In this document: in pieces, positions 1 to 64,000 of the stretch | Layout of the letters: the number at the start of each line of letters is the position of its first letter | Numbering within the stretch: position 1 is the first letter of the stretch | DNA from: Escherichia coli | GTDB taxonomy: Bacteria; Pseudomonadota; Gammaproteobacteria; Enterobacterales; Enterobacteriaceae | Length of the DNA: 64,000 nt | Assembly (NCBI RefSeq): GCF_050920415.1 | Contig: NZ_CP169309.1 | Reading direction: 5' to 3' (one strand) | The notes under the pieces: model-generated | Database searches by the model: none | Told to the model about the DNA's origin: nothing | Seen by the model: only the letters and a program-made list of their open reading frames with translations | Program-made: the position numbers and the translations under genes

Positions 1-51
1 GCGCCATTTCAGCCGATGCGAATGCAGTTTTTCATTAATGAGCACACTCAT
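1..51 (-). CDS. tauC: Taurine ABC transporter permease TauC, first 17 codons only (gene continues beyond window start)
   Basis: Reverse-strand ATG at 49-51 overlaps the tauB stop; translation [17 protein letters not shown] matches a TauC N-terminus; expected operon position after tauB. Confidence 0.6.
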
Positions 52-815
52 GAGAACGCCTCCCGTTGCTCAAATACGCGGCTTAAAACATATTCGCGCA
101 TGGCGATGAATTGTGGATCGGACTTGATGCTGCGGCTCGGTTCCCCGGCAACAAAGCGGCGGGCGAAGTTGAGCGGCAGGCGTTCCAGCACGCGGCCTGG
201 GCCGGGTGAAAGCAGAACCAGTTCAGTCGCCATAAACACCGCTTCTTCTATATCGTGGGTAATCAACAGCACCTGCTTGCCCGTCTCCTGCCAGAGTTTC
301 AGCAGCAGGGTTTGCATCTGGTCGCGGGTGAAGGCGTCCAGCGCGCCAAACGGTTCGTCGAGTAATAACAGCTGGGGATTTGCCGCCAGCGCGCGGGCAA
401 TCCCCACCCGCTGACGTTGACCACCGGAAAGCTGCCAGATGTAGCGTTTTTCTGCGCCTTCCAGCCCCACTTTTTTCACCATCTGGTGTGCGATTTCCAG
501 TCGCTGCATTTTCTCTACACCTGCCAGTTGCAGGCCGAACGCCACGTTGTCCTGTACATTGCGCCACGGTAACAGCCCTTCATTCTGAAAAACTACGCCA
601 CGCTCTGCTCCCGGTCCCTGAATACCCTTACCCGCCAGTTGAATGCTGCCATGCTGATAAGGCACAAAACCAGCAATCAAATTCAGCAACGTAGTTTTGC
701 CGCAGCCAGACGGCCCCAGCACCACCAGAAGCTCGCCGCTTTCCAGCGTCAGGTTGATATCTTCCAGCGCCGGTTTGCCGCCATAATCGGCATAGAGATG
801 AGAGACTTGCAGCAT
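48..815 (-). CDS. tauB: Taurine ABC transporter ATP-binding protein
   Basis: 255 aa ORF with Walker [13 protein letters not shown] signature LSGGQRQR and Walker B LLLDEP; near-identical to TauB as recalled; directly downstream of tauA. Confidence 0.95.
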
Positions 816-827
816 TTTCGTCTCCTT

Positions 828-1790
828 TTATTGCACAAAGCGTGAGGTAACGTACTGGCTGTAATCCTTCGCCACAGCGGGAACTTTGCCCTGATCTTTC
901 AAAAACTGGGCGGTATCGATGATCGCTTTGTTCACCGGTCCAGTCAGTTCTGCCGTTTGTTGCTGCGGCGTCAGATAGGTGTTTCCTTTAACCAGCCCCG
1001 GAACGTCACCTTCCGGCACACCGCTTAAACGCGCCAGTTTGCTGATGTTTTCCGGCTGTTTCAGCCACGCGTCTGGGTTAGCAATGTACGGTTGCTGAGC
1101 ATCGATGGCGCTTTTAGCGAACGCTTTCACTACCTCAGGATGTTTCTCGGCAAAATCTTTGCGCACTACCCAAACATCCAGCGTTGGCGCGCCCCACTGC
1201 CCGACCTGTTCAGAATCGGTCAGCACCTTGCCGTCTTTTTCCAGTGCGTTAACCGCCGGTGCCCAGACATAAGCACCATCAATGTCTCCCCGCTGCCAGG
1301 CGGCGATAATCGCAGGCGGCTGCAGGTTCACAATCTCCACTTGCCCGGGTTTAATGCCCCAGTGTTTCAGCGCCGCCAGCAAGCTGTAATGCGTGGTGGA
1401 GATAAACGGTACGGCAATGCGTTTGCCAATCAGATCTTCCGGTTTGCTGATGGTTTTCTTCACCACCAGCGCTTCGGAGTTACCCAGTTTTGACGCCAGC
1501 AAGAAGACTTCAATCGGCACCTGTTGGCTGGCTGCAACCGCTAATGGGCTGGAACCGAGGTTGCCGATTTGCACATCGCCTGAAGCCAGCGCCCGCACGA
1601 TGCTGGCTCCGCTGTCAAACTTGCGCCAGTCCACCGTCGCCCCGCTCTCTTTAGCAAAGGTGTTATCAGCCTGAGCTACTTTCGCCGGTTCAGCGGAGGT
1701 TTGATAGGCCACGGTGACGTTCACCGCCTGTGCCTGAAAAGCGATGAATGCCAGTGCGGCAAGAAGTGTGTTACGCGATGAAATTGCCAT
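828..1790 (-). CDS. tauA: Taurine ABC transporter periplasmic binding protein
   Basis: 320 aa ORF with N-terminal signal peptide; SsuA/TauA family; matches TauA length and sequence as recalled. Confidence 0.95.
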   Translation of the reverse strand: MAISSRNTLLAALAFIAFQAQAVNVTVAYQTSAEPAKVAQADNTFAKESGATVDWRKFDSGASIVRALASGDVQIGNLGSSPLAVAASQQVPIEVFLLASKLGNSEALVVKKTISKPEDLIGKRIAVPFISTTHYSLLAALKHWGIKPGQVEIVNLQPPAIIAAWQRGDIDGAYVWAPAVNALEKDGKVLTDSEQVGQWGAPTLDVWVVRKDFAEKHPEVVKAFAKSAIDAQQPYIANPDAWLKQPENISKLARLSGVPEGDVPGLVKGNTYLTPQQQTAELTGPVNKAIIDTAQFLKDQGKVPAVAKDYSQYVTSRFVQ

Positions 1791-2092
1791 GATTGTCTGC
1801 TCCCCTGTCTTGTTATGGGAGCAGTATTTCGTTGCTGGTCAGTTTGATAAAGGAATTAAAACGTCTTGTTAAGAACAAAGCGTTTTTAGAAAAAAACTGG
1901 CAATGGTTAGCGAGTTTACGCATTTTGCAGCTTGGGCGAATGTAGCATGCCGATTCACAAACCAGATCAGATGTTCGCGCTCCGGCAAATTATTGCCATT
2001 TTGTTACATCCATTCCATATCTGTCGCTGGTTGATTGCCAGCGACGCGCCGTGATGCATGATAGGAGAATGAGATAATAAGAGAAGAAAAGT

Positions 2093-2722
2093 ATGATTAG
2101 GGTTGTGCTGGTGGATGACCATGTGGTGGTGCGCTCTGGCTTCGCACAGTTACTCTCTCTGGAAGACGATCTGGAGGTCATTGGTCAGTACAGTTGTGCC
2201 GCGCAGGCATGGTCGGCATTAACTCATAATGACGTTAATGTTGCCGTCATTGATATCGCCATGCCGGACGAAAATGGCCTCAGTCTGCTTAAGCGCCTGC
2301 GTGCACAAAAACCGCAATTTCGCGCCATTATTCTTAGCATTTATGACGCGCCCACCTTTGTGCAAAGCGCGCTGGATGCCGGTGCCAGCGGCTATTTGAC
2401 CAAACGCTGTGGGCCGGAAGAGTTAGTACAGGCGGTGCGCTCGGTCGGGCTGGGCGGGCATTATCTCTGTGCCGATGCAATTCGGGCTTTACGCGGCGGC
2501 GGGCAACCTGCCCAGGCGCTGGAAATTCTCACCCCACGAGAACGTGAAGTGTTTGATTTACTGGTCAAAGGAGACAGCGTTAAAGAGATCGCCTTTAAAC
2601 TCGAACTCAGTCATAAAACGGTACATGTGCATCGCGCCAATGTGCTGGGAAAACTGAACTGCCATAGCACCATTGAACTGGTACATTTTGCGCTCGACCA
2701 CCATCTGCTGGCGGGGCATTAA
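2093..2722 (+). CDS. NarL/UhpA-family response regulator (receiver + LuxR-type HTH), UhpA paralog
   Basis: 209 aa; receiver motifs VLVDDH and DIAMPDENG; C-terminal LuxR HTH (LTPREREVFDLL...KTVHVHRANVLGKL); roughly 50% identity to UhpA by eye; stop overlaps the kinase start (TAATG). Confidence 0.85.
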   Translation: MIRVVLVDDHVVVRSGFAQLLSLEDDLEVIGQYSCAAQAWSALTHNDVNVAVIDIAMPDENGLSLLKRLRAQKPQFRAIILSIYDAPTFVQSALDAGASGYLTKRCGPEELVQAVRSVGLGGHYLCADAIRALRGGGQPAQALEILTPREREVFDLLVKGDSVKEIAFKLELSHKTVHVHRANVLGKLNCHSTIELVHFALDHHLLAGH

Positions 2723-4263
2723 TGTCGCGTAACCTTCGTCATTGGGTGATTTCGCTGTTTATTGTGCTGGCCTGGGGAAGCGGCTGGCTGATGTTGTGGA
2801 CGCTCAGCTTTTATCTGACCAATAACGGTCAACAGGCAGTGTTATTTCTGCCGCACGGAGTTTACCTCGCTCTTCTTATTTTGCTCTCTCGCCGTTACTG
2901 GCCTGCGTTGGTGCACCCCCCTTTGCTGATGATGTTCTGGCTGCACAGCGAGCAACTGTTGAACGGCTATCTCATGCTGGCAACGCCGGTTATTAGCCTG
3001 CTTCCTGCCATCCTTGCACAAAACGTCTGGCACCGTTTTCCACTTTACTGGCAGCGTCTGACGTTGCTGTTAGCCTCAGTAACAGCAGCTTCATTGCTGA
3101 ATACAGCCATGCTAACCCCTTTTATGTCAGGCCCAATAATGCTGCCCGGTCTGACCTCATTTACCGGCAGCGTATTGTTGACGCCGTTTGTCTATCTCAT
3201 CTTTGAGTTTCTGCGCCAGCAGCATCGCTATCAGCTTCTGAGACTCGATACGCATAATCCCCCCTTGCGAACCTCTTTAATCATCTGGTGTAGCCTATTT
3301 TTTATTATTGGTATCGGCACCCAGATGGTGTTGTCGCCTGAAATCGAACGCCTGCTGCTGATCGTGGTATTTCTACCCAATGTGGTCATGGCCTGGAAAT
3401 TTGGCTGGCAAGGTGGCGTACTCTCGGGGCTTTTGGGCAGCATGATGATCACTATTGCCCGCCAGATTGGCGTGGGCTTTAGTAACCTGGTGGAACTGGA
3501 GATTTTTCTCGCAACCCAGGCATTGCTGGGAATTGGCCTGGGCATTGCCATCAGTCGCCAGCAACATCTGGCGCTAAACCTGCATCATTACCGTCAGCGA
3601 CTGGAGGCAGAACTGGCAGCACGGCGGGCATTGGCTGAAAAGCTGATCCACACCGAGGAAGACACGCGTAAAAGCCTGGCTCGCGAGCTGCACGACGAAA
3701 TCGGTCAGAACATTACCGCCATTCAGATCCAGTCGCAACTGGTGACGCGGGCACGCGATCCGGCGCAAGTTCATTCCGCAGCTAGCCAAATCAACGAACT
3801 CGCCCGCCGCATTCATCTCTCCACCCGCCAGTTGCTGCGCCAGTTGCGGCCACCCGCGCTTGATGAACTGACATTCCGCGAAGCATTACTTCATCTGATT
3901 AATGAATTTGCCTTTAGTGAACGCGGCATTCATTGCCAGTTTACCTATCAACTAACCACCACGCCAGAAAACGAAACGGTTCGCTTTACACTGTATCGGT
4001 TATTGCAGGAGTTACTCAATAACGTCTGTAAACACGCCGAAGCCAGCGAAGTGACGATTATTCTGCGCCAGCAGGGAGAGATATTGCACCTGGAGGTCAG
4101 CGACAACGGTATAGGAATCGCCAGCGGGAAAATGACCGGATTTGGCATTCAGGGGATGCGTGAACGCATCAGTGCCCTGGGCGGCGACTTAACGCTCGAA
4201 AAACATAACGGTACGCGGGTAATTGTTAACCTGCCCACATTTTTGCAACAAATCGCCGGATAA
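2722..4263 (+). CDS. Sensor histidine kinase, UhpB-like (membrane MASE1-type N-terminus, HisKA_3 H-box, HATPase)
   Basis: 513 aa; multi-TM N-terminal half; H-box ELHDEIGQNITAI; ATPase motifs DNGIGI and GFGIQGMRER; translationally coupled to the upstream regulator. Confidence 0.85.
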   Translation: MSRNLRHWVISLFIVLAWGSGWLMLWTLSFYLTNNGQQAVLFLPHGVYLALLILLSRRYWPALVHPPLLMMFWLHSEQLLNGYLMLATPVISLLPAILAQNVWHRFPLYWQRLTLLLASVTAASLLNTAMLTPFMSGPIMLPGLTSFTGSVLLTPFVYLIFEFLRQQHRYQLLRLDTHNPPLRTSLIIWCSLFFIIGIGTQMVLSPEIERLLLIVVFLPNVVMAWKFGWQGGVLSGLLGSMMITIARQIGVGFSNLVELEIFLATQALLGIGLGIAISRQQHLALNLHHYRQRLEAELAARRALAEKLIHTEEDTRKSLARELHDEIGQNITAIQIQSQLVTRARDPAQVHSAASQINELARRIHLSTRQLLRQLRPPALDELTFREALLHLINEFAFSERGIHCQFTYQLTTTPENETVRFTLYRLLQELLNNVCKHAEASEVTIILRQQGEILHLEVSDNGIGIASGKMTGFGIQGMRERISALGGDLTLEKHNGTRVIVNLPTFLQQIAG

Positions 4264-4347
4264 CCAGGAAAAAGTCTTAGGCATCCCGGATTTTCTCTCA
4301 TCCTCTTTCACTTTCATTTTCATATAGTCAGCAACATGGAGACGACC

Positions 4348-5652
4348 ATGCACGCGCGTTCAGCGAGAGAGATTAATCAATGCTACCGGACATTACGTCC
4401 GCGATTGCTGATGTGCATGATTATTGGCTACGCCGCATTTTATCTGACGCGAAAAAGCGTGAATTACGTCCTTCCGGCGCTGCAAACCGACCTCGGACTG
4501 GATAAAGGCGACATTGGCCTGCTGGGTTCGCTGTTTTATCTCAGCTACGGATTGTCGAAATTTACCGCCGGACTGTGGCATGACAGCCACGGACAACGCG
4601 GTTTTATGGGCGTCGGCTTGTTCGCCACTGGGCTATTGAACGTGGTGTTTGCCTTTGGCGAATCACTTACGCTTCTGCTTGTGGTCTGGACACTGAACGG
4701 ATTTTTTCAAGGCTGGGGGTGGCCACCGTGTGCCCGCTTACTGACCCATTGGTACTCCCGTAATGAACGTGGTTTCTGGTGGGGCTGCTGGAATATGTCG
4801 ATCAACATTGGCGGAGCGATTATTCCGCTGATTAGCGCCTTTGCCGCCCACTGGTGGGGCTGGCAGGCCGCGATGCTGACACCGGGGATTATCAGCATGG
4901 CATTAGGGATCTGGTTAACGCTACAGCTTAAAGGCACCCCCCAGGAAGAGGGATTACCGACGGTGGGTCAGTGGCGTCACGATCCGCTGGAATTACGTCA
5001 GGAACAACAAAGTCCGCCGATGGGGCTGTGGCAAATGTTGCGCACCACAATGCTGCAAAATCCGATGATCTGGCTGCTGGGTGTCTCTTATGTACTGGTT
5101 TATGTGATCCGGATTGCGTTAAACGACTGGGGCAATATCTGGCTGACGGAAAGCCACGGCGTCAACCTACTCAGCGCCAACGCCACGGTAATGCTGTTTG
5201 AAGTGGGCGGCTTACTCGGCGCGTTATTTGCCGGATGGGGTTCGGATTTGCTGTTTAGCGGGCAGCGAGCCCCCATGATTTTGCTGTTTACCCTGGGGTT
5301 GATGGTTTCGGTCGCTGCACTCTGGTTGGCACCGGTTCATCACTATGCCCTTCTGGCTGTGTGCTTTTTTACTGTGGGCTTTTTTGTCTTTGGCCCGCAA
5401 ATGCTGATTGGACTTGCGGCAGTGGAATGTGGACACAAAGCTGCGGCGGGTTCAATCACCGGATTTCTCGGTCTGTTCGCCTATCTCGGTGCGGCGCTGG
5501 CAGGCTGGCCATTGTCGCTGGTTATCGAACGCTACGGCTGGTCAGGAATGTTCAGTTTACTCTCGGTCGCCGCAGTACTTATGGGTTTACTGCTGATGCC
5601 GTTACTGATGGCGGGCATCACCACCACTCACGCTCGAAGGATAAAACAATGA
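4348..5652 (+). CDS. MFS organophosphate:phosphate antiporter-family protein, UhpC-like sensor/transporter
   Basis: 12-TM MFS with strong similarity to UhpC/UhpT family (e.g. FGPQMLIG..AAVEC, GFLGLFAYLGAALAGWPL); start chosen at ATG 4348 with GGAG 6 nt upstream; in-frame alternative ATG at 4336. Confidence 0.85.
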   Translation: MHARSAREINQCYRTLRPRLLMCMIIGYAAFYLTRKSVNYVLPALQTDLGLDKGDIGLLGSLFYLSYGLSKFTAGLWHDSHGQRGFMGVGLFATGLLNVVFAFGESLTLLLVVWTLNGFFQGWGWPPCARLLTHWYSRNERGFWWGCWNMSINIGGAIIPLISAFAAHWWGWQAAMLTPGIISMALGIWLTLQLKGTPQEEGLPTVGQWRHDPLELRQEQQSPPMGLWQMLRTTMLQNPMIWLLGVSYVLVYVIRIALNDWGNIWLTESHGVNLLSANATVMLFEVGGLLGALFAGWGSDLLFSGQRAPMILLFTLGLMVSVAALWLAPVHHYALLAVCFFTVGFFVFGPQMLIGLAAVECGHKAAAGSITGFLGLFAYLGAALAGWPLSLVIERYGWSGMFSLLSVAAVLMGLLLMPLLMAGITTTHARRIKQ

Positions 5653-6680
5653 AAATGCCCCTTACCTCTACTCTGATTGCTTCTGCCGTTGCGCTGGCAA
5701 CCTTAACGGGTGCCGCACAAGCGAAAGGTCGACTGGTGGTCTATTGCAGCGCCACCAATGAAATGTGTGAGACCGAAACCAAAGCGTTTGGCGAGAAATA
5801 TGATGTGAAAACCTCGTTTATCCGCAACGGCTCCGGTAGCACCCTGGCAAAAGTCGATGCTGAAAAGAAAAACCCACAGGCTGACGTCTGGTACGGCGGC
5901 ACCTTAGACCCGCAGTCGCAGGCCGGCGAGATGGGTCTGTTACAGGCATATAAATCGCCTAACCTTGAACAGATCATGGAAAAATTCCGCGATCCGGCAA
6001 AAGTGAAAGGAAACCTTTCCTCCGCCGTTTATGTGGGGATCCTCGGGTTTGGCGTCAACACAGAGCGTCTGAAAGAGAAAAACCTGCCTGTGCCGAAGTG
6101 CTGGAAAGATCTCACCAAACCTGAATATAAAGGCGAAATTCAGATTGCCGATCCACAAAGTTCCGGTACCGCCTACACCGCGCTGGCTACCTTTGCGCAG
6201 CTGTGGGGGGAAGATCAGGCCTTTGATTATCTAAAACAACTTAACACCAACGTCTCCCAGTACACCAAATCAGGCATTGCCCCGGCACGTAACGCCGCCC
6301 GCGGCGAAACGGCGATTGGTATTGGTTTCCTGCATGACTACTCGCTGGAAAAAGAACAGGGCGCACCACTGGAGTTGATTTCCCCGTGTGAAGGTACGGG
6401 CTACGAAATTGGCGGCGTCAGCATTCTGAAAGGCGCGCGCAACCTCGACAACGCCAAACTGTTTGTGGACTGGGTATTATCAAAAGAAGCTCAGGAACTG
6501 GCGTGGAAGAAAGGGAAGTCTTATCAGATCCTGACCAATACCACCGCCGAAACGTCGCCAAATTCGCTGAAGCTCGACGACCTGAAATTAATCAACTACG
6601 ACATGGATAAATACGGTTCCACGGATGTTCGTAAGGCATTGATTAATAAATGGGTCAGCGAAGTGAAGATGGGTAAATAA
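5649..6680 (+). CDS. afuA: Periplasmic substrate-binding protein, FbpA/AfuA family (putative sugar-phosphate binding)
   Basis: Start ATG 5649 overlaps MFS stop (ATGA) with AAGGA 7 nt upstream; signal peptide MKMPLTSTLIASAVALATLTGAAQA; FbpA-fold family; track ORF 5361 is an upstream in-frame extension that overlaps the MFS gene. Confidence 0.8.
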   Translation: MKMPLTSTLIASAVALATLTGAAQAKGRLVVYCSATNEMCETETKAFGEKYDVKTSFIRNGSGSTLAKVDAEKKNPQADVWYGGTLDPQSQAGEMGLLQAYKSPNLEQIMEKFRDPAKVKGNLSSAVYVGILGFGVNTERLKEKNLPVPKCWKDLTKPEYKGEIQIADPQSSGTAYTALATFAQLWGEDQAFDYLKQLNTNVSQYTKSGIAPARNAARGETAIGIGFLHDYSLEKEQGAPLELISPCEGTGYEIGGVSILKGARNLDNAKLFVDWVLSKEAQELAWKKGKSYQILTNTTAETSPNSLKLDDLKLINYDMDKYGSTDVRKALINKWVSEVKMGK

Positions 6681-6748
6681 ACCCGCATTGCGTGCATTTG
6701 CCGGGCGCAGCACAAACGCCTGCCCCGGCCAACCATACCGGAACTGCT

Positions 6749-8827
6749 ATGTCACAGACACTTGCACTCCATCCCGTGAAAAAGCGGGATGCGATTTTCC
6801 TTTGGGTTTTGCTGGGCTGGCTGGCATTTATCCTGTTGCCGAGCTGGAGTCTCGATTATGGTCTGCTGGAGTCCACGAGTGATGAGATCCTCGAGGCGTA
6901 CAGCTGGTCGCATTTTAATATCAGCTGGCTGTGGTATTTACTCCCGAGTTTGCTGCTGGTTCGCCCGTTTAATGAGGCCAAACGCGAGCAGCGTAGCCGT
7001 CATTATTTTGATGCCGGCTGGGCATTGCTTTGTTTAGCGTTTATGGTCATCAGTGCCACCATCGTTGGCCGCGGTCTAGGCTACGCCGCCATCGTGCTGT
7101 TTATCGAATTAAGCGCGATAATGACGCTGGCCTTAACCCGCCTCGAATGGCTGGGTGGCGACCGCTTTGTGATCGGCTCGCTGATTGCGATTGTGGCGCT
7201 GATTGGCATTTTTATCGTCTGGCCGAGCATCGCCATTTTTATCCCGATGTTCACCAACGACGCGGGAGGGTTCGCCCCACTGGCGTTTATGAATGTGCTC
7301 TCGCAGGCACATATTGTTCAGGTGATCGTCAACTCCATCGTCTTATCGATAGCGGTGGGTATTGGCTGTACTTTCTTCGGTCTGGTGCTGGCGATATATA
7401 CCACGCGCATCGCCAAACGCAGCGCCGTAATCGGCCGCATCTTTTCCATTCTGCCAATTGTCACGCCACCGTTTGTGGTCGGCTTAGGCGTTACGCTCAT
7501 GATGGGGCGCTCCGGCTACATAACGGAATTTATGGTGGAGTGGTTTGGGCTGACCAACACCAACTGGCTGTATGGTTTTACCGGGATCTGGCTGGCACAG
7601 GTCCTGGCATTCACGCCAATGGCTTTTATGATCCTTGATGGGGCCATTAAAACCATTCATCCCTCGCTGGAAGAGGCCTCCTACACCCTGCGTGCCAGCC
7701 GCTGGCAAACCTTTAACGGCGTGTTTGTGCCGTTGCTAAAGCCCGCGCTCGCCAATGCCTTTTTAATCGTCGTGGTACAGTCACTGGCTGATTTCAGTAA
7801 CCCGCTGGTGCTTGGCGGCAACTTCGACGTACTGGCGACGCAAATTTACTTCTACATTACCGGCTCGCAGCTGGATTATCAGGCCGCCAGCACCCTTGGC
7901 GCTTTCCTGCTGCTGTTCTCGCTACTGGTGTTCTGCGTCCAGTATATGTGGATTGGTAAACGCTCTTACGTCACGGTTTCCGGAAAGTCCTACCGCGGCG
8001 ATGTCCAGCCACTACCGGTCACCCTGGTGTGGAGCGTGGTCGCCATACTTGCGATATGGATTGTCTTTAACGCCCTGCTCTATGGCAGCATTTTCTACGG
8101 CAGCTTCACCGTGAACTGGGGCGTAGACTACACCCTAACGCTGGATAACTTTATCAAGTTATTTGGTCAGGGGATGAGCGACGGCGCGTGGCCTTCACTG
8201 TTAGATACCTTGCTCTACGCCGGGATTGCCGCACCCATTACCGCTATCTTTGGCCTGCTCATCGCCTGGGTGGTGGTGCGCCAACAATTCAAAGGCAAAA
8301 AGACCATCGAGTTCACCACCATGTTGTGCTTTGCCGTACCGGGTACGGTGGCGGGCGTCTCGTATATTCTCGCCTTTAACAGCGCTCCGGTTTATCTCAC
8401 CGGAACGGCGGCAATTGTGATTATCTCGATGGTGATGCGTAACGTTCCGGTGGGTATTCGCGCCGGGATTGCGGGTCTGGGGCAGATCGACAAATCGCTG
8501 GATGAAGCCTCACTTAGCCTGCGTGCGGGTTCCCTGCGAACCATTACGCACATTTTACTGCCGTTGTTACGCCCAGCTATTCTCTCGGCCCTGATTTACA
8601 GCTTTGTGCGGGCTATCACGACGGTCAGCGCCATCGTCTTTCTCGTCACGCCGGACACACGCGTGGCAACCGCCTACATCCTTAACCGCGTAGAAGACGG
8701 CGAATATGGCGTAGCCATCGCCTACGGTTCGATTCTGATCGTGGTGATGCTGGCGATTATTTTCCTCTTTGACTGGCTGATCGGTGAAGCACGTATTTCC
8801 CGTTCTAAAGCCAAAAACCAGGCGTAA
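6749..8827 (+). CDS. afuB: Fused two-domain ABC permease, FbpB/AfuB family
   Basis: About 690 aa polytopic membrane protein with duplicated permease halves typical of FbpB; start at ATG 6749 is tentative (track ORF begins at GTG 6692). Confidence 0.8.
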
Positions 8828-8838
8828 TGGAGCGCACT

Positions 8839-9885
8839 ATGAGTCAGAAAAATTTTGTGGAACTGCGCAACGTCACTAAACGATTCGGCAGTAATACGGT
8901 TATCGACAATATCAATCTCACCATCCCACAAGGGCAAATGGTGACGCTGCTCGGTCCTTCCGGATGCGGCAAAACCACCATTCTGCGTCTGGTTGCCGGG
9001 CTGGAAAAACCGAGCGAAGGGCAAATTTTTATAGATGGCGAAGATGTCACGCATCGTTCCATTCAGCAACGCGATATCTGCATGGTGTTTCAGTCATACG
9101 CTCTGTTCCCACATATGTCGCTGGGCGAAAACGTTGGCTATGGGCTGAAAATGCTTGGCGTGTCGCGTAGTGAAGTGAAGCAGCGGGTGAAAGATGCGCT
9201 AGCAATGGTGGATCTGGAAGGATTCGAAGACCGCTATGTCGACCAGATTTCCGGTGGTCAGCAACAGCGTGTGGCTCTGGCCCGTGCGTTGATCCTTAAG
9301 CCTAAAGTGCTGCTGTTTGATGAGCCGTTAAGTAACCTCGATGCCAACCTGCGTCGCAGCATGCGCGATAAAATCCGCGAGCTGCAAAAGCAATTTAACA
9401 TCACTTCGCTCTATGTGACTCACGATCAAAGTGAAGCTTTCGCGGTGTCCGACACCGTGTTGGTGATGAATAAAGGTCACATCATGCAGATTGGTTCACC
9501 GCAGGATCTCTATCGTCAGCCCGCCTCCCGCTTTATGGCAAGTTTTATGGGCGACGCCAACCTGTTCCCGGCGAACTTTAGCGAAGAGTATGTCGATATC
9601 TACGGTTATCGCCTGCCGCGCGCGGCGCATTTCCCGGCGCAAGGTAGCGGCACCGTCGGCGTTCGCCCGGAAGCCATCACCTTAAGCAATCACGGCGAAG
9701 AGAGTCAGCGTTGTGTTATTCGCCATGTCGCCTACATGGGGCCGCAGTACGAAGTGACCGTAGAATGGCATGGTCAGGAGATTTTATTGCAAGTCAACGC
9801 CACCCGTTTACAGCCCGATATTGGTGAGCACTATTACCTCGAAATCCATCCTTACGGGATGTTTGTTTTAGCGGATGCGGCATAA
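8839..9885 (+). CDS. afuC: ABC transporter ATP-binding protein, FbpC/AfuC family with C-terminal TOBE-like domain
   Basis: Walker [10 protein letters not shown], signature [15 protein letters not shown], Walker B LLFDEP; start ATG 8839 with GGAG 6 nt upstream; alternative ATG 8827 overlaps the afuB stop. Confidence 0.8.
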
Positions 9886-9897
9886 AAATAGCAGATA

Positions 9898-9927
9898 AAC
9901 GGTCCCAACCTGTCTTGAGGGACCGTT
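9898..9927 (+). terminator. Hairpin downstream of afuC (possible intrinsic terminator, weak U-tract)
   Basis: Inverted repeat AACGGTCCC / GGGACCGTT with 12-nt loop, 13 nt after the afuC stop; followed by CACCTGTTT. Confidence 0.35.
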
Positions 9928-9967
9928 CACCTGTTTAAACGTCGGACAACAATTATTCTCCGGCGTT

Positions 9968-10020
9968 ATATACTATAGGGGGGTATGCATTGACATATAG
10001 CATACCCCCCTATAGTATAT
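9968..10020. promoter_or_regulatory. frmR operator/promoter: perfect 21-bp inverted repeat with G6/C6 tracts flanking a TTGACA -35
   Basis: ATATACTATAGGGGGGTATGC (9968-9988) and its exact reverse complement (10000-10020); spacer contains TTGACA (9990-9995); TAGTAT -10 candidate at 10013-10018; 25 bp upstream of frmR. Confidence 0.8.
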
Positions 10021-10044
10021 TGCGTGCAGATGATGAGGTGCGAA

Positions 10045-10320
10045 ATGCCCAGTACTCCGGAAGAGAAGAAAAAGGTCCTTACTCGAGTTCGTCGTATTCG
10101 GGGGCAAATTGATGCTCTGGAACGGTCGCTGGAGGGTGATGCCGAATGCCGTGCCATACTCCAACAGATCGCTGCCGTTCGGGGCGCGGCTAACGGGCTG
10201 ATGGCAGAAGTGCTTGAAAGCCATATCCGGGAAACGTTTGACCGAAATGACTGCTACAGCCGCGAAGTCAGCCAATCCGTTGACGACACTATTGAACTGG
10301 TTCGTGCCTATCTTAAATAG
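10045..10320 (+). CDS. frmR: Formaldehyde-responsive transcriptional repressor (CsoR/RcnR family)
   Basis: 91 aa; [30 protein letters not shown]... matches FrmR; track ORF starts at an upstream GTG (10024). Confidence 0.95.
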
Positions 10321-10324
10321 CTGA

Positions 10325-11464
<1,140 letters not shown>

Positions 11465-11556
11465 TTTCCCGCTGATTTCGCCCCGTCCAGTTCAGACGGG
11501 GTTCTCAATACCGTCCCCGGGCAGCCGTCCGGGGATTAACCGTGAGATAATGACTG

Positions 11557-12390
11557 ATGGAACTCATTGAAAAACATGCCAGCTTTGGCGGCTGGCAAAA
11601 TGTGTATCGGCATTATTCCCAATCACTGAAATGTGAAATGAATGTCGGCGTCTATCTCCCACCAAAAGCCGGGAATGAAAAATTGCCGGTACTGTACTGG
11701 CTTTCGGGCCTGACCTGTAACGAGCAGAATTTCATTACTAAATCGGGGATGCAACGTTACGCGGCTGAGCACAACATTATTGTTGTTGCGCCAGACACCA
11801 GTCCGCGAGGCAGTCATGTCGCAGATGCCGACCGTTACGATCTCGGACAAGGTGCCGGGTTTTACCTGAACGCAACGCAAGCGCCGTGGAATGAACATTA
11901 CAAAATGTATGATTATATCCACAACGAGCTGCCGGATTTAGTGATGCAACATTTTCCGGCAACGGAAAGAAAGTCAATCGCGGGTCATTCAATGGGCGGG
12001 CTGGGCGCGCTGGTGCTGGCGTTACGTAACCCAGATGAATATGTCAGCGTCTCGGCGTTTTCGCCCATTGTCTCCCCATCGCAAGTACCGTGGGGACAGC
12101 AAGCCTTTACCGCATATCTTGGTGAAAATAAAGATGCCTGGTTGGATTACGATCCGGTGAGTCTTATTTCACAAGGTCAACGCGTTGCGGAAATCATGGT
12201 TGATCAGGGGTTGAGTGATGATTTTTACGCAGAACAGCTGCGGACTCCAAATCTTGAAAAGATCTGCCAGGAGATGAATATCAAAACGTTAATCCGTTAT
12301 CACGAGGGTTATGATCACAGCTATTATTTTGTCTCCAGTTTTATTGGCGAGCATATTGCCTACCACGCCAATAAACTGAATATGCGTTGA
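11557..12390 (+). CDS. frmB: S-formylglutathione hydrolase (esterase D family)
   Basis: 277 aa; GHSMGG serine hydrolase motif; matches FrmB; operon position after frmA. Confidence 0.95.
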   Translation: MELIEKHASFGGWQNVYRHYSQSLKCEMNVGVYLPPKAGNEKLPVLYWLSGLTCNEQNFITKSGMQRYAAEHNIIVVAPDTSPRGSHVADADRYDLGQGAGFYLNATQAPWNEHYKMYDYIHNELPDLVMQHFPATERKSIAGHSMGGLGALVLALRNPDEYVSVSAFSPIVSPSQVPWGQQAFTAYLGENKDAWLDYDPVSLISQGQRVAEIMVDQGLSDDFYAEQLRTPNLEKICQEMNIKTLIRYHEGYDHSYYFVSSFIGEHIAYHANKLNMR

Positions 12391-12505
12391 GCATCCGCGC
12401 ACGCCAGCCGGATGCGGCGTGAACGCCTTATCCGGCCTACATTTCGCCCATGAGCCGTAGGCATGATAAGACGCGCAAAGCATCGCATCAGGCATCTGTG
12501 CACGG
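12391..12505. repeat. REP/BIME palindromic elements downstream of frmB
   Basis: GCCGGATGCGGCGTGAACGCCTTATCCGGCCTAC and GTAGGCATGATAAGACGCG...GCATCAGGCATC motifs typical of enterobacterial REP units. Confidence 0.75.
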
Positions 12506-12516
12506 CTTATCGATGA

Positions 12517-13056
12517 TTACCACATCAAATCATCAGGCACTTTAAAGTCGGCATACGGATCGTCTTCATCCTGCTCTTCGGCGCTGAGCGCGCTGTGCAA
12601 CACAATACTGCTGGCGTCACGCTGAGCAATTTTATCGGCAACGCTGGCGGGAATAATGGCGTATTCACCTTCGCTATTGTTATCGACCAACAAGCGGGCA
12701 ATCGCCAGACGACCATTAATCAACTGCGTTTGTGTGAGCTTATCGACAAAAATCTTCTTAATCAGATTGCTATCGGTAAAGTTAAAACCGATATCGCCAT
12801 TGGCAATGGTGATCCGGTTCATTTCAATAAGCTGCTTCACCTGAGCTTTATATTCTTTCGCCAGTGCCGCTTGTTTTTGCTGCTCGCTAAGCTGTTTATC
12901 ACGCTCAAGCTGTGCCTTTTTATTTTCTTCTACCGCCGCCCGAGCCTCACGCGCCTGAACGCGCGATTTTTTCGCCGTTCTCTCGACCTTCGCCGCTTTT
13001 TTGCTGGTGACTAATCCTGCTTTGAGCAACTGCTCTTGTAAGGTAAGTTTTGCCAT
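12517..13056 (-). CDS. yaiL: DUF2058-family protein YaiL
   Basis: 179 aa from internal ATG (MAKLTLQEQLLKAGL...); lysine/glutamate-rich; matches YaiL; track ORF has a 24-codon upstream extension. Confidence 0.85.
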   Translation of the reverse strand: MAKLTLQEQLLKAGLVTSKKAAKVERTAKKSRVQAREARAAVEENKKAQLERDKQLSEQQKQAALAKEYKAQVKQLIEMNRITIANGDIGFNFTDSNLIKKIFVDKLTQTQLINGRLAIARLLVDNNSEGEYAIIPASVADKIAQRDASSIVLHSALSAEEQDEDDPYADFKVPDDLMW

Positions 13057-13158
13057 CTTTGTTTCCAAACCCGCTGAATAATTTTTAGCGAGTATACCTG
13101 TAAACGCCGTGGGTGTATTGGGGGGCAAGTCCCTTTCGCCCCGGCTTAATAAGGCGCG

Positions 13159-14370
13159 TCAGGCATCAGCGCACGGCTGCATTCGTGATTTTCGACTCAT
13201 CAAAATAAACACCGCTAATCCAGCAACAAGAATACCCGGCGCAGATGCGGCCATTACGCCAACCGTGCCAGTGCCTAATGCCAGCATTTTCCCTGCCAGC
13301 AACGGGCCGCTCATGGCACCCAGACGCCCAATCGCCACGGCGGTTCCCACGCCGGTTGCGCGGATCTGCGAACTGTAAAACAACGGAGCCAATGCATACA
13401 AAACGCTTTGCCCACCTGTTGCAAACAACCCTGCGACGAATCCCGCCAGCAACATACCGTTAAATGATGACACCGTTCCCAGCGCTAACAGCGAAGCTAA
13501 CATACCGCTATAAATCAGTAGCGACATGGTCATTGGACGCAGTTTATCCATCAGTGCGCCCAATATTAACGTCCCGCTTGCCGCCCCCATTTGTAGTGCA
13601 AACATCACCCCTGCCGCCTGCGATGGCTGGAATCCTTGTTCCACTAAAAGCAGCGGTAGCCAGTTGATCAACATGTAGACCACCAGCAAAGTGAAGAAAT
13701 AACACAACCACAGCAGCAGCGTTGCGGTTGCCGTGTCGGGCGCAAATAACGCACGCAGCGGCGGCGCGGCCTGTTTTTCGCCAGCGAACACCGCCGACTC
13801 CGGCAGCCAGCGCATTAACAGTGGCACCAGAATCAACGGCACCACACCACCTACCCAAAACACCGTTTGCCAGGCTAAGTTTGCCCCGGCAAAACCCAGT
13901 GTCGCCGCCAGCGCCGCGCCAATGGGAACCCCGCAATACATCAGGCTCACCGCCGTTCCACGAAAACGTGGCCCCGCCGCTTCAGACGTCAGGGCGATAA
14001 GATTCGGCAACGCCGCCCCCAGCCCGACACCGGTCATTAGCCGCGCAAAGACCAGTGAGGGGAAATCCCAGGCAATAGCCGTTGCCAGCGAGAACAAACC
14101 AAACAGCGCAACTGAACCAATCAAAATGCGTTTACGACCATAACGGTCCGCCAGCATTCCGCCAACCAGCGCGCCGGGTAGCAAACCGAGTATTCCGGCA
14201 CTGAATATCCAGCCCATTTGCATTTTATCGAGTGCAAAAGCCTGGGCGATGCCACCCGCCGCAATGCCAGCCGCCTGAAGATCCAGTCCTTCCATCAGAG
14301 CGACTAAAAAACAAAGCCCGATGGTCAGCATCAGGCGGGATGAAGATGATGAAGGGGTACGAGTCGACAT
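13159..14370 (-). CDS. mhpT: 3-(3-hydroxyphenyl)propionate MFS transporter
   Basis: 403 aa from ATG 14370 (MSTRTPSSSSS...); 12-TM MFS; matches MhpT; downstream of mhpE. Confidence 0.9.
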   Translation of the reverse strand: MSTRTPSSSSSRLMLTIGLCFLVALMEGLDLQAAGIAAGGIAQAFALDKMQMGWIFSAGILGLLPGALVGGMLADRYGRKRILIGSVALFGLFSLATAIAWDFPSLVFARLMTGVGLGAALPNLIALTSEAAGPRFRGTAVSLMYCGVPIGAALAATLGFAGANLAWQTVFWVGGVVPLILVPLLMRWLPESAVFAGEKQAAPPLRALFAPDTATATLLLWLCYFFTLLVVYMLINWLPLLLVEQGFQPSQAAGVMFALQMGAASGTLILGALMDKLRPMTMSLLIYSGMLASLLALGTVSSFNGMLLAGFVAGLFATGGQSVLYALAPLFYSSQIRATGVGTAVAIGRLGAMSGPLLAGKMLALGTGTVGVMAASAPGILVAGLAVFILMSRKSRMQPCADA

Positions 14371-14449
14371 AAGATGAACCTCGTTGCGAATGCAGGTGAA
14401 TCGCGGCTGATACATTGCCAGCCGCGTAATCAAAACCATTTAATGACTG

Positions 14450-14745
14450 CCTACGGACGAAAGTAGGCCGGATAAGGCGTTTATGCCGCATCCGGCTGTC
14501 GTGCGCCATTGCCTGATTCGACGCTGACGCGTCTTATCATGCCTACAAATTCCCGCGCCATCCGTAGGCCGGATAAGACGTTTACGCCGCATCCGGCAGT
14601 CGTGCACAGATGCCTGATGCGACGCTGACGCGTCTTATCATGCCTACAAATTCCCGCGCCATCCGTAGGCCGGATAAGGCGTTTATGCCGCATCCGGCAG
14701 TCGTGCGCCATTGCCTGATGCGACGCTGACGCGTCTTATCAGGCC
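14450..14745. repeat. BIME array: about 2.8 tandem copies of a 101-bp unit built from REP palindromes
   Basis: Unit beginning GTAGGCCGGATAAG recurs at 14464, 14565 and 14666; each unit contains GCCGCATCCGGC and GACGCGTCTTATCATGCCTAC palindromes. Confidence 0.85.
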
Positions 14746-14779
14746 TGGGATGGGTATACAAAATGCACGTTGCCAGCAG

Positions 14780-15795
14780 TCAACATGATTTGTTGTTGCA
14801 CAGATCCAGCGCCACGTCGACGATCATATCCTCCTGGCCGCCGACCATCCGGCGTTTACCCAGCTCAACGAGAATATCCACCGCGCTTAAACCATAACGC
14901 GCCGCCGCCGTTTCACAGTGACGCAAAAAGCTTGAGTAAACACCAGCGTATCCCAGCGCCAGCGTTTCGCGGTCGACACGTACCGGACGATCCTGCAACG
15001 GACGCACCAGGTCGTCAGCGGCATCCATTAACGCATAGAGATCGGTCCCATGCTGCCAGCCCAGTTTATCCGCGGCGGCAATAAACACTTCCAGCGGTGC
15101 GTTACCTGCACCCGCGCCCATCCCCGCGAGGCTGGCGTCAATGCGGTCACAGCCCTCTTCCACCGCCGCGATAGAGTTCGCCACGCCAAGACTCAAGTTA
15201 TGGTGAGCATGCATGCCGGTTTGCGTTTCCGGTTTGAGCACCGCTTTCAGGGCGCGGAAACGGTCACGGATATCGCTCATGTTCATCGCACCGCCAGAAT
15301 CCACCACATAAATACAGGTCGCACCGTAGCCTTCCATCAGCTTTGCCTGTTTTGCGAGATTCTCTGGCGTGGTCATGTGGCTCATCATCAGAAAGCCAAC
15401 GGTATCCATTCCGAGTTCGCGGGCATACTGAATATGCTGAGCGGAAACATCAGCTTCGGTGCAGTGCGTAGCCACACGAACCACCCGCGCGCCAGCCTGC
15501 CAGGCATTTTTCAGATCGTGAATAGTGCCAATTCCTGGCAGCAACAATGTCGCGATTTTGGCGTGCTTCACCACATCCGCCGCAGCTTCAATCCATTCAA
15601 GGTCGCTATGCGCACCGAAACCATAGTTAAAGCTGGAACCCTGCAAACCATCCCCATGGGCCACTTCAATCGAATCCACGCGGGCATCATCCAGTGCTTT
15701 GGCAATCTGGCGGACATTTTCAAGTGAATACTGATGACGAATGGCGTGCATACCGTCACGCAACGTGACGTCTGAAATATAAAGTTTTTTACCGT

Positions 15796-15799
<4 letters not shown>
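14780..15799 (-). CDS. mhpE: 4-hydroxy-2-oxovalerate aldolase
   Basis: 339 aa; HMGL-like aldolase; matches MhpE; overlaps mhpF by 4 nt. Confidence 0.95.
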
Positions 15800-17561
<1,762 letters not shown>

Positions 17562-18428
17562 TTAAGGACGTGCGAGGAAATTCAGTACCAGTTGATTGAA
17601 AGCGTCGGCATGTTCCCACTGCGCCCAGTGACCACAGTCGCGGAAGATATGCAGCTCAGAACCGGCGATGCCAGAAAGCAGACGCAGCCCTGCGTCCATC
17701 GGCACAAAACGGTCGTTACGCCCCCAGACAATCAGAGTTTGCGCTTTGATTTCCGCCAGACGTGGGCCAAAATCCGGGAACTGTTTCGGATTGGCTTCCA
17801 GGCTCTTAACGAAGTTTTCCAGGTGATCGCGACGCGACAGCATATTATTCAGGCGCGCTTCAAACAGGGCGTCAGTCAAATCGCTGGTATCGAAAACGAA
17901 GATATCCATCATCAGCTTCAGATTTTCGATAGTCGGCTGGCGATAAAGCTGATTCAGTCGCTTAATGCCTTCAGTTGGCATCGGCGTAAACAAACTCATG
18001 CCACCTGTACCGCCGCCCATCAGCACCAGTTTGCCGACGCGCTCCGGCCAGTTAAGGGTGAACGCCACAGAACTGTGGCCGCCCATCGAGTTGCCCAGCA
18101 GGTGGATTTTGGCGATATCCAGTTGATCCACCACGCTTTTCAGGATGCGCGCATTGAGATCCGATCGCGAACCACTGTTAACGATCGAATCGCTCTTACC
18201 CCAACCAGGACAATCCAGCAGGATCACCCGATAACCAGCTTCTACCAGCGGATCGATATTGCGGCTGAAGTTCGCCCAGCCCGTAGCCCCCGGGCCGGAG
18301 CCGTGCAGCAGGACAACGGTTTCGTCGCCTTGACCGCAGTCATTAAAATGGATGCGCAGCGTTTTACCCGCTTCTTCTACATTCAGAAAACAGCTGGTGG
18401 CGGCTTCGGTTTGTGGCTGATAACTCAT
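17562..18428 (-). CDS. mhpC: 2-hydroxy-6-oxonona-2,4-dienedioate hydrolase (alpha/beta hydrolase)
   Basis: 288 aa from ATG at 18428 ([12 protein letters not shown]...); GNSMGG nucleophile elbow; alternative in-frame starts at 18443 and 18491. Confidence 0.9.
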
Positions 18429-18445
18429 CATCTTCTCCTGCATAT

Positions 18446-19390
18446 TCAGTTCTCTGTTCTGGCGCTTAACGAGCCAAATCCGGCAATCCACTCCGGGATC
18501 GGGCGGTAATAACGCCCTTCGCTACGCCAGTTGCCAAACGCAGAAATAGCGGCAAAAGCAGCGACCCAGGTTTTGATTTCATGTGTCGACTTTCCTGCAA
18601 TGGCGGAAAGCTCTTCGTTACTGACGGCATCCAGTTCCTGTATGCGTCCCTGCTCCAGCAAAGACATGAACTGGTTATCCCAAATCGGGTTGAGCGGATG
18701 CAGAGTTCTCTGATCCTCAACAAACCTCTCAGCGGCGCTAATCACCCGTTGCTGGCGCATTTCGCGCTCATTGGCGGGCAAATCTTTCCCGCTACCCAAC
18801 AGACGATCGCGCATATGGGCATCCGCTTTCGCCAGTTCTGGCACCGGCGGCTGATGGGAAAGCCCACCGGAACCCAGGAACAGCACGCGCTTATTCAGCG
18901 TACTGGTGAAACGTCCAATGGCTTCACCCAACATGCGGGTACGCTGAAAACCAGGTAGCGGCATGGCGACACCGTTGATGAATACAGGCAGGACCGGCAC
19001 CTTATCCAGCCCACCGAGCAAGAACTCCAGCGGCTGGGCGAACCCATGATCCACCTGCATACAGTAAGAAACGGCAAGATCAATCCCGCTCTTCATGACG
19101 GCATGCGCACAAGCCTCCGCCAACTCCACAGGCACAGGAAGCTCTCCTGCCGCACTGCCGAAATCGCCAATTGCCGTCGCCCCAACGCCTAAACAGAAGG
19201 GTGGCATCACGTCATAGAAAAAACCGTTGTAATGATCTGGCGCAAACAGCACCACCAGTTCAGGGGAGAAGGCCGCAATACGCTCGCGGGCACTGGCAAT
19301 CACGCCATTGACCTCATCAAGTATCTCTTGCGCCGGGTCGACATACCCTACCAGCGGCGAGTGGGAAAGACAGTGAAGATAAGCGTGCAT
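18446..19390 (-). CDS. mhpB: 3-carboxyethylcatechol 2,3-dioxygenase (extradiol)
   Basis: 314 aa; matches MhpB; start abuts the mhpA stop. Confidence 0.95.
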
Positions 19391-19391
19391 A

Positions 19392-21056
19392 TCAGGCTAC
19401 CTTTTCGACAGAAACGTCGACATCAGGGCGGTTGAGTGTCATCACGGACGCCAGTTTATTCAGCGTATTACCCAGAGTTTGCGGAATGGCGATGGCGGCA
19501 ACAAAGCGATCCGGGCGCATCACCACCAGCGAAGCATTATGTTGTGCGAACCAGCTACGCAGGCGACCTTGCGTATCGCCCACGCGCAGCACGCCGTCGT
19601 AGTTATCCTGCGCGGTATGAATTTGCACATCCGGCACCACCTGAATGAAGCGAGTACCCAGCGCGCGCCATTGCTGGATTTGCTCATCGCTCATCCCCCA
19701 CAGTGGATTGCATCCCCAGCCAATTACCGCGAAGTTCGCGCCGATCGCGTTATCGAGCAACGTCACGTCGCCGTTTTCCAGCGTGACTTTCGGCTGAATA
19801 AACATCTTGCCGACCGGAGAGTGCTTCGCTTCGCCTTCACGCACCAGCGCACCGGCGTAATATTGCGGCATCGGCTTGAAGCGCATTTCGAGAAAGTAGC
19901 GTTTTACTGGCGGTAGATAATTCAGCAGCCAGGAAACACCGTCACGTAACGTACCCTGCCAGCGTTTCGGCGGAGCCAGTACGTTGCCCGCCGTCACCGA
20001 CAGATCAATCATCGCTTTGGCGTGATCGCGACGTTCTTGTTGATAGGTATCGAGCAGCGCATCGCGAGCTTTCCCCTGGATAACCAACGCCAGTTTCCAG
20101 GCGAGGTTAAAGGCGTCGCGCATACCACTGTTATAGCCCTGCCCCTGCCACACCGGCATGATATGTGCGGCATCGCCCGCCAGCAGTACGCGGTCAATAC
20201 GAAAACGTTGTGCCAGTCGCGCGTTGTGGGTGTAGACACGCTGGCGAATCAACTCGACGTTGTCCGGATTAGGCAGCACTTTGCTTAACAGCTTGCGCAT
20301 ATTTTGCGGCTCGCGGAGCTGTTCTTCGGTTTCGCCCGGCATCACCATAAATTCAAAGCGACGTACCGCATGAGGCAGAGCCGCAGAAACATACGGGCGC
20401 ACCGGATCGCAACACAAATAGATATGCGGCGTACTTAACGGATCGTTGGCGATATCCACCACAATCCACTGATTTGGTGCGGTTTTACCTTCAAACGGCA
20501 CATTCAGGGTGCGCCGGACAAAACTTGCTCCACCGTCACAGGCTACCAGCCACTGGGCTTTGACCGTTTCCCGCTGCCCTTCTGCCGTTTTCAGATACAA
20601 GGTCACTTCGTCATCTTGCTGGCTAAAGGCCTCCAGCTCGCGGGAAAACAGGCAGCGCACATTCGGAAACCGCGATAACCCTTCCAGCATCACCGCATCG
20701 ACCTGCGGCTGAATAAAGGCGTTACGACGCGGCCAGCCAAATTCATCGGTCATTGGCTGAATATCAGCAAAACAGCGGCCTTTTGGGGTAAGAAAACGCA
20801 TCGCATGCCACGGCGTAGTGTGCGGCAGAACATTATCGACAAGGCCAACCGACTGCATGGTGCGCAGCGCCTCGTCATCAATTCCAATCGCGCGTGGATA
20901 GTCGATCAACTTATCGAGTTTCTCCACCACCAGCACGTCAATGCCCATCTGGCCGAGATAGTTCGCCATCATCAGCCCGACCGGACCGGCACCAGCGATC
21001 GCCACCTGAACGCAATGGTTAACAGCAGGCTGGATGTCAGGGTGTTGTATTGCCAT
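19392..21056 (-). CDS. mhpA: 3-(3-hydroxyphenyl)propionate hydroxylase (FAD monooxygenase)
   Basis: 554 aa; FAD-binding GAGPVG motif; matches MhpA; first gene of the mhp catabolic operon. Confidence 0.95.
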
Positions 21057-21197
21057 TTCAGTACCTCACGACTCGGAAAAAATGCCGTTGCGCGCACAGT
21101 TCAACGCAACTTATTTTGTTAAAAACATGTGAATGATTTTTTATTGTGCGCTCAGTATAGGAAGGGTGTTTTCGGCTACAATCGAAACATGCCTGAG

Positions 21198-21214
21198 TGT
21201 GCACCAAGTGCACA
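21198..21214. promoter_or_regulatory. Candidate MhpR operator palindrome in the mhpR-mhpA divergent region
   Basis: TGTGCACCAAGTGCACA: perfect 7-bp arms TGTGCAC/GTGCACA around a 3-bp centre; resembles the MhpR site as I recall it. Confidence 0.45.
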
Positions 21215-21246
21215 ACGTTGTTTTAACTATAGAAATGTCAATTAAT

Positions 21247-22080
21247 ATGCAGAAAGATGAGCAGACGGAATACAAAACCGTGCGCGGCTTAACCCGCGGT
21301 CTAATGTTATTAAATATGTTAAATAAACTCGATGGCGGTGCCAGCGTCGGGCTGCTGGCGGAGCTCAGCGGCCTGCATCGCACCACTGTGCGGCGACTGC
21401 TGGAAACGCTGCAGGAAGAGGGATATGTCCGGCGCAGTCCCTCCGATGACAGTTTTCGTCTGACCATCAAAGTGCGGCAATTAAGCGAAGGATTTCGTGA
21501 CGAACAATGGATTTCTGCACTGGCAGCCCCGCTGCTGGGCGATCTGTTGCGCGAAGTGGTATGGCCGACAGATGTGTCCACGCTGGATGTTGATGCAATG
21601 GTGGTACGCGAAACCACCCACCGTTTCAGCCGTTTATCCTTTCACCGGGCAATGGTCGGGCGACGTTTACCGCTTCTGAAAACCGCCTCGGGCCTGACCT
21701 GGCTGGCCTTTTGCCCGGAACAAGAACGCAAGGAGTTAATCGAAATGTTAGCCGCCCGCTCCGGTGATGACTATCAGCTGGCACGGGAGCCGTTAAAGCT
21801 GGAAGCCATTCTGGCGCGCGCACGCAAAGAGGGTTACGGACAGAACTATCGTGGCTGGGATCAGGAAGAGAAGATCGCCTCCATTGCCGTGCCCCTACGC
21901 AGTGAACAACGGGTGATTGGCTGTCTGAATCTGGTGTATATGGCGAGCGCAATGACCATCGAACAGGCAGCGGAAAAGCATCTTCCGGCGCTACAACGGG
22001 TAGCAAAACAGATCGAAGAAGGGGTTGAATCGCAGGCTATTCTGGTGGCCGGACGGCGAAGCGGCGTGCATTTACGCTAG
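21247..22080 (+). CDS. mhpR: IclR-family transcriptional activator of the mhp operon
   Basis: 277 aa from ATG 21247 (MQKDEQTEYKTVRGL...); IclR HTH plus effector domain; divergent from mhpA. Confidence 0.92.
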   Translation: MQKDEQTEYKTVRGLTRGLMLLNMLNKLDGGASVGLLAELSGLHRTTVRRLLETLQEEGYVRRSPSDDSFRLTIKVRQLSEGFRDEQWISALAAPLLGDLLREVVWPTDVSTLDVDAMVVRETTHRFSRLSFHRAMVGRRLPLLKTASGLTWLAFCPEQERKELIEMLAARSGDDYQLAREPLKLEAILARARKEGYGQNYRGWDQEEKIASIAVPLRSEQRVIGCLNLVYMASAMTIEQAAEKHLPALQRVAKQIEEGVESQAILVAGRRSGVHLR

Positions 22081-22194
22081 TTGCGCCAATGTGTAATTTG
22101 GCCCATTCTCATCGTTATTCGCCCATTTGCCCACATGCACAGTACGGGCTGCACGCTACGCTAATGCCATCAATACTGTGATGTGGAGCAAATC

Positions 22195-22971
22195 ATGAAA
22201 ATTACTCAAATTCGTAATGCCACCCAAATTATCCAATACGCTGGCAAAACATTTCTTATTGACCCGTTACTCGCGCCTAAAGGAAGTTATCCGGGTTTTG
22301 CCGGAACGGCACGCGCAGAAATCCGCAATCCAACGGTAGAATTACCGTGCGATTTAACAACGTTACTCAACGTTGACGCCCTAATAGTGACCCATTTGCA
22401 TGAAGATCACTGGGACGAAACAGCCTCCCGCGTCGTCCCCAAAGATAAACTGATTTATGTGCAAAATGAGCAAGATGCTGAATCACTGCATAAACAAGGA
22501 TTTACGCATCTTACCGTACTTGCCGACGAGACTAAATTTGGCGATATTACTCTGCATAAAACGACAGGGCAGCACGGCTCCGATCGCACCTATGCAGACC
22601 CGGCTATGGCGAAGCGTTTAGGCGCAGCCTGCGGCGTTGTTTTCCAGCACCCGACAGAGAAAACGCTCTATCTGGCTGGCGATACCCTCTGGCGTGATGA
22701 CGTCGAGGCTACAATGCTAACTTTCCAACCAGAAGTGGTGGTGTTGAATGCCGGATTTGCGCATGTTCTGGGGCATGGCGCGATAATTATGGGAGCTGAA
22801 GATATTCTCAAAACACATTTTACCCTGCCAGAAGCGCAAATTGTCGCGACACATATGGAGGCCGTAAACCACTGTTTGCTGACGCGTGATGCGCTCAAGG
22901 AATACGCCAGAGATAATCAAATTATCGAATTTGTGAACGTACCAGAAGATGGTGAAACGTTGACATTCTAA
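22195..22971 (+). CDS. Metallo-beta-lactamase-fold hydrolase (accessory, not at this locus in K-12 as recalled)
   Basis: 258 aa from ATG 22195 with GGAG 6 nt upstream; HxHxDH-type motif region (VTHLHEDHWDE); track ORF starts at an upstream GTG. Confidence 0.8.
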   Translation: MKITQIRNATQIIQYAGKTFLIDPLLAPKGSYPGFAGTARAEIRNPTVELPCDLTTLLNVDALIVTHLHEDHWDETASRVVPKDKLIYVQNEQDAESLHKQGFTHLTVLADETKFGDITLHKTTGQHGSDRTYADPAMAKRLGAACGVVFQHPTEKTLYLAGDTLWRDDVEATMLTFQPEVVVLNAGFAHVLGHGAIIMGAEDILKTHFTLPEAQIVATHMEAVNHCLLTRDALKEYARDNQIIEFVNVPEDGETLTF

Positions 22972-22990
22972 TTCGGAGATAAAGAGTGTT

Positions 22991-23944
22991 ATGCGCCCGC
23001 TAACTGTTGCCATTATCGCCGTTGCCGGTTTTAGTCCTTTTCACCTTTCCGTACCGTTTATCGTGTTTAGCGAAAAAATGGCGGAGAAAAAACGCTTTCA
23101 TGTAATTATCTGCGCTGAAAAGCCGGGAAATGTGGACTCTGCCGATGGGTTTTCCGTAACCGCCACCCATGACTATACGGCAGTCATCCAGGCGGATATT
23201 GTGATAATTCCTTACTGGGGAACAATTACACAAAAACCGCCACAAAAACTGCTGGAAGCCTTAACGACCGCACGAGATAACGGGGCACAGATTGTCGGGC
23301 TTTGCCTGGGCACGTTTGTGCTCGGCTATGCAGGTTTACTGAACAATAAGCGTGCTGCCACGCACTGGGAGTTCGAGCGTGAATTTCAGGCACGTTTTCC
23401 ACAAACACATCTGGATATTAACGCGTTGTATGTAGACGATGATGGCATTATTACCTCTGCCGGTACTGCCGCGGCGCTGGATTGCTGTTTGTATATTGTT
23501 CGGCAACATTTTGGCAGCGACTATGCTAACCATATTGCCCGACGGATGGTCGTACCGCCATATCGCACCGGCGGTCAGGCGCAGTTTATAGAGCAACCGG
23601 TGCCGAAAAATACCCATGATGAACGCATTAACCTCCTGCTGGATTACCTGCGGCAAAACATTGCGCAACAGCATGATCTCGACTCGCTGGCTCAGCGAGT
23701 AATGATGAGTCGCCGCACACTAACCCGTCATTTTATGAAAGCGACCGGTTCGAGTATCGCCGAATGGCTCATCACTGAACGCTTACGCCGTAGCCAGGAA
23801 CTGTTGGGATCCAGTCAGTTGCCCGTTGAGCGGATAGCGGCTGAGGTGGGTTTTCTCTCACCTGTGACCTGGCGTCAGCATTTTAAATCTCACTTCGGCG
23901 TCAGCCCCGCAGAATGGCGCAAAACCTTTCGTGGTATGGCATGA
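22991..23944 (+). CDS. GlxA-type transcriptional regulator (DJ-1/PfpI-like domain + AraC-family HTH)
   Basis: 317 aa; N-terminal class I glutamine amidotransferase-like fold; C-terminal AraC HTH (RTLTRHFMKATGSSIAEWLITERL...); stop TGA 23942-23944 lies inside the lacI -10 hexamer. Confidence 0.8.
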   Translation: MRPLTVAIIAVAGFSPFHLSVPFIVFSEKMAEKKRFHVIICAEKPGNVDSADGFSVTATHDYTAVIQADIVIIPYWGTITQKPPQKLLEALTTARDNGAQIVGLCLGTFVLGYAGLLNNKRAATHWEFEREFQARFPQTHLDINALYVDDDGIITSAGTAAALDCCLYIVRQHFGSDYANHIARRMVVPPYRTGGQAQFIEQPVPKNTHDERINLLLDYLRQNIAQQHDLDSLAQRVMMSRRTLTRHFMKATGSSIAEWLITERLRRSQELLGSSQLPVERIAAEVGFLSPVTWRQHFKSHFGVSPAEWRKTFRGMA

Positions 23945-23945
23945 T
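23917..23945 (+). promoter_or_regulatory. lacI promoter (-35 GCGCAA, 17-bp spacer, -10 CATGAT)
   Basis: Matches the classic constitutive lacI promoter as recalled; -35 at 23917-23922 and -10 at 23940-23945, 36 bp upstream of the lacI GTG. Confidence 0.7.
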
Positions 23946-23980
23946 AGCGCCCGGAAGAAAGTCAATTCAGGGTGGTGAAT

Positions 23981-25063
23981 GTGAAACCAGTAACGCTATA
24001 CGATGTCGCGGAGTATGCCGGTGTCTCTTATCAGACCGTTTCGCGCGTGGTGAATCAGGCCAGCCACGTTTCAGCGAAAACGCGGGAAAAAGTGGAAGCG
24101 GCGATGGCGGAGCTAAATTACATTCCCAACCGCGTAGCACAACAGTTAGCGGGCAAACAGTCGTTGCTGATTGGCGTTGCCACCTCCAGTCTGGCCCTGC
24201 ACGCACCGTCGCAAATTGTCGCGGCGATTAAATCTCGCGCCGATCAACTGGGTGCCAGCGTGGTGGTGTCGATGGTAGAAAGAAGCGGTGTCGAAGCCTG
24301 TAAAGCGGCAGTACACAATCTTCTCGCGCAACGCGTAAGTGGTCTGATCATCAACTATCCGCTGGATGACCAGGATGCCATTGCTGTGGAGGCAGCCTGC
24401 GCTAATGTTCCGGCGCTATTTCTTGATGTCTCTGACCAGACTCCCATCAACAGTATTATTTTTTCCCATGAAGACGGTACGCGGCTGGGCGTAGAGCATT
24501 TGGTCGCATTGGGTCACCAGCAAATCGCGCTGTTAGCGGGCCCATTAAGTTCTGTCTCGGCGCGTCTGCGTCTGGCGGGCTGGCATAAATATCTTAAACA
24601 CAATCAAATTCAACCGATAGCGGAACGGGAAGGCGACTGGAGCGCCATGTCCGGTTTTCATCAAACCATGCAGATGCTGAATGAGTGCATCATTCCTACC
24701 GCGATGCTGGTTGCCAACGATCAGATGGCGCTGGGTGCAATGCGCGCCATTACCGAGTTCGGGCTGCGCGTCGGCGCGGATATCTCGGTAGTGGGATACG
24801 ACGATACCGAAGACAGCTCGTGTTATATCCCGCCATTAACGACCATCAAACAGGATTTTCGCCTGCTTGGGCAAACCAGCGTGGACCGCTTGCTGCAACT
24901 CTCTCAGGGGCAGGCAGTGAAGGGCAATCAGCTGTTGCCCGTCTCACTGGTGAAACGAAAAACCACCCTGCCACCCAATACGCAAACCGCTTCTCCCCAG
25001 GCGTTGGCTGATTCCTTAATGCAGCTGGCGCGACAAATTTCCCGACTGGAAAGCGAGCAGTGA
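23981..25063 (+). CDS. lacI: Lactose operon repressor
   Basis: 360 aa from GTG 23981 (MKPVTLYDVAEYAGVSYQTVSRVVNQ...); LacI/GalR HTH plus periplasmic-binding-fold core; track ORF begins 3 codons upstream. Confidence 0.97.
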   Translation: MKPVTLYDVAEYAGVSYQTVSRVVNQASHVSAKTREKVEAAMAELNYIPNRVAQQLAGKQSLLIGVATSSLALHAPSQIVAAIKSRADQLGASVVVSMVERSGVEACKAAVHNLLAQRVSGLIINYPLDDQDAIAVEAACANVPALFLDVSDQTPINSIIFSHEDGTRLGVEHLVALGHQQIALLAGPLSSVSARLRLAGWHKYLKHNQIQPIAEREGDWSAMSGFHQTMQMLNECIIPTAMLVANDQMALGAMRAITEFGLRVGADISVVGYDDTEDSSCYIPPLTTIKQDFRLLGQTSVDRLLQLSQGQAVKGNQLLPVSLVKRKTTLPPNTQTASPQALADSLMQLARQISRLESEQ

Positions 25064-25076
25064 GCGCAACGCAATT
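25056..25076. promoter_or_regulatory. lac operator O3
   Basis: AGCAGTGAGCGCAACGCAATT overlapping the lacI stop; near match to O3 as recalled. Confidence 0.7.
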
Positions 25077-25098
25077 AATGTGAGTCAGCTCACTCATT
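25077..25098. promoter_or_regulatory. CRP (CAP) binding site of the lac promoter
   Basis: AATGTGAGTCAGCTCACTCATT: TGTGA and TCACT half-sites separated by 6 bp, centred about 61 bp upstream of the expected start. Confidence 0.8.
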
Positions 25099-25111
25099 AG
25101 GCACCCCAGGC

Positions 25112-25141
25112 TTTACACCTGATGTGTCCGACTCGTATGTT
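25112..25141 (+). promoter_or_regulatory. lacZYA promoter (-35 TTTACA, 18-bp spacer, -10 TATGTT)
   Basis: Hexamers identical to K-12 Plac as recalled; spacer and downstream bases differ at several positions. Confidence 0.8.
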
Positions 25142-25147
25142 GTATGA

Positions 25148-28260
<3,113 letters not shown>

Positions 28261-28266
28261 TAATAA

Positions 28267-29565
<1,299 letters not shown>

Positions 29566-29574
29566 GCAATCAAT

Positions 29575-29604
29575 GTCGGATGCGGCGCGAGCGCCTTATC
29601 CGAC
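29575..29604. repeat. REP element between lacY and lacA
   Basis: GTCGGATGCGGCGCGAGCGCCTTATCCGAC palindrome. Confidence 0.7.
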
Positions 29605-29630
29605 CAACATATCAGGACGGAATGATCGCA

Positions 29631-30242
29631 ATGAACATGCCAATGACAGAAAGAATAAAAGCAGGCAAGCTATTTACCGATATGTGCGAAGGCTTACCGG
29701 AAAAAAGACTTCGTGGGAAAACGTTAATGTATGAGTTTAATCACTCGCATCCATCAGAAGTTGAAAAAAGGGAAAGCCTGCTTAAAGAAATGTTTGCCAC
29801 GGTAGGGGAAAACGCCTGGGTAGAACCACCCGTCTATTTCTCTTACGGTTCCAACATCCATATAGGCCGCAATTTTTACGCAAATTTCAATTTAACCATT
29901 GTCGATGACTACACGGTAACAATCGGTGATAACGTATTGATTGCACCCAATGTTACTCTTTCCGTTACGGGACACCCTGTACACCATGAATTAAGAAAAA
30001 ACGGAGAGATGTACTCTTTTGCGATAACGATTGGTAATAACGTCTGGATCGGCAGCCATGTGGTCATTAATCCAGGCGTCACCATCGGGGATAATTCTGT
30101 TATTGGCGCGGGAAGTGTCGTCACAAAAGACATTCCACCAAACGTCGTAGCTGCAGGCATTCCTTGTCGGGTTATTCGCGAAATAAACGACCGGGATAAG
30201 CAATATTATTTCAAAGATTTTAAAGTTGAATCGCCAGTTTAA
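29631..30242 (+). CDS. lacA: Galactoside O-acetyltransferase (hexapeptide-repeat)
   Basis: 203 aa from ATG 29631 (MNMPMTERIKAGKLFTDMCEGL...); left-handed beta-helix repeats; track ORF has an upstream extension through the REP. Confidence 0.95.
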   Translation: MNMPMTERIKAGKLFTDMCEGLPEKRLRGKTLMYEFNHSHPSEVEKRESLLKEMFATVGENAWVEPPVYFSYGSNIHIGRNFYANFNLTIVDDYTVTIGDNVLIAPNVTLSVTGHPVHHELRKNGEMYSFAITIGNNVWIGSHVVINPGVTIGDNSVIGAGSVVTKDIPPNVVAAGIPCRVIREINDRDKQYYFKDFKVESPV

Positions 30243-30254
30243 ATAAGCAAAATT

Positions 30255-30345
30255 GCCTGATGCGCTCCGCTTATCAGGCCTATAAGTTCAGTGATCTACG
30301 TAGGCCGCATCCGGCGTAAACAAAGCGCAGGAACGAGCGTCGCAT
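30255..30345. repeat. REP elements between lacA and cynX
   Basis: GCCTGATGCGCTCCGCTTATCAGGCCTA and GTAGGCCGCATCCGGCG palindromes. Confidence 0.75.
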
Positions 30346-31499
30346 CATGCCTCTTTGACCCACAGCTGCGGAAAACGTGCTGGTGCAAAACGCAGGGTTA
30401 TGATCATCAGCCCAACGACGCACAGCGCATGAAACGCCCAGTCCATCAGGTAATTGCCACTGATACTACGCAGCACACCAGAAAACCACGGAGCAAGCCC
30501 GGCAATGATAAAACCGATCCCCTGCATAAACGCCACCAGTTTGCCAGCAATAGCGGGTTGCGCAGAGTGATCGAGCGCCAGCAGCAAACAGAGCGGAAAT
30601 GCGCCACCCAGACCTAACCCACACACCATTGCCCACAATACCGGCAATTGCAGCGGCAGCCAGATAAAGCCGCAGAAACCCACCAGTTGTAACGCCAGTG
30701 CCAGCATTAATAGTTTGCGCCGATCCTGATGGCGAGCCATAGCAGGCATCAGCAATGCCCCTGCGGCTTGACCAAGCGTCATCAACGCCAGCAAGGAACC
30801 GCTGTACTGCGTGCTGGCACCGATCTCAATATAGAAGGCGGGTAACCAGGCAATCAGACTGGCGTAACCGCCGTTAATCAGACCGAAGTAAATACCCAGC
30901 GTCCAGGCGCGGGGAGTGAAGACTACGCGAACCGGAGTGGTTGTTGTCTTGTGGGAAGAGACGACCTCGCGGCAGCTTTGCCACCACCAGGCAAAGAGCG
31001 CAATAATGGCAGGCAGCGCCCACCAGGCGAGAGTCTGGAACCAAATCTCGCTGTGTTGAACTAACCAGGGCGTCAGGGCGGCACCAAGTCCACCGCCGCC
31101 CATCAGAGCCGCAGACCACAGCCCCATCACCAGTGGCGTGCGCTGCTGAAACCGCCGTTTAATCACCGAAGGCATCACCGCCTGAATGATGCCGACCCCC
31201 ACTCCACCGAGCAGTGCGCTGCTAAGCAGCAGCACACTTTGAGGGTAAAGCTCTCGCATCAATGCGCCGACGGCTATCAGCAACAAACTGATGGCGACGC
31301 TGCGACGTTCGCTGACATGCTGATGAAGCCAGCCTCCGACCAGCGCCAGCCCGCCCATGGTGACCACCGGCAGAGCCGTCAACAGGGCAGCCACGCTAAA
31401 GCTCATTCCGCTCGCCTGGCGCAATTGCGGTAGCAGTGGCCCGACGGAGGTGAGCAGTGGTCGCATATTAAGACCAATCAGCACCAGAACCAGCAGCAT
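30345..31499 (-). CDS. cynX: Cyanate MFS transporter
   Basis: 384 aa from ATG 31499 (MLLVLVLIGLNMRPLLTSVGPLLPQL...); matches CynX. Confidence 0.92.
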   Translation of the reverse strand: MLLVLVLIGLNMRPLLTSVGPLLPQLRQASGMSFSVAALLTALPVVTMGGLALVGGWLHQHVSERRSVAISLLLIAVGALMRELYPQSVLLLSSALLGGVGVGIIQAVMPSVIKRRFQQRTPLVMGLWSAALMGGGGLGAALTPWLVQHSEIWFQTLAWWALPAIIALFAWWWQSCREVVSSHKTTTTPVRVVFTPRAWTLGIYFGLINGGYASLIAWLPAFYIEIGASTQYSGSLLALMTLGQAAGALLMPAMARHQDRRKLLMLALALQLVGFCGFIWLPLQLPVLWAMVCGLGLGGAFPLCLLLALDHSAQPAIAGKLVAFMQGIGFIIAGLAPWFSGVLRSISGNYLMDWAFHALCVVGLMIITLRFAPARFPQLWVKEA

Positions 31500-31531
31500 C
31501 GTGAACGTCTTTTGATGGTCGCGCATGGCTG

Positions 31532-32020
<489 letters not shown>

Positions 32021-32032
32021 TTAAAAATAAGG

Positions 32033-32692
32033 TTACGCTGCGGTCGGCTGGCGTAGCGGTATGGCACAAACGCAAGGATTAGCTGCCAGTGGCACAAACT
32101 GGCGGGTTGCGCCGTCAAAGGCTGCGATACTGCCGCTTTCAATGTCGTAGACCCAGCCGTGCAGGGCGATCCACCCCTCTTCGAGCGCCAGGCGCACCGA
32201 TGGATGAGTTTGCAAATTAGCCAACTGAGCAATGACGTTTTCACGTACCATCGCCGCAGCTTTTGACGCTAAATCGGAATGCGGGCGCGCCTCATTAACG
32301 ACGCGGGCTGAATCGGCATAACGCAGCCAGTGGGAAACAGCAGGCATATGGTCCATGCACTGACAGCTGGCAATGGCGGTCATCGCGCCACAGTTGGAAT
32401 GACCGCAAATCACAATGTCAGATACCCGAAGCGCAGCGACGGCATACTCCACCGAAGCAGAAACGCCACCAGGTTCCGGTCCGTAGGAAGGGACGATATT
32501 GCCTGCGTTGCGAATAACGAACAGATCGCCAGGTTCGCGTTGCGTCACCAGCTCAGGGACCAGACGGCTGTCGGAGCAGGAGATAAAAAGTGTGCGCGGG
32601 CTTTGCTGTGTCGCCAGCTGTTTAAACAAGGCTTCCCGCTTCGGAAATGCCTCGCGCTGGAATTTAAGGAATCCATCAATAATCTCTTTCAC
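32033..32692 (-). CDS. cynT: Cyanate-inducible beta-class carbonic anhydrase
   Basis: 219 aa; beta-CA motifs CSDSR and HxxCG; matches CynT. Confidence 0.97.
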
Positions 32693-32801
32693 CGTTAACC
32701 TCTGTCTGTCTCTGGAATGAGAGGCAGACTACTCGCCGATTGCCATAAGGTAAAAGACTCATTTATGATGAGTTCTATTGGATTTGCTTATAGGTTGGCG
32801 A

Positions 32802-33701
32802 ATGCTCTCTCGACATATCAATTACTTTCTTGCCGTGGCTGAACATGGCAGCTTCACCCGTGCCGCCAGTGCGTTGCATATCTCCCAACCTGCGCTTTCC
32901 CAGCAGATTCGCCAGTTAGAAGAGAGTTTGGGCGTACCGCTGTTTGACCGTAGCGGGCGAACGATTCGTCTCACCGATGCGGGAGAAGTCTGGCGACAGT
33001 ACGCCAGCCGTGCGTTACAGGAACTGGGGGCGGGTAAACGGGCGATTCATGATGTTGCCGATTTGACGCGAGGATCGCTGCGCATCGCCGTCACCCCCAC
33101 CTTCACGAGCTACTTTATCGGCCCTTTAATGGCGGATTTCTATGCGCGTTATCCCGGCATCACGCTCCAGCTACAGGAAATGTCACAGGAGAAAATCGAA
33201 GATCTGCTTTGCCGCGACGAGCTGGATGTTGGGATTGCCTTCGCGCCGGTGCATTCGCCGGAACTGGAGGCAATACCTTTACTGACAGAAAGTTTAGCGT
33301 TAGTCGTGGCGCAACATCATCCACTGGCAGACCATGAACAGGTGGCGTTGAGTCGCTTGCATGATGAAAAACTGGTACTGCTCAGCGCGGAATTTGCCAC
33401 CAGAGAGCAAATTGACCACTACTGCGAGAAAGCGGGGCTACATCCACAGGTGGTGATAGAGGCGAACTCAATTAGCGCAGTTCTGGCGCTGATTCGCCGC
33501 ACTTCCCTTTCCACATTGTTGCCAGCAGCGATTGCCACACAACATGACGGGCTTAAAGCTATATCCCTTGCCCCACCGTTACTGGAGAGAACGGCGGTTT
33601 TGTTGCGGCGGAAAAATAGCTGGCAGACAGCCGCCGCGAAGGCATTTTTGCAAATGGCGTTGGATAAATGCGCGGTTGTTGGCGGGAATGAATCGCGGTA
33701 G
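32802..33701 (+). CDS. cynR: LysR-family activator of the cyn operon
   Basis: 299 aa from ATG 32802 ([22 protein letters not shown]...); divergent from cynT; track ORF starts at an upstream TTG. Confidence 0.93.
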
Positions 33702-33722
33702 CCGCTGACACAGGTCAGCGGC
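33701..33722 (+). terminator. Perfect 9-bp stem-loop immediately after the cynR stop
   Basis: GCCGCTGAC-ACAG-GTCAGCGGC; no clear U-tract, so may act as a bidirectional or stabilising hairpin. Confidence 0.4.
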
Positions 33723-33728
33723 TGGAAT

Positions 33729-33793
33729 TGCCTGATGCGGACGCTTATCAGGCCTACGAGTTCAGTGCAAGGCGTTCACGCCGCATCCGACAT
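33729..33793. repeat. REP elements between cynR and codA
   Basis: TGCCTGATGCGGACGCTTATCAGGCCTAC and GGCGTTCACGCCGCATCCGACAT. Confidence 0.75.
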
Positions 33794-33820
33794 AAACTAC
33801 GCTCGCTGCAACCCAGCCGA

Positions 33821-35104
33821 TTACCGTTTGTAATCGATGGCTTCTGGCTGCTCCAGATATACGGTGGTTTGTGCCGGTTGTGTGCTGGCAATCACCTTGC
33901 CGCCACGTACCGAATAACGTACCGGAACCTGACGGCGCAGCGCATCAAATCCATTTTCAGCCGGCAGGATAATCAGGTTGGCGCTGTTTCCGGCGGCAAT
34001 GCCGTAATCCTGCAAATTCAACGTCCTGGCGCTGTGGTGGGTGATTAAATTCAGGCCATCGTTAATCTGCCCGTAGCCCATCAGCTGGCAAACATGCAGC
34101 CCCATATGCAGCACTTGCAGCATATTCGCCGTTCCCAGCGGATACCACGGATCGAAGACATCATCGTGACCAAAGCAGACGTTAATGCCGGACTCCAGCA
34201 TCTCTTTAACGCGCGTAATACCGCGACGTTTTGGATACGTATCGAAACGCCCTTGTAGATGAATATTGACCAGCGGGTTGGCGACAAAGTTAATACCGGA
34301 CATTTTCAGCAAACGGAACAGGCGCGAGGTATACGCCCCGTTATAGGAGTGCATTGCCGTGGTGTGGCTGGCGGTGACTCGCGCGCCCATGCCTTCACGG
34401 TGAGCCAGGGCGGCAACGGTTTCGACAAAGCGCGACTGTTCGTCATCGATCTCATCACAGTGAACATCAATGAGACGGTCGTATTTTTGCGCCAGGGCGA
34501 AGGTTTTATGCAGCGACTCCACGCCATATTCACGGGTAAATTCAAAATGCGGAATCGCCCCCACTACGTCAGCCCCTAAGCGTAACGCCTCTTCCAGCAA
34601 CGCTTCACCGTTGGGATACGACAAAATCCCTTCCTGCGGGAAGGCGACGATTTGCAGATCAATCCACGGCGCGACTTCCTGCTTCACTTCCAGCATTGCT
34701 TTCAGCGCAGTCAGGGTTGCATCCGAAACATCGACATGGGTACGCACATGCTGAATGCCGTTGGCAATCTGCCATTTCAGCGTTTGCCAGGCGCGTTGTT
34801 TCACATCGTCATGGGTTAATAACGCTTTGCGCTCGGCCCAGCGTTCAATGCCTTCAAACAGCGTGCCAGACTGATTCCAGTTCGGTTGCCCGGCGGTTTG
34901 CGTGGTATCCAGGTGAATATGCGGCTCCACAAACGGCGGTAAAACTAAACCTTGCTCGGCATCCAGGCTGTTTTCTGTTACGGGCATCACGCCGGATTGC
35001 GCATCAATGGCGCTGATTTTTCCGTCCTGCAGATGAATCTGCCATAGCCCCTCTTTGCCGGGTAACCGGGCGTTAATAATTGTCTGTAAAGCGTTATTCG
35101 ACAC
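33821..35104 (-). CDS. codA: Cytosine deaminase
   Basis: 427 aa from GTG 35104 with GGAGG upstream ([16 protein letters not shown]...); amidohydrolase HxH motif ([10 protein letters not shown]); 11-nt overlap with codB. Confidence 0.95.
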
Positions 35105-36353
35105 TGTTAGCCTCCACATGCGTCATTGCAGCTGTCGTTTTGCGATTCAAAATCGGGTTAAGGATCAGATAACTCAGCGCACCACCTAATACCGCGTTGA
35201 CCGGAACAATGCCCGGTAACCAGTGGCCTGCGGCAATCCCCAGCGCGACCGCCAGAATCGCCACCCAATTGACACTCATCATACGCGTGGTCGCAAAGTG
35301 CTCATAGCGGCGACGGTTCATCAGATAGTCGGCGATGATCACGCCACCCACCGGAGGAATAGCAGCCGAAAGGAAGGTTAGCCAGCCGACAAAATTGTTA
35401 TACAGCCATAGTGCGCAGACCGTGCCGATAATACCGTTGATTACTGAAAGAGTTTTGCTCGACATACCGGTAATATTGGCGAAACCTAAACCCGACGCAT
35501 AGAGCGCGTTATCGTTGGTGGTCCAGATATTCAACCCCAGCACCACAATCGCGGGCAGCAGCAAGCCCTGAGCAATCATCACATCAGAGATATCCGCCAT
35601 CCCCAGTGCCGCAGCGCCTGCCGCACCGAAAATAAACATCAACGAGTTGCCGAGGAAAAAGGCCACCATCGCCACCAGCACCGCCAGTTTGGCATTGCGA
35701 CCAAAGCGGACAAAGTCAGCGGTGAGCGTACCCGCACTGATAAATGACCCCACAACCAGCGCCAGCGCGACATTGAAATCTAGCGGTTGTGCGGGAACGA
35801 CCGCTTTTAAGGCGTCCAAACCGCCCATGCCGTTAACGGCCAGCCATACGGAATAACCGCCAAGGCAGGCAATCGCCGGAACCGCAATCACCGAAAGTAC
35901 CGTCAGCGCCGAAATGCCAAAGAAGACGGTGACGGTCATCAGTAAACCGGAAACGGCAATCAGCAAATTAATATCCAGCCCGGTTGCCTTGCCCACCGGA
36001 ATAGCAAACATCGCCACGCCAACACCAAACCAGCCGACCTGAGTGCCGCCCAGCAGCAGTGAAGGCAGCCATGAGCCTTTAACACCAAACGAGAAGCGAG
36101 CAAGAAGATGGGTGGTCAGGCCGGTTTTTGCGCCAATGTAACCAAGAAATGAAGTGTAAATACCGAGGAGAAGATTACCGATGAGGACTGCGAGGAAGAA
36201 ATCATGATAGCTAAGACCGGTTCCGAGAGTGCCGCCGGTCCACATACTGGCGGAAAAGAAGGTTAATCCCAGCATGACGAACGTCAATGCCAATACCCCT
36301 TTCCGCGCCGACTGCGGGACTGGCCCCTGGCTAAAGTTGTTATCTTGCGACAC
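35094..36353 (-). CDS. codB: Cytosine permease (NCS1 family)
   Basis: 419 aa; [29 protein letters not shown]...; matches CodB. Confidence 0.95.
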
Positions 36354-36509
36354 GAAATTCCCCCTTTTTGCTGTTTGAAACCCAAAAAATCCGCCGCATT
36401 CTATTCATCTGAAGATAAAAAGCAATCGTTTTCGTGGAGGGGATATATTTTTTATATGGATGAATGCGGAAAAGTGGATAAAAACTTATTTGAGAAAAAA
36501 TGGGTACAC

Positions 36510-36680
36510 ATGATAAGACACGCCTGCCTCGCATCAGGCATCTGCGCACAGTGTCGGATGCGGCGCGTGCGCCTTATCCGACCTACGGTTCAGGCCTGTA
36601 GGCATGATAAGACGCGTCAGCGTCGCATCAGGCATCTGCGCACGGTGTCGGATGCGCCACACGACACATCCGACAACGCC
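36510..36680. repeat. REP/BIME cluster between codB and prpE
   Basis: Multiple GCCTGCCTCGCATCAGGC, GTCGGATGCGGCG and GTAGGCATGATAAGACGCG palindromes. Confidence 0.8.
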
Positions 36681-38567
36681 TTACTCTTCCATCGCCTGGC
36701 GGATCTGATCCAACGACGCAGGATCATCAATGGTCGTCAGATCTCCAGGATCGCGTCCTTCGCAAATCGCCTGGATCGTGCGGCGCAGCATTTTTCCGGA
36801 TCGCGTTTTTGGCAATTGCGAGACAAACCAGACGTGCGCCGGGCGACCAAAGTTGCCAATCTGGCTGTCCACCAGCGCCATAATCGCCTTCTCTTGCGAG
36901 TGCGCCACCTCGCGATCTTCCAGGCTATCGCTCTCTTTCGGAATGACAAACGCCACCGCCACCTGCCCTTTCAGCGCATCTTTCACCCCAACCACCGCCA
37001 CTTCAGCAACGCCCGGATGACTGGAGATACTCTCTTCAATCTCGCGTGTGCCAAGCCGATGCCCGGCAACATTAATTACATCGTCAGTACGCCCGAGAAT
37101 AAAGTGATAACCGTCAGCATCGCGGATGCCCCAGTCAAAGGTGGCGTACACCGGACGGGAAAACAGCGACCAGTACGTCTTCACAAAGCGGTCGTCATCG
37201 CCCCAGATGGTTTGAATACACCCCGGCGGCAGCGGCCCTTCCACCACTACCATCCCTTTCTCGTTGACACCGCACGGTTCGCCGGTGACTTCATTGAGCA
37301 ACTGCACGTTGTATCCATACATCGGCACGCCGGGGCTTCCCAGACGTGTCGGCCTGTCGTCCAGACCACGAGCAATCGCCATAATCGGCCAGCCGGATTC
37401 GGTCTGCCAGTAATTGTCGATGACCGGCACATCCAGCGTATTGCTCACCCAACTGGCAGTCGGCTCATCCAGCGGCTCCCCCGCCAGATAGAGCACTTCC
37501 AGCGACGAGAGATCGTGTTTGCGAATTTCAGCGGTAGGGAATTTTTTCAGCACGCGGATGGCGGTCGGCGCTGAGAACATCCGGCTAACCTGATATTTCT
37601 CGACGATTTTCCACCACACACCGCAGTCAGGATAAGTCGGCAATCCTTCGTAAACAATGGTCGCCATCCCCGCCAGCAGCGGCGCGTAGACGATATACGA
37701 ATGCCCCACTACCCAGCCGATATCTGACGCACAGAAGAACACACCGCCCGCTTTGCCACCAAAAATGGTGTCCATTGAGGTCGCCAGCGCCACCGCATAA
37801 CCGCCGACGTCACGCTGTACACCTTTTGGTTTGCCGGTCGTGCCGGAGGTGTAGAGAATGCAGGAGGTTTCGTTGGATTCCAGCCACGCCACCGGCACCC
37901 GCGCGCCGATGTGCTGATGGCGCAATGACGCGAAATCGACATCCCGTCCGGTAACGCGCGCCATTTTCGCCAGCCCGCGATCCACCAGCAAAACGTGGCG
38001 CGGCTGATGCTGCGCCTGACTTATCGCATCGTCGAGCAATTTTTTATAAGGAATGATTTTGCCACCGCGCGCTCCGGCATCTGCCGAGACAATCAGCACC
38101 GGTTTAGCGTCATCAATCCGCGCAGCCACGCTGTGCGAGGCAAATCCACCAAACACTACCGAGTGAATAGCGCCAATGCGCGCGCAGGCCAGCAGGGTAA
38201 TATGCGCTTCGGCAATCATCGGCATATACACCAGCACCCGATCGCCACGCCGTACGCCCAGTGAGCGCAGCATTGACGCCACCGCGTTCACTTCGTCATG
38301 CAACTGGCGAAAGGTAAAAGTGCGCTCTTCTTCTGTTTCCGAAGAGACGGCAATTAATGCCAGCGCCTCTGGCTGTTTCTCCAGCCAGCGGTCGATGGCG
38401 TTGTGGCACAAATTGGTTCGGCCTTCACAAAACCAACGGGCAAACGGCGGATTGCTGTGATCGAGCGTTTGCGTAAAGGGCGTCTGCCAGTCAATACGCC
38501 GGGCCTGCTCGGCCCAGAATTGCTCCGGTTCGTTAATCGAACGCTGATAAAATTCGCTAAAAGACAT
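36681..38567 (-). CDS. prpE: Propionyl-CoA synthetase
   Basis: 628 aa acyl-CoA synthetase; AMP-binding motif YTSGTTGKPKG; matches PrpE. Confidence 0.96.
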   Translation of the reverse strand: MSFSEFYQRSINEPEQFWAEQARRIDWQTPFTQTLDHSNPPFARWFCEGRTNLCHNAIDRWLEKQPEALALIAVSSETEEERTFTFRQLHDEVNAVASMLRSLGVRRGDRVLVYMPMIAEAHITLLACARIGAIHSVVFGGFASHSVAARIDDAKPVLIVSADAGARGGKIIPYKKLLDDAISQAQHQPRHVLLVDRGLAKMARVTGRDVDFASLRHQHIGARVPVAWLESNETSCILYTSGTTGKPKGVQRDVGGYAVALATSMDTIFGGKAGGVFFCASDIGWVVGHSYIVYAPLLAGMATIVYEGLPTYPDCGVWWKIVEKYQVSRMFSAPTAIRVLKKFPTAEIRKHDLSSLEVLYLAGEPLDEPTASWVSNTLDVPVIDNYWQTESGWPIMAIARGLDDRPTRLGSPGVPMYGYNVQLLNEVTGEPCGVNEKGMVVVEGPLPPGCIQTIWGDDDRFVKTYWSLFSRPVYATFDWGIRDADGYHFILGRTDDVINVAGHRLGTREIEESISSHPGVAEVAVVGVKDALKGQVAVAFVIPKESDSLEDREVAHSQEKAIMALVDSQIGNFGRPAHVWFVSQLPKTRSGKMLRRTIQAICEGRDPGDLTTIDDPASLDQIRQAMEE

Positions 38568-38606
38568 AATGCTCTCCTGTTGAACTTACGCCTTACCGCC
38601 GTTTAC

Positions 38607-40058
38607 TTAAATGACGTACAGATCGAGATACTCATTGACCGGCATCTGTTCCAGGCGAGCTCTGTCGAGAGAAACGTCCAGAATGCGCTGCTGCTGTCGA
38701 GTCGGGAACTGGCGCGCGAGGTTGATTTTGAATTTATCGACCAGTTTTGGAATACCGTCCTGACGGCGGCGAGCATGACCAATTGGGTACTCCACCACCA
38801 CTTCTTCAAAGCGCGTGCCGTCGGTGAACTCAAGGGTAATGGCATTGGCGATGGCGCGTTTTTCCGGGTCGTGGTAGTCAGCGGTAAATGCCGGATCTTC
38901 AAAGCAATTGATCTTCTCGCGCAGGGTGTCGATGCGTTTATCTTGCGCAAGGTTGTCTTCGTAATCTGCCGCCGTTAAGCGCCCGAATAGCAGCGGGATC
39001 GCCACCATGTACTGAATGCAGTGGTCGCGGTCTGCCGGGTTATTGAGCGGCCCTTTTTTGTCGATGATGCGAATACAGGCTTCGTGGGTGCGAATGGTCA
39101 CTTTTTCGATATCTGCCGCCGTTTTGCCTGCTGCCTGCATCTGTTCATAGAGCGTCATCGCCGCTTCAACTGCCGTCTGGGAGTGGAACTCCGCCGGGAA
39201 GGAGATTTTGAACAGCACATTTTCCATGACGTAGGAACCGTACGGACGCTGGAAGCGGAACGATTCACCTTTAAAGGAGACGTCGTAGAAGCCCCATACC
39301 GGCGCAGTCAGAGCTGACGGGTAACCCATTTCGCCCGTTTTCGCCATCAGCGCCAGACGTACCGCGCGGGACGTGGCATCGCCCGCCGCCCAGGATTTAC
39401 GCGTGCCGGTGTTCGGTGCATGACGATAGGTGCGCAGCGACTGTCCGTCTACCCATGCCAGCGAAACGGCGTTGAGGATTTCATCACGGGTCAGGCCAAG
39501 CATTTCGGCGACCACGGCGGTGGAAGCCACTTTCACTAACAGAACGTGGTCAAGGCCGACGCGATTAAAGGAGTTTTCCAGCGCGATGCAGCCCTGAATT
39601 TCATGGGCTTTAATCATTGCGGTCAGCACCTGTTTCATGGTCAACGGCGCTTTGCCGCTGGCGACCGCGTTGCGTGAAAGCCAGTCTGCCGTTGCCAGAA
39701 TACCGCCGAGGTTGTCGGAAGGATGGCCCCACTCCACCGCCAGCCAGGTATCGTTGAAATCGAGCCAGCGGATCATCGCGCCAATGTTAAATGCCGCCTG
39801 GACGGGGTCGAGCTGGAACTGAGTTCCGGGGACGCGTACGCCGTTAGGTACAACGGTGCCGGGGACAATTGGCCCCAACAGTTTTTTACAGGCCGGGTAT
39901 TCGAGAGCTTCCAGACCGCAGCCGAGGGTGTCGAGCAGGCAGTAATGGGCGGTGTCATAGGCCACTCTGGAGCTGATTTCGTAGTTCATGACGTAATCGA
40001 CAATATCAATAATTTCGCGGTCGAATTCCGGGCGGATGTTGTTGATTTGAGCTGACAT
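38607..40058 (-). CDS. prpD: 2-methylcitrate dehydratase
   Basis: 483 aa MmgE/PrpD family; matches PrpD. Confidence 0.96.
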
Positions 40059-40091
40059 TGGGTACGTTTCCTTCTTGTTATTCGTAGAGGT

Positions 40092-41261
40092 TTACTGGCG
40101 CTTATCCAGCGCGACAAACTGGCGGTCTTCAGGGCCAACATAATTGGCGGAAGGACGGATAATTTTGTTGTCCTGACGTTGTTCGATAATGTGCGCCGCC
40201 CAGCCGGTGACGCGGGCGATAACAAACAGTGGCGTGAACATCTCGGTGGGAACGCCCATCATGTTGTAGGAAACAGCGGAGAACCAGTCGAGATTGGGGA
40301 ACATTTTTTTGCTCTCCCACATTACCGTTTCCAGGCGATCGGCGATGTTGTACATCTTCAGCGAGCCGCCTTCCTGCGAGAGCTGCTTCGCCACTCGTTT
40401 AATCACCTGATGACGCGGGTCGGCGATGGTATAAACCGGATGCCCAAAACCAATCACCACTTCTTTGTTTTCAACCCGCTTGCGGATATCAGCTTCGGCT
40501 TCGTCCGGCGTTTCATAGCGTTGCTGGATCTCCAGCGACACTTCATTCGCCCCGCCGTGTTTCGGCCCGCGCAGTGCGCCAATCGCGCCGATAATGGCTG
40601 AATACATGTCAGAGCCGGTGCCCGCAATCACCCGGCTGGTAAAGGTGGAGGCGTTAAACTCGTGTTCGGCGTACAGCACCAGCGAAATATGCATCGCCTT
40701 TTCCCAGCTTTGCGACGGCTTTTCGCCGTGCAGCAAATGCAGGAAGTGACCGCCGATGGAGTCGTCATCGGTTTCCGGCTGGATGCGTTCGCCGTTGTGG
40801 CTGTAGTGATACCAGTAGAGAAGAATCGAGCTAAGCGACGCTAATAATTTGTCGGCAATATCCCGCGCGCCGGAAACGGTATGCCCCTCTTTTTCTGGCA
40901 GCGTGCAGCCGAGCGCGGAAACCCCGGTGCGCATAACATCCATCGGGTGCGACGCCGCTGGTAAGGCTTCCAGCACGGTACGCACGTTAGCCGGTAAACC
41001 GCGCAGGGCTTTCAGTTTTGTTTTGTAAGCGGCGAGTTCGTCACGGGTCGGCAGTTTGCCATGGATCAGCAGATGCGCCACTTCTTCAAATTCGCAATGT
41101 TCCGCCAGATCAAGAATATCGTAGCCGCGGTAATGCAGGTCATTGCCGCTTTTACCCACCGTACACAGCGCCGTATTGCCCGCCGGAACGCCAGAAAGTG
41201 CCACAGATTTTTTCGGTTTAATGACATGGGTACTGTTTTGCAGGATCGTTGTGTCGCTCAT
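40092..41261 (-). CDS. prpC: 2-methylcitrate synthase
   Basis: 389 aa citrate synthase family; matches PrpC. Confidence 0.96.
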
Positions 41262-41302
41262 GTTGTCCTCGTCATTGTTATCATTTGTAGGGTCGAGAAT
41301 GT

Positions 41303-41395
41303 TGTCGGATGCGACGCTATGCGTCTTATCCGACCTACAGTTCAGTTCATCCCGTAGGCCTGATAAGCCGCGTCAGCGGCGCATCAGGCATCGGT
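41303..41395. repeat. REP elements between prpC and prpB
   Basis: GTCGGATGCGACGCTATGCGTCTTATCCGACCTAC and GTAGGCCTGATAAGCCGCGTCAGCGGCGCATCAGGC. Confidence 0.8.
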
Positions 41396-41423
41396 TGTCG
41401 AATACAACCAACGGGCGTTTGTT

Positions 41424-42314
41424 TTATTTCGTCTGGCTACGGGCAAACAGGTCGTCGAGCTTTTCTTCGTACTGGTAGTAGTTAATGCTTTCATACAGCT
41501 CGTTGCGGGTCTGCATGGTGTCGATGACGCTTTTCTGCGTGCCTTCCTGGCGCAGGACATTGTAGACATGTTCAGCGGCGCGGTTCATTGCGCGGAAAGC
41601 AGAAAGGGGATACAGCGCCATTGCGACATGGGCGCTGCGTAATTCGTCGGTGGTAAACAGCGGCGTGGCACCAAATTCAGTAATGTTGGCAAGGATCGGC
41701 ACCTGCACCGCATCGGCAAACTGGCGGTACATGGCGAGTTCGGTAATTGCTTCCGGGAACAACATCTCGGCACCCGCTTCAACATAGGCCTGCGCACGCT
41801 CGAGCGCCGCATCCAGCCCTTCAACCGCCAGCGCATCGGTGCGCGCCATGATCACAAAATCAGGATCGGTTTTCGCATCCACCGCCGCGCGGATCCGATC
41901 CACCATTTCTTCTTTTGAAACGATCGCTTTGTTCGGACGATGTCCGCAGCGTTTTGCTCCAACCTGATCTTCAATATGTAAGCCCGCCGCACCGGCTTTA
42001 ATCATCGATTTCACGGTGCGGGCAACGTTAAAGGCCGAAGAGCCAAAACCGATATCCGCATCCACCAGCAGCGGCAGCGAGCAGACGTCGGTGATACGAC
42101 GAATATCAGTCAGCACATCATCAAGAGTAGAAATACCGAGATCCGGCAACCCCAGCGAACCTGCCGCCACACCACCGCCGGAGAGATAAATCGCCTGATA
42201 TCCGGCACGCTGCGCCAGCAGCGCATGGTTGGCGTTAATGGTGCCGACAATCTGCAATGGATTTTCTTTAGACAGTGCAGCGCGAAACGCTTTACCTGGA
42301 GAGTGTAGAGACAT
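41424..42314 (-). CDS. prpB: 2-methylisocitrate lyase
   Basis: 296 aa isocitrate lyase/PEP mutase family; matches PrpB. Confidence 0.96.
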
Positions 42315-42360
42315 AGCCCATCCTTTGTTATCAACTTGTTATTTACGTTGATAAACTCAG

Positions 42361-42376
42361 AGCAAGGGGTGTGCCA
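42361..42376 (-). promoter_or_regulatory. Sigma-54 (-24/-12) promoter of prpBCDE
   Basis: Reverse strand reads TGGCAC-ACCCC-TTGCT (GG-N10-GC spacing), 47 bp upstream of the prpB ATG. Confidence 0.8.
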
Positions 42377-42451
42377 CAATTACCTGGATGAAATTAAATG
42401 TTTTATTTCAATTTGTTATAGATAAAGCCATGAAGTAATCCGCAAATATGC

Positions 42452-42509
42452 GTTTCAGTTAACGTTTCAGGCAATGTTTCACTGCGTTTCATTGCAACAA
42501 TTATGAAAC
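42452..42509. promoter_or_regulatory. Phased GTTTCA repeats and inverted repeat GTTTCAT-N10-ATGAAAC (candidate enhancer-binding sites) in the prpR-prpB intergenic region
   Basis: GTTTCA at 42452, 42464, 42476 and 42486 (10-12 bp spacing); ATGAAAC at 42503-42509; 80-130 bp upstream of the sigma-54 promoter. Confidence 0.45.
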
Positions 42510-42552
42510 AAGACTAAACCCATTATTCGGTTTCTTAACTTTGCGGTGCGCT

Positions 42553-44139
42553 ATGGCACATCCACCACGGCTGAATGACGACAAACCGGTTATCTGGACG
42601 GTATCTGTAACGCGGCTGTTCGAGCTATTTCGCGATATCAGCCTCGAGTTTGATCACCTGGCAAACATTACTCCTATCCAGCTTGGCTTTGAAAAAGCAG
42701 TGACCTACATCCGCAAAAAACTGGCCAGCGAACGCTGCGACGCCATCATTGCCGCTGGCTCTAACGGTGCGTACCTGAAAAGCCGCCTGTCGGTACCGGT
42801 GATTCTGATAAAACCGAGTGGCTATGATGTGTTACAGGCACTGGCAAAAGCTGGAAAACTCACCTCTTCTATCGGCGTTGTCACCTATCAGGAAACCATT
42901 CCGGCACTGGTAGCGTTTCAAAAAACCTTTAATTTGCGCCTCGACCAACGTAGCTACATTACCGAAGAAGACGCACGTGGGCAGATTAACGAGCTAAAAG
43001 CCAACGGCACCGAAGCGGTGGTCGGCGCGGGGCTGATTACCGATCTGGCAGAAGAAGCCGGAATGACCGGAATTTTTATCTATTCTGCCGCCACCGTGCG
43101 CCAGGCATTTAGCGATGCGCTGGATATGACGCGCATGTCGTTACGCCATAATACTCACGATGCCACCCGCAACGCCCTGCGTACTCGTTACGTGCTGGGC
43201 GATATGCTCGGTCAATCACCACAGATGGAACAGGTACGGCAGACTATTTTGCTGTATGCCCGCTCCAGTGCGGCGGTGTTGATTGAAGGGGAAACGGGGA
43301 CGGGCAAAGAGCTGGCGGCCCAGGCGATTCATCGGGAATATTTTGCCCGCCACGATGCGCGACAGGGCAAAAAGTCACATCCGTTTGTTGCCGTCAACTG
43401 CGGGGCGATTGCTGAATCTCTGCTGGAAGCGGAGCTGTTTGGCTATGAGGAAGGGGCGTTTACCGGCTCGCGACGCGGAGGACGCGCCGGGCTGTTTGAA
43501 ATCGCCCACGGTGGCACGCTGTTTCTTGACGAGATAGGCGAAATGCCGCTGCCGTTGCAGACCCGGCTGCTGCGGGTGCTGGAAGAAAAAGAGGTCACCC
43601 GCGTCGGCGGGCATCAGCCTGTTCCGGTGGATGTGCGGGTTATTAGCGCCACTCACTGCAATCTCGAAGAGGATATGCAGCAAGGGCGTTTTCGCCGTGA
43701 TCTGTTTTATCGACTGAGTATTTTGCGTCTGCAATTGCCGCCGCTACGCGAGCGGGTGGCGGATATTCTGCCGCTGGCGGAAAGCTTTTTGAAAGTGTCA
43801 CTGGCGGCACTTACTGCGCCGTTTTCTTCCGCGTTACGTCAGGGATTACAGGCAAGTGAAACTGTGCTGTTGCGCTACAACTGGCCGGGAAATATTCGTG
43901 AACTGCGCAATATGATGGAACGACTGGCGCTATTTTTAAGTGTGGAACCGACGCCGGATTTAACGCCGCAATTTTTGCAGTTGCTACTGCCGGAACTGGC
44001 GCGCGAGTCGGCGGAAACTCCCGGTCCATGCTTACTGACGCCACAACAGGCACTGGAGAAATTTAATGGCGATAAAACAGCCGCGGCGAATTATTTAGGT
44101 ATCAGCCGAACGACATTCTGGCGGCGGCTGAAAAACTGA
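42553..44139 (+). CDS. prpR: Sigma-54-dependent activator of propionate catabolism
   Basis: 528 aa from ATG 42553 ([15 protein letters not shown]...); AAA+ sigma-54 interaction domain with GETGTGKE Walker A and GAFTG motif; C-terminal HTH. Confidence 0.95.
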
Positions 44140-44140
44140 A

Positions 44141-44174
44141 ATGCCGAATCCAGCGCGAACGCCTTATCCGGCAT
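44141..44174. repeat. REP element after prpR
   Basis: ATGCCGAATCCAGCGCGAACGCCTTATCCGGCAT palindrome. Confidence 0.7.
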
Positions 44175-44236
44175 AAATTTCAATAGATGATCACCGATAA
44201 ACTTACGCATCGGGCATGTTTACATGGGGTGCAGAA

Positions 44237-44512
44237 TTATTTCTTCTTATAAATATTTGCCGTGCCGTGGATCTTATTGTCAGTTTGACCAGAGGTCAGC
44301 ACCAACACATCTGCCCCTTTTTCATCCGCTTTTTTGATCAGATCTTCTTTCGCATCTGCAGTCGACATTTCATTACTGGTTGAAATATCACCTATTTTTT
44401 CATATTGCGATGCAACTTTTTCAAATTCTGCTTTGGTCATTAATTCTGCGGCATAAACGTTGGTAACGGCAAACGCTAACGCACCGATTAACATTTTAGA
44501 GATTATTTTCAT
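44237..44512 (-). CDS. yahO: Periplasmic DUF1471-family protein YahO
   Basis: 91 aa with signal peptide [21 protein letters not shown]; matches YahO. Confidence 0.9.
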
Positions 44513-44696
44513 ATTACGGCTCCAGAGTTGTTATCAAACTATCACCCACCCATATTATTGGGCTGATTAATAATTAGTTCAGTCAGGGCATAAACGCCAG
44601 TAACCGGAAATAAGACACTTTGTGATCTCTCTCGCATCCGATTACTTTTTGTAGAAATATGATGAAGTTACTTCACTTATTTATGGATGAAATCAC

Positions 44697-45329
44697 ATGG
44701 ATCCCTTGCACGCCGTTTACCTGACCGTAGGACTGTTCGTGATGACTTTTTTTAATCCGGGAGCCAATCTTTTTGTGGTGGTACAAACCAGCCTGGCTTC
44801 CGGTCGACGCGCAGGAGTGCTGACCGGGTTGGGCGTGGCACTGGGCGATGCGTTTTATTCCGGGTTGGGTTTGTATGGTCTTGCGACACTCATTACGCAG
44901 TGTGAGGAGATTTTTTCGCTTATTAGAATCGTCGGCGGCGCTTATCTCTTATGGTTTGCGTGGTGCAGCATGCGCCGCCAGTCAACACCGCAAATAAGCA
45001 CACTACAACAACCGATTAGCGCCCCCTGGTATGTCTTTTTTCGCCGTGGATTAATTACCGATCTCTCTAATCCACAGACCGTTTTATTTTTTATCAGTAT
45101 TTTCTCAGTAACGTTAAATGCTGAAACACCAACTTGGGCACGTTTAATGGCCTGGGCGGGAATTGTGTTCGCATCAATTATCTGGCGAGTCTTTCTTAGT
45201 CAGGCGTTTTCTTTGCCCGCTGTGCGTCGTGCTTATGGGCGTATGCAACGCGTTGCCAGTCGGGTTATTGGTGCAATTATTGGTGTATTCGCGCTACGCC
45301 TGATTTACGAAGGAGTAACGCAGCGGTGA
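44697..45329 (+). CDS. yahN: LysE/RhtB-family amino acid exporter
   Basis: 210 aa, 6-TM LysE-type protein matching YahN; upstream ATGs at 44659/44662 are in a different frame here. Confidence 0.88.
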   Translation: MDPLHAVYLTVGLFVMTFFNPGANLFVVVQTSLASGRRAGVLTGLGVALGDAFYSGLGLYGLATLITQCEEIFSLIRIVGGAYLLWFAWCSMRRQSTPQISTLQQPISAPWYVFFRRGLITDLSNPQTVLFFISIFSVTLNAETPTWARLMAWAGIVFASIIWRVFLSQAFSLPAVRRAYGRMQRVASRVIGAIIGVFALRLIYEGVTQR

Positions 45330-45555
45330 GCAGATAATTTACTCTCTACGTAATCAACCTGATTTGCCGAATCCCGCTCATCGGCGATGATATCCCCCGT
45401 AATGCGTGGTCCTTATTTCCGATAAGTTTACTTGAGTCTTTAGCTTCCCATTTCAGCCCACTCTCCCCTGTGTGGGCTTTTTTCATTTGTCTGCTTCAGT
45501 GAGTAGCTGGCAATGCTCCATCCACTCTGCAAGGATGATAATAAGAGGATCTGAT

Positions 45556-45738
45556 TCAGAAGAGTTTTGAAAAATTGGACCGCCATCGAGGCCTCGAACC
45601 CCGTACCATACAACAATCCTGGTTGTCGTCTGCTCTTCCTGATGAGCTAATGGCGGTTTGTGATATGAGCCTTACAGCATATTGTCTGTCAGGCTTGAGT
45701 GCGATGCGTAAGATACAGAAAAGACCCCACACAAACAT
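45556..45738 (-). CDS. Small hypothetical protein (positionally equivalent to yahM)
   Basis: 60-codon ORF in an AT-rich gap between yahN and yahL; no recognisable domain; start uncertain. Confidence 0.25.
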   Translation of the reverse strand: MFVWGLFCILRIALKPDRQYAVRLISQTAISSSGRADDNQDCCMVRGSRPRWRSNFSKLF

Positions 45739-45958
45739 GATGGAATTATGAATTTTTTCATATGAATGTCAACCAACACATTCATAAAACATTCGCACAA
45801 GTTCACTTTTTAAGCAACATGACGCCGATCACAACAAAATATCGGCGAAAAAGGAGGGTAAATGCCATTTGACGTAGAGATAAGCAGATGAAATGATTAC
45901 CCGCTTTGCGATTCACTCTCTGATGGAATAACAAATTGGAGAGGGAAAAGTTTCTAAA

Positions 45959-46774
45959 CTAAAGAGTGTAGCGTATTTTAACGTGCTTATTTACAGGATA
46001 ATATTTGTCACCTAATTCCTGCACTCTATTAGATACCCATTGATTTAATCGTGCATCATCTCTGTATGTTTTCACGTTCAGAACGGAGAGCAATAACATC
46101 ACTAGCGATTCAGGAAAAACAGGGTAAAAATTTTTTAAGTGCAATAATAATTCATACGCAAGCGCCTGCTTAATAGGTGCGTCTGCGTCCGGAATGCGCG
46201 ACATTTCGCGAAGCCATTTTTCTACATGCTCACATTCTTTCCCTTCACGGAAAAGTCTCAACAAAGGCATATGGTGCTCAAGAAGAATGCATTTGCAATC
46301 TGTTCGTACTGAATCGATAAACTGCACTAATTTCTTAAGTCCGGTGAAGCGTCCGGCATGGATATTCTCTTTAATATCAAGAAACACGTCATCCTGATCA
46401 TATACCCAAACGGTCCCTTTTTGATTTTCAAGTATCCGAAAAACAAACTTAATCGGGTAATCAGGGTAATCCACCCAGTCATAAACTCCAGGGAAATCAT
46501 TAAACTGCACATTTATGGTAAGCGCATTGTCGGCTGCCCACTCGCAATCTCGTACGGCAGCCATGAGATAAATGAGTTTATCATCATCGACTAAATCATC
46601 ACGACAATCATAAGGATAATCATAGTATTGTTTAATCAAAACCTTGAATATATCGACACAAGAAACCAGTGTACTTCTGATATCTTCAGGTAACTGATTG
46701 TTTTTAACCGTATTGTGTACGCTTTGTTTCGTATATAGCAACAAATTATTGTGCGGCGCTTTTAATGATATCAT
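45959..46774 (-). CDS. yahL: Uncharacterized protein YahL
   Basis: 271 aa ORF matching YahL length and sequence as recalled; AT-rich codon usage. Confidence 0.85.
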   Translation of the reverse strand: MISLKAPHNNLLLYTKQSVHNTVKNNQLPEDIRSTLVSCVDIFKVLIKQYYDYPYDCRDDLVDDDKLIYLMAAVRDCEWAADNALTINVQFNDFPGVYDWVDYPDYPIKFVFRILENQKGTVWVYDQDDVFLDIKENIHAGRFTGLKKLVQFIDSVRTDCKCILLEHHMPLLRLFREGKECEHVEKWLREMSRIPDADAPIKQALAYELLLHLKNFYPVFPESLVMLLLSVLNVKTYRDDARLNQWVSNRVQELGDKYYPVNKHVKIRYTL

Positions 46775-47016
46775 TGCGATCTCTCTTAAATAAAAATAAA
46801 CGTCGCAGATAATAAAGCCCTGATTAAACCAGGCACTATCAGAAATCGCTCATAACTAATATATGCAGCATTGTGTACTGGAGGGAATTAATTTAACAAT
46901 TTGAATTTACGTTATAGATTTTACTGCTACTTAGATAGTATTTCGCCCTTCTTAACTAAAAAGTTAAGTGGAGGGCGAAATTAATATGTTAAATCATAGA
47001 GCATTTATTAATTTTT

Positions 47017-48066
47017 TCAGTCTGTTAGTGTGCGATTATCGATAACAAAACGATATTTCACATCACCACGTAGCATTCGCTCATAGGCTTCATTAATTTG
47101 ATCGGCCCGAATCATCTCTATATCAGCCACGATGCCATGTTCGGCGCAAAAATCGAGCATCTCCTGTGTTTCTGGAATGCCGCCAATCATAGAGCCGGCT
47201 ATCGCGCGGCGTTTCATGATCAGGTTGAAAACTTCCGGCGATTTATGCGGTGTCGCAGGCGCACCAACCAGCGTCATGGTGCCATCGCGCTTCAGCAAGG
47301 TGGTAAAATCGTCGAGATTATGTGGCGCAGCTACGGTATTCAAAATGAAATCGAAACTCTTCAGATGAGCCGCCATCTCATCGGCATTGCGTGAGTTAAC
47401 AACTTCATCGGCCCCCAGGGCTTTTGCCGCTTCGCGTTTTGACTCAGAAGTGGTAAATGCCACCACATGTGCCCCCATCGCGTGGGCCAGCTTAATCCCC
47501 ATATGTCCCAGACCGCCGATGCCAACCACGCCCACTTTTTTACCCGGCCCGGCCTGCCAGTGACGTAGCGGCGAGTATGTGGTGATCCCTGCACACAACA
47601 AAGGAGCCACCGCCGCCAGCTGCGCTTGCGGGTGACGAATACGCAGAACATATCGCTCATGAACGACGATCTGTTGTGAGTAGCCGCCCAGCGTATGGCC
47701 CGGTTCGTCCGGCGTCGGCGAGTTATAGGTGCCGGTCATGTGATCACAGTAGTTTTCCAGCCCATCTTCACACTCTTCGCAATGTTTACAACTGTCGACA
47801 ATGCAGCCGACACCGACCAGATCGCCCGGCGCATATTTTTCTACCTGATCACCAACGGCTACCACGCGCCCTACAATTTCATGGCCCGGCACGCAGGGAT
47901 AAACCGTCCCCGCCCACTCGGAACGCACCTGGTGGATATCGGAATGGCACACGCCACAGTAAGCGATTTCAATTTTGACATCATGCGGTCCCGGTTCACG
48001 CCGGGTGATATCCATCGGTTCAAGTGGTTGTTTAGCGGAATATGCACCAACAGCTTTGATCTTCAT
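47017..48066 (-). CDS. yahK: NADPH-dependent aldehyde reductase (zinc-type ADH)
   Basis: 349 aa; GHEIVG zinc ligand motif and GIGGLG Rossmann motif; matches YahK. Confidence 0.95.
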   Translation of the reverse strand: MKIKAVGAYSAKQPLEPMDITRREPGPHDVKIEIAYCGVCHSDIHQVRSEWAGTVYPCVPGHEIVGRVVAVGDQVEKYAPGDLVGVGCIVDSCKHCEECEDGLENYCDHMTGTYNSPTPDEPGHTLGGYSQQIVVHERYVLRIRHPQAQLAAVAPLLCAGITTYSPLRHWQAGPGKKVGVVGIGGLGHMGIKLAHAMGAHVVAFTTSESKREAAKALGADEVVNSRNADEMAAHLKSFDFILNTVAAPHNLDDFTTLLKRDGTMTLVGAPATPHKSPEVFNLIMKRRAIAGSMIGGIPETQEMLDFCAEHGIVADIEMIRADQINEAYERMLRGDVKYRFVIDNRTLTD

Positions 48067-48152
48067 TGTGTTTACTCCTGATTAGCTATATGTATTTGGC
48101 GATGACTGAAATGCCATCGCAGCAAAACGCGTCCATTGAATATAGCCAATAT

Positions 48153-49109
48153 TTAAACCACCCGATCCAGCCCCAACATGCCGCGAGCCTGAATGAAACA
48201 GAGCAGCAACGTTCCCCATAAGGCCATCGTCAGGTAGGGGCTTATCCCGAGAATATTGAAGCCGCTTTCAATAATTTGCAGAAGAAACAGCGCCAGCACC
48301 ATACCAATTATCCGCCCGCTGCCGCCGTCCGGATTAACCCCGCCGAGTACTGCCGCGAGGATTGACACCAGCAAGTACGATTCGCCATAAGAGGCCTTAG
48401 CCGAGTTGAGTTTCGACATCATCAAAAATGCCGCTACCGCACAAAGCAAGGCGGAAATGACATACACCCATATCAGCACCCGACGCGTGTTAATACCGGA
48501 GTAAAGTGTTGCTCGTTCATTAGAACCAATCAGATAAATGGATTTACCGAGCGGTGTTTTCTCCAGCAATATCCACAACCCCAGCGCCACTGCGGTAAAC
48601 AACCACATCGGTAGCGGAATACCGAACCACTGTGCATGATTCAACCACAGCACCCATGAGGGATAATTAGCAATGGCGCTACCGCCTGTCACCAGAATAT
48701 TTACTCCTTTGAGCAACGTCATCATCCCAAGCGTTGCAAGAATTGGCGACACTCGAATACCGGCAATCAATACGCCATTACATAAACCAATTATCACCGC
48801 CGCGCCAGCGCCCGCCAGCAGCGTAGCGACAACCGTAGCAATACCCGGTGGATACTGAGTCGCCACCCACGCCATCACCAGTGAACAGGCGTTAGCAGTG
48901 GCAATAATTGACAAGTTAATGCCACCGCAAAGCATGGTCACCGCCATAGCCAACGCCAGAATGCCCAGCACGGGCATTTGCGAAGCGACGGACTGGAAAT
49001 TACTTATCGACCAGAAAATCTCCGGCATAGTAATGCTGAAGGCGGCAACAGTTAGCACCAGCAGGCCGATCAAGTAAAACTCAACGTTATTACGCCACGA
49101 TTTTTTCAT
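48153..49109 (-). CDS. Carbohydrate ABC transporter permease (CUT2/RbsC-like), second of two
   Basis: About 318 aa multi-TM protein; start ATG 49109 overlaps the upstream permease stop (ATGA); accessory relative to K-12. Confidence 0.85.
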   Translation of the reverse strand: MKKSWRNNVEFYLIGLLVLTVAAFSITMPEIFWSISNFQSVASQMPVLGILALAMAVTMLCGGINLSIIATANACSLVMAWVATQYPPGIATVVATLLAGAGAAVIIGLCNGVLIAGIRVSPILATLGMMTLLKGVNILVTGGSAIANYPSWVLWLNHAQWFGIPLPMWLFTAVALGLWILLEKTPLGKSIYLIGSNERATLYSGINTRRVLIWVYVISALLCAVAAFLMMSKLNSAKASYGESYLLVSILAAVLGGVNPDGGSGRIIGMVLALFLLQIIESGFNILGISPYLTMALWGTLLLCFIQARGMLGLDRVV

Positions 49110-50077
49110 AGCAGACTCCGGTTCTGATGCTGACTCCACGCCGTGGCGCTAATGCTGGCAACGATGATGATGCCTGTGATCAATGTTTGCCAGTAAGACG
49201 AGACTCCCAATAAATTTAGCCCGTTTTGCATCACTGCCAACAACACCACGCCGAGCAAAGTACCGGTTAACGTGCCGCGCCCGCCGAGCAAACTAGTGCC
49301 GCCAAGCACCACCGCAGCCAGTACTGTCAGCTCATAACCCAGAAGAGAATCGGGGGCGACAGTCATCACCGTCCACGACTGCACTACACCCGCAGCACCA
49401 GACATCAATCCCATATAGCCGTAAACGAAAAGTTGCAGTTTCAGCACGCTAAAGCCGATGCGACTGGCTGATTCACGGTTCCCACCAAGGGCATAGATTT
49501 TGCGCCCCACACTGGTGAAATTCATGATAAATGCTGTTAGCAGCACCACCGTAATCATGGCGATCAGCGGCAGACCAAGGCCATAGTCATAGCCGTCAGC
49601 ATCGGTGTACTTGAACAACATTACCCCCTGCTCAAACCACGGCGGAAAGTCGTACAGCCACACACCTTTACTCAACCATAACAGCAGGCCATAGAAAATA
49701 TTCAGCGTCGAAATGGTGATGATGATAGAAGGCACCCGTAGGCGATTAACCAGTAAGGCGTTTATTAAGCCAAGTAAAATGCCGATGCCGCCCGCCAGGG
49801 CAAACGCGACAGCAAAGTTGCCACCCATTTTTTGTAGCAACAGCACCATGCCGTATTGCGCAATGATGGTCATTGCTGGAAACGAAATATCAATTCCACC
49901 GGAAATTAACACCACAAACAAACCACAGGCGAGAATAGTCAACATGGCATAGTTATTGGCGAGATCGTACAAATTACCGAATGTCAGAAACTCGTCGCTG
50001 CGCCAGGCAAGGCCGACAAACAGCCCCACAATCAGTAATGCCAGCCAGAATTCATGACGTTTTTTCAGTTCAGCCAT
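49106..50077 (-). CDS. Carbohydrate ABC transporter permease (CUT2/RbsC-like), first of two
   Basis: 323 aa multi-TM protein; overlaps the ATPase stop by 8 nt. Confidence 0.85.
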   Translation of the reverse strand: MAELKKRHEFWLALLIVGLFVGLAWRSDEFLTFGNLYDLANNYAMLTILACGLFVVLISGGIDISFPAMTIIAQYGMVLLLQKMGGNFAVAFALAGGIGILLGLINALLVNRLRVPSIIITISTLNIFYGLLLWLSKGVWLYDFPPWFEQGVMLFKYTDADGYDYGLGLPLIAMITVVLLTAFIMNFTSVGRKIYALGGNRESASRIGFSVLKLQLFVYGYMGLMSGAAGVVQSWTVMTVAPDSLLGYELTVLAAVVLGGTSLLGGRGTLTGTLLGVVLLAVMQNGLNLLGVSSYWQTLITGIIIVASISATAWSQHQNRSLL

Positions 50078-51554
50078 TTACCACCTCCGCAATCCTGGCC
50101 TGAGAACTGCTGTCAGGCAGGAAGCTATGGGTGATCTGACCTTTTTGCATTACCAAAATCCGGTGGCTTTGATACCACGCTTCTTCAATTTCATCGCAGA
50201 TCATCAATACCGCAATGCCATGAGCCGCCAGATCGCTGATAATGCCGTATATTCCTGCTTTGTTGGCGATATCAACACCGACAGTCGGGCTATCGAGAAT
50301 CAACAGTCGTGGCCCAATCGCCAGCCATTTGGCGATCGATACTCGCTGCGCGTTACCCCCGGAAAGCGTATTCACCGGGAGATGTGGGTCAGAGACTTTG
50401 ATGGTCAATGCCTTAATTAGCCTATCCACCAGGTCACGCACTTTAGCTTCACTCAGAAAGCCGAAGCGATCTTTTACCTTGTGAAAAACAGTGCTAATGA
50501 TGTTGTCTTCAATAGATTGCGCCATCACCAAACCGCGCGACATGCGATCTTCCGAAACATAACCAATACCGTGGCGGATGGCGTCCTGGTTACTATGCAG
50601 TGTTACCGGCTGACCGTTGATGAGGATCTCACCAGCATCCGGTCGGGTCATACCAAACAGACTCAGACATAATTCCGTGCGCCCCGCACCAAGCAGGCCA
50701 ACAATCGACACCACTTCGCCCGCTTCCACCCGCAAGTTAATATTTTGATATTCCCCATGACGACTTAAATTACGCACCTCCAGCACTGGGGTGCTGGATT
50801 TTCCCTGCCACAACTCTCGCACCTGATATTCAAACTCCTGGCCGGTCATCAGGAAACCGAGTTGTTTTGTGGTCATCTCTGCAGCCGGAAAGGTCCCGAC
50901 CAGCTCACCATCTTTCAACACTGAAATACGGTCGGAAACTTCCATCACCTCTTCCAGACGATGACTGACGAAGACCACGCAAATCCCGCGTTCCCGCAAT
51001 TGATGCACCACCTGCAATAACCCTTGCACTTCCTGATGGGTCAGCGAAGCGGTTGGTTCATCCATCACGATCAACCGTGCGTCCTGCGCCAGTGCACGGC
51101 AAATTGCCACCAGCTGACAGCGGGCAATTGAAAGCTCAGAAACGAGCGTATCCAGTGGCAATGTGACGTTAATACTGGTCATTGCCGCCTGCGCCACCTC
51201 ACGCAGACGACGTCGGTTAACAAACAGACCGTGGTGATAGTGATTCACGGCGATATTCTCCCAGACACTCAGGTTAGGAAATAAAGAGAGGTCCTGATAA
51301 ATCACCTGAATCCCCTGCGCCACCGAAGCGGCGGGTGTCAGCTTTGACCAGTTTTTCCCACCAAGCGTAATTTCCGCCCCCTCATCCGGGCGATAAACAC
51401 CGGACATAATTTTAATCAACGTCGATTTACCACAGCCGTTTTGCCCGGCAAGGCAGTGCACCTCACCCGACATAAAGTCGAGAGAAACATCGCGCAGCGC
51501 TCGCGTGGCATGAAACGTTTTGTTGATATGACGAAGGGAAAGGAAGGTTTCCAT
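50070..51554 (-). CDS. Carbohydrate ABC transporter ATP-binding protein with tandem nucleotide-binding domains (RbsA/LsrA-like)
   Basis: About 494 aa from ATG 51554 with AGGGGA upstream; two NBDs (Walker A GQNGCGKST; signature LSGGNAQRV in the second domain). Confidence 0.88.
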   Translation of the reverse strand: METFLSLRHINKTFHATRALRDVSLDFMSGEVHCLAGQNGCGKSTLIKIMSGVYRPDEGAEITLGGKNWSKLTPAASVAQGIQVIYQDLSLFPNLSVWENIAVNHYHHGLFVNRRRLREVAQAAMTSINVTLPLDTLVSELSIARCQLVAICRALAQDARLIVMDEPTASLTHQEVQGLLQVVHQLRERGICVVFVSHRLEEVMEVSDRISVLKDGELVGTFPAAEMTTKQLGFLMTGQEFEYQVRELWQGKSSTPVLEVRNLSRHGEYQNINLRVEAGEVVSIVGLLGAGRTELCLSLFGMTRPDAGEILINGQPVTLHSNQDAIRHGIGYVSEDRMSRGLVMAQSIEDNIISTVFHKVKDRFGFLSEAKVRDLVDRLIKALTIKVSDPHLPVNTLSGGNAQRVSIAKWLAIGPRLLILDSPTVGVDIANKAGIYGIISDLAAHGIAVLMICDEIEEAWYQSHRILVMQKGQITHSFLPDSSSQARIAEVVNG

Positions 51555-51567
51555 AGCATCCCCTGGC

Positions 51568-51592
51568 AATAAGAATCGGGGCTTTCGCCCCG
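51568..51592 (-). terminator. Intra-operon hairpin between binding-protein and ATPase genes (possible partial terminator)
   Basis: CGGGGC-GAAA-GCCCCG stem-loop on the transcribed strand followed by AUUCUUAUU. Confidence 0.4.
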
Positions 51593-51602
51593 AAGAAATG
51601 GA

Positions 51603-52589
51603 TTAATAAAGTGAGTCAATATTGTCTTTGTTGACCAGTAATACCTTATGGAAACGGATAATTCGCTTATCCATATCTACGTCGGCCTTACCGAGATTCT
51701 CCATTTCTAATCCAGGTTTGATCTCTTCACCCTTCAGCAACGTGCTGGCGACGGCCGCGAGTGCGTAACCTGCAGAGGCCGGATCGTAAGTAATCCCTTC
51801 GGTGATATCACCACTTTTAATCAGTGATGCCGCCTGTGAAGGGATCATCATGCCATAGACTGCGACTTTATTTTTCGCCCGTTTCTCTTTCACTGCACGT
51901 CCCGCGCCAATCGGACCGTTTGAACCAAAGGAGACAACCGCTTTCAAGTCAGGATAGGTTTTCATCAGGTCCAGTGTGGTACGACGTGAGTCATCCACAC
52001 TCTCGGCAACCGGCATGCGGCGGGTAACTTCATGCATATCCGGGTAATGCTCTTTCTGGTATTTCACCAGCAAGTCAGCCCATAAGTTATGCTGCGGCAC
52101 GGTCAAACTACCCACGTAAATCACGTAGCCGCCCTTGCCACCCATGCGTTTCGCCATATGTTCAACATATTCAGCGGCAAATTTTTCGTTATCAATGATT
52201 TCGATATCCCAGTTAGCACTTGGCTGACCGGGGGATTCGTTGGTCAGAACCACAATTCCGGCATCTCGCGCTTTTTTGAATACCGGTTCCAGCACGTTGG
52301 CATCGTTTGGCACAATTGTAATTGCATTAACCTTACGGGCGATTAAATCCTCAATGATTTTAACCTGTTGCGGTGCATCAGTACTTGAAGGCCCCACCTG
52401 TGACGCATTAACACCAAAGGCTTTACCCGCCTCGACCACACCTTCGCCCATGCGATTAAACCACGGCATACCATCGACTTTAGAGATATTCACCACGACT
52501 TTTTCCGCGGCCTGGAGCGGCGCAGAAATTAGCGCAGCGCCTAATAACAGCGAAGACACCATATTGATAACAAAACGTTTATTCATCAT
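51603..52589 (-). CDS. Periplasmic sugar-binding protein, LsrB/RhaS-like (type I PBP)
   Basis: 328 aa with signal peptide MMNKRFVINMVSSLLLGAALISAPLQA; C-terminal NKDNIDSLY resembles the LsrB C-terminus; GAGG SD upstream. Confidence 0.85.
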   Translation of the reverse strand: MMNKRFVINMVSSLLLGAALISAPLQAAEKVVVNISKVDGMPWFNRMGEGVVEAGKAFGVNASQVGPSSTDAPQQVKIIEDLIARKVNAITIVPNDANVLEPVFKKARDAGIVVLTNESPGQPSANWDIEIIDNEKFAAEYVEHMAKRMGGKGGYVIYVGSLTVPQHNLWADLLVKYQKEHYPDMHEVTRRMPVAESVDDSRRTTLDLMKTYPDLKAVVSFGSNGPIGAGRAVKEKRAKNKVAVYGMMIPSQAASLIKSGDITEGITYDPASAGYALAAVASTLLKGEEIKPGLEMENLGKADVDMDKRIIRFHKVLLVNKDNIDSLY

Positions 52590-52839
52590 TTCAGCCTCAT
52601 TGCAGGGTAGTCAGGAAGTGTTCGCCCAAATTAGCGCGCTGGAGAGAATAAGAATTTTCGAATATTTTTATGCAGAATAAACAGCCCTATTTCAGGCAGC
52701 TATTAAAAATTTGGTTGTAAATATGGACAAAACGGGCAGTAACAATAAGTGTGACAATCATCACGTAAAAAATAGCAAAATAAACAAAATTAGCGACACT
52801 TTATGTTTGTGAGCTTATTTCGCGTAGAAAAATAGTTAT

Positions 52840-53250
52840 CTACACAACGTCAATAAGGGCATATTCTTCAAAGATAACGTCCATTTCGGGTGAATAGCAT
52901 CCTTCTGCCTGGAAAAAACGACGGTGTTCATTACGCCAATATTCAAGACTGAGGTCACCTTCACCTTCCTTACGGGCAAGCTCCGCGGTGACATCAGAAA
53001 AGCGCAGTAAATGCAGGCCAATAACTCTGATAACACACACAGGCTCACCACGGCTATTTTCTACAATCTTATACTCGCCAATCATCGGAAATGCGTTGTC
53101 TTCAATACATCCCGCCAGCGAACCACAGGAAGCTGTTTTAACACCAGTCGCAATCAACGTTGCGAGGTAATCGGCCAACGCTGCTGAATCGCCAAAAGTA
53201 CAAAAGGAAGCATGGGGATATTTTTGTGAGATTTTTTCTTTTATGGTCAT
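52840..53250 (-). CDS. ASCH-domain protein
   Basis: About 136 aa from ATG 53250 (MTIKEKISQKYPHASFCTFGD...); track ORF extends to a TTG at 53280; start uncertain. Confidence 0.7.
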   Translation of the reverse strand: MTIKEKISQKYPHASFCTFGDSAALADYLATLIATGVKTASCGSLAGCIEDNAFPMIGEYKIVENSRGEPVCVIRVIGLHLLRFSDVTAELARKEGEGDLSLEYWRNEHRRFFQAEGCYSPEMDVIFEEYALIDVV

Positions 53251-53548
53251 GGCAATATTTTCGCGATAACAGAACAACAAATTACATCTTAATTACTGTC
53301 GATAACTATCAGCAAGAGGATCATTGGTTTTTCTATGTTTAATCTTTTTTATCCGAAGCAGGTCACATTTATGACTTGATAAATACCTTTGTTAAAACTC
53401 ACTTTTGTGTATTTCTCTCAAATAATCCCCTGGAAATTATGCCGGGAGATTATAAAGTTCAGGATCATTCATTAACAAACCATTCCCGCCCCACTCCCTG
53501 GGGCTTAAATCTCTTACTATTCACCGTTGCAGGCGTTTCAAATTCGTA

Positions 53549-54931
53549 TCAACCTGCCACACTCCCCCACACCAGTTGCCCTTTATGGAACGTTGCGGTT
53601 CTCGGCGAGATACGCGCCACCGCCTCGGCGGAACAGGAGGCGTCCACCAGCACAAAGCTGGCGTCATCCTGCGCTTTGGGCCAGACGCGCTCGCCTTTTT
53701 CGTTGAGCGGCAATACATCACCAGTGGCTAAAAACAGCGAGCGGGAGAGGTTCTGTTCGTTAGGACGAATATAGAGTTGCGCATACAGATTGGCTTTTTC
53801 CAGCATGTCACCCAGGCCGTAAGGCGACCAGTGGTCGATAACGCTGTCGGTGCCAGTCATGACTTTTACACCTTTGTCGTGCAGCTGTTTGAGTGGCATA
53901 TGCAACGTGCCAATCGGTACCGTCGAGGCAATAGAAATTTGCTGCGCCGCCATCCGGTGCGCCAGTTCATCTACCTGTTGCTCATTGAGCGTTGCCAGCG
54001 CAAAGGCGTGGCTGATGGTCAGTTTGCCCTTCAGTTGCGGCGTTTTCTCCACCATTTCAACCATATAATTGATGGCCGCCACGCCTGCCGGAGTGGTTTC
54101 ATGCAGATGAATATCGACGCCTTTGTCGTAGTCCAGCGCAATCTGGAACATGGTGTCGAGGGATTTTTCCATCGCGCCATCAACACTGGTCGGGTCCAGC
54201 CCGCCGACGTAATGCGCCCCTGCCTGCATCGCTTCACGCATCAAGGGTTCCGATTTCGACAGCAGCAAACCGTGCTGCGGGAAGGCGACGATTTCACACT
54301 CGAAGCCCGCCTGACGTCGCGCCAGCACCGCCTGCAAATTTTGCAGATTTTTCAGGCCGGAAACCGGTTCGATATTGCAGTGGCTGCGGGCAATGGTGGT
54401 GCCTTTCGACTGCAATAAATCGATCAGTTTTTCTGCCCGCTCCTGAGTGTAGGGTTGCAGTTCCGGCAGCATTTTCTGCTCAAGTTTGATCATGTCCTGG
54501 ATAGTGGTGCCTGCAGGGCGATTGAGTGAGCGCCACGGTCCGCCGTAAAAGGTTTTGTCAAGATGAATATGCATGTCGCGAGTAGTGGGCAACATAAGCT
54601 TACCGCCAGCGTCATAGTGCGGTAGCGTGGCGTCCGGATGCTGCTTGTTCTCATGTAGCGCAACAATTTTACCGTCCTGAATCTCCACGGTCTGGCGCGC
54701 CGTGCGGGTCTGTACTGCCACACCGTTTTCGTAGTCAAAACCGGTTTCCAGCAGCACGTTGTCGAGATAGTAGTGCGGGTCAGTGATTTTCATTGTGTTA
54801 TTCGCGTCGCAGTGGGTTGTGCCAGAGACCTCCGCATGGGCGAATGGCACAGAGGTACCAAACAGCGCGGCGGCGGTGACCATCTTACCGCTCTGGCTCA
54901 AAAACTCACGACGGCTATTGTTTTCTTTCAT
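53549..54931 (-). CDS. yahJ: Tat-secreted amidohydrolase-family deaminase
   Basis: 460 aa; twin-arginine signal SRREFL followed by a hydrophobic stretch; amidohydrolase motifs (DMHIHLD, VDIHLHE); matches YahJ. Confidence 0.9.
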   Translation of the reverse strand: MKENNSRREFLSQSGKMVTAAALFGTSVPFAHAEVSGTTHCDANNTMKITDPHYYLDNVLLETGFDYENGVAVQTRTARQTVEIQDGKIVALHENKQHPDATLPHYDAGGKLMLPTTRDMHIHLDKTFYGGPWRSLNRPAGTTIQDMIKLEQKMLPELQPYTQERAEKLIDLLQSKGTTIARSHCNIEPVSGLKNLQNLQAVLARRQAGFECEIVAFPQHGLLLSKSEPLMREAMQAGAHYVGGLDPTSVDGAMEKSLDTMFQIALDYDKGVDIHLHETTPAGVAAINYMVEMVEKTPQLKGKLTISHAFALATLNEQQVDELAHRMAAQQISIASTVPIGTLHMPLKQLHDKGVKVMTGTDSVIDHWSPYGLGDMLEKANLYAQLYIRPNEQNLSRSLFLATGDVLPLNEKGERVWPKAQDDASFVLVDASCSAEAVARISPRTATFHKGQLVWGSVAG

Positions 54932-54940
54932 CTTACGTCC

Positions 54941-55891
54941 TTACGTTTTAATAATATGGGTGCCCGTCTCGCCACGCAGCGCCGCGGGCAGGCATTCCGG
55001 CGTGGTGATAATCACTTCTTTACCGCCCTGTTCCAGGAACGTCAGGCTGGCGATGATTTTTGGCAACATGCTGCCTGGCGGGAAATGCCCTTCCTGCATA
55101 TAGCGGGTCATGGTGGCAATATCCACCCGATCCAGCGCCTGCTGCTGCGGTTTGCCAAAATGAATACACACTTTTTCGACGCCGGTGGTGATCACCAGAA
55201 TGTCGGCGTGAATTTCGCGGGCCAGCAGCGCGGTGGAGAGATCTTTGTCGATAACCGCGTCCACGCTTTGGTAATCTCCCGCGTCAGTACGCACCACCGG
55301 AATTCCGCCACCGCCCGCACCAATCACCACAAACCCTTGTTGGATCAGCGCTTTAATGGCAGGTGCTTCAACAATACGTTTCGGTTCCGGCGAGGCGACC
55401 ACGCGGCGATAGCCGCGTCCGGCATCTTCAACAAAACGCCAGTCAGGGTTTGCCTTTTGAAATTCGTTACGCTGGCTTTCACTGAAGAATGCGCCAATGG
55501 GCTTGGTGGGGTGAGCAAATCCCGGATCGTTTTTATCCACTTCCACCTGAGTCACCACGGTGACGGCTTTTTTCTCGCCGTGGCGCGCCAGCCGATTGTT
55601 CAGCGCCTGTTGGATCAAGTAGCCAATGCCGCCTTGCGTATCCGCCACACAGTTCGCCAGCGGCGTTAAGGGCAGCCCTTCGCGCTCGTGGGCAATCTCC
55701 GCGCGGCGTAAATCCAGCCCGACCTGCGGCCCGTTGCCGTGGGTCAGCACAATGTCGTAATCGGAAGCCAGCATTTCCAGCACCGTATCGGCGACGGCCT
55801 TCACCGCCTCCGCCTGATGCTCAATCGACTGGCTGGCGTTATCTTTGATAATGCTGTTGCCACCAATGGCAACGACCACAAGTTCTTTCAT
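54941..55891 (-). CDS. yahI: Carbamate kinase-like protein
   Basis: 316 aa amino acid kinase fold; N-terminal VVVAIGGNS; matches YahI. Confidence 0.92.
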   Translation of the reverse strand: MKELVVVAIGGNSIIKDNASQSIEHQAEAVKAVADTVLEMLASDYDIVLTHGNGPQVGLDLRRAEIAHEREGLPLTPLANCVADTQGGIGYLIQQALNNRLARHGEKKAVTVVTQVEVDKNDPGFAHPTKPIGAFFSESQRNEFQKANPDWRFVEDAGRGYRRVVASPEPKRIVEAPAIKALIQQGFVVIGAGGGGIPVVRTDAGDYQSVDAVIDKDLSTALLAREIHADILVITTGVEKVCIHFGKPQQQALDRVDIATMTRYMQEGHFPPGSMLPKIIASLTFLEQGGKEVIITTPECLPAALRGETGTHIIKT

Positions 55892-55940
55892 GTTGTTATG
55901 TCCGCTACAGAGGGTGATGGGGTTATGACCAACGCCAAAT

Positions 55941-56021
55941 TGCCTGATGCGCTACGCTTATCAGGCCTACAGATTCTTGCGCCACTCGTAGGCCGGATAA
56001 GGCGTTCACGCCGCATCCGGC
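55941..56021. repeat. REP elements between yahI and yahG
   Basis: TGCCTGATGCGCTACGCTTATCAGGCCTAC and GTAGGCCGGATAAGGCGTTCACGCCGCATCCGGC. Confidence 0.8.
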
Positions 56022-56044
56022 AGAGACAACGCGCACTTTGCAGG

Positions 56045-57463
56045 TCAGACGCCGTAACGTTCGCACCAGCCAAGAATGGCTTTTTCGAAGCAGGCGAATG
56101 GTGGATGCACAATGCCCGCGCCAATCATGCCGACGCCCGCATCTTTATGGGCAATGGCGGTGTTGATCACCGGCAGAATGCCACTGCTACCCACGCGGGT
56201 GATGTCGATTGCCGTCGGCACACCCATAAAACCGAGCAGCGGAATGGTCACGTTGGGGTTTTCGCCGAGGGTGATTTCGCGCATCTGACGGGAGAAATCG
56301 ATAGCCTCTTCCACCGTACCGCCCACCAGCGCGACGATTGCAGGCGCGGTCGCCATAGCAAATCCACCAATGCCGTAGGTTTCGGTGATGGCGCTGTCGC
56401 CAATATCCAGCCCCGAATCTTCCGGCTTATAACCGGCAAACATCGGGCCGATGACCTGTTGCGCCGGGCCGGTAAACCACTGCCCCGGCAGGCCGCTGAC
56501 TCGCAGGCCGAACTCGACACCGTTACGCGCCATGGTGGTCACCACGGTGCTGTATTCAATGCCGTGCGCCGCATCCATCGCTGCTTTACACATTGCCATC
56601 CACGTCGGGCCGGAGAAGTAATCGCTGCTGGCGACAAACTCAAACACTTCGCGCTGTTGCTCGACGGAATAACCCGCCTGAATAATCCCCGGCGTCAGCG
56701 CCTGAATCAGCAGCGTCGTCCCGGCGTTATTGCGGTTATGGCATTCATCGCCCATATGCAGCGCCTGCGCCAGCATTAAGCGCAGATCAATCTCACCGAG
56801 AATCTTCATTGCGTCGCGCAGCATGGGCCCCTGCACATCGCGCATCCAGTTCAGGCGGTCAATCACGCTCTGATCGTTAGCGCCCATACGCAAAATCTTC
56901 GCCATCTGCTCGCTCATGTTGGTGTAAGCGATGTTGCCGTAGGTTTTGTTTTTCACGATGTGCATAAACATCGAGGCCGAGGTAACACCCGCCATCGAAC
57001 CCACGCAGTCGTGTTCGTGGCACGGCGAGAAAGTGATCTCCCCGGAGGCCGCCAGTTCAGCCGCCTCGTCAAGATCTTTCGCCAGTCCTTCGAACACCAG
57101 CGCCCCGGTGACCGCGCCTTTCATCGCGCCGCACATTTTTTCCCAGGTCACTGGTGGCCCGGCGTGAAGAATGGTTTTCGGCGTCATACCCGGCACCACG
57201 TTAATCGCCTGATCAAAACCAATCAGCACCGGATGCGACTGGATAATCCGCTCCAGCGCCTGCTGGTTAGCGGCGGCGATTTTGTCTGCCAGCGGCGAAT
57301 CGGCAATGTTATCCAGCGCCTGCACCACCTGCATATTGCCCTGCCCCGGCGGCGTCCAGTCGAGTTGGGTCACTTCTACATGCTGCTTTTTCAGATCATC
57401 GCTAAACATAGCGATGCCGACATTAATAACGTTCAACGGTTGGCTAAACAGTGACTGGCTCAT
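56045..57463 (-). CDS. yahG: DUF1116-family protein (YlbE-like)
   Basis: 472 aa from ATG 57463, overlapping the yahF stop (TGATG); matches YahG. Confidence 0.9.
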   Translation of the reverse strand: MSQSLFSQPLNVINVGIAMFSDDLKKQHVEVTQLDWTPPGQGNMQVVQALDNIADSPLADKIAAANQQALERIIQSHPVLIGFDQAINVVPGMTPKTILHAGPPVTWEKMCGAMKGAVTGALVFEGLAKDLDEAAELAASGEITFSPCHEHDCVGSMAGVTSASMFMHIVKNKTYGNIAYTNMSEQMAKILRMGANDQSVIDRLNWMRDVQGPMLRDAMKILGEIDLRLMLAQALHMGDECHNRNNAGTTLLIQALTPGIIQAGYSVEQQREVFEFVASSDYFSGPTWMAMCKAAMDAAHGIEYSTVVTTMARNGVEFGLRVSGLPGQWFTGPAQQVIGPMFAGYKPEDSGLDIGDSAITETYGIGGFAMATAPAIVALVGGTVEEAIDFSRQMREITLGENPNVTIPLLGFMGVPTAIDITRVGSSGILPVINTAIAHKDAGVGMIGAGIVHPPFACFEKAILGWCERYGV

Positions 57464-59010
57464 CAGGCTTCCTCCCCTTTGCAAATAAATTCACGCGCCA
57501 GCAATCCGGTATTGGTGCTGCTGCTGGCCAGAATCACCCCGGCATCAAGCAGCATCTGGCTTTGTTGTGCTAACGATGGCGTATCGAGATCGGTACCCAG
57601 CACATAGGCGAGAATGATCAACTCGCGGCCTTCGGCGGCAGCGATCGCTTTCGCTTCTTTGATCGCCTCGATGGTGGAACCGACCGGATCTTCATGCGAT
57701 CCAAATCCGAGCACAAAATCCATCACGATCACCGCCACTTCTGGATCACGCGCTTCTTCGATCAAGCGACTGATGCGATTGGTGGGGTCAATCATTGGAT
57801 GCGGCTTGCCGTTGGTGAAGTCGTCATCACCAAAGTCGAGGAAGGTGTGTTTGATGCTGCGGTTGATATCTTGCAGGCGGAATTCAGGATCGGGCTGGAT
57901 GTTGCTGTAGACATCGCCGTGTTTTTCCATCACCGCGAACATGGTTTCGTCACACAGCGTGCCGCCGCAGAACAGGCCACGAATGTATTTCTGCCGCGGT
58001 TGCAGACGCGCCCGCACATCCGCAATCAACGGCTGGTTCAGCGTATGCAGCTCGAGATGTTCTTGTTTCACGCCGGAGAGCATCACCGCTTTCAATGCCG
58101 CCTCTTTGCTGCCGCGAGCAAACTGTAGCCCCTGCTCATCCACTGGCGTTTCGCCACGACCGAGGAAGCAGACCACCACCGGCTTGCGGCAGGCGCGTGC
58201 GCGTTCCAGCACTTTGCGGGCCACCGCAGGCGCAGGCGGTTTGGAGATAAGTACAATGATTTCAGTTTGCGGATCGTTTTCCAGCATCCCGATAGCGTCG
58301 AGCATCATCAGGCCGCCGATTTTCTCGCTCAGGTCGCGCCCGCCGGTGCCAATCAGTTGCGAAATGCCGCCACCAAATTCATGAATGCGGACGCTCAGCT
58401 CCTGGCTACCGGTGCCGGATGCGCCAACAATACCGATGTTGCCGCGACGCACAGCGTTACCAAAGCAGAGCGCCGCGCCGTTGATAATCGCCGTGCCGCA
58501 GTCTGGCCCCATCATCAGCAGCCCTTTTTCGTGGGCCAGTTGCTTGAGCGCCAGTTCATCTTCAACTGAGACATTATCGGAAAACAGCATCACGTTAAGA
58601 TCGTTTTGCAGCGCCTGACGCGCTTCGCGAGCGGCAAACAGACCGTTGACCGAAATCACTGCCAGGTTACTTTCCGGGATATGCTTTTTGGCGCTGGCAA
58701 TAGTGGCATAACGCGCCTCGTGCGAGCCGCTTTGCGCTTTGCTGTTGAACAGTTCTTCAATCTCCACCAGCAACTGCTCGTTGTCTGCGCCCGCTTTGCC
58801 GTTGATGACAATCATCAGGTCGCCGTTTTTCGCCTGCTCCAGCTCCGGCGTCAGCAGCCCTAAATTCTTCAGAACGCCTTTGTTCATTTCGGTCGCCATC
58901 GCCACAAATGCCTGCTCGACGCCGTCGAGTTTATTTGCACGCGTGGAGATAGACATCAGCGAGACAGAATCAAAATAGGTATTCGGTTTAATGACTATTT
59001 TAACTGACAT
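57463..59010 (-). CDS. yahF: FdrA-like protein (CoA-binding, succinyl-CoA synthetase alpha-like fold)
   Basis: 515 aa; matches YahF; overlaps yahE by 11 nt. Confidence 0.9.
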   Translation of the reverse strand: MSVKIVIKPNTYFDSVSLMSISTRANKLDGVEQAFVAMATEMNKGVLKNLGLLTPELEQAKNGDLMIVINGKAGADNEQLLVEIEELFNSKAQSGSHEARYATIASAKKHIPESNLAVISVNGLFAAREARQALQNDLNVMLFSDNVSVEDELALKQLAHEKGLLMMGPDCGTAIINGAALCFGNAVRRGNIGIVGASGTGSQELSVRIHEFGGGISQLIGTGGRDLSEKIGGLMMLDAIGMLENDPQTEIIVLISKPPAPAVARKVLERARACRKPVVVCFLGRGETPVDEQGLQFARGSKEAALKAVMLSGVKQEHLELHTLNQPLIADVRARLQPRQKYIRGLFCGGTLCDETMFAVMEKHGDVYSNIQPDPEFRLQDINRSIKHTFLDFGDDDFTNGKPHPMIDPTNRISRLIEEARDPEVAVIVMDFVLGFGSHEDPVGSTIEAIKEAKAIAAAEGRELIILAYVLGTDLDTPSLAQQSQMLLDAGVILASSSTNTGLLAREFICKGEEA

Positions 59011-59863
59011 AATTCCCTCCGTAGGTTTGGCTCAGCGCACAACCATCGGCCATGCCATACAGCATGTCGCAGCCGGAACTGGAGCCAATATGTTTAATTT
59101 TTTCTATTGCCTGAGTTGCGTTCCCAGGTATGTCATAAATAATGTTATGAATAAAACGATGAATATTTTCCCGGCAGCGTTGTTGTAATGCGGCTTCCAG
59201 CGTTATGGCACTTAATAACGTGGTATTATTTCTGCCGCGTTGCAGACCGAGATAAAATTCCTCTTTGTATTTTTCCGCCGGATGCCCGGGAATAAATGAA
59301 ATAAGCGCCAGACCTGTTAAATAATCATCGGCTGATGGTGTAAGGCCAATCCCTAACCCCATCATACTGACGACCGCTGAGGCGATATTTTGTTTATCGT
59401 TTACGGCCTGAATAACTGCCCGTCGTTTAATATGTAATTCTTTTTTTAATGCCTGATAGAACGGGTTATCGCCACAATAATTAAACAGGGTTTCATTTTC
59501 CCCCAGGTGTTGATGAATAATGTCGTGCCACTGTTGCCAGGCGATAAGGTGAAAATTTTCAGCGGTCATTTGCAAAGCTGGGGACAGCCAACGCTGGCAA
59601 TGACTCATCTCTATATGAAGATGTTGACCAACCGTAATACCTTGATCATCAAACTGAACCTTATCACCATGACGGAACAGACCATCAAAGTGAGTGAGTG
59701 CCAACCGACAACTGTTTGGCGCATTGTCGTACTCTTCACAAAGCAGTGTCAGCAACTGCTGGCGGGCCGGAAGTGCGATATTTACCGCTCTGGCAAAGAC
59801 CTGTTCAACCTGTCCTTGCCCCCGCTGCGCCAGAAAATCAGCATCCGCAGTTAGCGCCCACAC
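59000..59863 (-). CDS. yahE: DUF2877-family protein (YlbF-like)
   Basis: 287 aa; matches YahE. Confidence 0.88.
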   Translation of the reverse strand: MWALTADADFLAQRGQGQVEQVFARAVNIALPARQQLLTLLCEEYDNAPNSCRLALTHFDGLFRHGDKVQFDDQGITVGQHLHIEMSHCQRWLSPALQMTAENFHLIAWQQWHDIIHQHLGENETLFNYCGDNPFYQALKKELHIKRRAVIQAVNDKQNIASAVVSMMGLGIGLTPSADDYLTGLALISFIPGHPAEKYKEEFYLGLQRGRNNTTLLSAITLEAALQQRCRENIHRFIHNIIYDIPGNATQAIEKIKHIGSSSGCDMLYGMADGCALSQTYGGNYVS

Positions 59864-59902
59864 ACACCGTCTTTCTGGTGTGTTGATAGCAAGCCTCCCG
59901 GT

Positions 59903-60508
59903 TTATGCACCTGCGGCAATCAGTAACTGCGCAATCTCTTCAAAGCCTCGTTCCCGCGCCAGTTCCAGCGGCGTTTTGCCATATTTATCCGTCATGTGCG
60001 GGCTGGCACCGTGTTCCAGCAATAACTGGACAATCGCCTGCTGTTTTATCCCGCCATCATTAAGCACAATTGCTTCCAGTAGCGGCGTCCAGCCAACATG
60101 GTTGGTCTGGTTAACGTTAATCTCCGTATGCGCCAAAAGCTCTTTTACAATACTTAAATGGCCTTTTTCACAGGCAGGCGTCAGGCCGACACCGCCAAAA
60201 CGGGTGACGCAATTAAGATCGGGTTTAGCCGGTAAAATAATCCGTAACAGGGTTAAATCGCCGGTCAGGCAGCTAATTAAAAAAGGATTTGAACATATCT
60301 GATCTTGCTTATTAATATCCGCTCCGGCATCAATTAATGCCTGAACGCAAGCATATTGCTGATATAAACTTGCCAGCGTAATTGCCGTTTTCCCCTGACG
60401 ATCGCAGGTATTAATATCGACCCCCAGCGCAAGGCAGGTTTTTACTTTATCGATATCACCCTGTTGCGCAGCCAATAAATAGTCGGCAGGTAGATTTTTT
60501 ATAGTCAT
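59903..60508 (-). CDS. yahD: Ankyrin-repeat protein
   Basis: 201 aa with several ankyrin-type repeats (e.g. GKTAITLASLYQQYACVQALIDAGADIN); matches YahD. Confidence 0.9.
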   Translation of the reverse strand: MTIKNLPADYLLAAQQGDIDKVKTCLALGVDINTCDRQGKTAITLASLYQQYACVQALIDAGADINKQDQICSNPFLISCLTGDLTLLRIILPAKPDLNCVTRFGGVGLTPACEKGHLSIVKELLAHTEINVNQTNHVGWTPLLEAIVLNDGGIKQQAIVQLLLEHGASPHMTDKYGKTPLELARERGFEEIAQLLIAAGA

Positions 60509-60765
60509 TCACATTCCCCTGGTTTTTGTGGCTGTTTTCGATGAATTGAGAATAGCAACGATAATCTGATAAAAGAACCCGCTTAAATTTAATTCGCCGT
60601 ATTTCGCCTTTTTGTTGAATGATGTTCAACAATCTTTTCGCAGTGTGCGGTAGTGCAATATTTATTTCTTTGACCCGATACCCTTTCACTCAATCAGGTT
60701 TTATTTCTCTATAGTCTGCACATGTAAGAGTAGCTTTCGTCCATGTCTAACCAGAGGGGAACAAG

Positions 60766-61263
60766 ATGAACGGACTCACGGCAACGGGTATAACCGTCGG
60801 TATTTGTGCAGGGCTTTGGCAGTTAGTGTCTTCACATGTCGGGCTCTCTCAGGGATGGGAATTATTAGGAACCATTGGCTTCGTCGCCTTTTGCAGTTTT
60901 TATGCCGCAGGCGGCGGTAAATCGGGGTTTATCAGAAGCCTGGCGGTTAATTATTCCGGGATGGTGTGGGCGTTTTTCGCCGCGCTGGCTGCCGGTTGGC
61001 TGGCCTCGGTGAGTGGGATTTCCGGCTTCTGGGCGAGCGTGATTATGACTGTACCCTTCTCGGCGGTGGTGGTCTGGCAAGGACGTTTCGGTTTACTGTC
61101 TTTTATTCCCGGAGGCTTTCTCGGCATGACGCTATTTTTTGCCAGCGGGATGAACTGGACGGTGACATTACTGGGTTTTCTGGCGGGTAACTGCGTGGGG
61201 ATAATTTCAGAATATGGCGGACAAAAATTAAGCGAAGCGACGACTAAACGCGACGGGTATTAA
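60766..61263 (+). CDS. yahC: Inner-membrane DUF1097 protein
   Basis: 165 aa with 4-5 TM segments; matches YahC. Confidence 0.88.
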   Translation: MNGLTATGITVGICAGLWQLVSSHVGLSQGWELLGTIGFVAFCSFYAAGGGKSGFIRSLAVNYSGMVWAFFAALAAGWLASVSGISGFWASVIMTVPFSAVVVWQGRFGLLSFIPGGFLGMTLFFASGMNWTVTLLGFLAGNCVGIISEYGGQKLSEATTKRDGY

Positions 61264-61354
61264 AAGTTATTCAAAAATGATTATCTATCTTTAACCGATA
61301 CCTCTACAGTCATAGCTGGAGAAATTCATAGTAGATAATGGCGGGAATGGTTTA

Positions 61355-62287
61355 ATGAACTCAATTTTTACCGAAGAGAATCTGTTGGCATTTACTACCG
61401 CTGCGCGTTTTGGCAGCTTCAGTAAAGCTGCAGAAGAGTTGGGTTTAACCACTTCCGCCATTAGCTACACCATCAAGCGAATGGAAACAGGGCTGGATGT
61501 GGTGCTGTTCACTCGCAGTACCCGCAGCATTGAGTTAACGGAGTCCGGGCGTTATTTTTTCCGCAAAGCTACCGACCTGCTGAATGATTTTCACGCCATC
61601 AAACGCAGCATCGATACTATTTCGCAGGGCATAGAAGCGCGTGTGCGTATTTGTATTAATCAGCTGCTTTATACGCCCAAACACACCGCACGCTTATTAC
61701 AGGTACTGAAAAAGCAATTTCCAACCTGCCAGATTACCGTCACCACCGAAGTGTATAATGGCGTCTGGGATGCGATTATTAATAATCAGGCGAATATCGC
61801 TATCGGCGCACCCGACACGCTGCTGGACGGCGGCGGCATTGATTACACGGAGATTGGCGCGATTCGCTGGGCTTTTGCTATCGCCCCGGATCACCCGTTA
61901 GCCTTTGTGCCGGAACCCATCGCCGAAAGCCAACTACGTCTCTATCCTAATATCATGGTGGAAGACACCGCGCATACGATTAATAAAAAAGTGGGCTGGT
62001 TGCTGCATGGGCAGGAGTCGATTCTGGTGCCAGATTTCAACACCAAATGTCAGTGCCAGATTTTAGGCGAAGGAATTGGTTTTTTGCCGGATTACATGGT
62101 CCGTGAGGCGATGGCGCAATCCCTGCTGGTTACCCGACAAATCCATAATCCGCGCCAGGATTCACGCATGTTACTGGCGACCCAGCACTCTGCCACCGGT
62201 CAGGTGACGCAGTGGATTAAAAAACAATTTTCGCCAAATGGCATATTAACAGGGATCTATCAGGATTTACTGCATCGGGAGAATTAA
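61355..62287 (+). CDS. yahB: LysR-family transcriptional regulator
   Basis: 310 aa; N-terminal LysR HTH (FTTAARFGSFSKAAEELGLTTSAISYTIKRME); matches YahB. Confidence 0.9.
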   Translation: MNSIFTEENLLAFTTAARFGSFSKAAEELGLTTSAISYTIKRMETGLDVVLFTRSTRSIELTESGRYFFRKATDLLNDFHAIKRSIDTISQGIEARVRICINQLLYTPKHTARLLQVLKKQFPTCQITVTTEVYNGVWDAIINNQANIAIGAPDTLLDGGGIDYTEIGAIRWAFAIAPDHPLAFVPEPIAESQLRLYPNIMVEDTAHTINKKVGWLLHGQESILVPDFNTKCQCQILGEGIGFLPDYMVREAMAQSLLVTRQIHNPRQDSRMLLATQHSATGQVTQWIKKQFSPNGILTGIYQDLLHREN

Positions 62288-62328
62288 TCGCTGCCAACCT
62301 CCCGATGCGCTGTGAATAGCGGTTTACC

Positions 62329-63315
62329 TCAACCACCTGCTTTCATTACCCATTCAGAGATAAATTTATTACCCGGTACTGGCGGAGAGTACAAATAGCC
62401 CTGCAAAAAGTGAACGCCTTTGCCGATCATTAAATCCGCCTGCTCCTGGGTTTCTACCCCTTCCGCCACGATACTCAGACCAGGCTTACGCGCCAGTTCG
62501 ACAATATTGTCCACAATATGACCGGAAATTTCGTCGACACTCGCCATTTGCACAAACGACTTGTCAATTTTAATAAAATCGACCGGAAACGCCTGCAAAT
62601 AACGATAGGTCGCATAACCCGTACCAAAGTCATCCAGCGCAAAGGTAATGTTGTGCTGATGAAGGCTGTCAAATATCGCTCTGGCTTCTGGCGTTACCGG
62701 AATGGGGTTGCGTTCCGTTAGCTCAAGAACCAGCTTGATTTTATCGTTACCTAATTTCTTGACCAGGTTCAGACACTCTTTTTCAAATCCTGCGGCCAAA
62801 AAACATCCTGCCGAGACGTTGATGCCAATATGGAAATTATCCGGCAGCAAATGTTTTACTGGCATCAGAATATCCGCAGTCTGTTTCATCAGCTGGCGAG
62901 TCATTATGACAATAAGACCGGATGACTCCGCCAGAGGAATAAACTGATCCGGTGGGATAATTCCCGTTTGCGGATGTTCCCAGCGAACAAGCACTTCACA
63001 GCCCGTCAGTACCCCTGTCTGCGCGCAGAAAACGGGCTGGATCCACGGTTTGAATTCGTGATTTTCCAACGCCAGACTGATGGCTTCAGGCGTGACGATA
63101 TGGTGACAACGGTTATCAGGAATATAAAAATTATTTTTATTTCCCTTGCCACTGATGACTTGCGGATGATATTGAAAAAAGATATCCCGCCAGAAAGTAA
63201 TATCACTCTGGATGCCTAATTTTTCATACAACTGCTTCTTCTGATGTGAAATTGTCTTTGCGCTACGATTTCTGTATTGTGATATTTCTGTAACCGACAT
63301 TCCCTCCATTAGTAG
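62329..63315 (-). pseudogene. pdeL: c-di-GMP phosphodiesterase PdeL (YahA), 5' end interrupted by IS2 inside the LuxR-type HTH
   Basis: Reverse-strand frame encodes ...LLMEGMSVTEISQYRNRSAKTISHQKK... plus a complete EAL domain; codons upstream of LLM are IS2 left-end sequence; the open frame runs into IS2 up to 63447. Confidence 0.8.
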
Positions 63316-63403
63316 ACTGGCCCCCTGAATCTCCAGACAACCAGTATCACTTAAATAAGTGATAGTCTTAATACTAGTTTTTAGACTAGTCATTGGAGAA
63401 CAG

Positions 63404-63769
63404 ATGATTGATGTCTTAGGGCCGGAGAAACGCAGACGGCGTACCACACAGGAAAAGATCGCAATTGTTCAGCAGAGCTTTGAACCGGGGATGACGGTCT
63501 CCCTCGTTGCCCGGCAACATGGTGTAGCAGCCAGCCAGTTATTTCTCTGGCGTAAGCAATACCAGGAAGGAAGTCTTACTGCTGTCGCCGCCGGAGAACA
63601 GGTTGTTCCTGCCTCTGAACTTGCTGCCGCCATGAAGCAGATTAAAGAACTCCAGCGCCTGCTCGGCAAGAAAACGATGGAAAATGAACTCCTCAAAGAA
63701 GCCGTTGAATATGGACGGGCAAAAAAGTGGATAGCGCACGCGCCCTTATTGCCCGGGGATGGGGAGTAA
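63404..63769 (+). CDS. insC: IS2 OrfA (InsC) HTH protein
   Basis: 121 aa from ATG 63404 with GGAG upstream ([41 protein letters not shown]...). Confidence 0.92.
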
Positions 63770-64000
63770 GCTTAGTCAGCCGTTGTCTCCGGGTGTCGCG
63801 TGCGCAGTTGCACGTCATTCTCAGACGAACCGATGACTGGATGGATGGCCGCCGCAGTCGTCACACTGATGATACGGATGTGCTTCTCCGTATACACCAT
63901 GTTATCGGAGAGCTGCCCACGTATGGTTATCGTCGGGTATGGGCGCTGCTTCGCAGACAGGCAGAACTTGATGGTATGCCTGCGATCAATGCCAAACGTG
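63727..64000 (+). CDS. insD: IS2 OrfB (InsD) transposase, 5' portion, reached by -1 frameshift; truncated by window end
   Basis: The -1 frame from 63727 reads [91 protein letters not shown] with no stop before window end. Confidence 0.6.

Follow-up and report, generated by a model that had tools for sequence, protein, structure and literature searches.

Which transporter answers a Uhp-type sensing system whose genes lie beside an ABC importer, and what signal does that system read? The window (the whole 64,000-nucleotide stretch of E. coli DNA that was analysed, from contig NZ_CP169309.1 of assembly GCF_050920415.1) poses this question with six co-directional ORFs on the plus strand, at positions 2093-9885 between tauA and frmR. 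An earlier note had read them as a UhpA-like regulator, a UhpB-like kinase, a UhpC-like MFS sensor and the three parts of an AfuABC-type importer; all of the ORFs lie where that note placed them. The overlaps that it had described are also present: TAATG at 2720-2724, where the kinase start overlaps the regulator stop, and ATGA at 5649-5652, where the MFS stop overlaps the start of afuA, so that the MFS gene is coupled to afuA. Homology to K-12 ends at 1828 and restarts at 9953 (blastn of the window against K-12), which delimits an accessory segment of approximately 1829-9952. At the same site the annotation of K-12 MG1655 lists yaiO, yaiX::IS2, yaiP, ykiC and yaiS, in agreement with the yaiO, IS elements, yaiP and yaiS that the note had named. 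Features are collected in Table 1.

By sequence comparison the module is an already known one, O-island 20 (OI-20) of enterohaemorrhagic E. coli (EHEC) O157:H7. This comprises FusR (Z0463), FusK (Z0462), Z0461 and AfuABC (Z0458-Z0460), or ECs_0413-ECs_0418 in strain Sakai. The earlier note had not recognised it as the published OI-20. The Sakai island occupies the same tauA-frmR site with the same six genes; the two align over 8254 nt without a gap at 94.6% identity, and the proteins are 94.7-99.4% identical. The kinase and regulator are orthologues of Z0462 and Z0463 (ECs_0417 and ECs_0418; 94.7% and 97.6%) at the same locus. The O157:H7 island belongs to a different allele group, and its kinase is the most diverged of the proteins (94.7%). 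Its published role, fucose sensing and LEE repression, differs from the role that the sequence architecture suggests.

Table 1. Features of the module and its flanks in the window
Feature	Position	Strand	Basis or remark
tauA	828-1790	minus	flanking gene
Accessory segment, OI-20 type	1829..9952	.	blastn against K-12, K-12 annotation, Sakai colinearity
Candidate sigma-70 promoter, regulator-kinase operon	2035..2062	+	TTGCCA-16-CATGAT; consensus scan
Response regulator, FusR orthologue / UhpA paralogue	2093..2722	+	REC plus GerE/LuxR helix-turn-helix
Sensor kinase, FusK orthologue / UhpB paralogue	2722..4263	+	MASE1 / HisKA_3 / HATPase
Candidate CRP-like site TGTTAACCTGCCCACA	4224..4239	+	in 3' end of kinase gene; centre -103.5 from predicted transcription start
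UhpA-box-type palindrome CCAGGAAAAAGTCTTAG	4264..4280	+	centre ~-63; family consensus CYAGGAA-N3-TTCCTRG
Proximal box TCTCATCC	4296..4303	+	~-39 to -32; >=90% conserved columns, 79 loci
-10 hexamer TATAGT	4323..4328	+	conserved TAnAnT columns; predicted transcription start near 4335
UhpC-type MFS, Z0461 orthologue, 434 aa	4348..5652	+	organophosphate:phosphate antiporter family
AfuA periplasmic sugar-phosphate-binding protein	5649..6680	+	AfuA structure matches, contact residues
AfuB fused two-domain ABC permease, 692 aa	6749..8827	+	NCBIfam, PGAP start
AfuC ABC ATPase, 348 aa	8839..9885	+	NF008513, PGAP start
Hairpin after afuC	9898..9927	+	9-bp G+C-rich stem; U tail weak
frmR	10045-10320		flanking gene

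The sensor genes are found in 519 of 5426 complete E. coli genomes, across many serotypes; the module is hence no ubiquitous core, and the view of it as an accessory replacement holds. There are two allele groups: identity to the window is 95-100% in 70 genomes and 90-95% in the other 449, O157:H7 among them. A review's claim that FusKR is confined to O157:H7 is corrected by these counts. A suggestion that FusKR came perhaps from Enterococcus is corrected as well: its closest relatives are in Citrobacter, Klebsiella and Raoultella. Across genomes the synteny is invariant. The order regulator, kinase, MFS, AfuA, AfuB, AfuC is kept in all 79 informative Enterobacterales loci (those with upstream DNA), which come from dozens of genera and include the plant, insect and soil genera Rahnella, Erwinia, Pantoea, Brenneria and Buttiauxella. 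Photobacterium and members of the V. cholerae group share this order, and the segment is best explained as the E. coli form of a module that is widespread in Enterobacterales and Vibrionaceae.

The best curated families of the three sensor proteins are UhpA, UhpB and UhpC, as the earlier note had proposed. NCBIfam sets equivalog cut-offs of 258 bits for UhpA and 408 bits for UhpB, and a subfamily cut-off of 564 bits for UhpC. The regulator is of the NarL/FixJ type with UhpA as its nearest family (E = 2e-57; next best 2e-44); at 194 bits it is below the cut-off, and is thus a UhpA paralogue and not UhpA itself. Its identity to Sakai ECs_0418 is 97.6%, and to K-12 UhpA 46.9%. It keeps Asp54, and its recognition-helix residues, KTVHVHRAN, are the same as those of UhpA. 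Residues 9-507 of the kinase match positions 6-497 of the 499 in the UhpB model (E = 2e-110; 370 bits, below the cut-off). The kinase is 94.7% identical to ECs_0417 and 34.9% identical to UhpB; its H-box (ELHDEIGQ) and its N and G boxes are conserved, and its Pfam domains were detected on the Vibrio orthologue. It is the fastest-evolving gene of the module, with 54-95% identity across genera as against 84-99% for AfuA. The MFS protein passes the UhpC cut-off with 589 bits, and is 98.4% identical to ECs_0416, 51% to UhpC and 28% to UhpT. It retains the equivalents of UhpT R46, K82 and R275; these two phosphate-binding arginines and the lysine are essential in UhpT. At the positions of UhpT D388 and K391 it has the UhpC-type T/L. 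Conservation places its start codon at 4348, which is preceded by GGAG at 4338-4341 and is an ATG in almost every one of the 79 orthologous loci that were aligned; the alternative ATG at 4336, chosen by PGAP, is specific to E. coli.

The importer genes are laid out as binding protein, fused double permease and ATPase, and this layout is the same in all related loci. AfuA matches the Actinobacillus pleuropneumoniae AfuA structures (4R72-4R75) with E = 3e-170 and 8X1A with E = 2.5e-173. It is approximately 80% identical, over the aligned region, to the crystallised sugar-phosphate-binding AfuA of A. pleuropneumoniae, for which there are G6P-bound structures. Aligned to 4R72, it keeps all five sugar-phosphate contacts: S37, T150, H205, D206 and E229. 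Binding is lost when H205, D206 or E229 is mutated; G6P, F6P and S7P are carried by the systems of A. pleuropneumoniae and C. rodentium, and sugar-phosphate transport by C. rodentium AfuABC has been confirmed (Sit et al. 2015, PMC4546632). The presumed substrate specificity of the E. coli AfuABC is taken from this literature on orthologues. AfuB contains two permease stretches per protein (NCBIfam) and is 97.1% identical to Sakai ECs_0414. AfuC scores 698 bits against NF008513 (cut-off 496 bits) and is 99.4% identical to Sakai AfuC. The ATG of AfuC at 8839 is preceded by GGAG at 8829-8832, and the mechanical ORF starts at 6692 (AfuB) and 8827 (AfuC) are probably too long. The hairpin after afuC is likely to be the operon end; its RNA fold has -19.4 kcal/mol (z = -3.25), and none of 200 shuffles was equally stable.

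The interval between the kinase and MFS genes has the elements of a regulated promoter. Of the 79 loci, 77 have the palindrome between the kinase and MFS genes with no more than two mismatches, and there are only five other matches in 1.5 Mb of locus DNA. Vibrio and Photobacterium have a perfect palindrome at the same place; the right half of the E. coli copy is degenerate, with two mismatches. Taken alone within the window the palindrome is not significant (8 matches, 5.3 expected). In the window, in Vibrio, in Photobacterium and at K-12 uhpT (TCTCAGG), the -10 hexamer is preceded by the proximal box at a distance of exactly 27 nt. The candidate CRP site, TGTTAACCTGCCCACA, has eight of ten matches to TGTGA-N6-TCACA and is the top match within -135 to -75; the same anchoring applied to K-12 uhpT finds its CAP-like site, CGTGATGCATCTCACC, at -103.5. 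At least seven of ten positions match in all 79 loci, four-fold degenerate codon positions are invariant, and the site is also at -103.5 in Vibrio. It lies within coding sequence, so the conserved VNLPT peptide explains part of its conservation. The interval has no recognisable -35, and a sigma-70 consensus scan finds no full promoter there; a -10 of this kind is typical of an activator-dependent promoter. Neither a terminator nor a significant RNA hairpin was found in the interval by RNA folding. As for the candidate promoter upstream of the regulator, the evidence is weak; sigma-70-like sites in the region are no commoner than in shuffles.

Other known systems resemble the module. The sensor trio is paralogous to that of K-12 UhpABC-UhpT (47%, 35% and 51% identity), with an identical recognition helix. 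The K-12 uhpT promoter has the same layout, with a CAP-like site at -103.5, the palindrome CTAAGAAATTTTCCAGG at -64, TCTCA at -39 and no -35. Spacing of the elements is the same in the window, Vibrio and Photobacterium, and K-12 uhpT is within 1 nt; with a UhpA-type box at about -63, a proximal box at -39/-32 and a CAP-like site at -103.5, the region ahead of the MFS gene is predicted to be a Uhp-type output promoter. The regulated promoter lies between kinase and MFS in the window, whereas in uhp it follows uhpC; the sensor gene is therefore part of the output operon. The promoter is followed by the gene of the MFS sensor and by afuABC; the predicted output is an ATP-driven ABC importer, in contrast to the phosphate antiporter UhpT of K-12. 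The invariant gene order and the uhpT-type promoter support, in silico, the earlier note's view of the importer as the output, with the sensor gene joined to its operon. Its further claim, that the importer stands in place of UhpT, is true inside the module but not in the cell: the canonical uhpABCT locus, uhpT included, is retained in 5416 of the 5426 E. coli genomes, and both systems coexist.

V. cholerae VCA0682-VCA0687 has the six-gene order and domain content of the window. Its promoter shares the palindrome, a TCYCA box, the -10 hexamer and the CRP-like site, all identically spaced. The binding protein is 75% identical to AfuA of the window, whereas the sensor proteins are only 40-62% identical. 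In Vibrio the MFS and afuA genes are separated by 113 nt, in contrast to the ATGA overlap of the window, and the kinase reading frame extends through the palindrome, which in the window follows the kinase stop. VCA0682-VCA0687 has been described in the literature as an ABC system for the uptake of hexose-6-phosphate (J Bacteriol 195:1800). Moisi et al. 2013 reportedly found that hexose-6-phosphate induces it and that VCA0682, the UhpA homologue, mediates this induction.

The favoured reading, to which a probability of roughly 0.65 is given, is that a Uhp-type sugar-phosphate sensor drives AfuABC through two transcription units. The regulator and kinase would be transcribed from their own upstream promoter; there is no terminator after the kinase gene, so read-through past it would give basal MFS. 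External sugar phosphate, presumably hexose phosphate in E. coli, would bind the UhpC-type MFS, which would pass the signal to the MASE1 kinase in the way that UhpC signals to UhpB, and the kinase would phosphorylate the regulator. Once phosphorylated, the regulator would bind two elements of a promoter that begins at the stop codon of the kinase gene, namely the palindrome (about -63) and the proximal box (about -39). With CRP at -103.5 as its partner, it would activate MFS-afuA-afuB-afuC as a single transcription unit. The MFS sensor would be induced together with the importer, giving positive feedback. The searchable literature yielded no E. coli experiment that connects afuABC or hexose phosphates with this regulator. 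The published repression of z0461 by FusR has the opposite sign to the predicted activation.

It is unlikely that the published EHEC model suffices, in which FusK is a fucose sensor, FusR a repressor, Z0461 a fucose importer and AfuABC an independent neighbour. According to reviews and follow-up papers, EHEC FusK autophosphorylates with L-fucose, FusR represses ler, z0461 and the fuc genes and binds the ler promoter directly, and Z0461 aids fucose import. Deletion of z0461 is described there as lowering fuc gene expression and growth on fucose, and a report from 2026 describes loss of LEE repression by fucose or 2'-fucosyllactose upon deletion of fusKR. The six genes, however, stay together in 79 of 79 loci, including genera where no LEE target is expected. 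The MFS protein is a member of the organophosphate antiporter family which passes the UhpC cut-off and keeps the phosphate-binding arginines; fucose has no phosphate. The sole strongly conserved regulator-type site precedes MFS-afuABC and is built like an activated promoter. The kinase of the Uhp system depends on UhpC to sense its signal, so a kinase-only assay would be blind to a sugar-phosphate signal. The fucose and sugar-phosphate models are not mutually exclusive.

The sensor could also be Uhp-like with another organophosphate as ligand, such as a heptose or pentose phosphate or a phosphorylated vitamin, but this is doubtful. Both the regulator and the kinase fall short of their equivalog cut-offs (UhpA and UhpB), which leaves room for a different ligand; the rapid divergence of the kinase relative to AfuA points the same way, as do sedoheptulose-7-phosphate binding by AfuA and pyridoxal phosphate binding by a close AfuA relative, P5PA (6WCE). 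Against this, AfuA of the window has the motifs FLHDY and GYE and not the P5PA-type FVHAY and GYA, and the orthologous V. cholerae module has been described as a hexose-6-phosphate system. The specificities of sensor and importer need not match exactly if the ligand is another organophosphate. An importer of ferric iron, of the FbpABC/SfuABC type, is highly improbable, despite names such as 'fbpC' and 'periplasmic iron-binding protein' that many genome annotations, those of Sakai and PGAP among them, continue to use, and despite an FbpA-like fold with distant similarity to ferric binding proteins (E 1e-9 to 1e-12). Similarity to the sugar-phosphate-binding AfuA is approximately 160 orders of magnitude stronger, and all five sugar-phosphate contacts are kept. 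The earlier note had asked whether the iron-coordinating residues were lost, and the ferric Tyr-Tyr pair is indeed absent: that of 8K7N aligns to Phe-Leu, and that of 1Y4T lies in an insertion which AfuA of the window does not have. Membership of the ferric FbpABC/SfuABC group was rejected on these alignments. Sit et al. likewise argue that AfuABC carries sugar phosphates and not iron (PMC4546632).

The locus aids gut colonisation by attaching-and-effacing pathogens. A C. rodentium afuA mutant is outcompeted and transmits poorly, fusK mutants colonise more weakly, and fucose-releasing probiotics now target FusKR therapeutically. A sugar-phosphate role based on sequence sits uneasily with the published fucose-sensor label. 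The chances are about even that FusKR is a Uhp-type sensor with Z0461 as co-sensor and not fucose permease, that the main, ancestral target of FusR is the z0461-afuABC promoter, and that the fucose and LEE effects are secondary. If FusKR is such a sensor, its target promoter would be uhpT-type, CRP-assisted and would begin at the fusK stop codon; the EHEC fucose and LEE effects would have been added in that lineage or would follow indirectly from altered signalling. Hexose-phosphate-inducible, catabolite-controlled uptake, if true, would mean that EHEC reads a different signal in the gut, give the z0461 and fusK mutant phenotypes another meaning, and alter the rationale of fucose-based interventions.

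UhpA and FusR may cross-talk, as their recognition helices are identical and their DNA boxes similar; about 10% of E. coli genomes carry both systems. The C. rodentium afu locus is the equivalent of OI-20, which is >83% conserved there (Sit et al. 2015, PMC4546632). In Pasteurellaceae, by contrast, afuABC stands alone and has no Uhp-like triad beside it, judging from a single Gallibacterium locus.

The segment between tauA (828-1790, minus strand) and frmR (10045-10320) carries six co-directional ORFs on the plus strand (2093-9885; see table). ORFs and annotation confirm the arrangement described in the earlier note, and the tight junctions that it reported are present in the sequence (TAATG at 2720-2724, ATGA at 5649-5652). 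K-12 MG1655 has, as had been supposed, other content at the same site; its annotation gives yaiO, yaiX::IS2, yaiP, ykiC and yaiS. Homology with K-12 stops at 1828 and restarts at 9953, so the accessory segment spans about 8.1 kb. A stable hairpin is found 3' of afuC at 9898-9927 (z = -3.25, RNA fold against shuffles). The fold of the afuA-afuB intergenic hairpin was not significant (z = -0.89), and an Rfam search of 1-12000 matched no known RNA family.

Genes of the six-gene module and conserved elements in front of the MFS gene (window coordinates)
Feature	Coordinates	Strand	Size or window copy	Remark
Response regulator (RR)	2093-2722	+	209 aa	
Sensor kinase (HK)	2722-4263	+	513 aa	
MFS protein	4336 or 4348-5652	+	438 or 434 aa	
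Periplasmic binding protein (AfuA)	5649-6680	+	343 aa	
Fused permease (AfuB)	6749-8827	+	692 aa	
ABC ATPase (AfuC)	8839-9885	+	348 aa	
CRP-like site	4224-4239		TGTTAACCTGCCCACA	centre -103.5
Palindrome CYAGGAA-N3-TTCCTRG	4264-4280		CCAGGAAAAAGTCTTAG	directly after kinase stop; >=90% conserved block
Box	4296-4303		TCTCATCC	>=90% conserved block
-10 hexamer TAnAnT	4323-4328		TATAGT	>=90% conserved block
GGAG then ATG	ATG at 4348, not 4336			>=90% conserved block

At the tauA border, homology with K-12 extends only 38 nt ahead of the tauA start codon. Past this limit, the sequence preceding tauA (1791-2092) departs from that of K-12, apart from a single short stretch whose offset is the same in both, TTTTTAGAAAAAAACTGGC vs TTCTTAGCAAAAAAACGGC; because of this divergence, the control region of tauABCD may be a different one in island strains. 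Before frmR, at 9968-10020, lies a long and nearly perfect inverted repeat, ATATACTATAGGGGGGTATGC...GCATACCCCCCTATAGTATAT, which K-12 has too. The repeat shares sequence with a strong sigma-70-like promoter (TTGACA-17-TAGTAT, 9990-10018) and is presumably the FrmR operator.

The segment is O-island 20 (OI-20) of E. coli O157:H7, a connection absent from the earlier note. It is colinear with ECs_0413-ECs_0418 of strain Sakai in one gapless 8254-nt alignment (94.6% identity), and the Sakai proteins are 94.7-99.4% identical to those of the window; the kinase is 94.7% identical to its O157:H7 counterpart and the other five proteins 97-99%. The regulator is therefore FusR (Z0463), the kinase FusK (Z0462) and the MFS protein Z0461. 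In several E. coli genomes (e.g. O55:H7 TB182A and one O157:H7 strain) PGAP names the kinase only as a 'MASE1 domain-containing protein', which could indicate truncation or a pseudogene. AfuABC has been described as an importer of glucose-6-phosphate (G6P), fructose-6-phosphate (F6P) and sedoheptulose-7-phosphate (S7P) which helps Citrobacter rodentium in gut colonisation and transmission (Sit et al., PMC4546632).

The top NCBIfam family is UhpA for the regulator (194 bits, cut-off 258) and UhpB for the kinase, with a full-length alignment (370 bits, cut-off 408); the MFS protein scores above the curated UhpC cut-off (589 vs 564 bits). Identities to the K-12 proteins are 46.9% (regulator/UhpA), 34.9% (kinase/UhpB) and 51.0% (MFS/UhpC). 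In the regulator, the phospho-acceptor Asp is present and the recognition-helix residues (KTVHVHRAN) are those of UhpA; the H-box (HisKA_3), N box and G box of the kinase are all present. Retained in the MFS protein are the equivalents of UhpT R46, K82 and R275, which are the essential phosphate-binding residues in UhpT mutagenesis work. At the positions of UhpT D388/K391 it has the UhpC-type T/L pair; this pair, together with only 28% identity to K-12 UhpT against 51% to UhpC, rules out a true UhpT-like transporter.

The ATPase passes the NCBIfam model titled 'ferric ABC transporter ATP-binding protein'. An iron-uptake annotation of the ABC system is ruled out by the alignment of the binding protein: the Tyr-Tyr pair of ferric binding proteins faces Phe-Leu, or sits in an insertion missing from the window protein. 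Retention of these iron ligands, which had been named beforehand as an observation that would count against a sugar-phosphate importer, is thus not seen. The binding protein matches crystallised Actinobacillus pleuropneumoniae AfuA (4R72-4R75) at E = 3e-170 and 8X1A at E = 2.5e-173, and ferric binding proteins at only 1e-9 to 1e-12. S37, T150, H205, D206 and E229, all five residues mutagenised by Sit et al., are conserved.

The region that runs from the 3' end of the kinase gene up to the start of the MFS gene was aligned for 79 distinct sequences, and blocks of at least 90% conservation stand out against an otherwise variable spacer. With up to two mismatches, the palindrome occurs in the spacer of 77 of the 79 loci; elsewhere in the 1.5 Mb that these loci comprise it has only five further matches. 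The Vibrio and Photobacterium copies are perfect. The eight matches of the palindrome in the window alone, against 5.3 expected, are not significant, and the case for this candidate site is built on its conservation across genera at one fixed position. PGAP picks ATG 4336 as the MFS start (438 aa) and the Sakai annotation 4348 (434 aa); only 4348, with GGAG before it, is conserved in the cross-genus alignment, and a start at ATG 4336 would fall right on the predicted transcription start.

A scan with the palindrome showed that the K-12 uhpT promoter contains CTAAGAAATTTTCCAGG. The palindrome centre is 52 nt from the start of the -10 hexamer in K-12 uhpT and 51 nt in the window, Vibrio and Photobacterium, and a TCYCA box is 27 nt from it in each. 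CRP-like sequences are centred at -103.5 in K-12 uhpT (CGTGATGCATCTCACC), the window and Vibrio (TGTTAACTTACCCACA) and at -102.5 in Photobacterium (TGTTAACTTGCCCACA). The predicted transcription start was set 12 nt downstream of the position where the -10 hexamer begins; in K-12 uhpT this puts the palindrome centre at -64 and the best CRP-like match at -103.5. The uhpT literature has both at these positions, and the agreement supports the anchoring. The window CRP-like site is the best match within -135 to -75 (8/10 specified positions). The site is internal to the kinase ORF, and its four-fold degenerate third positions are invariant in 79/79 loci, with kinase identity down to about 55%. In the Vibrio cholerae group (locus L086, 6490-6510) the kinase frame runs through the palindrome (…AAA CTA GGA AAT ATT CCT AGA TGA), which therefore doubles as the final kinase codons; the CRP-like site is still at -103.5.

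A sigma-70 consensus scan before the MFS gene found no complete promoter and no consensus -35. This is compatible with an activator-dependent promoter and does not in itself argue for one. An RNA-level explanation of the conserved spacer was rejected: the fold is no better than shuffles (z = -0.37), and the E. coli-type variant disrupts the hairpin without compensatory changes. The region is read as a predicted activator-dependent promoter, homologous to that of uhpT, which would drive the MFS gene and, via the ATGA overlap, afuABC. The conserved promoter and the overlap with afuA thus support the proposal that the sensor gene is part of the output operon. In the canonical Uhp system uhpC is outside the output operon, whereas the promoter position would place the MFS sensor gene of the module within it.

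Of 5426 complete E. coli genomes, 519 carry the three sensor genes, chromosomal in every case; the module is accessory in the species, as proposed. The alleles are 95-100% identical to the window in 70 genomes and 90-95% identical in 449, the latter including O157:H7, O55:H7, O145:H28, O157:H16, O78, avian pathogenic strains, and horse, bear, pigeon, baboon and water isolates. A recent review confines FusKR to EHEC O157:H7; however, these 519 genomes cover many serotypes and hosts. Canonical uhpT is found in 5416 of the 5426 genomes, so the module is a second, added sugar-phosphate system and not a replacement of the first.

A scan with AfuA, using one genome per species, found relatives in 349 stretches, and the best 80 loci were analysed. 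All 80 are from Enterobacterales, in dozens of genera, and the order RR-HK-MFS-AfuA-AfuB-AfuC on a single strand is kept in 79/79 loci having upstream sequence. AfuA is the most conserved protein across these loci (84-99%) and the kinase the least (54-95%); the kinase thus changes far more rapidly than the other module genes. Reviews suggest that FusKR was perhaps acquired from Enterococcus faecalis; the nearest kinase relatives among the best 80 of 349 (82-86% identity) are from Citrobacter, Klebsiella and Raoultella. The Vibrio cholerae group and Photobacterium profundum have the same six-gene order, and the Vibrio proteins are 40-75% identical to those of the window; in Pasteurellaceae, one locus (Gallibacterium) has afuABC on its own. 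The V. cholerae genes are VCA0682-VCA0687, described as a system for hexose-6-phosphate uptake (Moisi et al. 2013). PDB 8X1A is 99% identical to the binding protein of the V. cholerae group. Hexose-6-phosphate reportedly induces the V. cholerae ABC operon via the UhpA homologue VCA0682. The proposed architecture of sensor plus ABC importer matches this experimentally described system.

In the most likely mechanism, external sugar phosphate would be sensed by the UhpC-type MFS protein and the MASE1 kinase; the phosphorylated regulator, together with CRP, would activate MFS-afuABC, and AfuABC would take up hexose and heptose phosphates at the expense of ATP. The orthology, synteny, residue conservation and promoter architecture of the module are direct observations; AfuABC specificity and the V. 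cholerae phenotype are taken from the literature. We infer both what the E. coli signal is and that the window regulator activates MFS-afuABC. The six-gene module itself is confirmed, and its interpretation as sensor and importer is supported.

The main counter-evidence to the sugar-phosphate mechanism is published EHEC work in which the signal is fucose: FusK is the fucose sensor, FusR is a repressor whose targets are ler, z0461 and the fuc genes, and Z0461 goes under the label 'fucose transporter (optimal import)'. A 2026 study is still founded on this model. The conflict is softened by three points. In the Uhp system the kinase senses its signal only with UhpC (Sit et al., PMC4546632), so a kinase-only assay would miss a sugar-phosphate response. 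Deletion of z0461 could alter FusK signalling instead of fucose transport. Among the best 80 of 349 loci, the module is also kept in genera from plants, insects and soil, for which a LEE target would be unexpected. The three points do not disprove fucose sensing, and both functions could occur together. By eye, the palindrome consensus and the published FusR site in the ler promoter have no more in common than a half-site-like stretch, GAATAAT, which was given no weight. In the literature searched, no paper was found that tests hexose phosphates on FusKR or FusR control of afuABC.

The module is already known, as OI-20 in EHEC and C. rodentium and from its characterised counterpart in V. cholerae, and to a specialist is ordinary in itself. 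The argument from conserved cis-elements and synteny that FusKR and Z0461 would form a Uhp-type sugar-phosphate sensor, with z0461-afuABC as primary target, may be new; its conflict with the widely cited fucose signalling model deserves testing. Cross-regulation between the canonical Uhp system and the module is plausible in strains having both, because UhpA and the window regulator share the recognition helix and the palindromes are similar.

Elsewhere in the window, a four-gene sugar ABC transporter (autoinducer-2-type binding protein, ATPase and two permeases) lies between yahK and yahJ at about 48153-53250, adjoined by an ASCH-domain gene; neither is known from K-12. Between mhpR and lacI, at about 22195-23944, are genes for an MBL-fold metallo-hydrolase and a GlxA-family regulator, equivalent to Sakai ECs_0399 and ECs_0400. 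In K-12, mhpR presumably adjoins lacI directly, so this would be a further small accessory insertion.

Follow-up and report, generated by a model that had tools for sequence, protein, structure and literature searches.

The 84 nucleotides that separate the genes for a sensor histidine kinase and a UhpC-like transporter in Escherichia coli raise a simple question: do they hold a promoter and, if so, which of their sequences would a regulator recognise? The most eye-catching candidates are three tandem hexamers, CTTTCA (4305-4310), CTTTCA (4311-4316) and TTTTCA (4317-4322), which run directly into a TATAGT element (4323-4328). Positions refer to the window, by which we mean the whole 64-kb stretch of DNA that was analysed. 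We consider it likely that a sigma-70 promoter of the uhpT type occupies the gap, serving the UhpC-like gene together with afuABC, and that the hexamers are spacer filling rather than a recognition site.

Genes flanking the gap

Between tauABCD and frmRAB lies a block of six genes on the forward strand that encode, in order, a response regulator, a MASE1 histidine kinase, a UhpC-like MFS protein, AfuA, AfuB and AfuC. The same block in O157:H7 comprises ECs_0418 to ECs_0413. According to two papers, O-island 20 (OI-20) carries fusR/fusK (z0463/z0462), z0461 and afuABC (PMC6199705; PMC4546632). The locus in the window is E. coli OI-20, and over 2000-6700 the window matches strain MFDS1022581 at 100% identity.

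The regulator gene, of the FusR/z0463 type (open reading frame at 2093-2722), encodes a UhpA paralogue of the NarL/FixJ family. Its product is 48% identical to UhpA of K-12 (encoded at 8137-8727 of locus L002) and has the same recognition helix, KTVHVHRAN; its top NCBIfam match is UhpA, under the equivalog cut-off. The kinase gene (2722-4263, from the open reading frame and the RefSeq annotation) is of the FusK/z0462 type, a UhpB paralogue, and ends at the TAA of 4261-4263. Here the top NCBIfam match is UhpB, at 369.9 bits and hence below the equivalog cut-off of 408. The product of the MFS gene (z0461/ECs_0416; 4348-5652) reaches 587 bits with the UhpC subfamily model of NCBIfam, over the cut-off of 564. 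It is followed by afuA (5649-6680), afuB (6749-8827) and afuC (8839-9885), annotated as a sugar-phosphate ABC importer; AfuABC is an importer of hexose and heptose phosphates (PMC4546632). By annotation and profile matches, the genes beside the gap encode counterparts of UhpA, of UhpB (a MASE1 kinase) and of UhpC. Judged from these matches, the block is a UhpABC paralogue set, with an ABC importer standing where UhpT would.

Reviews present FusKR as specific to EHEC O157:H7 and possibly derived from Enterococcus faecalis. The locus in the window is that same FusKR/z0461 locus, yet, unlike the reviews' picture, it is found well beyond EHEC. Of 5426 complete E. coli genomes, 519 carry the block (2093-9885), among them those of non-EHEC isolates from dogs, poultry, water and humans, and many genera of Enterobacterales have it too, with kinase identities of 56-86%. 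In O157:H7 genomes, where the block sits between tauA and frmR, the gap region is about 96% identical to that of the window; the hexamers are the same, and there is one T-to-C change at 4304.

Conservation of the gap

A scan of one genome per species gave 80 loci with an orthologous kinase (56-95% identity), drawn from genera including Klebsiella, Raoultella, Citrobacter, Trabulsiella, Enterobacter, Leclercia, Serratia, Atlantibacter, Buttiauxella, Rahnella, Ewingella and Photorhabdus. The order of regulator, kinase, gap, MFS gene and afuA is kept in all loci long enough to show it. The MFS gene overlaps afuA or is separated from it by 9-57 nt, save in one locus with a mobile-element insertion, and with such short spacing a promoter in the gap would serve the MFS gene and afuABC jointly. 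In Klebsiella sp. BIGb0407 (L062, 7897-8100), the interval between these two genes is 138 nt and contains an ERIC-like fragment, CAACTTGAAGTATGACGGGTA, in contrast to the overlaps or distances of at most 57 nt in the other compared loci.

Conservation was measured over 79 distinct gaps as identity to the base of the window, and loci with a kinase less than 80% identical were counted as distant. Four blocks of the gap are retained in this alignment. A palindrome at 4264-4280 has an identity of 0.93 over all loci and 0.88 over the distant ones; for the block at 4288-4304, which covers most of a second box described below, the values are 0.79 and 0.73. TATAGT (4323-4328) reaches 0.91 over all loci, 0.85 over distant loci and 1.00 where the kinase is at least 80% identical, and GGAG (4338-4341) has 0.93 and 0.88. 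The three hexamers (4305-4322) form the lowest segment of the gap, with identities of 0.63 over all loci and 0.51 over distant loci, and the middle hexamer (4311-4316) falls to 0.54 and 0.32.

Resemblance to the uhpT promoter

Two candidate regulator sites lie upstream of the hexamers. The first, which we call the S box, is a 17-bp near-palindrome, CCAGGAAAAAGTCTTAG, at 4264-4280, centred at about -63; we propose it as a high-affinity site for regulator dimers. In Rahnella and Ewingella it is a perfect palindrome, CTAGGAATAATTCCTAG. The second, the W box, is a degenerate counterpart, CCCGGATTTTCTCTCAT, at 4285-4301, centred at about -42 and lying over the -35 position. Its TCTCAT is conserved in all promoters of the afu type, and a weight matrix built from S boxes has a local maximum in the exact register of the W box. 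The W box and the -10 are set apart by a spacer (4302-4322, forward strand) that holds the hexamers; it is 21 nt long in 13 of 13 promoters and unconserved in sequence.

The promoters set beside these were those of uhpT in E. coli K-12, Enterobacter kobei, Plesiomonas shigelloides and Vibrio metschnikovii; a Tatumella uhpT locus (L086) without adjacent uhpABC, and without the S and W architecture, was left out. At the V. metschnikovii locus (L088, 1-1715 and 3527-5401), uhpT is flanked on both sides by sets of regulator and MASE1-kinase genes, and on one side the kinase is split into open reading frames of 215 and 304 aa and may be a pseudogene.

All nine afu-type and four uhpT promoters examined share one layout: a CRP-like site, the S box, a linker, the W box, a 21-nt spacer and TAnAnT. 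From the centre of the S box down to the -10, the distance is 51 bp in promoters of the afu type and 52 bp in those of uhpT. In all 13, the 17-bp W box ends in TCTCAT or TCTCAG, with exactly 21 nt between it and TAnAnT; the W box of the window aligns with CCTGGACGCTATCTCAG of uhpT and CTAAGACCCTCTCTCAT of Vibrio, again 21 nt from the -10 each time. When afu-type and uhpT promoters were aligned with MAFFT, invariant columns fell only in the conserved blocks. T4296, C4297, C4299 and A4300 of the W box are invariant across seven afu-type and four uhpT promoters, and no invariant column lies between 4301 and 4322.

The S box itself is shared with uhpT. The reverse complement of the S box of the window, CTAAGACTTTTTCCTGG, matches the -64 element of K-12 uhpT, CTAAGAAATTTTCCAGG, at 14 of 17 positions, and the reverse complement matches the Vibrio uhpT element at 15 of 17. 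Setting the CAP site of K-12 at -103.5 places the centre of its palindrome at -64, and we take this palindrome to be the '-64 element' of the Kadner laboratory. A weight matrix derived from afu-type S boxes alone returned the uhpT element as the single top match in all four uhpT loci (5-10 kb each), with top scores of 16-24 and runners-up of at most 8.3. The same matrix finds one S box in the 64-kb window, with a score of 22.7; simulated maxima average 11, and the next score in the window, 8.9, lies below the maxima of shuffles, so that no further S-type box was found there. A match to the S pattern with two mismatches at 36211 was set aside as within chance expectation.

This arrangement recalls what has been described for uhpT. 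There, UhpA has a strong site upstream and a weak one downstream (PMC4790336), and a CAP site has been placed at about -103, which is some 30 bp further upstream than the UhpA site (PMC5352689). The gap of the window likewise offers a palindromic, putatively strong site near -64 and, adjacent to it, a putatively weak one over the -35, both recognised from sequence. The likeness extends to the CRP-type site 91.5 bp from the -10, the 21-nt unconserved spacer, the TAnAnT -10 with no -35, the adjacent genes of UhpA, UhpB and UhpC type, and the regulator's UhpA-identical recognition helix. We infer that the phosphorylated UhpA-like regulator, encoded just upstream, would bind the S palindrome as dimers and the degenerate W box cooperatively, and that from the W box it could contact polymerase and so act positively. 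The conserved candidate regulator sites would be the 4264-4280 palindrome and the 4285-4301 box, not the hexamers.

There are also differences. The gap promoter would drive the UhpC-like gene and afuABC and lies between the kinase and UhpC-like genes, whereas the uhpT promoter drives the antiporter gene uhpT and follows uhpC. The linker between the S and W boxes is 4 nt in afu-type promoters and 5 nt in uhpT promoters, which puts the box centres 21 and 22 bp apart, respectively; the leader is about 13 nt in the former and about 45 nt in the latter. The -10 reads TATAGT here and TACAAT in uhpT, and in both it is set equally far from the CRP site and from the W box. The left half-site of the CRP-like element (TGTTA) is weaker here than in uhpT, and the hexamers have no counterpart in uhpT promoters. 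Further, published work ascribes repression and fucose sensing to the regulator of this locus, FusR, unlike the uhpT system. Because the recognition helices are identical and the S boxes agree at 14 of 17 positions, cross-regulation of uhpT and afu promoters is plausible where both systems coexist.

A CRP-like site within the kinase gene

The last codons of the kinase gene contain a CRP-like site at 4221-4242 (core 4224-4239), centred at 4231.5, or about -103.5. Its core, TGTTA-N6-CCACA (TGTTAACCTGCCCACA), agrees with the consensus at 8 of 10 core positions, and the whole site agrees with the 22-bp consensus AAATGTGATCTAGATCACATTT at 15 of 22 by direct count. At a single pre-specified position, a core match of 8 out of 10 has a binomial probability of about 4e-4. 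The centre of the site lies 91.5 bp upstream of the first base of the -10 in nine of nine afu-type and four of four uhpT promoters. By sequence and distance, then, the predicted site occupies the place of the CRP site of uhpT. Within the stretch at 4219-4251, third-position conservation over kinase codons 500-507 is 0.99, the highest in the gene (mean 0.65, window SD 0.088); such synonymous conservation is to be expected where coding DNA contains a cis-element. Bound at about -103.5, inside the kinase gene, CRP-cAMP would stimulate the promoter further. A terminator-like hairpin at 4215-4234 was considered and dropped, its left arm being unconserved at synonymous sites and the folding of the region no better than that of shuffles.

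Probable transcription and translation signals

Measured from the stop codon of the kinase gene to the conserved ATG at 4348, the gap spans 4264-4347 and is indeed 84 nt long, as the sequence-only reading had it. That reading had also seen no recognisable -35, and we agree: the hexamers 16-18 bp upstream of the -10 (ATCCTC, CATCCT and TCCTCT) each match TTGACA at no more than one of six positions, and a consensus promoter scan is silent within the gap. The -10 hexamer itself (TATAGT, 4323-4328, forward strand) is good. Its T4323, A4324, A4326 and T4328 are invariant in a MAFFT alignment (A1) of seven afu-type and four uhpT promoters, forming an invariant TAnAnT at the same distances as in uhpT. 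Since a -10 is present without a -35, RNA polymerase would need an activator here. The -10 and an activator-dependent promoter are thus well supported by sequence comparison.

In uhpT, the CAP site at about -103 fixes the position of +1, and by the same geometry transcription from the gap would start at about 4335 (4334-4336, forward strand), with +1 twelve nucleotides past the first base of the -10. This would leave a leader of about 13 nt containing a Shine-Dalgarno sequence, GGAG (4338-4341, conservation 0.93), 6 nt before the ATG at 4348. RefSeq/PGAP places the start of the UhpC-like protein at the ATG of 4336 (438 aa), and the annotation of Sakai takes the 434-aa start, which corresponds to the ATG of 4348. 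Most orthologues have ACG or CGG in place of the former, while the latter is conserved; the true start is probably ATG 4348, from which translation would proceed.

In Raoultella planticola (L075, 6596-6789), an ERIC-like element of about 194 bp lies inside the -10, giving the order TATA, element, TATAGT, and it parts the S and W boxes from the downstream copy of the -10. The insertion contains AAGTAAGTGACTGGGGTGAG and CCCCAGGAGCTTACAT, which we take to be ERIC motifs.

Read-through and expression

The gap might instead hold no promoter, with the MFS gene and afuABC transcribed only by read-through from upstream of 2093 and the conserved blocks serving some other end. This reading can point to the silence of the consensus scan in the gap and to the want of a terminator: none was found between the kinase and MFS genes, and the folding z-score of the region is 0.11 relative to shuffles. 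It can also point to two weak sigma-70-like matches, at 2035-2062 and 2069-2097, in or near the region upstream of the regulator gene (1791-2092). No S-type box was found in that region (best matrix score -6.3). The uhpABC genes are described as having low constitutive expression, and the region at 1791-2092 resembles that state.

However, the blocks of the gap reproduce a characterised promoter, that of uhpT, element by element and at equal distances. Expression data speak against this reading as well. As O157:H7 Sakai entered stationary phase on glucose, ECs0416 rose by a log2 value of 3.55 and afuA 37-fold; acs and aceBA rose alongside, and the regulator gene changed only transiently (PMC2241611). 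The MFS gene and afuA thus change far more than the regulator gene, a pattern that, as indirect evidence, fits both catabolite control and a promoter distinct from that of the regulator gene. We regard transcription by read-through alone as exceedingly unlikely. With a uhpT-type promoter in the gap, read-through past the kinase gene could still supply much of the expression, as there is no terminator between the two genes.

The hexamer repeat

The three hexamers abut TATAGT exactly as had been noted, at 4305-4328. Within the 64-kb window, this is the only site with three tandem hexamers at one mismatch or fewer, and the 18-mer with up to three mismatches occurs once. Against this stand 0.09 expected occurrences of the 18-mer, a first-order Markov expectation of 0.21 hexamer triples per window, and a fraction of 0.00015 of shuffles of the gap that contain a triple, figures to be read in the light of a pattern that was defined after being seen. 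The repeat is real and mildly unusual. Tandem Repeats Finder and a second repeat search reported neither the hexamers nor the palindromes. Comparison by eye with Fur (NATWAT x3), Pho box, CRP and OmpR sites gave no convincing match, the agreement with the Fur consensus being 6 of 19 positions.

One interpretation is that the hexamers are a direct-repeat binding site, through which the UhpA-like regulator activates the adjacent -10. Such an interpretation is encouraged by a repeat that is locally improbable, that adjoins a conserved -10 with no -35, and whose 6-bp TTTC periodicity is kept in close relatives. The position is nevertheless awkward, for the hexamers lie at about -30 to -13, right against the -10 and inside the footprint of polymerase, not at or upstream of the -35 where an activator's tandem site would be sought. 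Nor do they follow the regulator and its target. The threefold repeat is kept, with 1-4 mismatches, only in a group comprising Escherichia, Klebsiella, Citrobacter, Raoultella, Trabulsiella and Serratia; among these, the periodicity can be recognised with 2-4 mismatches in Klebsiella, Citrobacter, Raoultella and Trabulsiella. In most loci with a kinase less than 80% identical the structure is gone (5-10 mismatches). In Rahnella, CCGCCCGACAAAACACCCGCC fills the corresponding 21 nt and shows no recognisable repeat, and the hexamers are absent from orthologues in Rahnella, Ewingella, Atlantibacter and Enterobacter and from all uhpT promoters, although the regulator shares the recognition helix of UhpA. 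The S palindrome, conserved and common to uhpT, is a better candidate. Regulators of the NarL/FixJ family bind paired half-sites, such as inverted repeats, and are not known to bind 6-bp tandem repeats. We hold activation through the hexamers to be very unlikely indeed, and very probably the regulator does not bind there. Of the promoter proposed in the sequence-only reading, then, the real -10, the missing -35 and the dependence on an activator stand, reinforced by a uhpT-like layout upstream; the hexamers, least conserved in the gap, do not stand as its recognition element.

Alternatively, the hexamers could be a lineage-specific operator, at which a repressor, FusR or another protein, would cover the spacer and block polymerase. 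A position of -30 to -13 is typical of repressor operators, the periodicity is retained across the group of Escherichia, Klebsiella and Citrobacter, and reviews state that FusKR represses z0461. But the hexamers match neither the S and W boxes nor the footprint reported for FusR at ler, a search for inverted repeats and other known operator patterns detected none, and they vary among alleles of E. coli itself, one of which (L004) reads CTTTCGCTTTTATTTTCA. The repression reported could, moreover, have another origin, considered below. An operator in the spacer seems to us very unlikely, and although the hexamers may have a lineage-restricted role of this or another kind, it is without positive support. 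In the uhpT-type promoter that we favour, the hexamers would fill the fixed 21-nt spacer from the W box to the -10 in Escherichia and its close relatives, contributing at most spacer length and T-rich character.

Published work on FusKR

Papers citing Pacheco et al. 2012 report that FusKR senses fucose and represses z0461 (PMC6199705). Repression is opposite in sign to the activator model, and it weighs against a uhpT-type activated promoter. So does the FusR footprint at ler, of which 29 nt are quoted in PMC11644481: it lacks the palindrome and scores -9.2 with the S-box matrix, and on that score a resemblance to the S box was ruled out. Since there is no terminator between the kinase and MFS genes, the apparent repression could reflect altered read-through in the mutants, or autoregulation. 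In the searchable literature, no paper was found that maps the promoter of z0461-afuABC or describes a regulator box or a CRP site for it.

The S box also invites comparison with the target of another regulator. Its consensus, CTAGGAAnnnTTCCTAG, resembles the RcsAB box, which we take to be TaAGaatatTCctA. Both are palindromic sites for dimers with helix-turn-helix domains of the FixJ/NarL type, but the recognition helices differ, and nothing points to RcsB at the gap promoter.

Implications for sugar-phosphate uptake and virulence

As promoter biology, the gap is what one would expect of a paralogue of a textbook promoter, and it yields a precise and testable map of the control region of z0461-afuABC. 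It locates the probable control region of afuABC, whose product aids gut colonisation by Citrobacter rodentium (PMC4546632), and in EHEC the same region would govern z0461 of the FusKR island. Direct targets for mutation are now at hand in the CRP-like site, the S box and the W box, and attention is moved away from the eye-catching but unconserved hexamers. The map further predicts catabolite control and possible cross-talk between UhpA and FusR.

There is also a hint that FusKR behaves at home like UhpABC. We suggest, tentatively and at somewhat less than even odds, that at its home locus FusKR is part of a complete UhpABC paralogue, whose regulator activates the UhpC-like gene and the AfuABC importer through a CRP-assisted, uhpT-type promoter. 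If so, the reported repression of z0461 would be an effect of read-through or autoregulation, and FusR, with a recognition helix identical to that of UhpA, could also act, by cross-talk, at the promoter of uhpT. What is widely cited as a virulence sensor would then be recast as primarily a regulator of sugar-phosphate uptake.

Follow-up and report, generated by a model that had tools for sequence, protein, structure and literature searches.

An exact inverted repeat at the Escherichia coli frmR promoter matches the published double FrmR operator

A perfect inverted repeat occupies positions 9968–10020 of a stretch of Escherichia coli DNA of 64,000 nucleotides (hereafter the window). It is almost certainly the operator-promoter of frmRAB, an autoregulated operon for formaldehyde detoxification, at which FrmR blocks RNA polymerase until formaldehyde releases it. 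The element is already known: it is the double FrmR site described for Pfrm, and there is nothing new in its identity. Denby et al. (2016, Sci Rep 6:38879; PMC5146963) described the large inverted repeat of Pfrm as two type I sites, each with the motif ATAC-N9-GTAT. In the CsoR/RcnR family, a type I operator consists of a G/C tract of 3–8 bp flanked by an AT-rich inverted repeat (PMC5146963). An earlier reading made from the sequence only had proposed a CsoR/RcnR-family operator, probably the known FrmR site, and both the published K-12 Pfrm and the FrmR binding data support it.

The repeat reads ATATACTATAGGGGGGTATGC-ATTGACATATA-GCATACCCCCCTATAGTATAT (left arm, spacer and right arm). A repeat search returned arms of 21 nt each at 9968–9988 and 10000–10020 that are 100% complementary and 11 nt apart, with a G6 tract at 9978–9983 and a C6 tract at 10005–10010, exactly the perfect 21-bp repeat with G6/C6 tracts and 11-bp spacer that the sequence-only reading had described. 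It is the sole inverted repeat of at least 16 nt with arms at most 80 nt apart in the 64-kb window, and the two others returned by the same search are imperfect palindromes of 14–15 nt. By rough arithmetic (64000 x 80 / 4^21), about 1e-6 perfect 21-nt inverted repeats whose arms are at most 80 nt apart are expected by chance in 64 kb, and the repeat is thus confirmed as real and far beyond chance. We found no further copy of the repeat arm with up to three mismatches in the 64-kb window, and 100 shuffles likewise gave 0. The repeat and the features that surround it are arranged as follows.

9943–9967, plus strand: conserved flank upstream of the repeat, common to E. coli genomes with different upstream neighbours.
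9968–9988, plus strand: left arm, the distal candidate FrmR site, upstream of the −35; core ATAC-TATAGGGGG-GTAT at 9970–9986, centre 9978.
9989–9999, plus strand: 11-nt spacer ATTGACATATA, carrying the −35 hexamer TTGACA at 9990–9995 (promoter scan).
10000–10020, plus strand: right arm, the proximal candidate FrmR site; core ATAC-CCCCCTATA-GTAT at 10002–10018, centre 10010.
10013–10018, plus strand: −10 hexamer TAGTAT, inside the right arm (promoter scan).
10023–10026, plus strand: probable transcription start region (the published repeat centre of −29, applied to 9994, gives about 10023).
10035–10038, plus strand: GAGG resembling a Shine-Dalgarno sequence, 6 nt ahead of the frmR ATG; the alignment shows GAGGT to be conserved.
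10045–10320, plus strand: frmR, encoding a formaldehyde-sensing CsoR/RcnR-family repressor of 91 amino acids (open reading frame and annotation WP_001141271.1).
10355–11464, plus strand: frmA, encoding S-(hydroxymethyl)glutathione dehydrogenase; a regulated gene (open reading frame and annotation).
11557–12390, plus strand: frmB/fghA, encoding S-formylglutathione hydrolase; the last operon gene (open reading frame and annotation).

Each arm reads ATAC-TATA-GGGGG-GTAT or its complement (the tract is G6 if the first G of GTAT is counted), and the two cores are the only exact ATAC-N9-GTAT occurrences in the 64-kb window. Both arms display the G/C tract within an AT-rich inverted repeat that characterizes type I operators. 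Because the two FrmR-type sites are mirror images of each other, the pair amounts to a single perfect inverted repeat with 21-nt arms. The interpretation of the 21-bp repeat as an operator therefore stands, with one amendment: its arms are not half-sites, since each of them holds a full ATAC-N9-GTAT. By our count the site centres are 32 bp apart, about three helical turns, compared with the 31 bp given by Denby et al. (PMC5146963).

The −35 and −10 hexamers, separated by a 17-nt gap, match 10 of the 12 sigma-70 consensus positions and constitute the only sigma-70-like match that the promoter scan returned in 9700–10400. The scan thereby confirmed two points of the sequence-only reading, namely that TTGACA lies in the spacer and that the right arm overlaps the −10. 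The sites overlap the −10 and flank the −35, a placement in which, as had been argued, a bound repressor would occlude RNA polymerase. A divergent promoter on the minus strand was considered and rejected, as the scan of 9700–10400 gave the frmR-directed promoter only. We infer the exact transcription start, 5–8 nt past the −10, from the published position of the repeat centre, and that position of −29 itself rests on a predicted start in Denby et al. (PMC5146963).

The repeat ends 24 bp before the frmR ATG at 10045 and overlaps the promoter of an operon whose first gene codes for a CsoR/RcnR-family repressor. Its position, its identity to K-12 and the gene order frmR-frmA-frmB are those of E. 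coli Pfrm. The frmR product scores 189 bits against the NCBIfam FrmR equivalog NF008464 (cut-off 133) and matches PDB entry 5lbm, ‘Transcriptional repressor FrmR’, with E = 4e-55; CsoR/InrS relatives are also found in the PDB. Pro2, Cys35 and His60 are all present in the encoded protein.

The functional evidence comes from the K-12 version, for which repression by FrmR has been shown in vivo as well as in vitro. Purified FrmR binds the K-12 promoter DNA with a Kd of ~220 nM, compared with ~3600 nM for a control promoter, and formaldehyde dissociates the FrmR–Pfrm complex (PMC5146963). FrmR inhibits frmRAB transcription in vitro, formaldehyde lifts this inhibition, and the mechanism involves a Pro2–Cys35 methylene bridge between subunits (PMC5146963). 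In line with these results, the constitutive promoter J23100 carrying ATAC-N9-GTAT sites over its −35/−10 gained FrmR-dependent repression (PMC11127321). The same paper reports that repression was lost from a promoter cut back to a point just upstream of the sites. The loss in the truncated promoter indicates that flanking DNA may contribute, and the flank in the window differs from that of K-12 beyond 15–25 bp. Denby et al. assigned the two sites by sequence and modelling, and raised the possibility that a single tetramer contacts both sites via both of its faces (PMC5146963); our search of published work on E. coli FrmR for site-resolved footprinting found none.

These observations suggest a mechanism in which, without formaldehyde, tetrameric FrmR on both sites would exclude sigma-70 RNA polymerase from the promoter, the distal site adjoining the −35 and the proximal site containing the −10. 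Upon exposure to formaldehyde, a Pro2–Cys35 cross-link between FrmR subunits would remodel the DNA-binding surface and release FrmR. This release would permit transcription of frmR, frmA and frmB, with frmR thus subject to autoregulation. We infer that the arms are bound by one tetramer each, not bridged by a single tetramer, and that occlusion is the mode of repression.

Alignment with the K-12 frmR upstream region, which the sequence-only reading had named as a check, bears out the assignment: 52 of the 53 bases are identical, and the sites, the tracts, the −35, the −10 and the distance to the frmR ATG are all shared. At the one differing position, 10001, which adjoins the proximal ATAC box, the window has C and K-12 has A. 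The repeat is consequently matched at 21 of 21 positions in the window, and at 20 of 21 in K-12. An 801-bp query around the repeat was 100% identical to E. coli strain MFDS1022581 (megablast), and one FrmR accession, WP_001141271.1, is common to K-12 and a strain identical to the window.

Across the species, 5391 of 5426 complete E. coli genomes contain the 95-bp promoter region, normally in one place per genome. The exact 53-bp element occurs in 3554 of the 5135 matched complete-genome records, and among 80 metagenome contigs 68 carry the perfect form and 12 the K-12 form. The majority allele in E. coli is thus the perfect repeat (C10001), rather than the form found in K-12. Template-switch mutations can occur at the inner ends of quasi-palindromes, and position 10001 is such a place.

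One complete genome carries an altered spacer. In E. coli FJ_Ec_21 (GCF_036362825.1, NZ_CP143627.1; locus L083, 3001–3053), the exact reverse complement stands in place of the central 15 bp of the K-12-type element (GCATTGACATATAGA), with the arms and flanks unchanged. The flipped segment corresponds to window positions 9987–10001 and includes the −35 TTGACA; TTGACA-17-TAGTAT in this genome points away from frmR, and towards frmR only 9 of 12 positions match. Either a true inversion between the arms or a misassembly may account for the flip. It is found in 1 of 5392 complete-genome records, the sole record without full-length co-linear coverage, and the flip-specific pattern was seen in 0 metagenome contigs, compared with 84 stretches in the normal orientation. 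We rejected recurrent spacer inversion on the basis of these counts. A fimS-like invertible promoter, which would combine inverted repeats around a promoter segment with a dedicated recombinase and the presence of both orientations in populations, is likewise not what we see: no recombinase is annotated nearby, the flipped segment measures only 11–15 bp, and there is no sign of a programmed switch. That the perfect inverted repeat doubles as a substrate for inversion of its own spacer is, in our judgement, a long shot. If the flip were real and recurrent, whether through recombination between the arms or template switching at the quasi-palindrome, the operator would have a second role as an infrequent mutational switch that turns formaldehyde detoxification on or off or redirects it, and the same inversion process could explain the mirrored evolution of both arms.

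We scanned one genome per species and obtained 80 FrmR-homologue loci, 52–100% identical to E. coli FrmR, of which 76 have a frmA homologue immediately downstream. An exact ATAC-N9-GTAT lies at most 160 bp upstream of frmR at 65 of the 80 loci, compared with 0.24 expected from shuffles, and the motif occurs only 3 times elsewhere in the 242.6 kb of these loci. Conservation upstream of orthologous regulators is thus what we observe, and the sequence-only reading, which had staked its interpretation on the repeat being present at other frmRAB loci, is upheld both by the 5391 E. coli genomes and by the core motif at the 65 homologue loci. In Escherichia loci the two sites stand at −75 and −43 from the ATG. 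The consensus of the proximal site is ATAC-TCCCC-TATA-GTAT, whose TATAGTAT end doubles as the −10, and the proximal ATAC...TATAGTAT is invariant in a 14-sequence alignment. The alignments show no variation in the ATAC/GTAT boxes, in the TTG of the −35 or in TATAGTAT; the pairing is not invariant.

A second site, 32–35 bp upstream with TTGAC in between, is present at 17 loci, in all of which FrmR is at least 76% identical to that of E. coli. These include Escherichia, an Edwardsiella plasmid, Pantoea, Enterobacter, Providencia, Aeromonas, Erwinia, Serratia, Morganella and Deefgea. Most of the distant frmR loci have a single site, without the large repeat. The G6/C6 tract is confined to Escherichia, other loci having, for example, TATAGTGGA / TCCACTATA. 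The unit conserved across Proteobacteria is a single ATAC-N9-GTAT overlapping the −10.

Among the scanned loci, those of a Citrobacter freundii MAG, Klebsiella grimontii and Maribrevibacterium harenarium (L008, L011 and L013) carry homologues ~91% identical to E. coli FrmR and a single ATAC-N9-GTAT at −44 (ATACTCCGATGCAGTAT); no frmA homologue was found within 1.5 kb downstream of frmR at any of the three. As the three genera are unrelated, their common arrangement suggests a mobile cassette with a different regulatory target. Separately, plasmid 1 of Edwardsiella anguillarum (NZ_CP006665.1, 127 kb) carries frmR-frmA with a two-site operator, and the E. coli records contain two plasmid matches to the promoter. 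The frmR-frmA cassette seems to be transferred horizontally.

Most two-site loci keep mirrored cores, with 7–9 of 9 positions in agreement. In Erwinia endophytica (L018, 1422–1471), the sites ATACTGGGATATAGTAT and ATACTGGTGTATAGTAT stand in direct orientation with TTGACC between them, their cores agreeing at 2 of 9 positions when compared as inverted and at 7 of 9 when compared as direct copies. The Deefgea two-site locus shows neither a mirrored nor a direct arrangement. Because the Erwinia endophytica sites are direct, the two-site layout does not need a large inverted repeat.

This geometry speaks to a reading in which the repeat functions through a hairpin or cruciform in the nucleic acid itself, serving as a terminator or read-through barrier from the upstream gene or as a structured RNA, and the protein boxes are incidental. 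We consider it very improbable. The predicted stem is indeed very stable (−23.5 kcal/mol folded as single-stranded DNA, z = −8.0 against shuffles), the mirrored N9 cores of most two-site loci include a change of GGGGG to GTGGA accompanied by CCCCC to TCCAC, and in a 15-promoter alignment 85% of cells are paired, compared with 81.6% in shuffles (2 of 500 shuffles as high). In the same alignment, however, covariation is weak after control for composition, with 7 double-change pairs against 5.0 expected and 48 of 500 shuffles as high. The stem is followed by TTGCGTGC, without a T-run, and the terminator scan does not flag it, such that the stem-loop with a directly following T-run that makes an intrinsic (Rho-independent) terminator is not found here. 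Moreover, the frm transcript should start downstream, which would place the repeat outside the frm mRNA, and Rfam, searched at a permissive E-value, gives only sub-threshold matches to generic hairpins (miRNA precursors, and tsr25 with 38 bits where the gathering score is 63). The single-site layout of most distant loci and the combination of invariant boxes with variable pairing also argue against a hairpin. Indeed, the hairpin seems already largely refuted by Erwinia endophytica, which keeps both sites and the −35 in direct orientation, and by Deefgea, which has neither arrangement.

There is very little to recommend the Ni/Co sensor paralogue RcnR, or another regulator, as the protein that (also) binds here. 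Both FrmR and RcnR recognise G6 tracts flanked by TACT-like repeats, the TACT...GGGGGG...TAT of the arm resembles the RcnR motif TACTGGGGGGNAGTA (quoted in PMC5146963), and FrmR scores 68 bits on the RcnR model. The RcnR motif nevertheless has no match at the locus with up to three mismatches, so the hallmark of an RcnR operator is missing there; its four matches in the window lie elsewhere, at chance level. In the FrmR site, ATA separates TACT from G6. Furthermore, formaldehyde relieved the repression of Salmonella frmRA, whereas none of the metals tested, cobalt and nickel among them, did so (PMC4528141).

The sequence-only reading had also taken the left edge of the repeat for the boundary with the accessory module upstream. 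This was wrong, as the junction lies 15–25 bp further left. Homology to K-12-type genomes begins at query position 354, which is window position 9953 (megablast), and in a pairwise alignment with K-12 TTATTCTCC is common from 9953, with partial similarity from the CGGA at 9943. Metagenome contigs represent at least three upstream contexts, and their sequences come together at the same ...CCGGATAAATT ahead of the repeat. Because the junction with variable DNA lies outside the repeat, at ~9943–9953, the repeat belongs to the conserved frm side. Beyond these 15–25 bp, the window carries the afu/fbpABC module, whereas K-12 carries yaiO. In the region ~1–9950, the accessory block is located between tauABCD and frmR; its members are a response regulator, a MASE1 histidine kinase, a uhpC-like MFS gene and an ABC transporter ending in fbpC, the stop of which is at 9885; K-12 has yaiP/yaiO in its place. 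The fbpC-frmR junction occurs in only 450 of 5426 complete E. coli genomes, and none of the ~75 classifiable metagenome contigs (of 80) shows this context.

A second, imperfect inverted repeat lies in the accessory DNA at 9892–9933, right after the fbpC stop. It reads GGTCCC...GGGACC, with 15-nt arms that are 87% complementary and a 12-nt loop, and is followed by GTTCACCTGTTTAAA. This stem-loop, which went unflagged in the terminator scan, could form the end of the afu/fbpABC transcript.

An alternative in which the repeat at 9968–10020 is a structural end of the afu/fbpABC module or a mobile element, or a site at which either recombines, and marks the module's insertion point, is next to impossible: the fbpC stop and the start of K-12 homology are close by, and one genome has an inversion between the arms, but the idea is refuted by module-free genomes, in which the repeat stands equally far from frmR (in K-12 next to yaiO and in at least one other context), and also against it are the junction's occurrence in 450 genomes compared with 5391 for the repeat, its position 15–25 bp outside the repeat, the single copy per genome without a second copy in the window, and the lack of an annotated recombinase or transposase gene adjoining.

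As the published FrmR operator, already in use in formaldehyde and methylglyoxal biosensors, the element leaves the field unchanged. The analysis makes small additions: the perfect repeat as the majority allele, the single conserved site, the clade-limited distal site, the Escherichia-specific G6/C6 tract and the one flipped spacer. These could help engineers of Pfrm sensors and those who model how CsoR/RcnR proteins read DNA.

Apart from K-12 Pfrm itself, two known systems resemble the FrmR operator most closely. The tandem E. coli RcnR sites between rcnR and rcnA (Iwig and Chivers 2009), as summarised in PMC5146963, are likewise two type I sites with a G/C tract in an AT-rich inverted repeat, and like those of Pfrm they overlap the promoter and are bound by a tetrameric CsoR/RcnR-family repressor. 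The two systems differ in motif (TACTGGGGGGNAGTA for RcnR, ATAC-N9-GTAT at Pfrm), in the spacing of the site centres (19 bp for RcnR, 32 bp here) and in effector (Ni/Co for RcnR, formaldehyde for FrmR). The frmRA operator of Salmonella Typhimurium (Osman et al. 2015, 2016; PMC4528141, PMC5016687) also has a C6 tract in a T/A-rich inverted repeat upstream of frmR, and formaldehyde weakens FrmR binding there as it does in E. coli. Mutation of one flanking T/A-rich repeat abolishes binding of Salmonella FrmR (PMC5016687). In Salmonella, two FrmR tetramers were fitted to one 33-bp probe (PMC4528141), whereas E. coli has two separated sites, and the Salmonella authors call the operator-promoter sequences distinct from those of E. 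coli (PMC5016687). By the same account, the two FrmR proteins are 52% identical and Salmonella has no frmB (PMC5016687).

Follow-up and report, generated by a model that had tools for sequence, protein, structure and literature searches.

The spacer between frmA and frmB of Escherichia coli harbors two stable stem-loops, hairpin 1 and hairpin 2, which are specific to the sense strand and under selection. Judging from sequence comparisons, the two differ in history: hairpin 2 appears to be an old element of the frmB leader, and hairpin 1 an addition specific to Escherichia. We estimate at roughly one half the probability that both act as stem-loops of the frmRAB mRNA in intercistronic stability, processing or insulation, and neither as efficient terminators nor as DNA sites.

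The frmRAB locus

E. coli detoxifies formaldehyde mainly through the frmRAB operon, whose promoter is in wide use as a formaldehyde biosensor. In the window, that is, the whole 64-kb stretch of DNA analyzed here, the three genes lie on the same strand (Table 1). The ATG of frmR at 10045 gives a 276-nt gene, the same as in K-12 and in the plasmid copies discussed below. The stop codon of frmA is TGA (11462-11464), and between the end of frmA at 11464 and the start of frmB at 11557 there are 92 nt, the length already given by the sequence-only reading that drew attention to this gap. The three genes have been reported as one FrmR-repressed operon (PMC5146963). At Pfrm, the FrmR operator is a perfect 21-nt inverted repeat (ATATACTATAGGGGGGTATGC / GCATACCCCCCTATAGTATAT, 9968-10020) with a G6/C6 tract between TATA/TAT repeats; it brackets the promoter, TTGACA-17-TAGTAT, and is the tandem FrmR operator of the published work (PMC5146963). 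The same repeat yields a spurious sub-threshold Rfam match, to "tsr25," at 9892-10020. A sequence scan of the frmA-frmB gap finds no promoter-like site. In K-12, SELEX with the RpoD holoenzyme gives an "internal promoter" peak in the frmR-frmA spacer (about 10321-10354 of the window), and no such peak is listed for the frmA-frmB gap (Shimada et al., 2014, PMC3946193).

Directly 3′ of frmB lies a pair of REP elements, the first of which is canonical (GCCGGATGCGGCGTGAACGCCTTATCCGGCCTAC); Rfam naRNA4 (REP) matches occur below threshold at 12397-12531. In K-12, a Term-seq 3′ end maps to 377325(-), just beyond the REPs homologous to this pair (Adams et al., 2021, PMC7815308). These REPs are probably the stabilized 3′ end of the operon transcript.

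At the frmA-frmB junction, the window matches strain MFDS1022581 with 100% identity, and for most of 5,416 complete E. coli genomes the value is 95-97%. As only 6 of 5,426 complete genomes reach 99% or more, the lineage of the window is an uncommon one. To the left of frmR (6692-9885), the window is also unlike K-12: ABC-transporter genes stand where K-12 has yaiO, and 8827-9885 encodes a ferric ABC ATP-binding protein equivalog.

Table 1. Features of the frmRAB locus in the window, with coordinates counted from its first nucleotide.
Feature	Position	Strand	Sequence or product	Basis or remark
frmR	10045..10320	+	Repressor, 91 aa	First gene of the operon; NCBIfam equivalog NF008464
frmA	10355..11464	+	S-(hydroxymethyl)glutathione dehydrogenase	TIGR02818 equivalog, 743 bits; ORF listing
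frmA-frmB intercistronic spacer	11465..11556	+	92 nt	Sequence and ORF listing
Hairpin 1	11480..11502	+	GCCCCGUC / CAGUUCA loop / GACGGGGU	RNA folding
Linker between the hairpins	11503..11512	+	10 nt; UUCUCAAUAC in the window, UUCUUAAUAC in most E. coli	
Hairpin 2	11513..11536	+	GUCCCCGGGC / AGCC loop / GUCCGGGGAU	RNA folding
frmB leader and ribosome-binding region	11537..11556	+	UAACCGUGAGAUAAUGACUG	Nearly invariant in Escherichia; conserved in the plasmid-borne cassette
Predicted outer helix, 3′ side	11543..11547	+	UGAGA, 5 bp with UCUCA (11503-11507)	Window MFE structure
frmB (fghA)	11557..12390	+	S-formylglutathione hydrolase	TIGR02821 equivalog, 398 bits
Two REP elements, BIME-like pair	12397..12500	+		Directly 3′ of frmB; sequence and sub-threshold Rfam naRNA4

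Structure of the two hairpins

Rereading of the sequence recovers both inverted repeats where they had first been placed: CCCCGTC (11481-11487), 7 bases and GACGGGG (11495-11501) for the first, and CCCCGG (11515-11520), 8 bases and CCGGGG (11529-11534) for the second. Folded as RNA, hairpin 1 begins 16 nt past the frmA stop and consists of 8 bp (11480-11487 with 11495-11502) closing a 7-nt loop (-13.9 kcal/mol, z = -4.9). Hairpin 2 pairs 11513-11522 with 11527-11536 (-18.8 kcal/mol, z = -3.9); this stem of 10 bp includes G·U pairs, and in most E. coli it has 9 bp. In the minimum free energy (MFE) structure, the linker is the only extended AU-rich stretch outside both hairpin stems. Its first five bases (11503-11507) form the 5′ side of an outer helix in the window MFE structure, and the linker is entirely unpaired when the common E. 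coli alleles are folded. From this predicted structure, the AU-rich linker is a candidate endonuclease site.

The fold of the gap is unusually stable on one strand. The sense-strand MFE is -39.3 kcal/mol, compared with -26.7 ± 3.1 kcal/mol for 200 dinucleotide shuffles, none of which is as stable (z = -4.0), while the antisense strand of the gap gives z = -1.2. Equally stable folds occur in 0.9% of 15,978 sliding 92-nt windows taken from both strands of the 64 kb.

Variation within Escherichia

Both hairpins are kept in 5416 of the 5426 E. coli genomes carrying the locus. The alleles compared, 29 in all, were taken from complete genomes, from 82 metagenome contigs and from three further Escherichia lineages; look-ups of FrmA homologues, aimed at more diverged spacers in the genus, returned only common E. 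coli alleles. Over 21 distinct Escherichia sequences, standard pairs occupy 98% of 458 stem cells, and 11 of the 22 stem pairs vary on one side only and are still paired. For hairpin 1 alone, pair counts over the Escherichia alleles give 97%. The stems of the same 21 sequences contain no double compensatory changes. A column-shuffle control of the Escherichia alignment gives 98.0% pairing both as observed and when shuffled; divergence within Escherichia is low, so this control cannot separate structure from chance.

The direction of substitution does distinguish the stems from their surroundings. Among transitions at Watson-Crick pairs of the stems, 8 leave a G·U pair on the sense strand (from C to U opposite G, or from A to G opposite U) and 2 break the pair. 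Both pair-breaking transitions are in E. albertii, which leaves 6 to 0 for E. coli alone. The flanking coding DNA of these loci (900 nt) shows 30 transitions of the pair-keeping kind and 38 of the other, and the bias in the stems is therefore not mutational; binomial estimates are about 0.02 over all alleles and about 0.007 when E. coli is taken by itself. Polymorphism over the whole spacer is close to that of synonymous sites (about 20/92 sites, by our own count, vs. 73/300 third positions).

Hairpin 1 folds in all Escherichia alleles, at -10 to -13.9 kcal/mol, or to -19.6 kcal/mol if an extra copy in E. albertii is included. In that species (L014 1307-1500; L095) the frmA-frmB gap measures 194 nt and contains, in order, an extra stem-loop resembling hairpin 1, a REP-like element (GCCTGATGTGCTACACCTGTCAGGCCTAC), hairpin 1 and hairpin 2, the latter in a weakened form that has a 2x2 internal loop. 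The extra copy has diverged (ACCCCGCCC...GGGCGGGG, -19.6 kcal/mol), and a U-A pair of the E. coli stem is C-G in it, with a U·G intermediate in K-12. Because hairpin 1 lacks double changes and the shuffle control is uninformative, its support comes down to the direction of the transitions, the diverged E. albertii duplicate and its stability.

In E. coli Br_167_kylling (L011, NZ_CP182378.1), an IS421 insertion stands in place of frmA and of hairpin 1 as far as ...GGGTTCTTAAT, with hairpin 2 and frmB intact. This natural deletion variant offers a way to study hairpin 2 by itself.

Hairpin 2 in a plasmid-borne operon

Outside Escherichia, the nearest relatives of FrmB (80% identity) are encoded by a mobile operon, frmR-frmA-VOC-fghA. 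In this cassette, a gene for a 132-aa protein of the VOC family (glyoxalase fold) lies between frmA and frmB. The cassette occurs on plasmids Rts1 (L174 680-3437) and pAsaXII (L175 330-3093) and in loci L015-L021. It is widespread on Klebsiella, Enterobacter, Yersinia ruckeri, Aeromonas, and Proteus plasmids and is also present in genomes of Aeromonas, Morganella, Edwardsiella, Serratia, and Providencia. Hairpin 1 is absent from the cassette and is found in Escherichia only. Directly upstream of frmB, the cassette has UUCCCCUGAC-loop-GUCAGGGGAA followed by AUAACCAUGAGA...CUG-AUG, and by sequence, the homology of this stem-loop and leader to hairpin 2 and the leader of E. coli is clear. In some cassette copies there is an in-frame upstream ATG (ATGAGACAGAGGCTGATG) ahead of the annotated frmB start.

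A covariance model built from Escherichia sequences only was run against 378 kb of frmA-frmB loci from other genera. It matches all nine cassette copies (Enterobacter, Aeromonas, Morganella, Edwardsiella, Serratia, Providencia, and plasmids Rts1 and pAsaXII), at E = 5e-6 to 3e-10, and every match ends at the ATG of frmB; nothing else in the 378 kb is a convincing match to hairpin 2. The resulting alignment of 18 distinct sequences was fitted to the structure of the model and leans toward that structure; in it, 98.1% of cells are paired, compared with 92.8 ± 1.4% in shuffles (0/500). The covariation score is 0.311 against 0.215 in shuffles (0/500). Two of the 9 pairs carry double-sided changes, one from G-C to U-A and the other among A-U, G·U and G-C, and sliding the partner by one column lowers pairing to 68-69%. 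RNAalifold independently predicts the same helix. A hand alignment yields the same pair table and adds a change from U-A to C-G at the stem base in Edwardsiella; hand and covariance-model alignments were used in place of MAFFT alignments of the E. coli and cassette sequences, which misplace the loop indel.

The alignment of hairpin 2 contains 22 sense-strand G·U cells vs. 1 A·C cell, an asymmetry that favors sense-strand RNA over duplex DNA. Hairpin 2 and the leader are 66-75% identical between E. coli and the cassette, and the synonymous third positions of frmB, frmA, and frmR 49-68%; being more conserved than synonymous positions, hairpin 2 and the leader are under purifying selection. A recombination breakpoint in the spacer was considered, as FrmA is 94% and FrmB 80% identical to the cassette proteins, and was rejected: synonymous identity is alike (0.52-0.68) across frmR, frmA, and frmB.

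Stable hairpins that are not homologous to those of E. coli occur at the frmA/adhC-frmB/fghA junction in Proteus, Photorhabdus, Stenotrophomonas, Mangrovibacter (L054-L062), and Providencia, as well as in Vitreoscilla and Lysobacter relatives, and 16 of 67 junctions have a gap of <30 nt and no hairpin. As unrelated hairpins recur and these 16 junctions do without, a stem-loop at this position is recurrent, not obligatory. The gap between adhC/frmA and fghA/frmB is just 1-25 nt in some other lineages. In Photorhabdus (L036-L066, GUUAAAAACCG...CGGUUUUUAAC), the junction hairpin has a clear U tract, and Proteus (L034-L078) also has U-tract hairpins here; the Stenotrophomonas hairpin (L052-L088) lies directly before the fghA Shine-Dalgarno sequence.

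Possible termination at the junction

Of the rival explanations, a leaky terminator ranks highest, followed by a translational insulator and then, equal to one another, by DNA palindromes and functionless remnants. In the first, which we regard as unlikely, hairpin 1 is a leaky intrinsic terminator that sets the ratio of FrmA to FrmB at the level of transcription, and hairpin 2 takes no part or serves as a back-up. Both hairpins have the GC-rich stem-loop of an intrinsic terminator, and the 8-bp stem of hairpin 1, so close behind the frmA stop, is followed by UUCUUAAU in most E. coli. The tail reads GUUCUUAAUA in K-12, and the K-12 allele is called terminator-like, although it only just passes a permissive terminator scan; the U-tract hairpins of Photorhabdus and Proteus at the same junction point in the same direction. 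However, the tail of hairpin 1 is poor in U and is not conserved. It is GUCUUAAU in L013 and L108, AUUCUUAAU in E. albertii, and UUCUCAAU in the window, with 4 U in 8, where the permissive scan calls neither hairpin 1 nor hairpin 2 terminator-like. Hairpin 2 is followed in the window by AUUAACCG, its tail AUUAACC being without a U tract. Furthermore, a 7-nt loop is long compared with typical E. coli terminators, and the homologous plasmid operon does without any hairpin 1.

Term-seq in K-12, under conditions in which the operon was uninduced, places no curated 3′ ends in the K-12 gap, 378369-378461(-) (Adams et al., 2021, PMC7815308). As frmRAB is repressed in the absence of formaldehyde, this speaks only weakly against either a strong terminator or a protected 3′ end of high abundance; a protected frmRA 3′ end, if strong, might have appeared despite the uninduced state. 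The SMRT-Cappable-seq tables do not mention the frm genes. A literature search found no paper on the frmA-frmB junction, and no Northern, half-life, 5′/3′-end or FrmA:FrmB ratio data.

The frmB leader and possible translational insulation

Alternatively, the hairpins may be translational insulators only: by sequestering GC-rich sequence of the spacer, hairpin 2 would keep the weak ribosome-binding site of frmB accessible in any upstream context, and neither stability nor termination would be affected. This is a less likely reading than leaky termination. It draws on the nearly constant spacing between the 3′ edge of hairpin 2 and the frmB AUG, which is 20-22 nt in E. coli and in the plasmid operon (20 nt in the window), whether the stem-loop follows hairpin 1 and frmA or a VOC gene. 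At this distance, the 3′ edge of hairpin 2 would lie approximately at the 5′ edge of the initiating ribosome's footprint. The leader is nearly invariant and its Shine-Dalgarno-like sequence, GAGA (11544-11547), is weak: the best duplex with the anti-Shine-Dalgarno sequence has -2.8 kcal/mol for frmB, vs. -6.2 for frmA and -6.9 for frmR. However, the frmB start region, with a predicted accessibility of 0.43, is no more open than those of frmA (0.43) and frmR (0.48), and insulation leaves hairpin 1 unexplained.

The outer helix predicted in the window MFE structure would cover the Shine-Dalgarno-like bases of frmB, a suggestion that we put forward tentatively. The helix is kept in Escherichia, where it is almost invariant, and its conservation is for that reason uninformative; no UCUCA complement occurs upstream of hairpin 2 in the plasmid cassette. 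A mini-helix in the leader that would mask the start codon, proposed by RNAalifold, was rejected: it is without covariation and is broken in K-12, L013, and L018. A 6-codon out-of-frame mini-ORF (ATG ACT GAT GGA ACT CAT TGA) overlaps the frmB start at 11550-11570 of the window.

Possible DNA sites and repeat remnants

That the hairpins are palindromes acting at the DNA level, as a site for FrmR or another regulator or as a recombination site, is very improbable: both are near-perfect inverted repeats, and hairpin 2 is palindromic in the cassette too, but the FrmR operator at Pfrm resembles neither, the arms co-vary rather than stay conserved, the excess of G·U over A·C cells is that expected of RNA, and the antisense fold is unremarkable. 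A second FrmR operator in the gap was rejected, as a repeat search found no match there to the Pfrm inverted repeat.

We give just as little weight to the view that the hairpins are functionless remnants of a mobile palindromic repeat (REP/BIME or MITE) or of a deleted VOC gene; genuine REPs do lie 840 nt away after frmB, the E. albertii gap has its REP-like insertion, and the related plasmid operon has a VOC gene in place of hairpin 1, but the gap contains no Rfam or REP match, and hairpin 2 co-varies and is more conserved than neutral sites. A cmscan of 9500-13500 against Rfam at E <= 10 returns nothing in 11465-11556. The spacer and each hairpin occur once per E. coli genome, each hairpin being single-copy in about 5400 genomes even at E <= 10, and the hairpins are therefore not of the REP/BIME type; a dispersed repeat of any such kind was rejected, with no REP/naRNA4 match in the gap. 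Nor is hairpin 1 significantly similar to the VOC gene at its 3′ end: one alignment with the Aeromonas cassette looked suggestive, but 14 of 15 comparisons lie inside the range of shuffles, and this origin of hairpin 1 is not supported.

A proposed role in mRNA stability and processing

The hairpins are stable sense-strand stem-loops between cistrons of one transcription unit, as the strand asymmetry and the lack of a promoter in the gap indicate. The sequence-only reading had proposed a partial terminator or an RNA-processing or stability element. Strand asymmetry, retained pairing and the compensatory changes of hairpin 2 support an RNA element of the sense strand that could decouple frmA from frmB; the terminator half of that proposal is weakened by the poor U tract.

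If the hairpins act in mRNA stability and processing, hairpin 1, with hairpin 2 behind it, would block 3′-to-5′ exonucleases and so protect the frmR-frmA segment. An endonucleolytic cut in the AU-rich linker would give rise to an frmB mRNA starting at hairpin 2, and hairpin 2 may in addition keep GC-rich sequence off the weak frmB ribosome-binding site. Together with the weak Shine-Dalgarno sequence, the hairpins would then yield less FrmB than FrmA from the single FrmR-controlled promoter. We thus infer from the sequence that they probably tune FrmA relative to FrmB. A role in stability and processing would be compatible with slight termination at hairpin 1 where its tail is UUCUUAAU.

It is improbable, at the level of a speculation, that hairpin 2 and the leader form an undescribed, selectively maintained cis-regulatory RNA motif of frmB/fghA that goes beyond passive stabilization, either by binding a protein or an sRNA or by switching FrmB translation independently of FrmR. 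Such a motif would add a second, post-transcriptional layer of control to formaldehyde detoxification.

Comparison with known systems

Intercistronic stem-loops that stabilize mRNA are known from the REP hairpins of E. coli malE-malF and the hairpins of the puf operon of Rhodobacter capsulatus. Like these, the frm hairpins are GC-rich, form on the sense strand and lie between cistrons, following the cistron expected to be more expressed, with no promoter in the gap. In contrast to malE-malF and puf, they are not REP sequences, are single-copy, and comprise two adjacent elements of different ages. With leaky intra-operon terminators, hairpin 1 shares a GC-rich stem and a U-containing tail, and its K-12 allele passes the permissive scan. 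It differs from them in its variable tail with few U, and in that the window allele does not pass the scan; hairpin 2 is without a U tract, and there is no Term-seq end.

Stabilizing hairpins at the 5′ terminus are known from ompA-type leaders, and papB-papA is a known processed intercistronic junction. The frm arrangement resembles both, with a hairpin, an AU-rich single strand and a second hairpin directly upstream of the ribosome-binding site. This predicted layout is the one expected if an endonuclease cut made a hairpin-capped downstream mRNA. Unlike in ompA-type leaders, hairpin 2 is internal to the primary transcript, and protection of a 5′ end by hairpin 2 therefore requires a prior processing step. 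As with REP/BIME elements, the frm hairpins are short GC-rich extragenic palindromes, and true REPs lie in the flank of the same operon (12397-12500). In contrast to REP/BIME elements, they are without similarity to the REP consensus or Rfam naRNA4, and their copies are not dispersed.

Implications for formaldehyde detoxification

The frmA-frmB hairpins are an example of a familiar operon design and not a new principle. What the comparison adds is the conservation and covariation of hairpin 2, an element common to the E. coli chromosome and to a plasmid-borne formaldehyde-resistance operon. The conservation of hairpin 2 and the independent hairpins at the same junction suggest that the uncoupling of FrmA and FrmB is under selection. 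Deregulated or plasmid-borne frmRAB confers resistance to formaldehyde (methenamine) in clinical isolates (PMC13029678). Should the hairpins determine the ratio of FrmA to FrmB, or how long the message lasts, they would be relevant both to the engineering of synthetic methylotrophy and to levels of resistance.

Follow-up and report, generated by a model that had tools for sequence, protein, structure and literature searches.

The array in the mhpE-mhpT gap

In the 64,000-nucleotide stretch of Escherichia coli DNA analysed here (contig NZ_CP169309.1; hereafter the window), mhpE and mhpT both lie on the minus strand and are separated by a gap of 409 bp that holds a tandem repeat (Table 1). Tandem Repeats Finder returned a single array with a period of 101, 2.8 copies, 91% matches, no indels and a score of 505. 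A gap-free repeat search recovered three in-register copies of 101 nt, at 14463, 14564 and 14665, with identities of 100, 92 and 80%. The initial annotation had described nearly three copies of a 101-bp unit of REP palindromes, a tandem BIME array, between the two genes, and both the copy number and the make-up of the repeat were confirmed. Its span of 14450-14745 held apart from the left edge, which lay about 13 nt too far out: at 14450-14462 a short CCTAC...GTAGG inverted repeat adjoins the array without belonging to the 101-bp period. The CCTAC arm of this inverted repeat occupies 14450-14454, and its other arm, GTAGG at 14463-14467, serves as the foot of the first Y REP. The unique leader between the array and mhpT holds a hairpin of 7-9 bp (14403-14425) and the mhpT ribosome-binding site.

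REP consensus sequences were taken from the Methods of Durrant et al. 2024 (PMC11208160) and placed by local alignment. Within each unit a Y REP is followed, across 13 nt of linker, by an inverted Z2 REP, and a linker of 17 nt completes the unit. Six REPs were placed, three of them Y (33-34 of 35 consensus positions) and three Z2 (33-34 of 37), and on the plus strand they run Y(-) Z2(+) Y(-) Z2(+) Y(-) Z2(+), that is, in alternating orientation. No Z1 REP was found in the array region, where no Z1 alignment reached 60% of its length. The GTAG foot is present in five of the six REPs, and the Z2 nearest mhpE has CCAG instead; this REP ends GGCCTGG and not GGCCTAC, so that the GTAG/CTAC tetranucleotide is missing, and this left junction is specific to the lineage. 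The REP-tail motif ATCAGGCCTAC, allowing at most one mismatch, has 13 matches in the window against 0.68 expected, far beyond chance. The complete 409-bp gap sequence is identical in an independent complete assembly, that of strain MFDS1022581, and the repeat is therefore not an assembly artefact.

Further REP tails with at most one mismatch to the same motif lie in other intergenic gaps of the window, at 12430-12467, 30273, 33747, 36598, 41354 and 55960-55998. Inverted pairs of such tails occur in the yaiL-fghA gap and at 55960-55998.

Table 1. Genes, open reading frames and parts of the repeat at the mhpE-mhpT locus, in positions of the window.
Feature	Position	Strand	Evidence
mhpT, 3-hydroxyphenylpropionate transporter, downstream of array	13159..14370	-	PGAP annotation of MFDS1022581
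Spurious 94-aa ORF, overlaps mhpT start out of frame, enters array	14225..14509	-	ORF list, Pfam, PGAP
Unique conserved leader, array to mhpT start, 92 nt	14371..14462	-	Present in every strain compared
Whole BIME-2 array, three Y + Z2 units	14463..14746	.	Tandem Repeats Finder, repeat search, REP placement
Y REP nearest mhpT, 33/35	14463..14497	-	Consensus alignment; GTAG foot read on + strand
Spurious 76-aa ORF, all repeat sequence	14481..14711	-	ORF list, Pfam, PGAP
Head-to-head linker, 13 nt, GTCGTGCGCCATT	14498..14510	.	Sequence read; no IHF consensus
Z2 REP, 33/37, variant tail ATCATGCCTAC	14511..14546	+	Consensus alignment
Tail-to-tail linker, 17 nt, AAATTCCCGCGCCATCC	14547..14563	.	Sequence read
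Y REP, middle copy, 34/35	14564..14598	-	Consensus alignment
Head-to-head linker, variant GTCGTGCACAGAT, like K-12 linker	14599..14611	.	Sequence comparison
Z2 REP, 34/37, variant tail ATCATGCCTAC	14612..14647	+	Consensus alignment
Tail-to-tail linker, 17 nt, same as first	14648..14664	.	Sequence read
Y REP nearest mhpE, 34/35	14665..14699	-	Consensus alignment
Head-to-head linker GTCGTGCGCCATT	14700..14712	.	Sequence read
Z2 REP nearest mhpE, 33/37, foot truncated	14713..14746	+	Consensus alignment, strain comparison
Unique spacer, mhpE stop codon to first REP, ~33 nt	14747..14779	-	Sequence, strain comparison
mhpE, 4-hydroxy-2-oxovalerate aldolase, upstream of array	14780..15799	-	PGAP annotation of MFDS1022581

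In the Gilson/Bachellier classes, as restated by Ton-Hoang et al. 2012 (PMC3333891), BIME-1 elements combine Y with Z1, occur in single copy and have a long L linker, in which an IHF site is often present. BIME-2 elements combine Y with Z2, have a short S linker, and occur in multiple tandem copies whose number varies between strains at a given locus. The array described here is a BIME-2 array and not an element of the IHF-binding BIME-1 type, because it is built of Y and Z2 without Z1, has short linkers, stands in tandem copies and lacks an IHF consensus site; a consensus scan for WATCAANNNNTTR gave no match in 14371-14779. With the BIME-2 family (e.g. the arrays at sucB-sucC, tldD-yhdP and rhaA-rhaD) the window's array has in common alternating Y and Z2, a short linker, tandem arrangement, extragenic position and a number that varies between strains.

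The initial annotation had suggested binding of gyrase or IHF, and its mention of IHF raises the alternative that a BIME-1 (RIB/RIP) element bends the DNA at the 3' end of the mhp operon. Elements of that type are likewise built of REPs and are also found at the 3' ends of transcription units (PMC2817692). However, they require Y with Z1 and a long, IHF-bearing L linker in single copy, whereas here linkers of 13 and 17 nt join tandem units that contain neither a Z1 REP nor an IHF match. The BIME-1 reading was rejected on this composition and on the consensus scan of the gap, and we give it next to no probability. The IHF part of the suggestion, a BIME-1 trait, is thereby withdrawn, and since the array is of the BIME-2 class and without an IHF site only the association with gyrase applies, which is established for that class (PMC3333891, PMC6379681). 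Gyrase cleavage sites are over-represented in BIME-2 elements, where Y is cut more often than Z2, and cleavage of their Y REPs is preferential and independent of transcription (PMC6379681). Such cleavage is documented for a subset of BIME-2 elements (PMC6379681); by family resemblance the Y REPs of the present array would likewise be preferred sites of DNA gyrase binding and cleavage.

Four minus-strand open reading frames with start codons cross the array (94, 76, 59 and 55 aa), and their presence is what speaks for the possibility that repeat-crossing frames encode real small proteins. None of the four has a Pfam family match at E <= 1, on which ground the coding reading was rejected, and PGAP calls no gene between mhpE and mhpT in the identical sequence of MFDS1022581. 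Moreover, 101 is not divisible by 3, so that gain or loss of a unit in sister strains shifts the crossing frames and the ORFs are not conserved; one of them also overlaps the mhpT start out of frame. The chance that any of them is a genuine gene appears minute. The 94-aa and 76-aa frames, which had been listed at the outset as spurious, do exist as ORFs and were rightly dismissed, and on sequence grounds the array-crossing ORFs are by-products of the repeat.

Copy number and alleles across E. coli

The locus was followed across 5,426 complete E. coli genomes with a query made of the two flanks alone, the distance between the flanks serving as a ruler. The mhpE-mhpT locus was present in 4,923 of these genomes. 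Sixty rows were sampled at even ranking steps, and in 58 of them both flanks could be joined in one place. The arrays of these 58 genomes, uncorrected for clonal relatedness, form separate length classes in steps of about 101 bp: a single REP was the most frequent form (27/58), followed by three REPs (12/58), nine (11/58), five (5/58) and seven (2/58), while the six-REP form of the window was met once (1/58). One representative per length class was verified by sequence, and the other sampled genomes were assigned by length only. The sequences read contained a single Y REP in O157 and strain 2779, Y-Z2-Y in E2865, five REPs in LF3-1, seven in YY76-1, and Y-(Z2-Y)x4, nine REPs in a gap of 577 bp, in K-12 MG1655. 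Roughly half of the sampled E. coli thus carry a single Y REP, which argues that a multi-unit array is dispensable for mhp function.

The K-12 array, also present on F'128, shares with the window's array its locus and flanking genes, its Y and Z2 REPs, the 17-nt tail-to-tail linker and the mhpT leader. It differs in having nine REPs in its 577-bp gap, where the window has six, as (Z2-Y)x3, in 409 bp. In strain A30 (horse, NZ_CP092500.1) the flank query matched over its first 366 nt only, and the annotation under the match names mhpT and a transcriptional regulator; this suggests a deletion or rearrangement that removed the array together with mhpE.

Identity to K-12 is only 93-96% over the whole length of the window, but it reaches 99.997% to E. 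coli MFDS1022581 over positions 1-63312. Flanks of mhpT and mhpE that are at least 98.5% identical to those of the window were found in only 9 of the 5,426 complete genomes. These comparisons place the source of the window in a rare and divergent lineage of E. coli, which may be a cryptic clade. The mhpE gene itself is 339 aa long in the window and 337 aa in K-12 (1,020 vs. 1,014 nt), and a version of 1,026 nt occurs in a group of genomes with 97.5% identity; its last codons and the position of its stop vary by lineage.

Several blocks set the window apart from K-12. An 8-kb block at 1828-9953 was without a K-12 match in this comparison, and K-12 has yaiS-yaiP-yaiX(IS2)-yaiO in its place; the block is annotated with a response regulator, a MASE1 sensor kinase, a UhpC-like receptor and a ferric-type ABC transporter. 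Some 1.8 kb at 22076-23912, absent from K-12, separate mhpR from lacI, which adjoin there; in MFDS1022581 this block is annotated with an MBL-fold metallo-hydrolase and a GlxA-family regulator. Between yahK and yahJ, a 5-kb block (48224-53488) that is absent from K-12 carries annotations for an autoinducer-2-type sugar ABC transporter and an ASCH-domain protein. At the end of the window, 63308-64000 is part of an IS2 copy, 99.6% identical to IS2A of K-12, that runs past the window end. The insertion disrupts pdeL, a gene left intact in MFDS1022581, which is otherwise nearly identical.

Arrays of the window's lineage start with the Z2 that lacks the GTAG foot, at a junction where CCCATCCCAG is followed directly by GCCTGATAAG. 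Relative to the K-12 form, this junction amounts to the loss of 61 bp, which hold the first Y with its linker and the GTAG, and it accounts for the even REP counts in this lineage. One Z2-Y pair (2 REPs) was found in the 97.5%-identity group, two pairs (4 REPs) in 2013C-4282 and WL297, and three pairs (6 REPs) in seven genomes plus the window. The two-pair span is exactly 101 bp shorter than the window's, between flanks that are 99.8% identical to the window's; this allele was read by sequence in 2013C-4282 only and assigned by span in WL297. Copy-number change at the site, which the initial annotation had expected and proposed to check by comparing strains, is thus borne out, with 1, 3, 5, 7 or 9 REPs in the main lineage and 2, 4 or 6 in that of the window.

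The last Y REP of 2013C-4282 is a hybrid that starts like the second Y of the window and finishes like the third, which suggests that neighbouring units underwent unequal recombination or replication slippage. Strain N96, whose flanks are 98.5% identical to those of the window, carries a three-pair array identical to the window's, and the unit nearest mhpT in this shared array has two private substitutions. For these two reasons the three-pair form is probably ancestral in the window's lineage and the two-pair form a deletion derived from it. The Z2 loop reads GCGTCAGCGTC in every copy of the window and GCGTTAGCGTC in K-12. This C versus T difference is the only clean lineage marker, as gap-free unit identities within and between arrays are blurred by indels of 1-2 nt.

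The BIME family is thought to have been spread by a REP-associated tyrosine transposase (TnpA-REP/RAYT), and for the local change in copy number host recombination or replication would suffice. No RAYT gene lies within the 64-kb window, and the REP nearest mhpE is without the GTAG foot that TnpA-REP needs.

Insertion and rearrangement at the array

In the dog isolate CUVET17-972 (NZ_CP115370.1), a sampled genome whose flanks were too distant to be joined, an IS621 copy lies inside a K-12-type nine-REP array (segment coordinates 6552-8407). The junctions read GT[AG]-IS-[AG]GCCTGATAAG, with the AG/CT core at both, and the insertion point is the GTAG foot of a Z2 REP. Read on the other strand, the junction is ATCAGGC[CT]AC, which Durrant et al. 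(PMC11208160) report as the natural target of IS621, with CT as its core. IS621, an element that targets REPs, thus has a natural insertion site in the array, and the earlier view of such arrays as hotspots for IS insertion found a direct example at this very site. The window's own array contains no perfect copy of the IS621 target 11-mer. It does contain five sites with one mismatch, three in Y REPs and two in Z2 REPs, and the mismatch in the Y REPs falls at a position reported as tolerated (PMC11208160).

The same locus has been met before as a site of rearrangement. Lin et al. 2011 (PMC3161906) identified the mhpE-mhpT REP array of K-12 and F'128 as a hotspot of rearrangement junctions, with the REP cluster near lac taking part in 20% of the junctions listed, and devoted a supplementary figure to the predicted structure of the cluster.

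Transcription, RNA structure and significance

Simple scans of the gap gave neither a sigma-70-like promoter nor a convincing intrinsic terminator; the promoter scan was a crude consensus search, and its result is compatible with a dedicated mhpT promoter in the 92-nt leader. Only two weak terminator-like hairpins were seen, one inside mhpT and one at the 3' end of mhpE (14780-14790), where it overlaps the stop codon and has a T-rich run behind it. The lack of promoter and terminator in the gap fits, weakly, with read-through, and mhpT is probably reached, at least in part, by transcription coming from the mhp operon. A full-text literature search, which did not extend to Ferrandez 1997 or Xu 2013, found nothing on co-transcription of mhpE and mhpT.

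A transcript of mhpABCDFE-(mhpT) would read the minus strand, and its array portion is predicted to fold into very stable hairpins. Folded as minus-strand RNA, 14371-14790 (420 nt) reached -191.2 kcal/mol (z = -7.2), and none of 100 shuffled sequences was as stable. Single units folded at -35 to -41 kcal/mol, and their structure was either a pair of REP hairpins or a single long Y:Z2 hairpin. By analogy with the family, these hairpins probably protect the upstream mhp mRNA from 3'-exonucleases and attenuate read-through transcription into mhpT. Protection of mRNA by REPs was reportedly described by Newbury and colleagues in 1987. Liang and co-workers are said to have found in 2015 that translation of an upstream gene can be depressed by REPs lying within about 15 nt of its stop codon; here the first REP follows the mhpE stop codon at about 33 nt, and an effect of this kind should therefore not apply. 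As to attenuation, a Rho-dependent form has been linked to REP/BIME elements in work cited in PMC2817692.

The array also resembles an annotated RNA family. Each unit matches the 77-nt model of naRNA4 (Rfam RF02564) end to end, and with a gathering threshold of 59.5 bits all three units pass on the plus strand (84.1, 74.4 and 70.9 bits) and one of three on the minus strand (60.0, 54.1 and 49.2 bits). No other REP site of the window forms a tandem array with scores at this threshold. naRNA4 was defined from one Y+Z2 unit of REP325 by Qian et al. 2015 (PMC4550694), who found that its complement also condensed DNA with HU in vitro, so that what counts is the structure and not the sequence, and that transcripts arise from about 80% of REPs. 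REP325 and the window's array both consist of tandem Y+Z2 units. REP325 has six units between yjdM and yjdN and comes with evidence of HU binding and nucleoid compaction, whereas the window's array has three units and is known from sequence.

The locus might accordingly be read as a cluster of naRNA4-type sRNA genes, whose two-hairpin RNAs of about 77 nt would bind HU, bridge DNA cruciforms and aid chromosome condensation as reported for REP325. The scores above threshold, the activity of the naRNA4 complement and the general transcription of REPs are in keeping with this, as is the folding of two of the three minus-strand units into two separate hairpins. However, RF02564 was itself built from one BIME-2 unit, so that the match restates the identity of the Y+Z2 unit, adds nothing beyond it and is not independent evidence for an RNA gene. 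Transcription of this locus is expected in the sense opposite to the RF02564 model, and on that strand two of the three units stay below threshold. One long Y:Z2 hairpin, in place of the two of naRNA4, is preferred by the middle minus-strand unit and also by the one plus-strand unit that was folded (14668-14745). Furthermore, strains most often carry one Y REP at this locus, and no conserved naRNA4-like product can thus be required. We regard the sRNA reading as unlikely and prefer that of a BIME-2 array whose hairpins would act within the mhp transcript. In view of the activity of the naRNA4 complement, a naRNA-like by-product of the array keeps a low probability.

For this array, one can further imagine that the number of 101-bp units is a heritable and reversible dial on read-through into mhpT or on the survival of mhp mRNA. 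The clean ladder from 1 to 9 REPs, and the change by one unit between genomes with 99.8% identical flanks, are compatible with such a dial, which we nevertheless consider improbable. If it were true, lineages that gain or lose units would thereby balance the uptake of 3-hydroxyphenylpropionate against its catabolism.

Taken as a whole, we are highly confident in reading the locus as a BIME-2 array in the untranslated mhpE-mhpT gap of a rare lineage, a local allele of an E. coli-wide cluster, including the roles that it would share with its family. The type of element, its presence at this site and its instability were already known, and the finding is in this respect an ordinary one. The only new details are the even-numbered allele of the window's lineage, with its truncated first Z2, and the ladder of alleles.

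The correct annotation of the region is a BIME-2/REP array, neither genes nor an independent sRNA locus, and the ORFs that cross it should be discarded. The site is fragile and polymorphic, lies near lac, and is an amplification-junction hotspot in K-12 as well as an IS621 target, all of which bears on strain typing, assembly checks and engineering of the lac-mhp region. The allele ladder from 1 to 9 REPs would provide a natural series in which BIME copy number can be set against the expression of the neighbouring genes.

Follow-up and report, generated by a model that had tools for sequence, protein, structure and literature searches.

O-island 19 (OI-19) of Escherichia coli O157:H7 is very probably an old module, a SaxA-type hydrolase gene followed by the regulator gene ovrA, which holds the lacI promoter inside ovrA and which most E. 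coli have lost by separate deletions. In the scenario that we favour, a self-contained two-gene module would have stood between mhpR and lacI by the time Escherichia and Citrobacter split, with ovrA/z0442 encoding a GlxA/AraC-type regulator of the z0443 hydrolase. The ancestral layout would have placed a weak sigma-70 promoter for lacI within ovrA, its −35 on the W-R-K codons and its −10 straddling the stop, and lacI transcription would begin inside the 3′ coding part of its upstream neighbour. Later, most E. coli would have lost the module through a 1.83-kb deletion that fused the mhpR end with the final 33 nt of ovrA (the K-12 type). A separate 10.7-kb deletion would have left 99 nt of ovrA in B2 strains, and the lac operon would have been captured on Klebsiella-type plasmids together with ~86 nt of ovrA.

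Two genes between mhpR and lacI

The window is the whole stretch of E. coli DNA that was analysed, 64,000 nt of contig NZ_CP169309.1. Four genes follow one another on its + strand: mhpR (21247–22080), a gene for an MBL-fold hydrolase (22195–22971), a GlxA-type regulator gene (22991–23944), and lacI (23981–25063), whose GTG start lies 36 nt 3′ of the regulator's stop. An earlier note on this DNA had placed the hydrolase and GlxA-type genes between mhpR and lacI, and open reading frame coordinates and Pfam domains agree with it. Its gene calls stood; the stop of mhpR was corrected to the TAG at 22078–22080, which is the left edge of the segment absent from K-12-type genomes. In the regulator, Pfam finds DJ-1_PfpI at residues 6–171 (7e-12) and then HTH_18 at residues 233–311 (3e-19), the GlxA-type order, and in the hydrolase it finds Lactamase_B_2 (6e-11). 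An assignment of the regulator to FtrA was rejected: it scores 324 bits against the NCBIfam equivalog NF006902, below the curated cutoff of 425, and belongs instead to a related subfamily. No Rfam match falls within the hydrolase-ovrA interval.

The two genes are OI-19 z0443 and ovrA/z0442, already named and studied, a naming that the earlier note had missed. OI-19 of O157:H7 has a published size of 1,834 bp (PMC8565820); the segment absent from K-12-type genomes, 22078–23911, has the same size, and in EDL933 the island occupies the same chromosomal site between mhpR and lacI. The window regulator and the O157:H7 Z0442 protein are identical at 316 of 317 amino acids, and the hydrolase and the O157 z0443 protein at 255 of 258. 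The O157-type allele (H78) carries the PGAP gene name ovrA, and OvrA of the EHEC island shares its AraC-type HTH with the window regulator. The window strain lies outside the O157 lineage, and its allele is ~2% diverged, nearly all at synonymous sites. Between the window and O157 alleles, ovrA has 23 synonymous codon differences and one nonsynonymous difference, a pattern that points to purifying selection on the two genes where they are retained. Two reviews that summarise Liu et al. (2020, J Infect Dis 221:820) describe OvrA as an activator of the LEE that binds the LEE1 promoter and activates ler (PMC8565820, PMC10877973).

The deletion remnant in K-12-type genomes

The K-12-type allele was read from ET12567 and L001. 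Both genes are absent, and the last 33 nt of ovrA are joined to mhpR at a junction that reads ...CATTTACGT TGACACCATC GAATGGCGCAAAACCTTTCGCGGTATGGCATGATAGCGCC..., in which TGACACCATC is a 10-nt filler standing in place of the missing 1,834 nt. Of ovrA only the final 10 codons (E W R K T F R G M A) and the stop are kept, at 23912–23944 on the + strand of the window. K-12-type sequence and the regulator's 3′ end agree from the GAA at 23912 onward, apart from a single mismatch in 33 nt. Over this stretch the O157 and K-12 alleles do not differ, and the match thus reflects homology rather than chance. The earlier note had equated the K-12 lacI promoter sequence with the 3′ coding end of this gene and had proposed that K-12 carries a deletion remnant. 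Both proposals are borne out, and alignment with the K-12 mhpR-lacI interval, which it had suggested as a check, places the endpoints at 22078 and 23911.

MhpR of K-12 has the same length, but its TGA stop comes from the junction filler, and 5 nt of ovrA-derived DNA are left upstream of the −35. The deletion explains why the K-12 'mhpR-lacI intergenic region' measures only 76 bp. A search of the window for a source of the filler gave one match with one mismatch, as expected by chance; among 91 loci the filler was present in K-12-type loci only, with no source found. Junction models based on microhomology only were rejected, as neither flank accounts for ~7 of 11 filler bases. One observation, the identity of the junction, suggests that the K-12-type deletion arose once.

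Repeated loss or horizontal acquisition

Across 5,426 complete E. coli genomes, the intact allele occurs in 435 (8%), the K-12-type junction in 4,390 and the B2-type junction in 487, and no further partial forms of ovrA were found among them (922 = 435 + 487). The B2-type locus runs from yaiL through a 99-nt ovrA remnant, annotated by PGAP as a partial GlxA-family pseudogene, to lacI. The missing interval corresponds to 13122–23845 of the window (~10.7 kb), which takes in the genes from mhpT to mhpR as well as the hydrolase gene and ovrA up to its nt 855. On ~1,290 lac plasmids, mostly of Klebsiella, homology begins at window position 23859 (~86 nt of ovrA). There are thus at least three separate truncations (K-12, B2 and plasmid types). 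All end just upstream of the −35, presumably because loss of the promoter would abolish repressor synthesis. The searched literature yielded no account of these truncations ending upstream of the lacI −35, nor of a conserved protein motif encoded by the bases that are kept.

The classical 'O-island' view reads the locus in the opposite direction: the O157/O145 lineage acquired the genes horizontally, by an insertion that separated mhpR from lacI in a K-12-like ancestor. That the regulator tail matches the lacI promoter would then merely reflect the place of insertion. Reviews count OI-19 among the O157-specific islands absent from K-12 and list z0443 as 'unknown' (PMC8565820, PMC10877973), and only 8% of complete genomes carry both genes. 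Codon composition also leans this way, as GC3 is 0.45 and 0.51 in the hydrolase gene and ovrA, below the 0.59–0.62 of mhpR, lacI and lacZ; alone, this would fit a foreign origin. The lacY and lacA genes are equally low. However, an insertion is unable to explain why 33 nt of K-12 encode the conserved EWRKTFRG end in frame, or why B2 strains hold a longer, 99-nt remnant that is also in frame. Moreover, the gene order mhpA-mhpR-(..)-hydrolase-regulator-(..)-lacI-lacZ recurs in Citrobacter species, and the module has diverged there (~77–80% amino acid identity) to an extent similar to lacI and lacZ (81–84% and ~80%). In C. sedlakii the ovrA-lacI spacing is likewise 36–40 nt and the tail likewise FRGMA*. 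No mobility genes, tRNA genes or repeats were seen at the module borders. A horizontally acquired genomic island was accordingly rejected as a candidate, with the same site occupied in Citrobacter, such border features lacking and only the lower GC3 in its favour. The acquisition view is already contradicted by the present evidence. We regard acquisition by the O157/O145 lineage as extremely improbable, and a promoter match that is a mere by-product of the insertion site as scarcely credible.

Deletion rather than insertion is the direction supported by three lines of comparison: the Citrobacter synteny, the longer B2 remnant, and the family-wide C-terminal motif in the retained bases. On these grounds OI-19 looks ancestral. 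A genome scan of representatives of other Escherichia species found none that carried ovrA, which leaves Citrobacter as the basis for ancestry within the genus. In the C. freundii complex, a second ovrA tail likely lies upstream of lacI. At most loci the coding part of this copy aligns no better than shuffles do (a score of 18 versus 15 ± 2); the alignment is clear for one locus, L008 (31), and combined alignments show graded decay.

The view of OI-19 as an acquisition of the O157 lineage is thereby corrected. In the literature the island is presented as specific to that lineage, whereas here it looks ancestral, z0443 resembles SaxA and the lacI promoter lies in the tail of ovrA, three points that the literature searched did not contain. 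The ovrA stub also marks the mobile lac operons of Klebsiella type as captured from a chromosome in which ovrA preceded lacI.

The lacI promoter in the coding tail of ovrA

The −35 hexamer of the lacI promoter, GCGCAA (23917–23922, + strand), overlaps the W-R-K codons of ovrA, and the −10 hexamer, CATGAT (23940–23945, + strand), includes the ovrA stop TGA (23942–23944). A script check of exact coordinates upholds this arrangement, which the earlier note had described. The 17-nt spacer and both hexamers are the same as in the mapped K-12 P(lacI), and are also identical in O157, B2 strains and Klebsiella plasmids. The hexamers were assigned in K-12 (Calos 1978, as cited and used in PMC7049694), and the NheI site overlapping the −10 that is described in PMC7049694 fits CATGAT. 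For the window strain the assignment is a putative one, carried over from this K-12 literature. The leader to the GTG is equally long in both, and two bases differ in the window, C>T in the spacer at 23932 and G>A in the leader at 23958. Unlike its K-12 counterpart, the window promoter lies within live coding sequence.

A simple consensus scan did not pick up P(lacI), because only 6 of 12 consensus positions match. The retained ovrA bases encode E-W-R-K-T-F-R-G, a conserved C-terminal motif of the family; EWR(K/R)TF(R/G)G is found in Aeromonas, Marinobacter, Geomonas and others. This placement suggests a promoter that sits in conserved codons and is unable to evolve freely, which may be the reason for its poor match to consensus. 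The lacIq change, which we take to be GCGCAA to GTGCAA, would in the ovrA frame replace CGC, the codon of a conserved Arg, by TGC, a predicted R310C substitution in the EWRK motif, and lacIq1 presumably uses a TTGACA created by the K-12 junction filler.

The promoter block is conserved at least as well as the lacI coding sequence, even where it is noncoding: it matches at 39 of 41 positions in a Klebsiella plasmid, against 285 of 300 for lacI, and at 38 of 41 in C. sedlakii, against 255 of 300. This bears on a different account of lacI expression, in which strains with the intact module would transcribe lacI mainly by read-through from hydrolase-ovrA (or from mhpR in K-12), the hexamers adding little there and becoming the sole promoter only after the deletions. 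In favour of this account, only 36 nt part the stop of ovrA from the start of lacI, and no terminator-like site lies on the + strand between mhpR, the hydrolase-ovrA module and lacI. The poor consensus match fits it as well, as does the expression of z0443, which is high and strongly (10-fold) RpoS-dependent in EDL933 (PMC2907692). Nonetheless, the intact, K-12, B2 and plasmid contexts all have the same hexamers at the same spacing, the block has been conserved even where ovrA coding was lost, and in K-12 a sequence with 5 nt of ovrA-derived DNA 5′ of the −35 is a promoter characterised in the literature. We therefore consider read-through as the main source of lacI transcripts in intact-module strains rather unlikely. 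The two routes, read-through and a promoter internal to ovrA, are compatible and not mutually exclusive. Under the preferred reading, that of a promoter internal to ovrA, the same promoter probably fires in strains with intact ovrA, and read-through from the hydrolase-ovrA transcript may add to lacI expression.

Promoters in the 3′ coding end of an upstream gene, and gene remnants left by deletions, share the same general architecture. In the known class of remnants a short pseudogene stub survives because of a functional site within it, as is likewise the case here. Unlike that general class, the ovrA stub is part of a textbook regulatory element and has been kept through at least three separate truncations, including those on mobile plasmids. 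Searches of the literature for a connection of the lacI promoter with mhpR or with a gene remnant returned only an unrelated CRP-lacI preprint. A widely used regulatory part thus gains an evolutionary origin, as the coding tail of another gene.

A SaxA-like hydrolase and its probable regulator

The hydrolase aligns with SaxA (PDB 6BRM) over its full length, residues 1–258 to 1–259, at 54% identity (E 4e-88), and the two share the conserved motifs THxHxDHWD (metal-binding), GQHGS, AGDT and HME..NHC. SaxA is a crystallised isothiocyanate hydrolase of the MBL fold and the same length, described with the sax genes in Pseudomonas syringae and Pectobacterium (PMC7036374, PMC12903958). Next after the 6BRM gene, and in the same orientation, lies a DJ-1_PfpI+HTH_18 regulator gene whose product is 57% identical to OvrA, and hydrolase and regulator are adjacent in ~65 of 80 homologous loci across Proteobacteria. 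The earlier suggestion that regulator and hydrolase form a unit is strengthened by this adjacency, by the SaxA homology and by the OvrA-like neighbour of the SaxA gene. The characterised SaxA copy lies beside an isochorismatase (SaxB-like) gene, a LysE exporter gene and a Tn3-family transposase; the E. coli pair, in contrast, stands alone in a core chromosomal position. From these likenesses we infer that z0443 is a SaxA-type enzyme that would degrade isothiocyanates. No link between z0443 and SaxA was found in the searched literature.

A role apart from isothiocyanates is possible but doubtful. The pair would then be no detoxification unit, OvrA would be a LEE1 virulence regulator, and z0443 a passenger of unrelated function. 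Publications lend this some weight: OvrA binds the LEE1 promoter, and deletion of z0443 gave no virulence phenotype (PMC8565820). In addition, 54% identity does not guarantee the same substrate, and NCBIfam offers no specific model, the best match falling far below its cutoff. However, the same adjacent pair occurs in the LEE-less Citrobacter freundii group, Aeromonas, Marinobacter and other taxa, and because these lack the LEE, the conserved role of the pair cannot be LEE control. The hydrolase keeps the metal-binding motif, and a SaxA characterised both biochemically and structurally has the same neighbour in the same order.

A 39-nt block, TTGGCCCATTCTCATCGTTATTCGCCCATTTGCCCACAT, lies 5′ of the hydrolase gene (22098–22136, + strand) and is kept in E. 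coli, nine Citrobacter loci and Kluyvera, and partly in Erwinia, whereas the sequence upstream of it differs from genome to genome. The block is a candidate promoter or OvrA operator of the module, and OvrA may control the hydrolase through it.

Implications

The genes were known and the kind of event is ordinary; they are attached to a textbook promoter. In a wider and frankly tentative reading, OI-19 would be an ancestral enterobacterial isothiocyanate-response module, a SaxA-type hydrolase with a SaxC-like sensor-regulator. OvrA would respond to isothiocyanates from Brassica in the diet, or to related electrophiles, relay the signal to LEE1 in EHEC and, because no terminator separates the module from lacI, modulate Lac repressor levels. 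The lacI promoter and the lacIq and lacIq1 sites would be exapted codons and a deletion scar. Isothiocyanate hydrolysis gives z0443 a testable, predicted function. It bears on how EHEC survives on produce of Brassica and in foods treated with mustard or AITC, and on the nature of the signal behind LEE activation by OvrA.

Gene layout and the lacI promoter

The region is 100% identical to Escherichia coli strain MFDS1022581 and carries four consecutive genes, all on the + strand: mhpR (21247–22080, stop TAG), a gene for a 258-aa MBL-fold protein (22195–22971), the regulator gene ovrA (22991–23944) and lacI, whose GTG start lies at 23981. By Pfam, a DJ-1/PfpI domain precedes an AraC-type HTH in the 317-aa OvrA. 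That two accessory genes sit between mhpR and lacI, as an earlier note had observed, is already established knowledge, because PGAP names the regulator of an O157-type genome 'ovrA: OI-19-encoded virulence regulator OvrA', reviews describe O-island 19 (OI-19) of EDL933 as 1,834 bp long and comprising z0442 (ovrA) and z0443 (PMC8565820, PMC10877973), and the proteins are nearly identical to those of O157:H7 TW14359 (316/317 aa for OvrA, 255/258 aa for the hydrolase). According to these reviews, OvrA is an activator of ler and binds at the LEE1 promoter; z0443 has no assigned function, and deleting it gives no virulence phenotype (PMC8565820, PMC10877973).

The K-12 lacI promoter hexamers (Calos 1978 definition, used in PMC7049694; an NheI site overlapping the -10 fits CATGAT) lie inside live coding sequence in the window. 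The -35 hexamer GCGCAA occupies 23917–23922 and, after a 17-nt spacer, the -10 hexamer CATGAT occupies 23940–23945, with the ovrA stop TGA (23942–23944) inside it, all on the + strand. A script check found these positions base-exact, upholding the proposal that the promoter is embedded in the 3′ end of the regulator gene. No terminator-like structure was found between mhpR, the two-gene module and lacI.

Other accessory loci are present in the window. Between tauA and frmR, positions 2093–9885 hold a response regulator, a MASE1 sensor kinase, a UhpC-like receptor and an ABC transporter (binding protein, permease and FbpC-type ATPase). This cluster presumably stands in place of the K-12 yaiS/yaiP/yaiO region and resembles O-island 20, the locus for sugar-phosphate uptake by AfuABC. 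PMC2907692 places a 'response regulator', Z0463, under OI-20. Three tandem REP-type copies (Rfam naRNA4, RF02564, 71–84 bits) lie in the mhpE-mhpT intergenic region (14466–14745). Between yahK and yahJ (48153–52586) there is a sugar ABC transporter with a binding protein that carries the annotation 'autoinducer 2'; an ASCH-domain gene comes just downstream (~52840–53250), and the ehaA autotransporter adhesin gene starts at the window end (63559–64000).

The K-12 junction as a probable deletion remnant

In the K-12 derivative ET12567, the mhpR-lacI gap is 76 bp and gene-free, with the junction ...CATTTACGT-TGACACCATC-GAATGGCGCAAAACCTTTCGCGGTATGGCATGATAGCGCC.... From GAA on, it equals window positions 23912–23944 with one mismatch, and it agrees with the O157 allele at every base of this stretch; these positions hold the final ten ovrA codons, for E W R K T F R G M A, plus the stop codon. 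The segment absent in K-12 is 22078–23911 (1,834 nt). Both genes are thus missing while the regulator's 3′ tail is matched upstream of lacI, which bears out the suggestion that K-12 carries a deletion remnant.

The 10 nt of filler preceding GAA match neither flank, and no source was found for them in the window or in 91 loci compared. They provide mhpR with a new TGA stop, where the window has TAG, and create a perfect TTGACA hexamer (1678–1683 of the ET12567 locus). We take lacIq1 to be a 15-bp deletion that moves a TTGACA into the -35 position, and that TTGACA to be the one seen in the filler. The lacIq change is presumably GCGCAA to GTGCAA, which in the ovrA frame would change a conserved arginine codon from CGC to TGC.

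Probable direction of the event

On four grounds, it is likelier that K-12 lost the module than that O157 gained it. When one genome per species was scanned, the nearest relatives were in Citrobacter (76–80% aa identity), where tblastn gives the order mhpA-mhpR-(..)-hydrolase-regulator-(..)-lacI-lacZ and where divergence is about as large as in LacI and LacZ. The exact E. coli arrangement is seen in C. sedlakii, with a ~36–40 nt gap, an FRGMA-stop tail and CATGA at the stop. In B2 strains (ATCC 25922, Nissle 1917, the type strain and others), yaiL is followed by a 99-nt 3′ ovrA fragment, annotated by PGAP as a partial GlxA-family pseudogene, and then lacI; this deletion spans 13122–23845 and also removed the entire mhp cluster. 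The motif SP.EWR(K/R)TF(R/G)G is the C-terminal motif of the OvrA family in Aeromonas, Geomonas, Marinobacter, Massilia and others, and the K-12 '-35 region' is therefore made of conserved codons; the bases retained in K-12 are coding-derived. The module borders are free of mobility genes, tRNA genes and repeats. The sole hint against loss is a lower GC3 in the two genes (0.45 and 0.51, versus ~0.6 in mhpR, lacI and lacZ). None of the other Escherichia species representatives in the one-genome-per-species scan carried ovrA.

Among 5,426 complete E. coli genomes, the intact pair occurs in 435, the K-12-type junction in 4,390 and the B2-type junction in 487, leaving 114 unclassified by subtraction; these counts vary with megablast coverage thresholds. 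The K-12-type filler is identical even on diverged mhpR backgrounds. No intermediate island forms were seen, the island query matching 922 genomes (435 + 487). Codon differences between the window and O157 are 23 synonymous and 1 nonsynonymous in ovrA, and 11 and 3 in the hydrolase gene; both genes are evidently under purifying selection where retained.

ovrA stubs on plasmids and probable relics in Citrobacter

A lac operon ~92% identical to that of E. coli is present on ~1,290 plasmids, most of them large and from Klebsiella. Homology starts at window position 23859, leaving upstream of lacI a ~86-nt ovrA stub with substitutions and a frameshifting 1-nt deletion (for example, 3001–3120 of the K. 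pneumoniae Kp52.145 plasmid II locus). This stub marks the plasmid lac operons as captured from a chromosome in which ovrA adjoined lacI. Both promoter hexamers, GCGCAA and CATGAT, and their 17-nt spacing are retained. Between the window and the Klebsiella plasmid, matches are 44/53 in the upstream tail, 39/41 in the promoter block and 285/300 in the first 300 nt of lacI, so that the stub upstream of the promoter has diverged more than the promoter itself; the corresponding C. sedlakii figures are 38/41 for the promoter block and 255/300 for lacI.

In the C. freundii complex, a ~750-bp minus-strand ORF (251 aa; 6948–7703 in the Citrobacter sp. FP75 locus, with equivalents in loci L004, L007, L008, L011, L013 and L017) separates ovrA and lacI. 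Judged by eye, only a GCG-type motif suggests that it is a methyltransferase. The version in C. youngae ATCC 29220 carries an internal deletion, with a gap of 158 nt. Upstream of lacI, the C. freundii complex still has what is probably a second ovrA tail in decay, most evident in Citrobacter sp. MGH106. An ovrA tail or its relic precedes each E. coli/Citrobacter-type lacI examined, and the independent breakpoints are all upstream of the -35.

A SaxA-like hydrolase and its probable regulator

The MBL-fold protein is a full-length homologue (E 4e-88, 54% identity) of SaxA, a metal-dependent isothiocyanate hydrolase (PDB 6BRM), and keeps THxHxDHWD and further conserved His/Asp positions. SaxA-like genes adjoin an ovrA homologue, co-directional or divergent, in ~65 of the 80 closest homologues across Proteobacteria. 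The crystallised SaxA gene itself is followed by a same-orientation DJ-1_PfpI+HTH_18 regulator 57% identical to OvrA, has isochorismatase and LysE genes upstream and lies alongside a Tn3-type transposase. In three loci (L089–L091, 2232–8780), this isochorismatase, LysE exporter, saxA (6BRM sequence) and GlxA-type regulator cluster directly adjoins a resolvase and Tn3-family transposase; it is present in 308 index blocks and so represents a mobile form of the module.

Upstream of the SaxA-like gene, a 39-nt block (TTGGCCCATTCTCATCGTTATTCGCCCATTTGCCCACAT, 22098–22136) with GCCCAT/GCCCAC repeats is kept in E. coli, Citrobacter and Kluyvera. Sequence further upstream is unrelated between genomes, and the block is therefore a candidate OvrA operator or promoter. 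Given the SaxA homology, the paired regulators and this block, we read OI-19 as a detoxification gene of the SaxA type together with the sensor-regulator that serves it. The homology and adjoining regulators lend support to the sensing/detoxification unit envisaged in the earlier note; that isothiocyanates are the substrates is somewhat more likely than not. No paper linking z0443 to SaxA was found in the literature searched.

Implications for lacI expression

The genes and the type of event are known; in the literature searched, there appears to be no earlier report of the lacI-promoter connection, of OI-19 as ancestral or of the SaxA assignment. The hydrolase-ovrA transcript is strongly RpoS-dependent in EDL933 (PMC2907692). 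An internal promoter inside ovrA would start lacI in all contexts, and read-through of the hydrolase-ovrA transcript could add to lacI expression; in K-12, read-through would originate from mhpR. Selection for repressor synthesis may have spared the promoter in every truncation, and the double role of its bases, as codons and as promoter, may hold the promoter weak.
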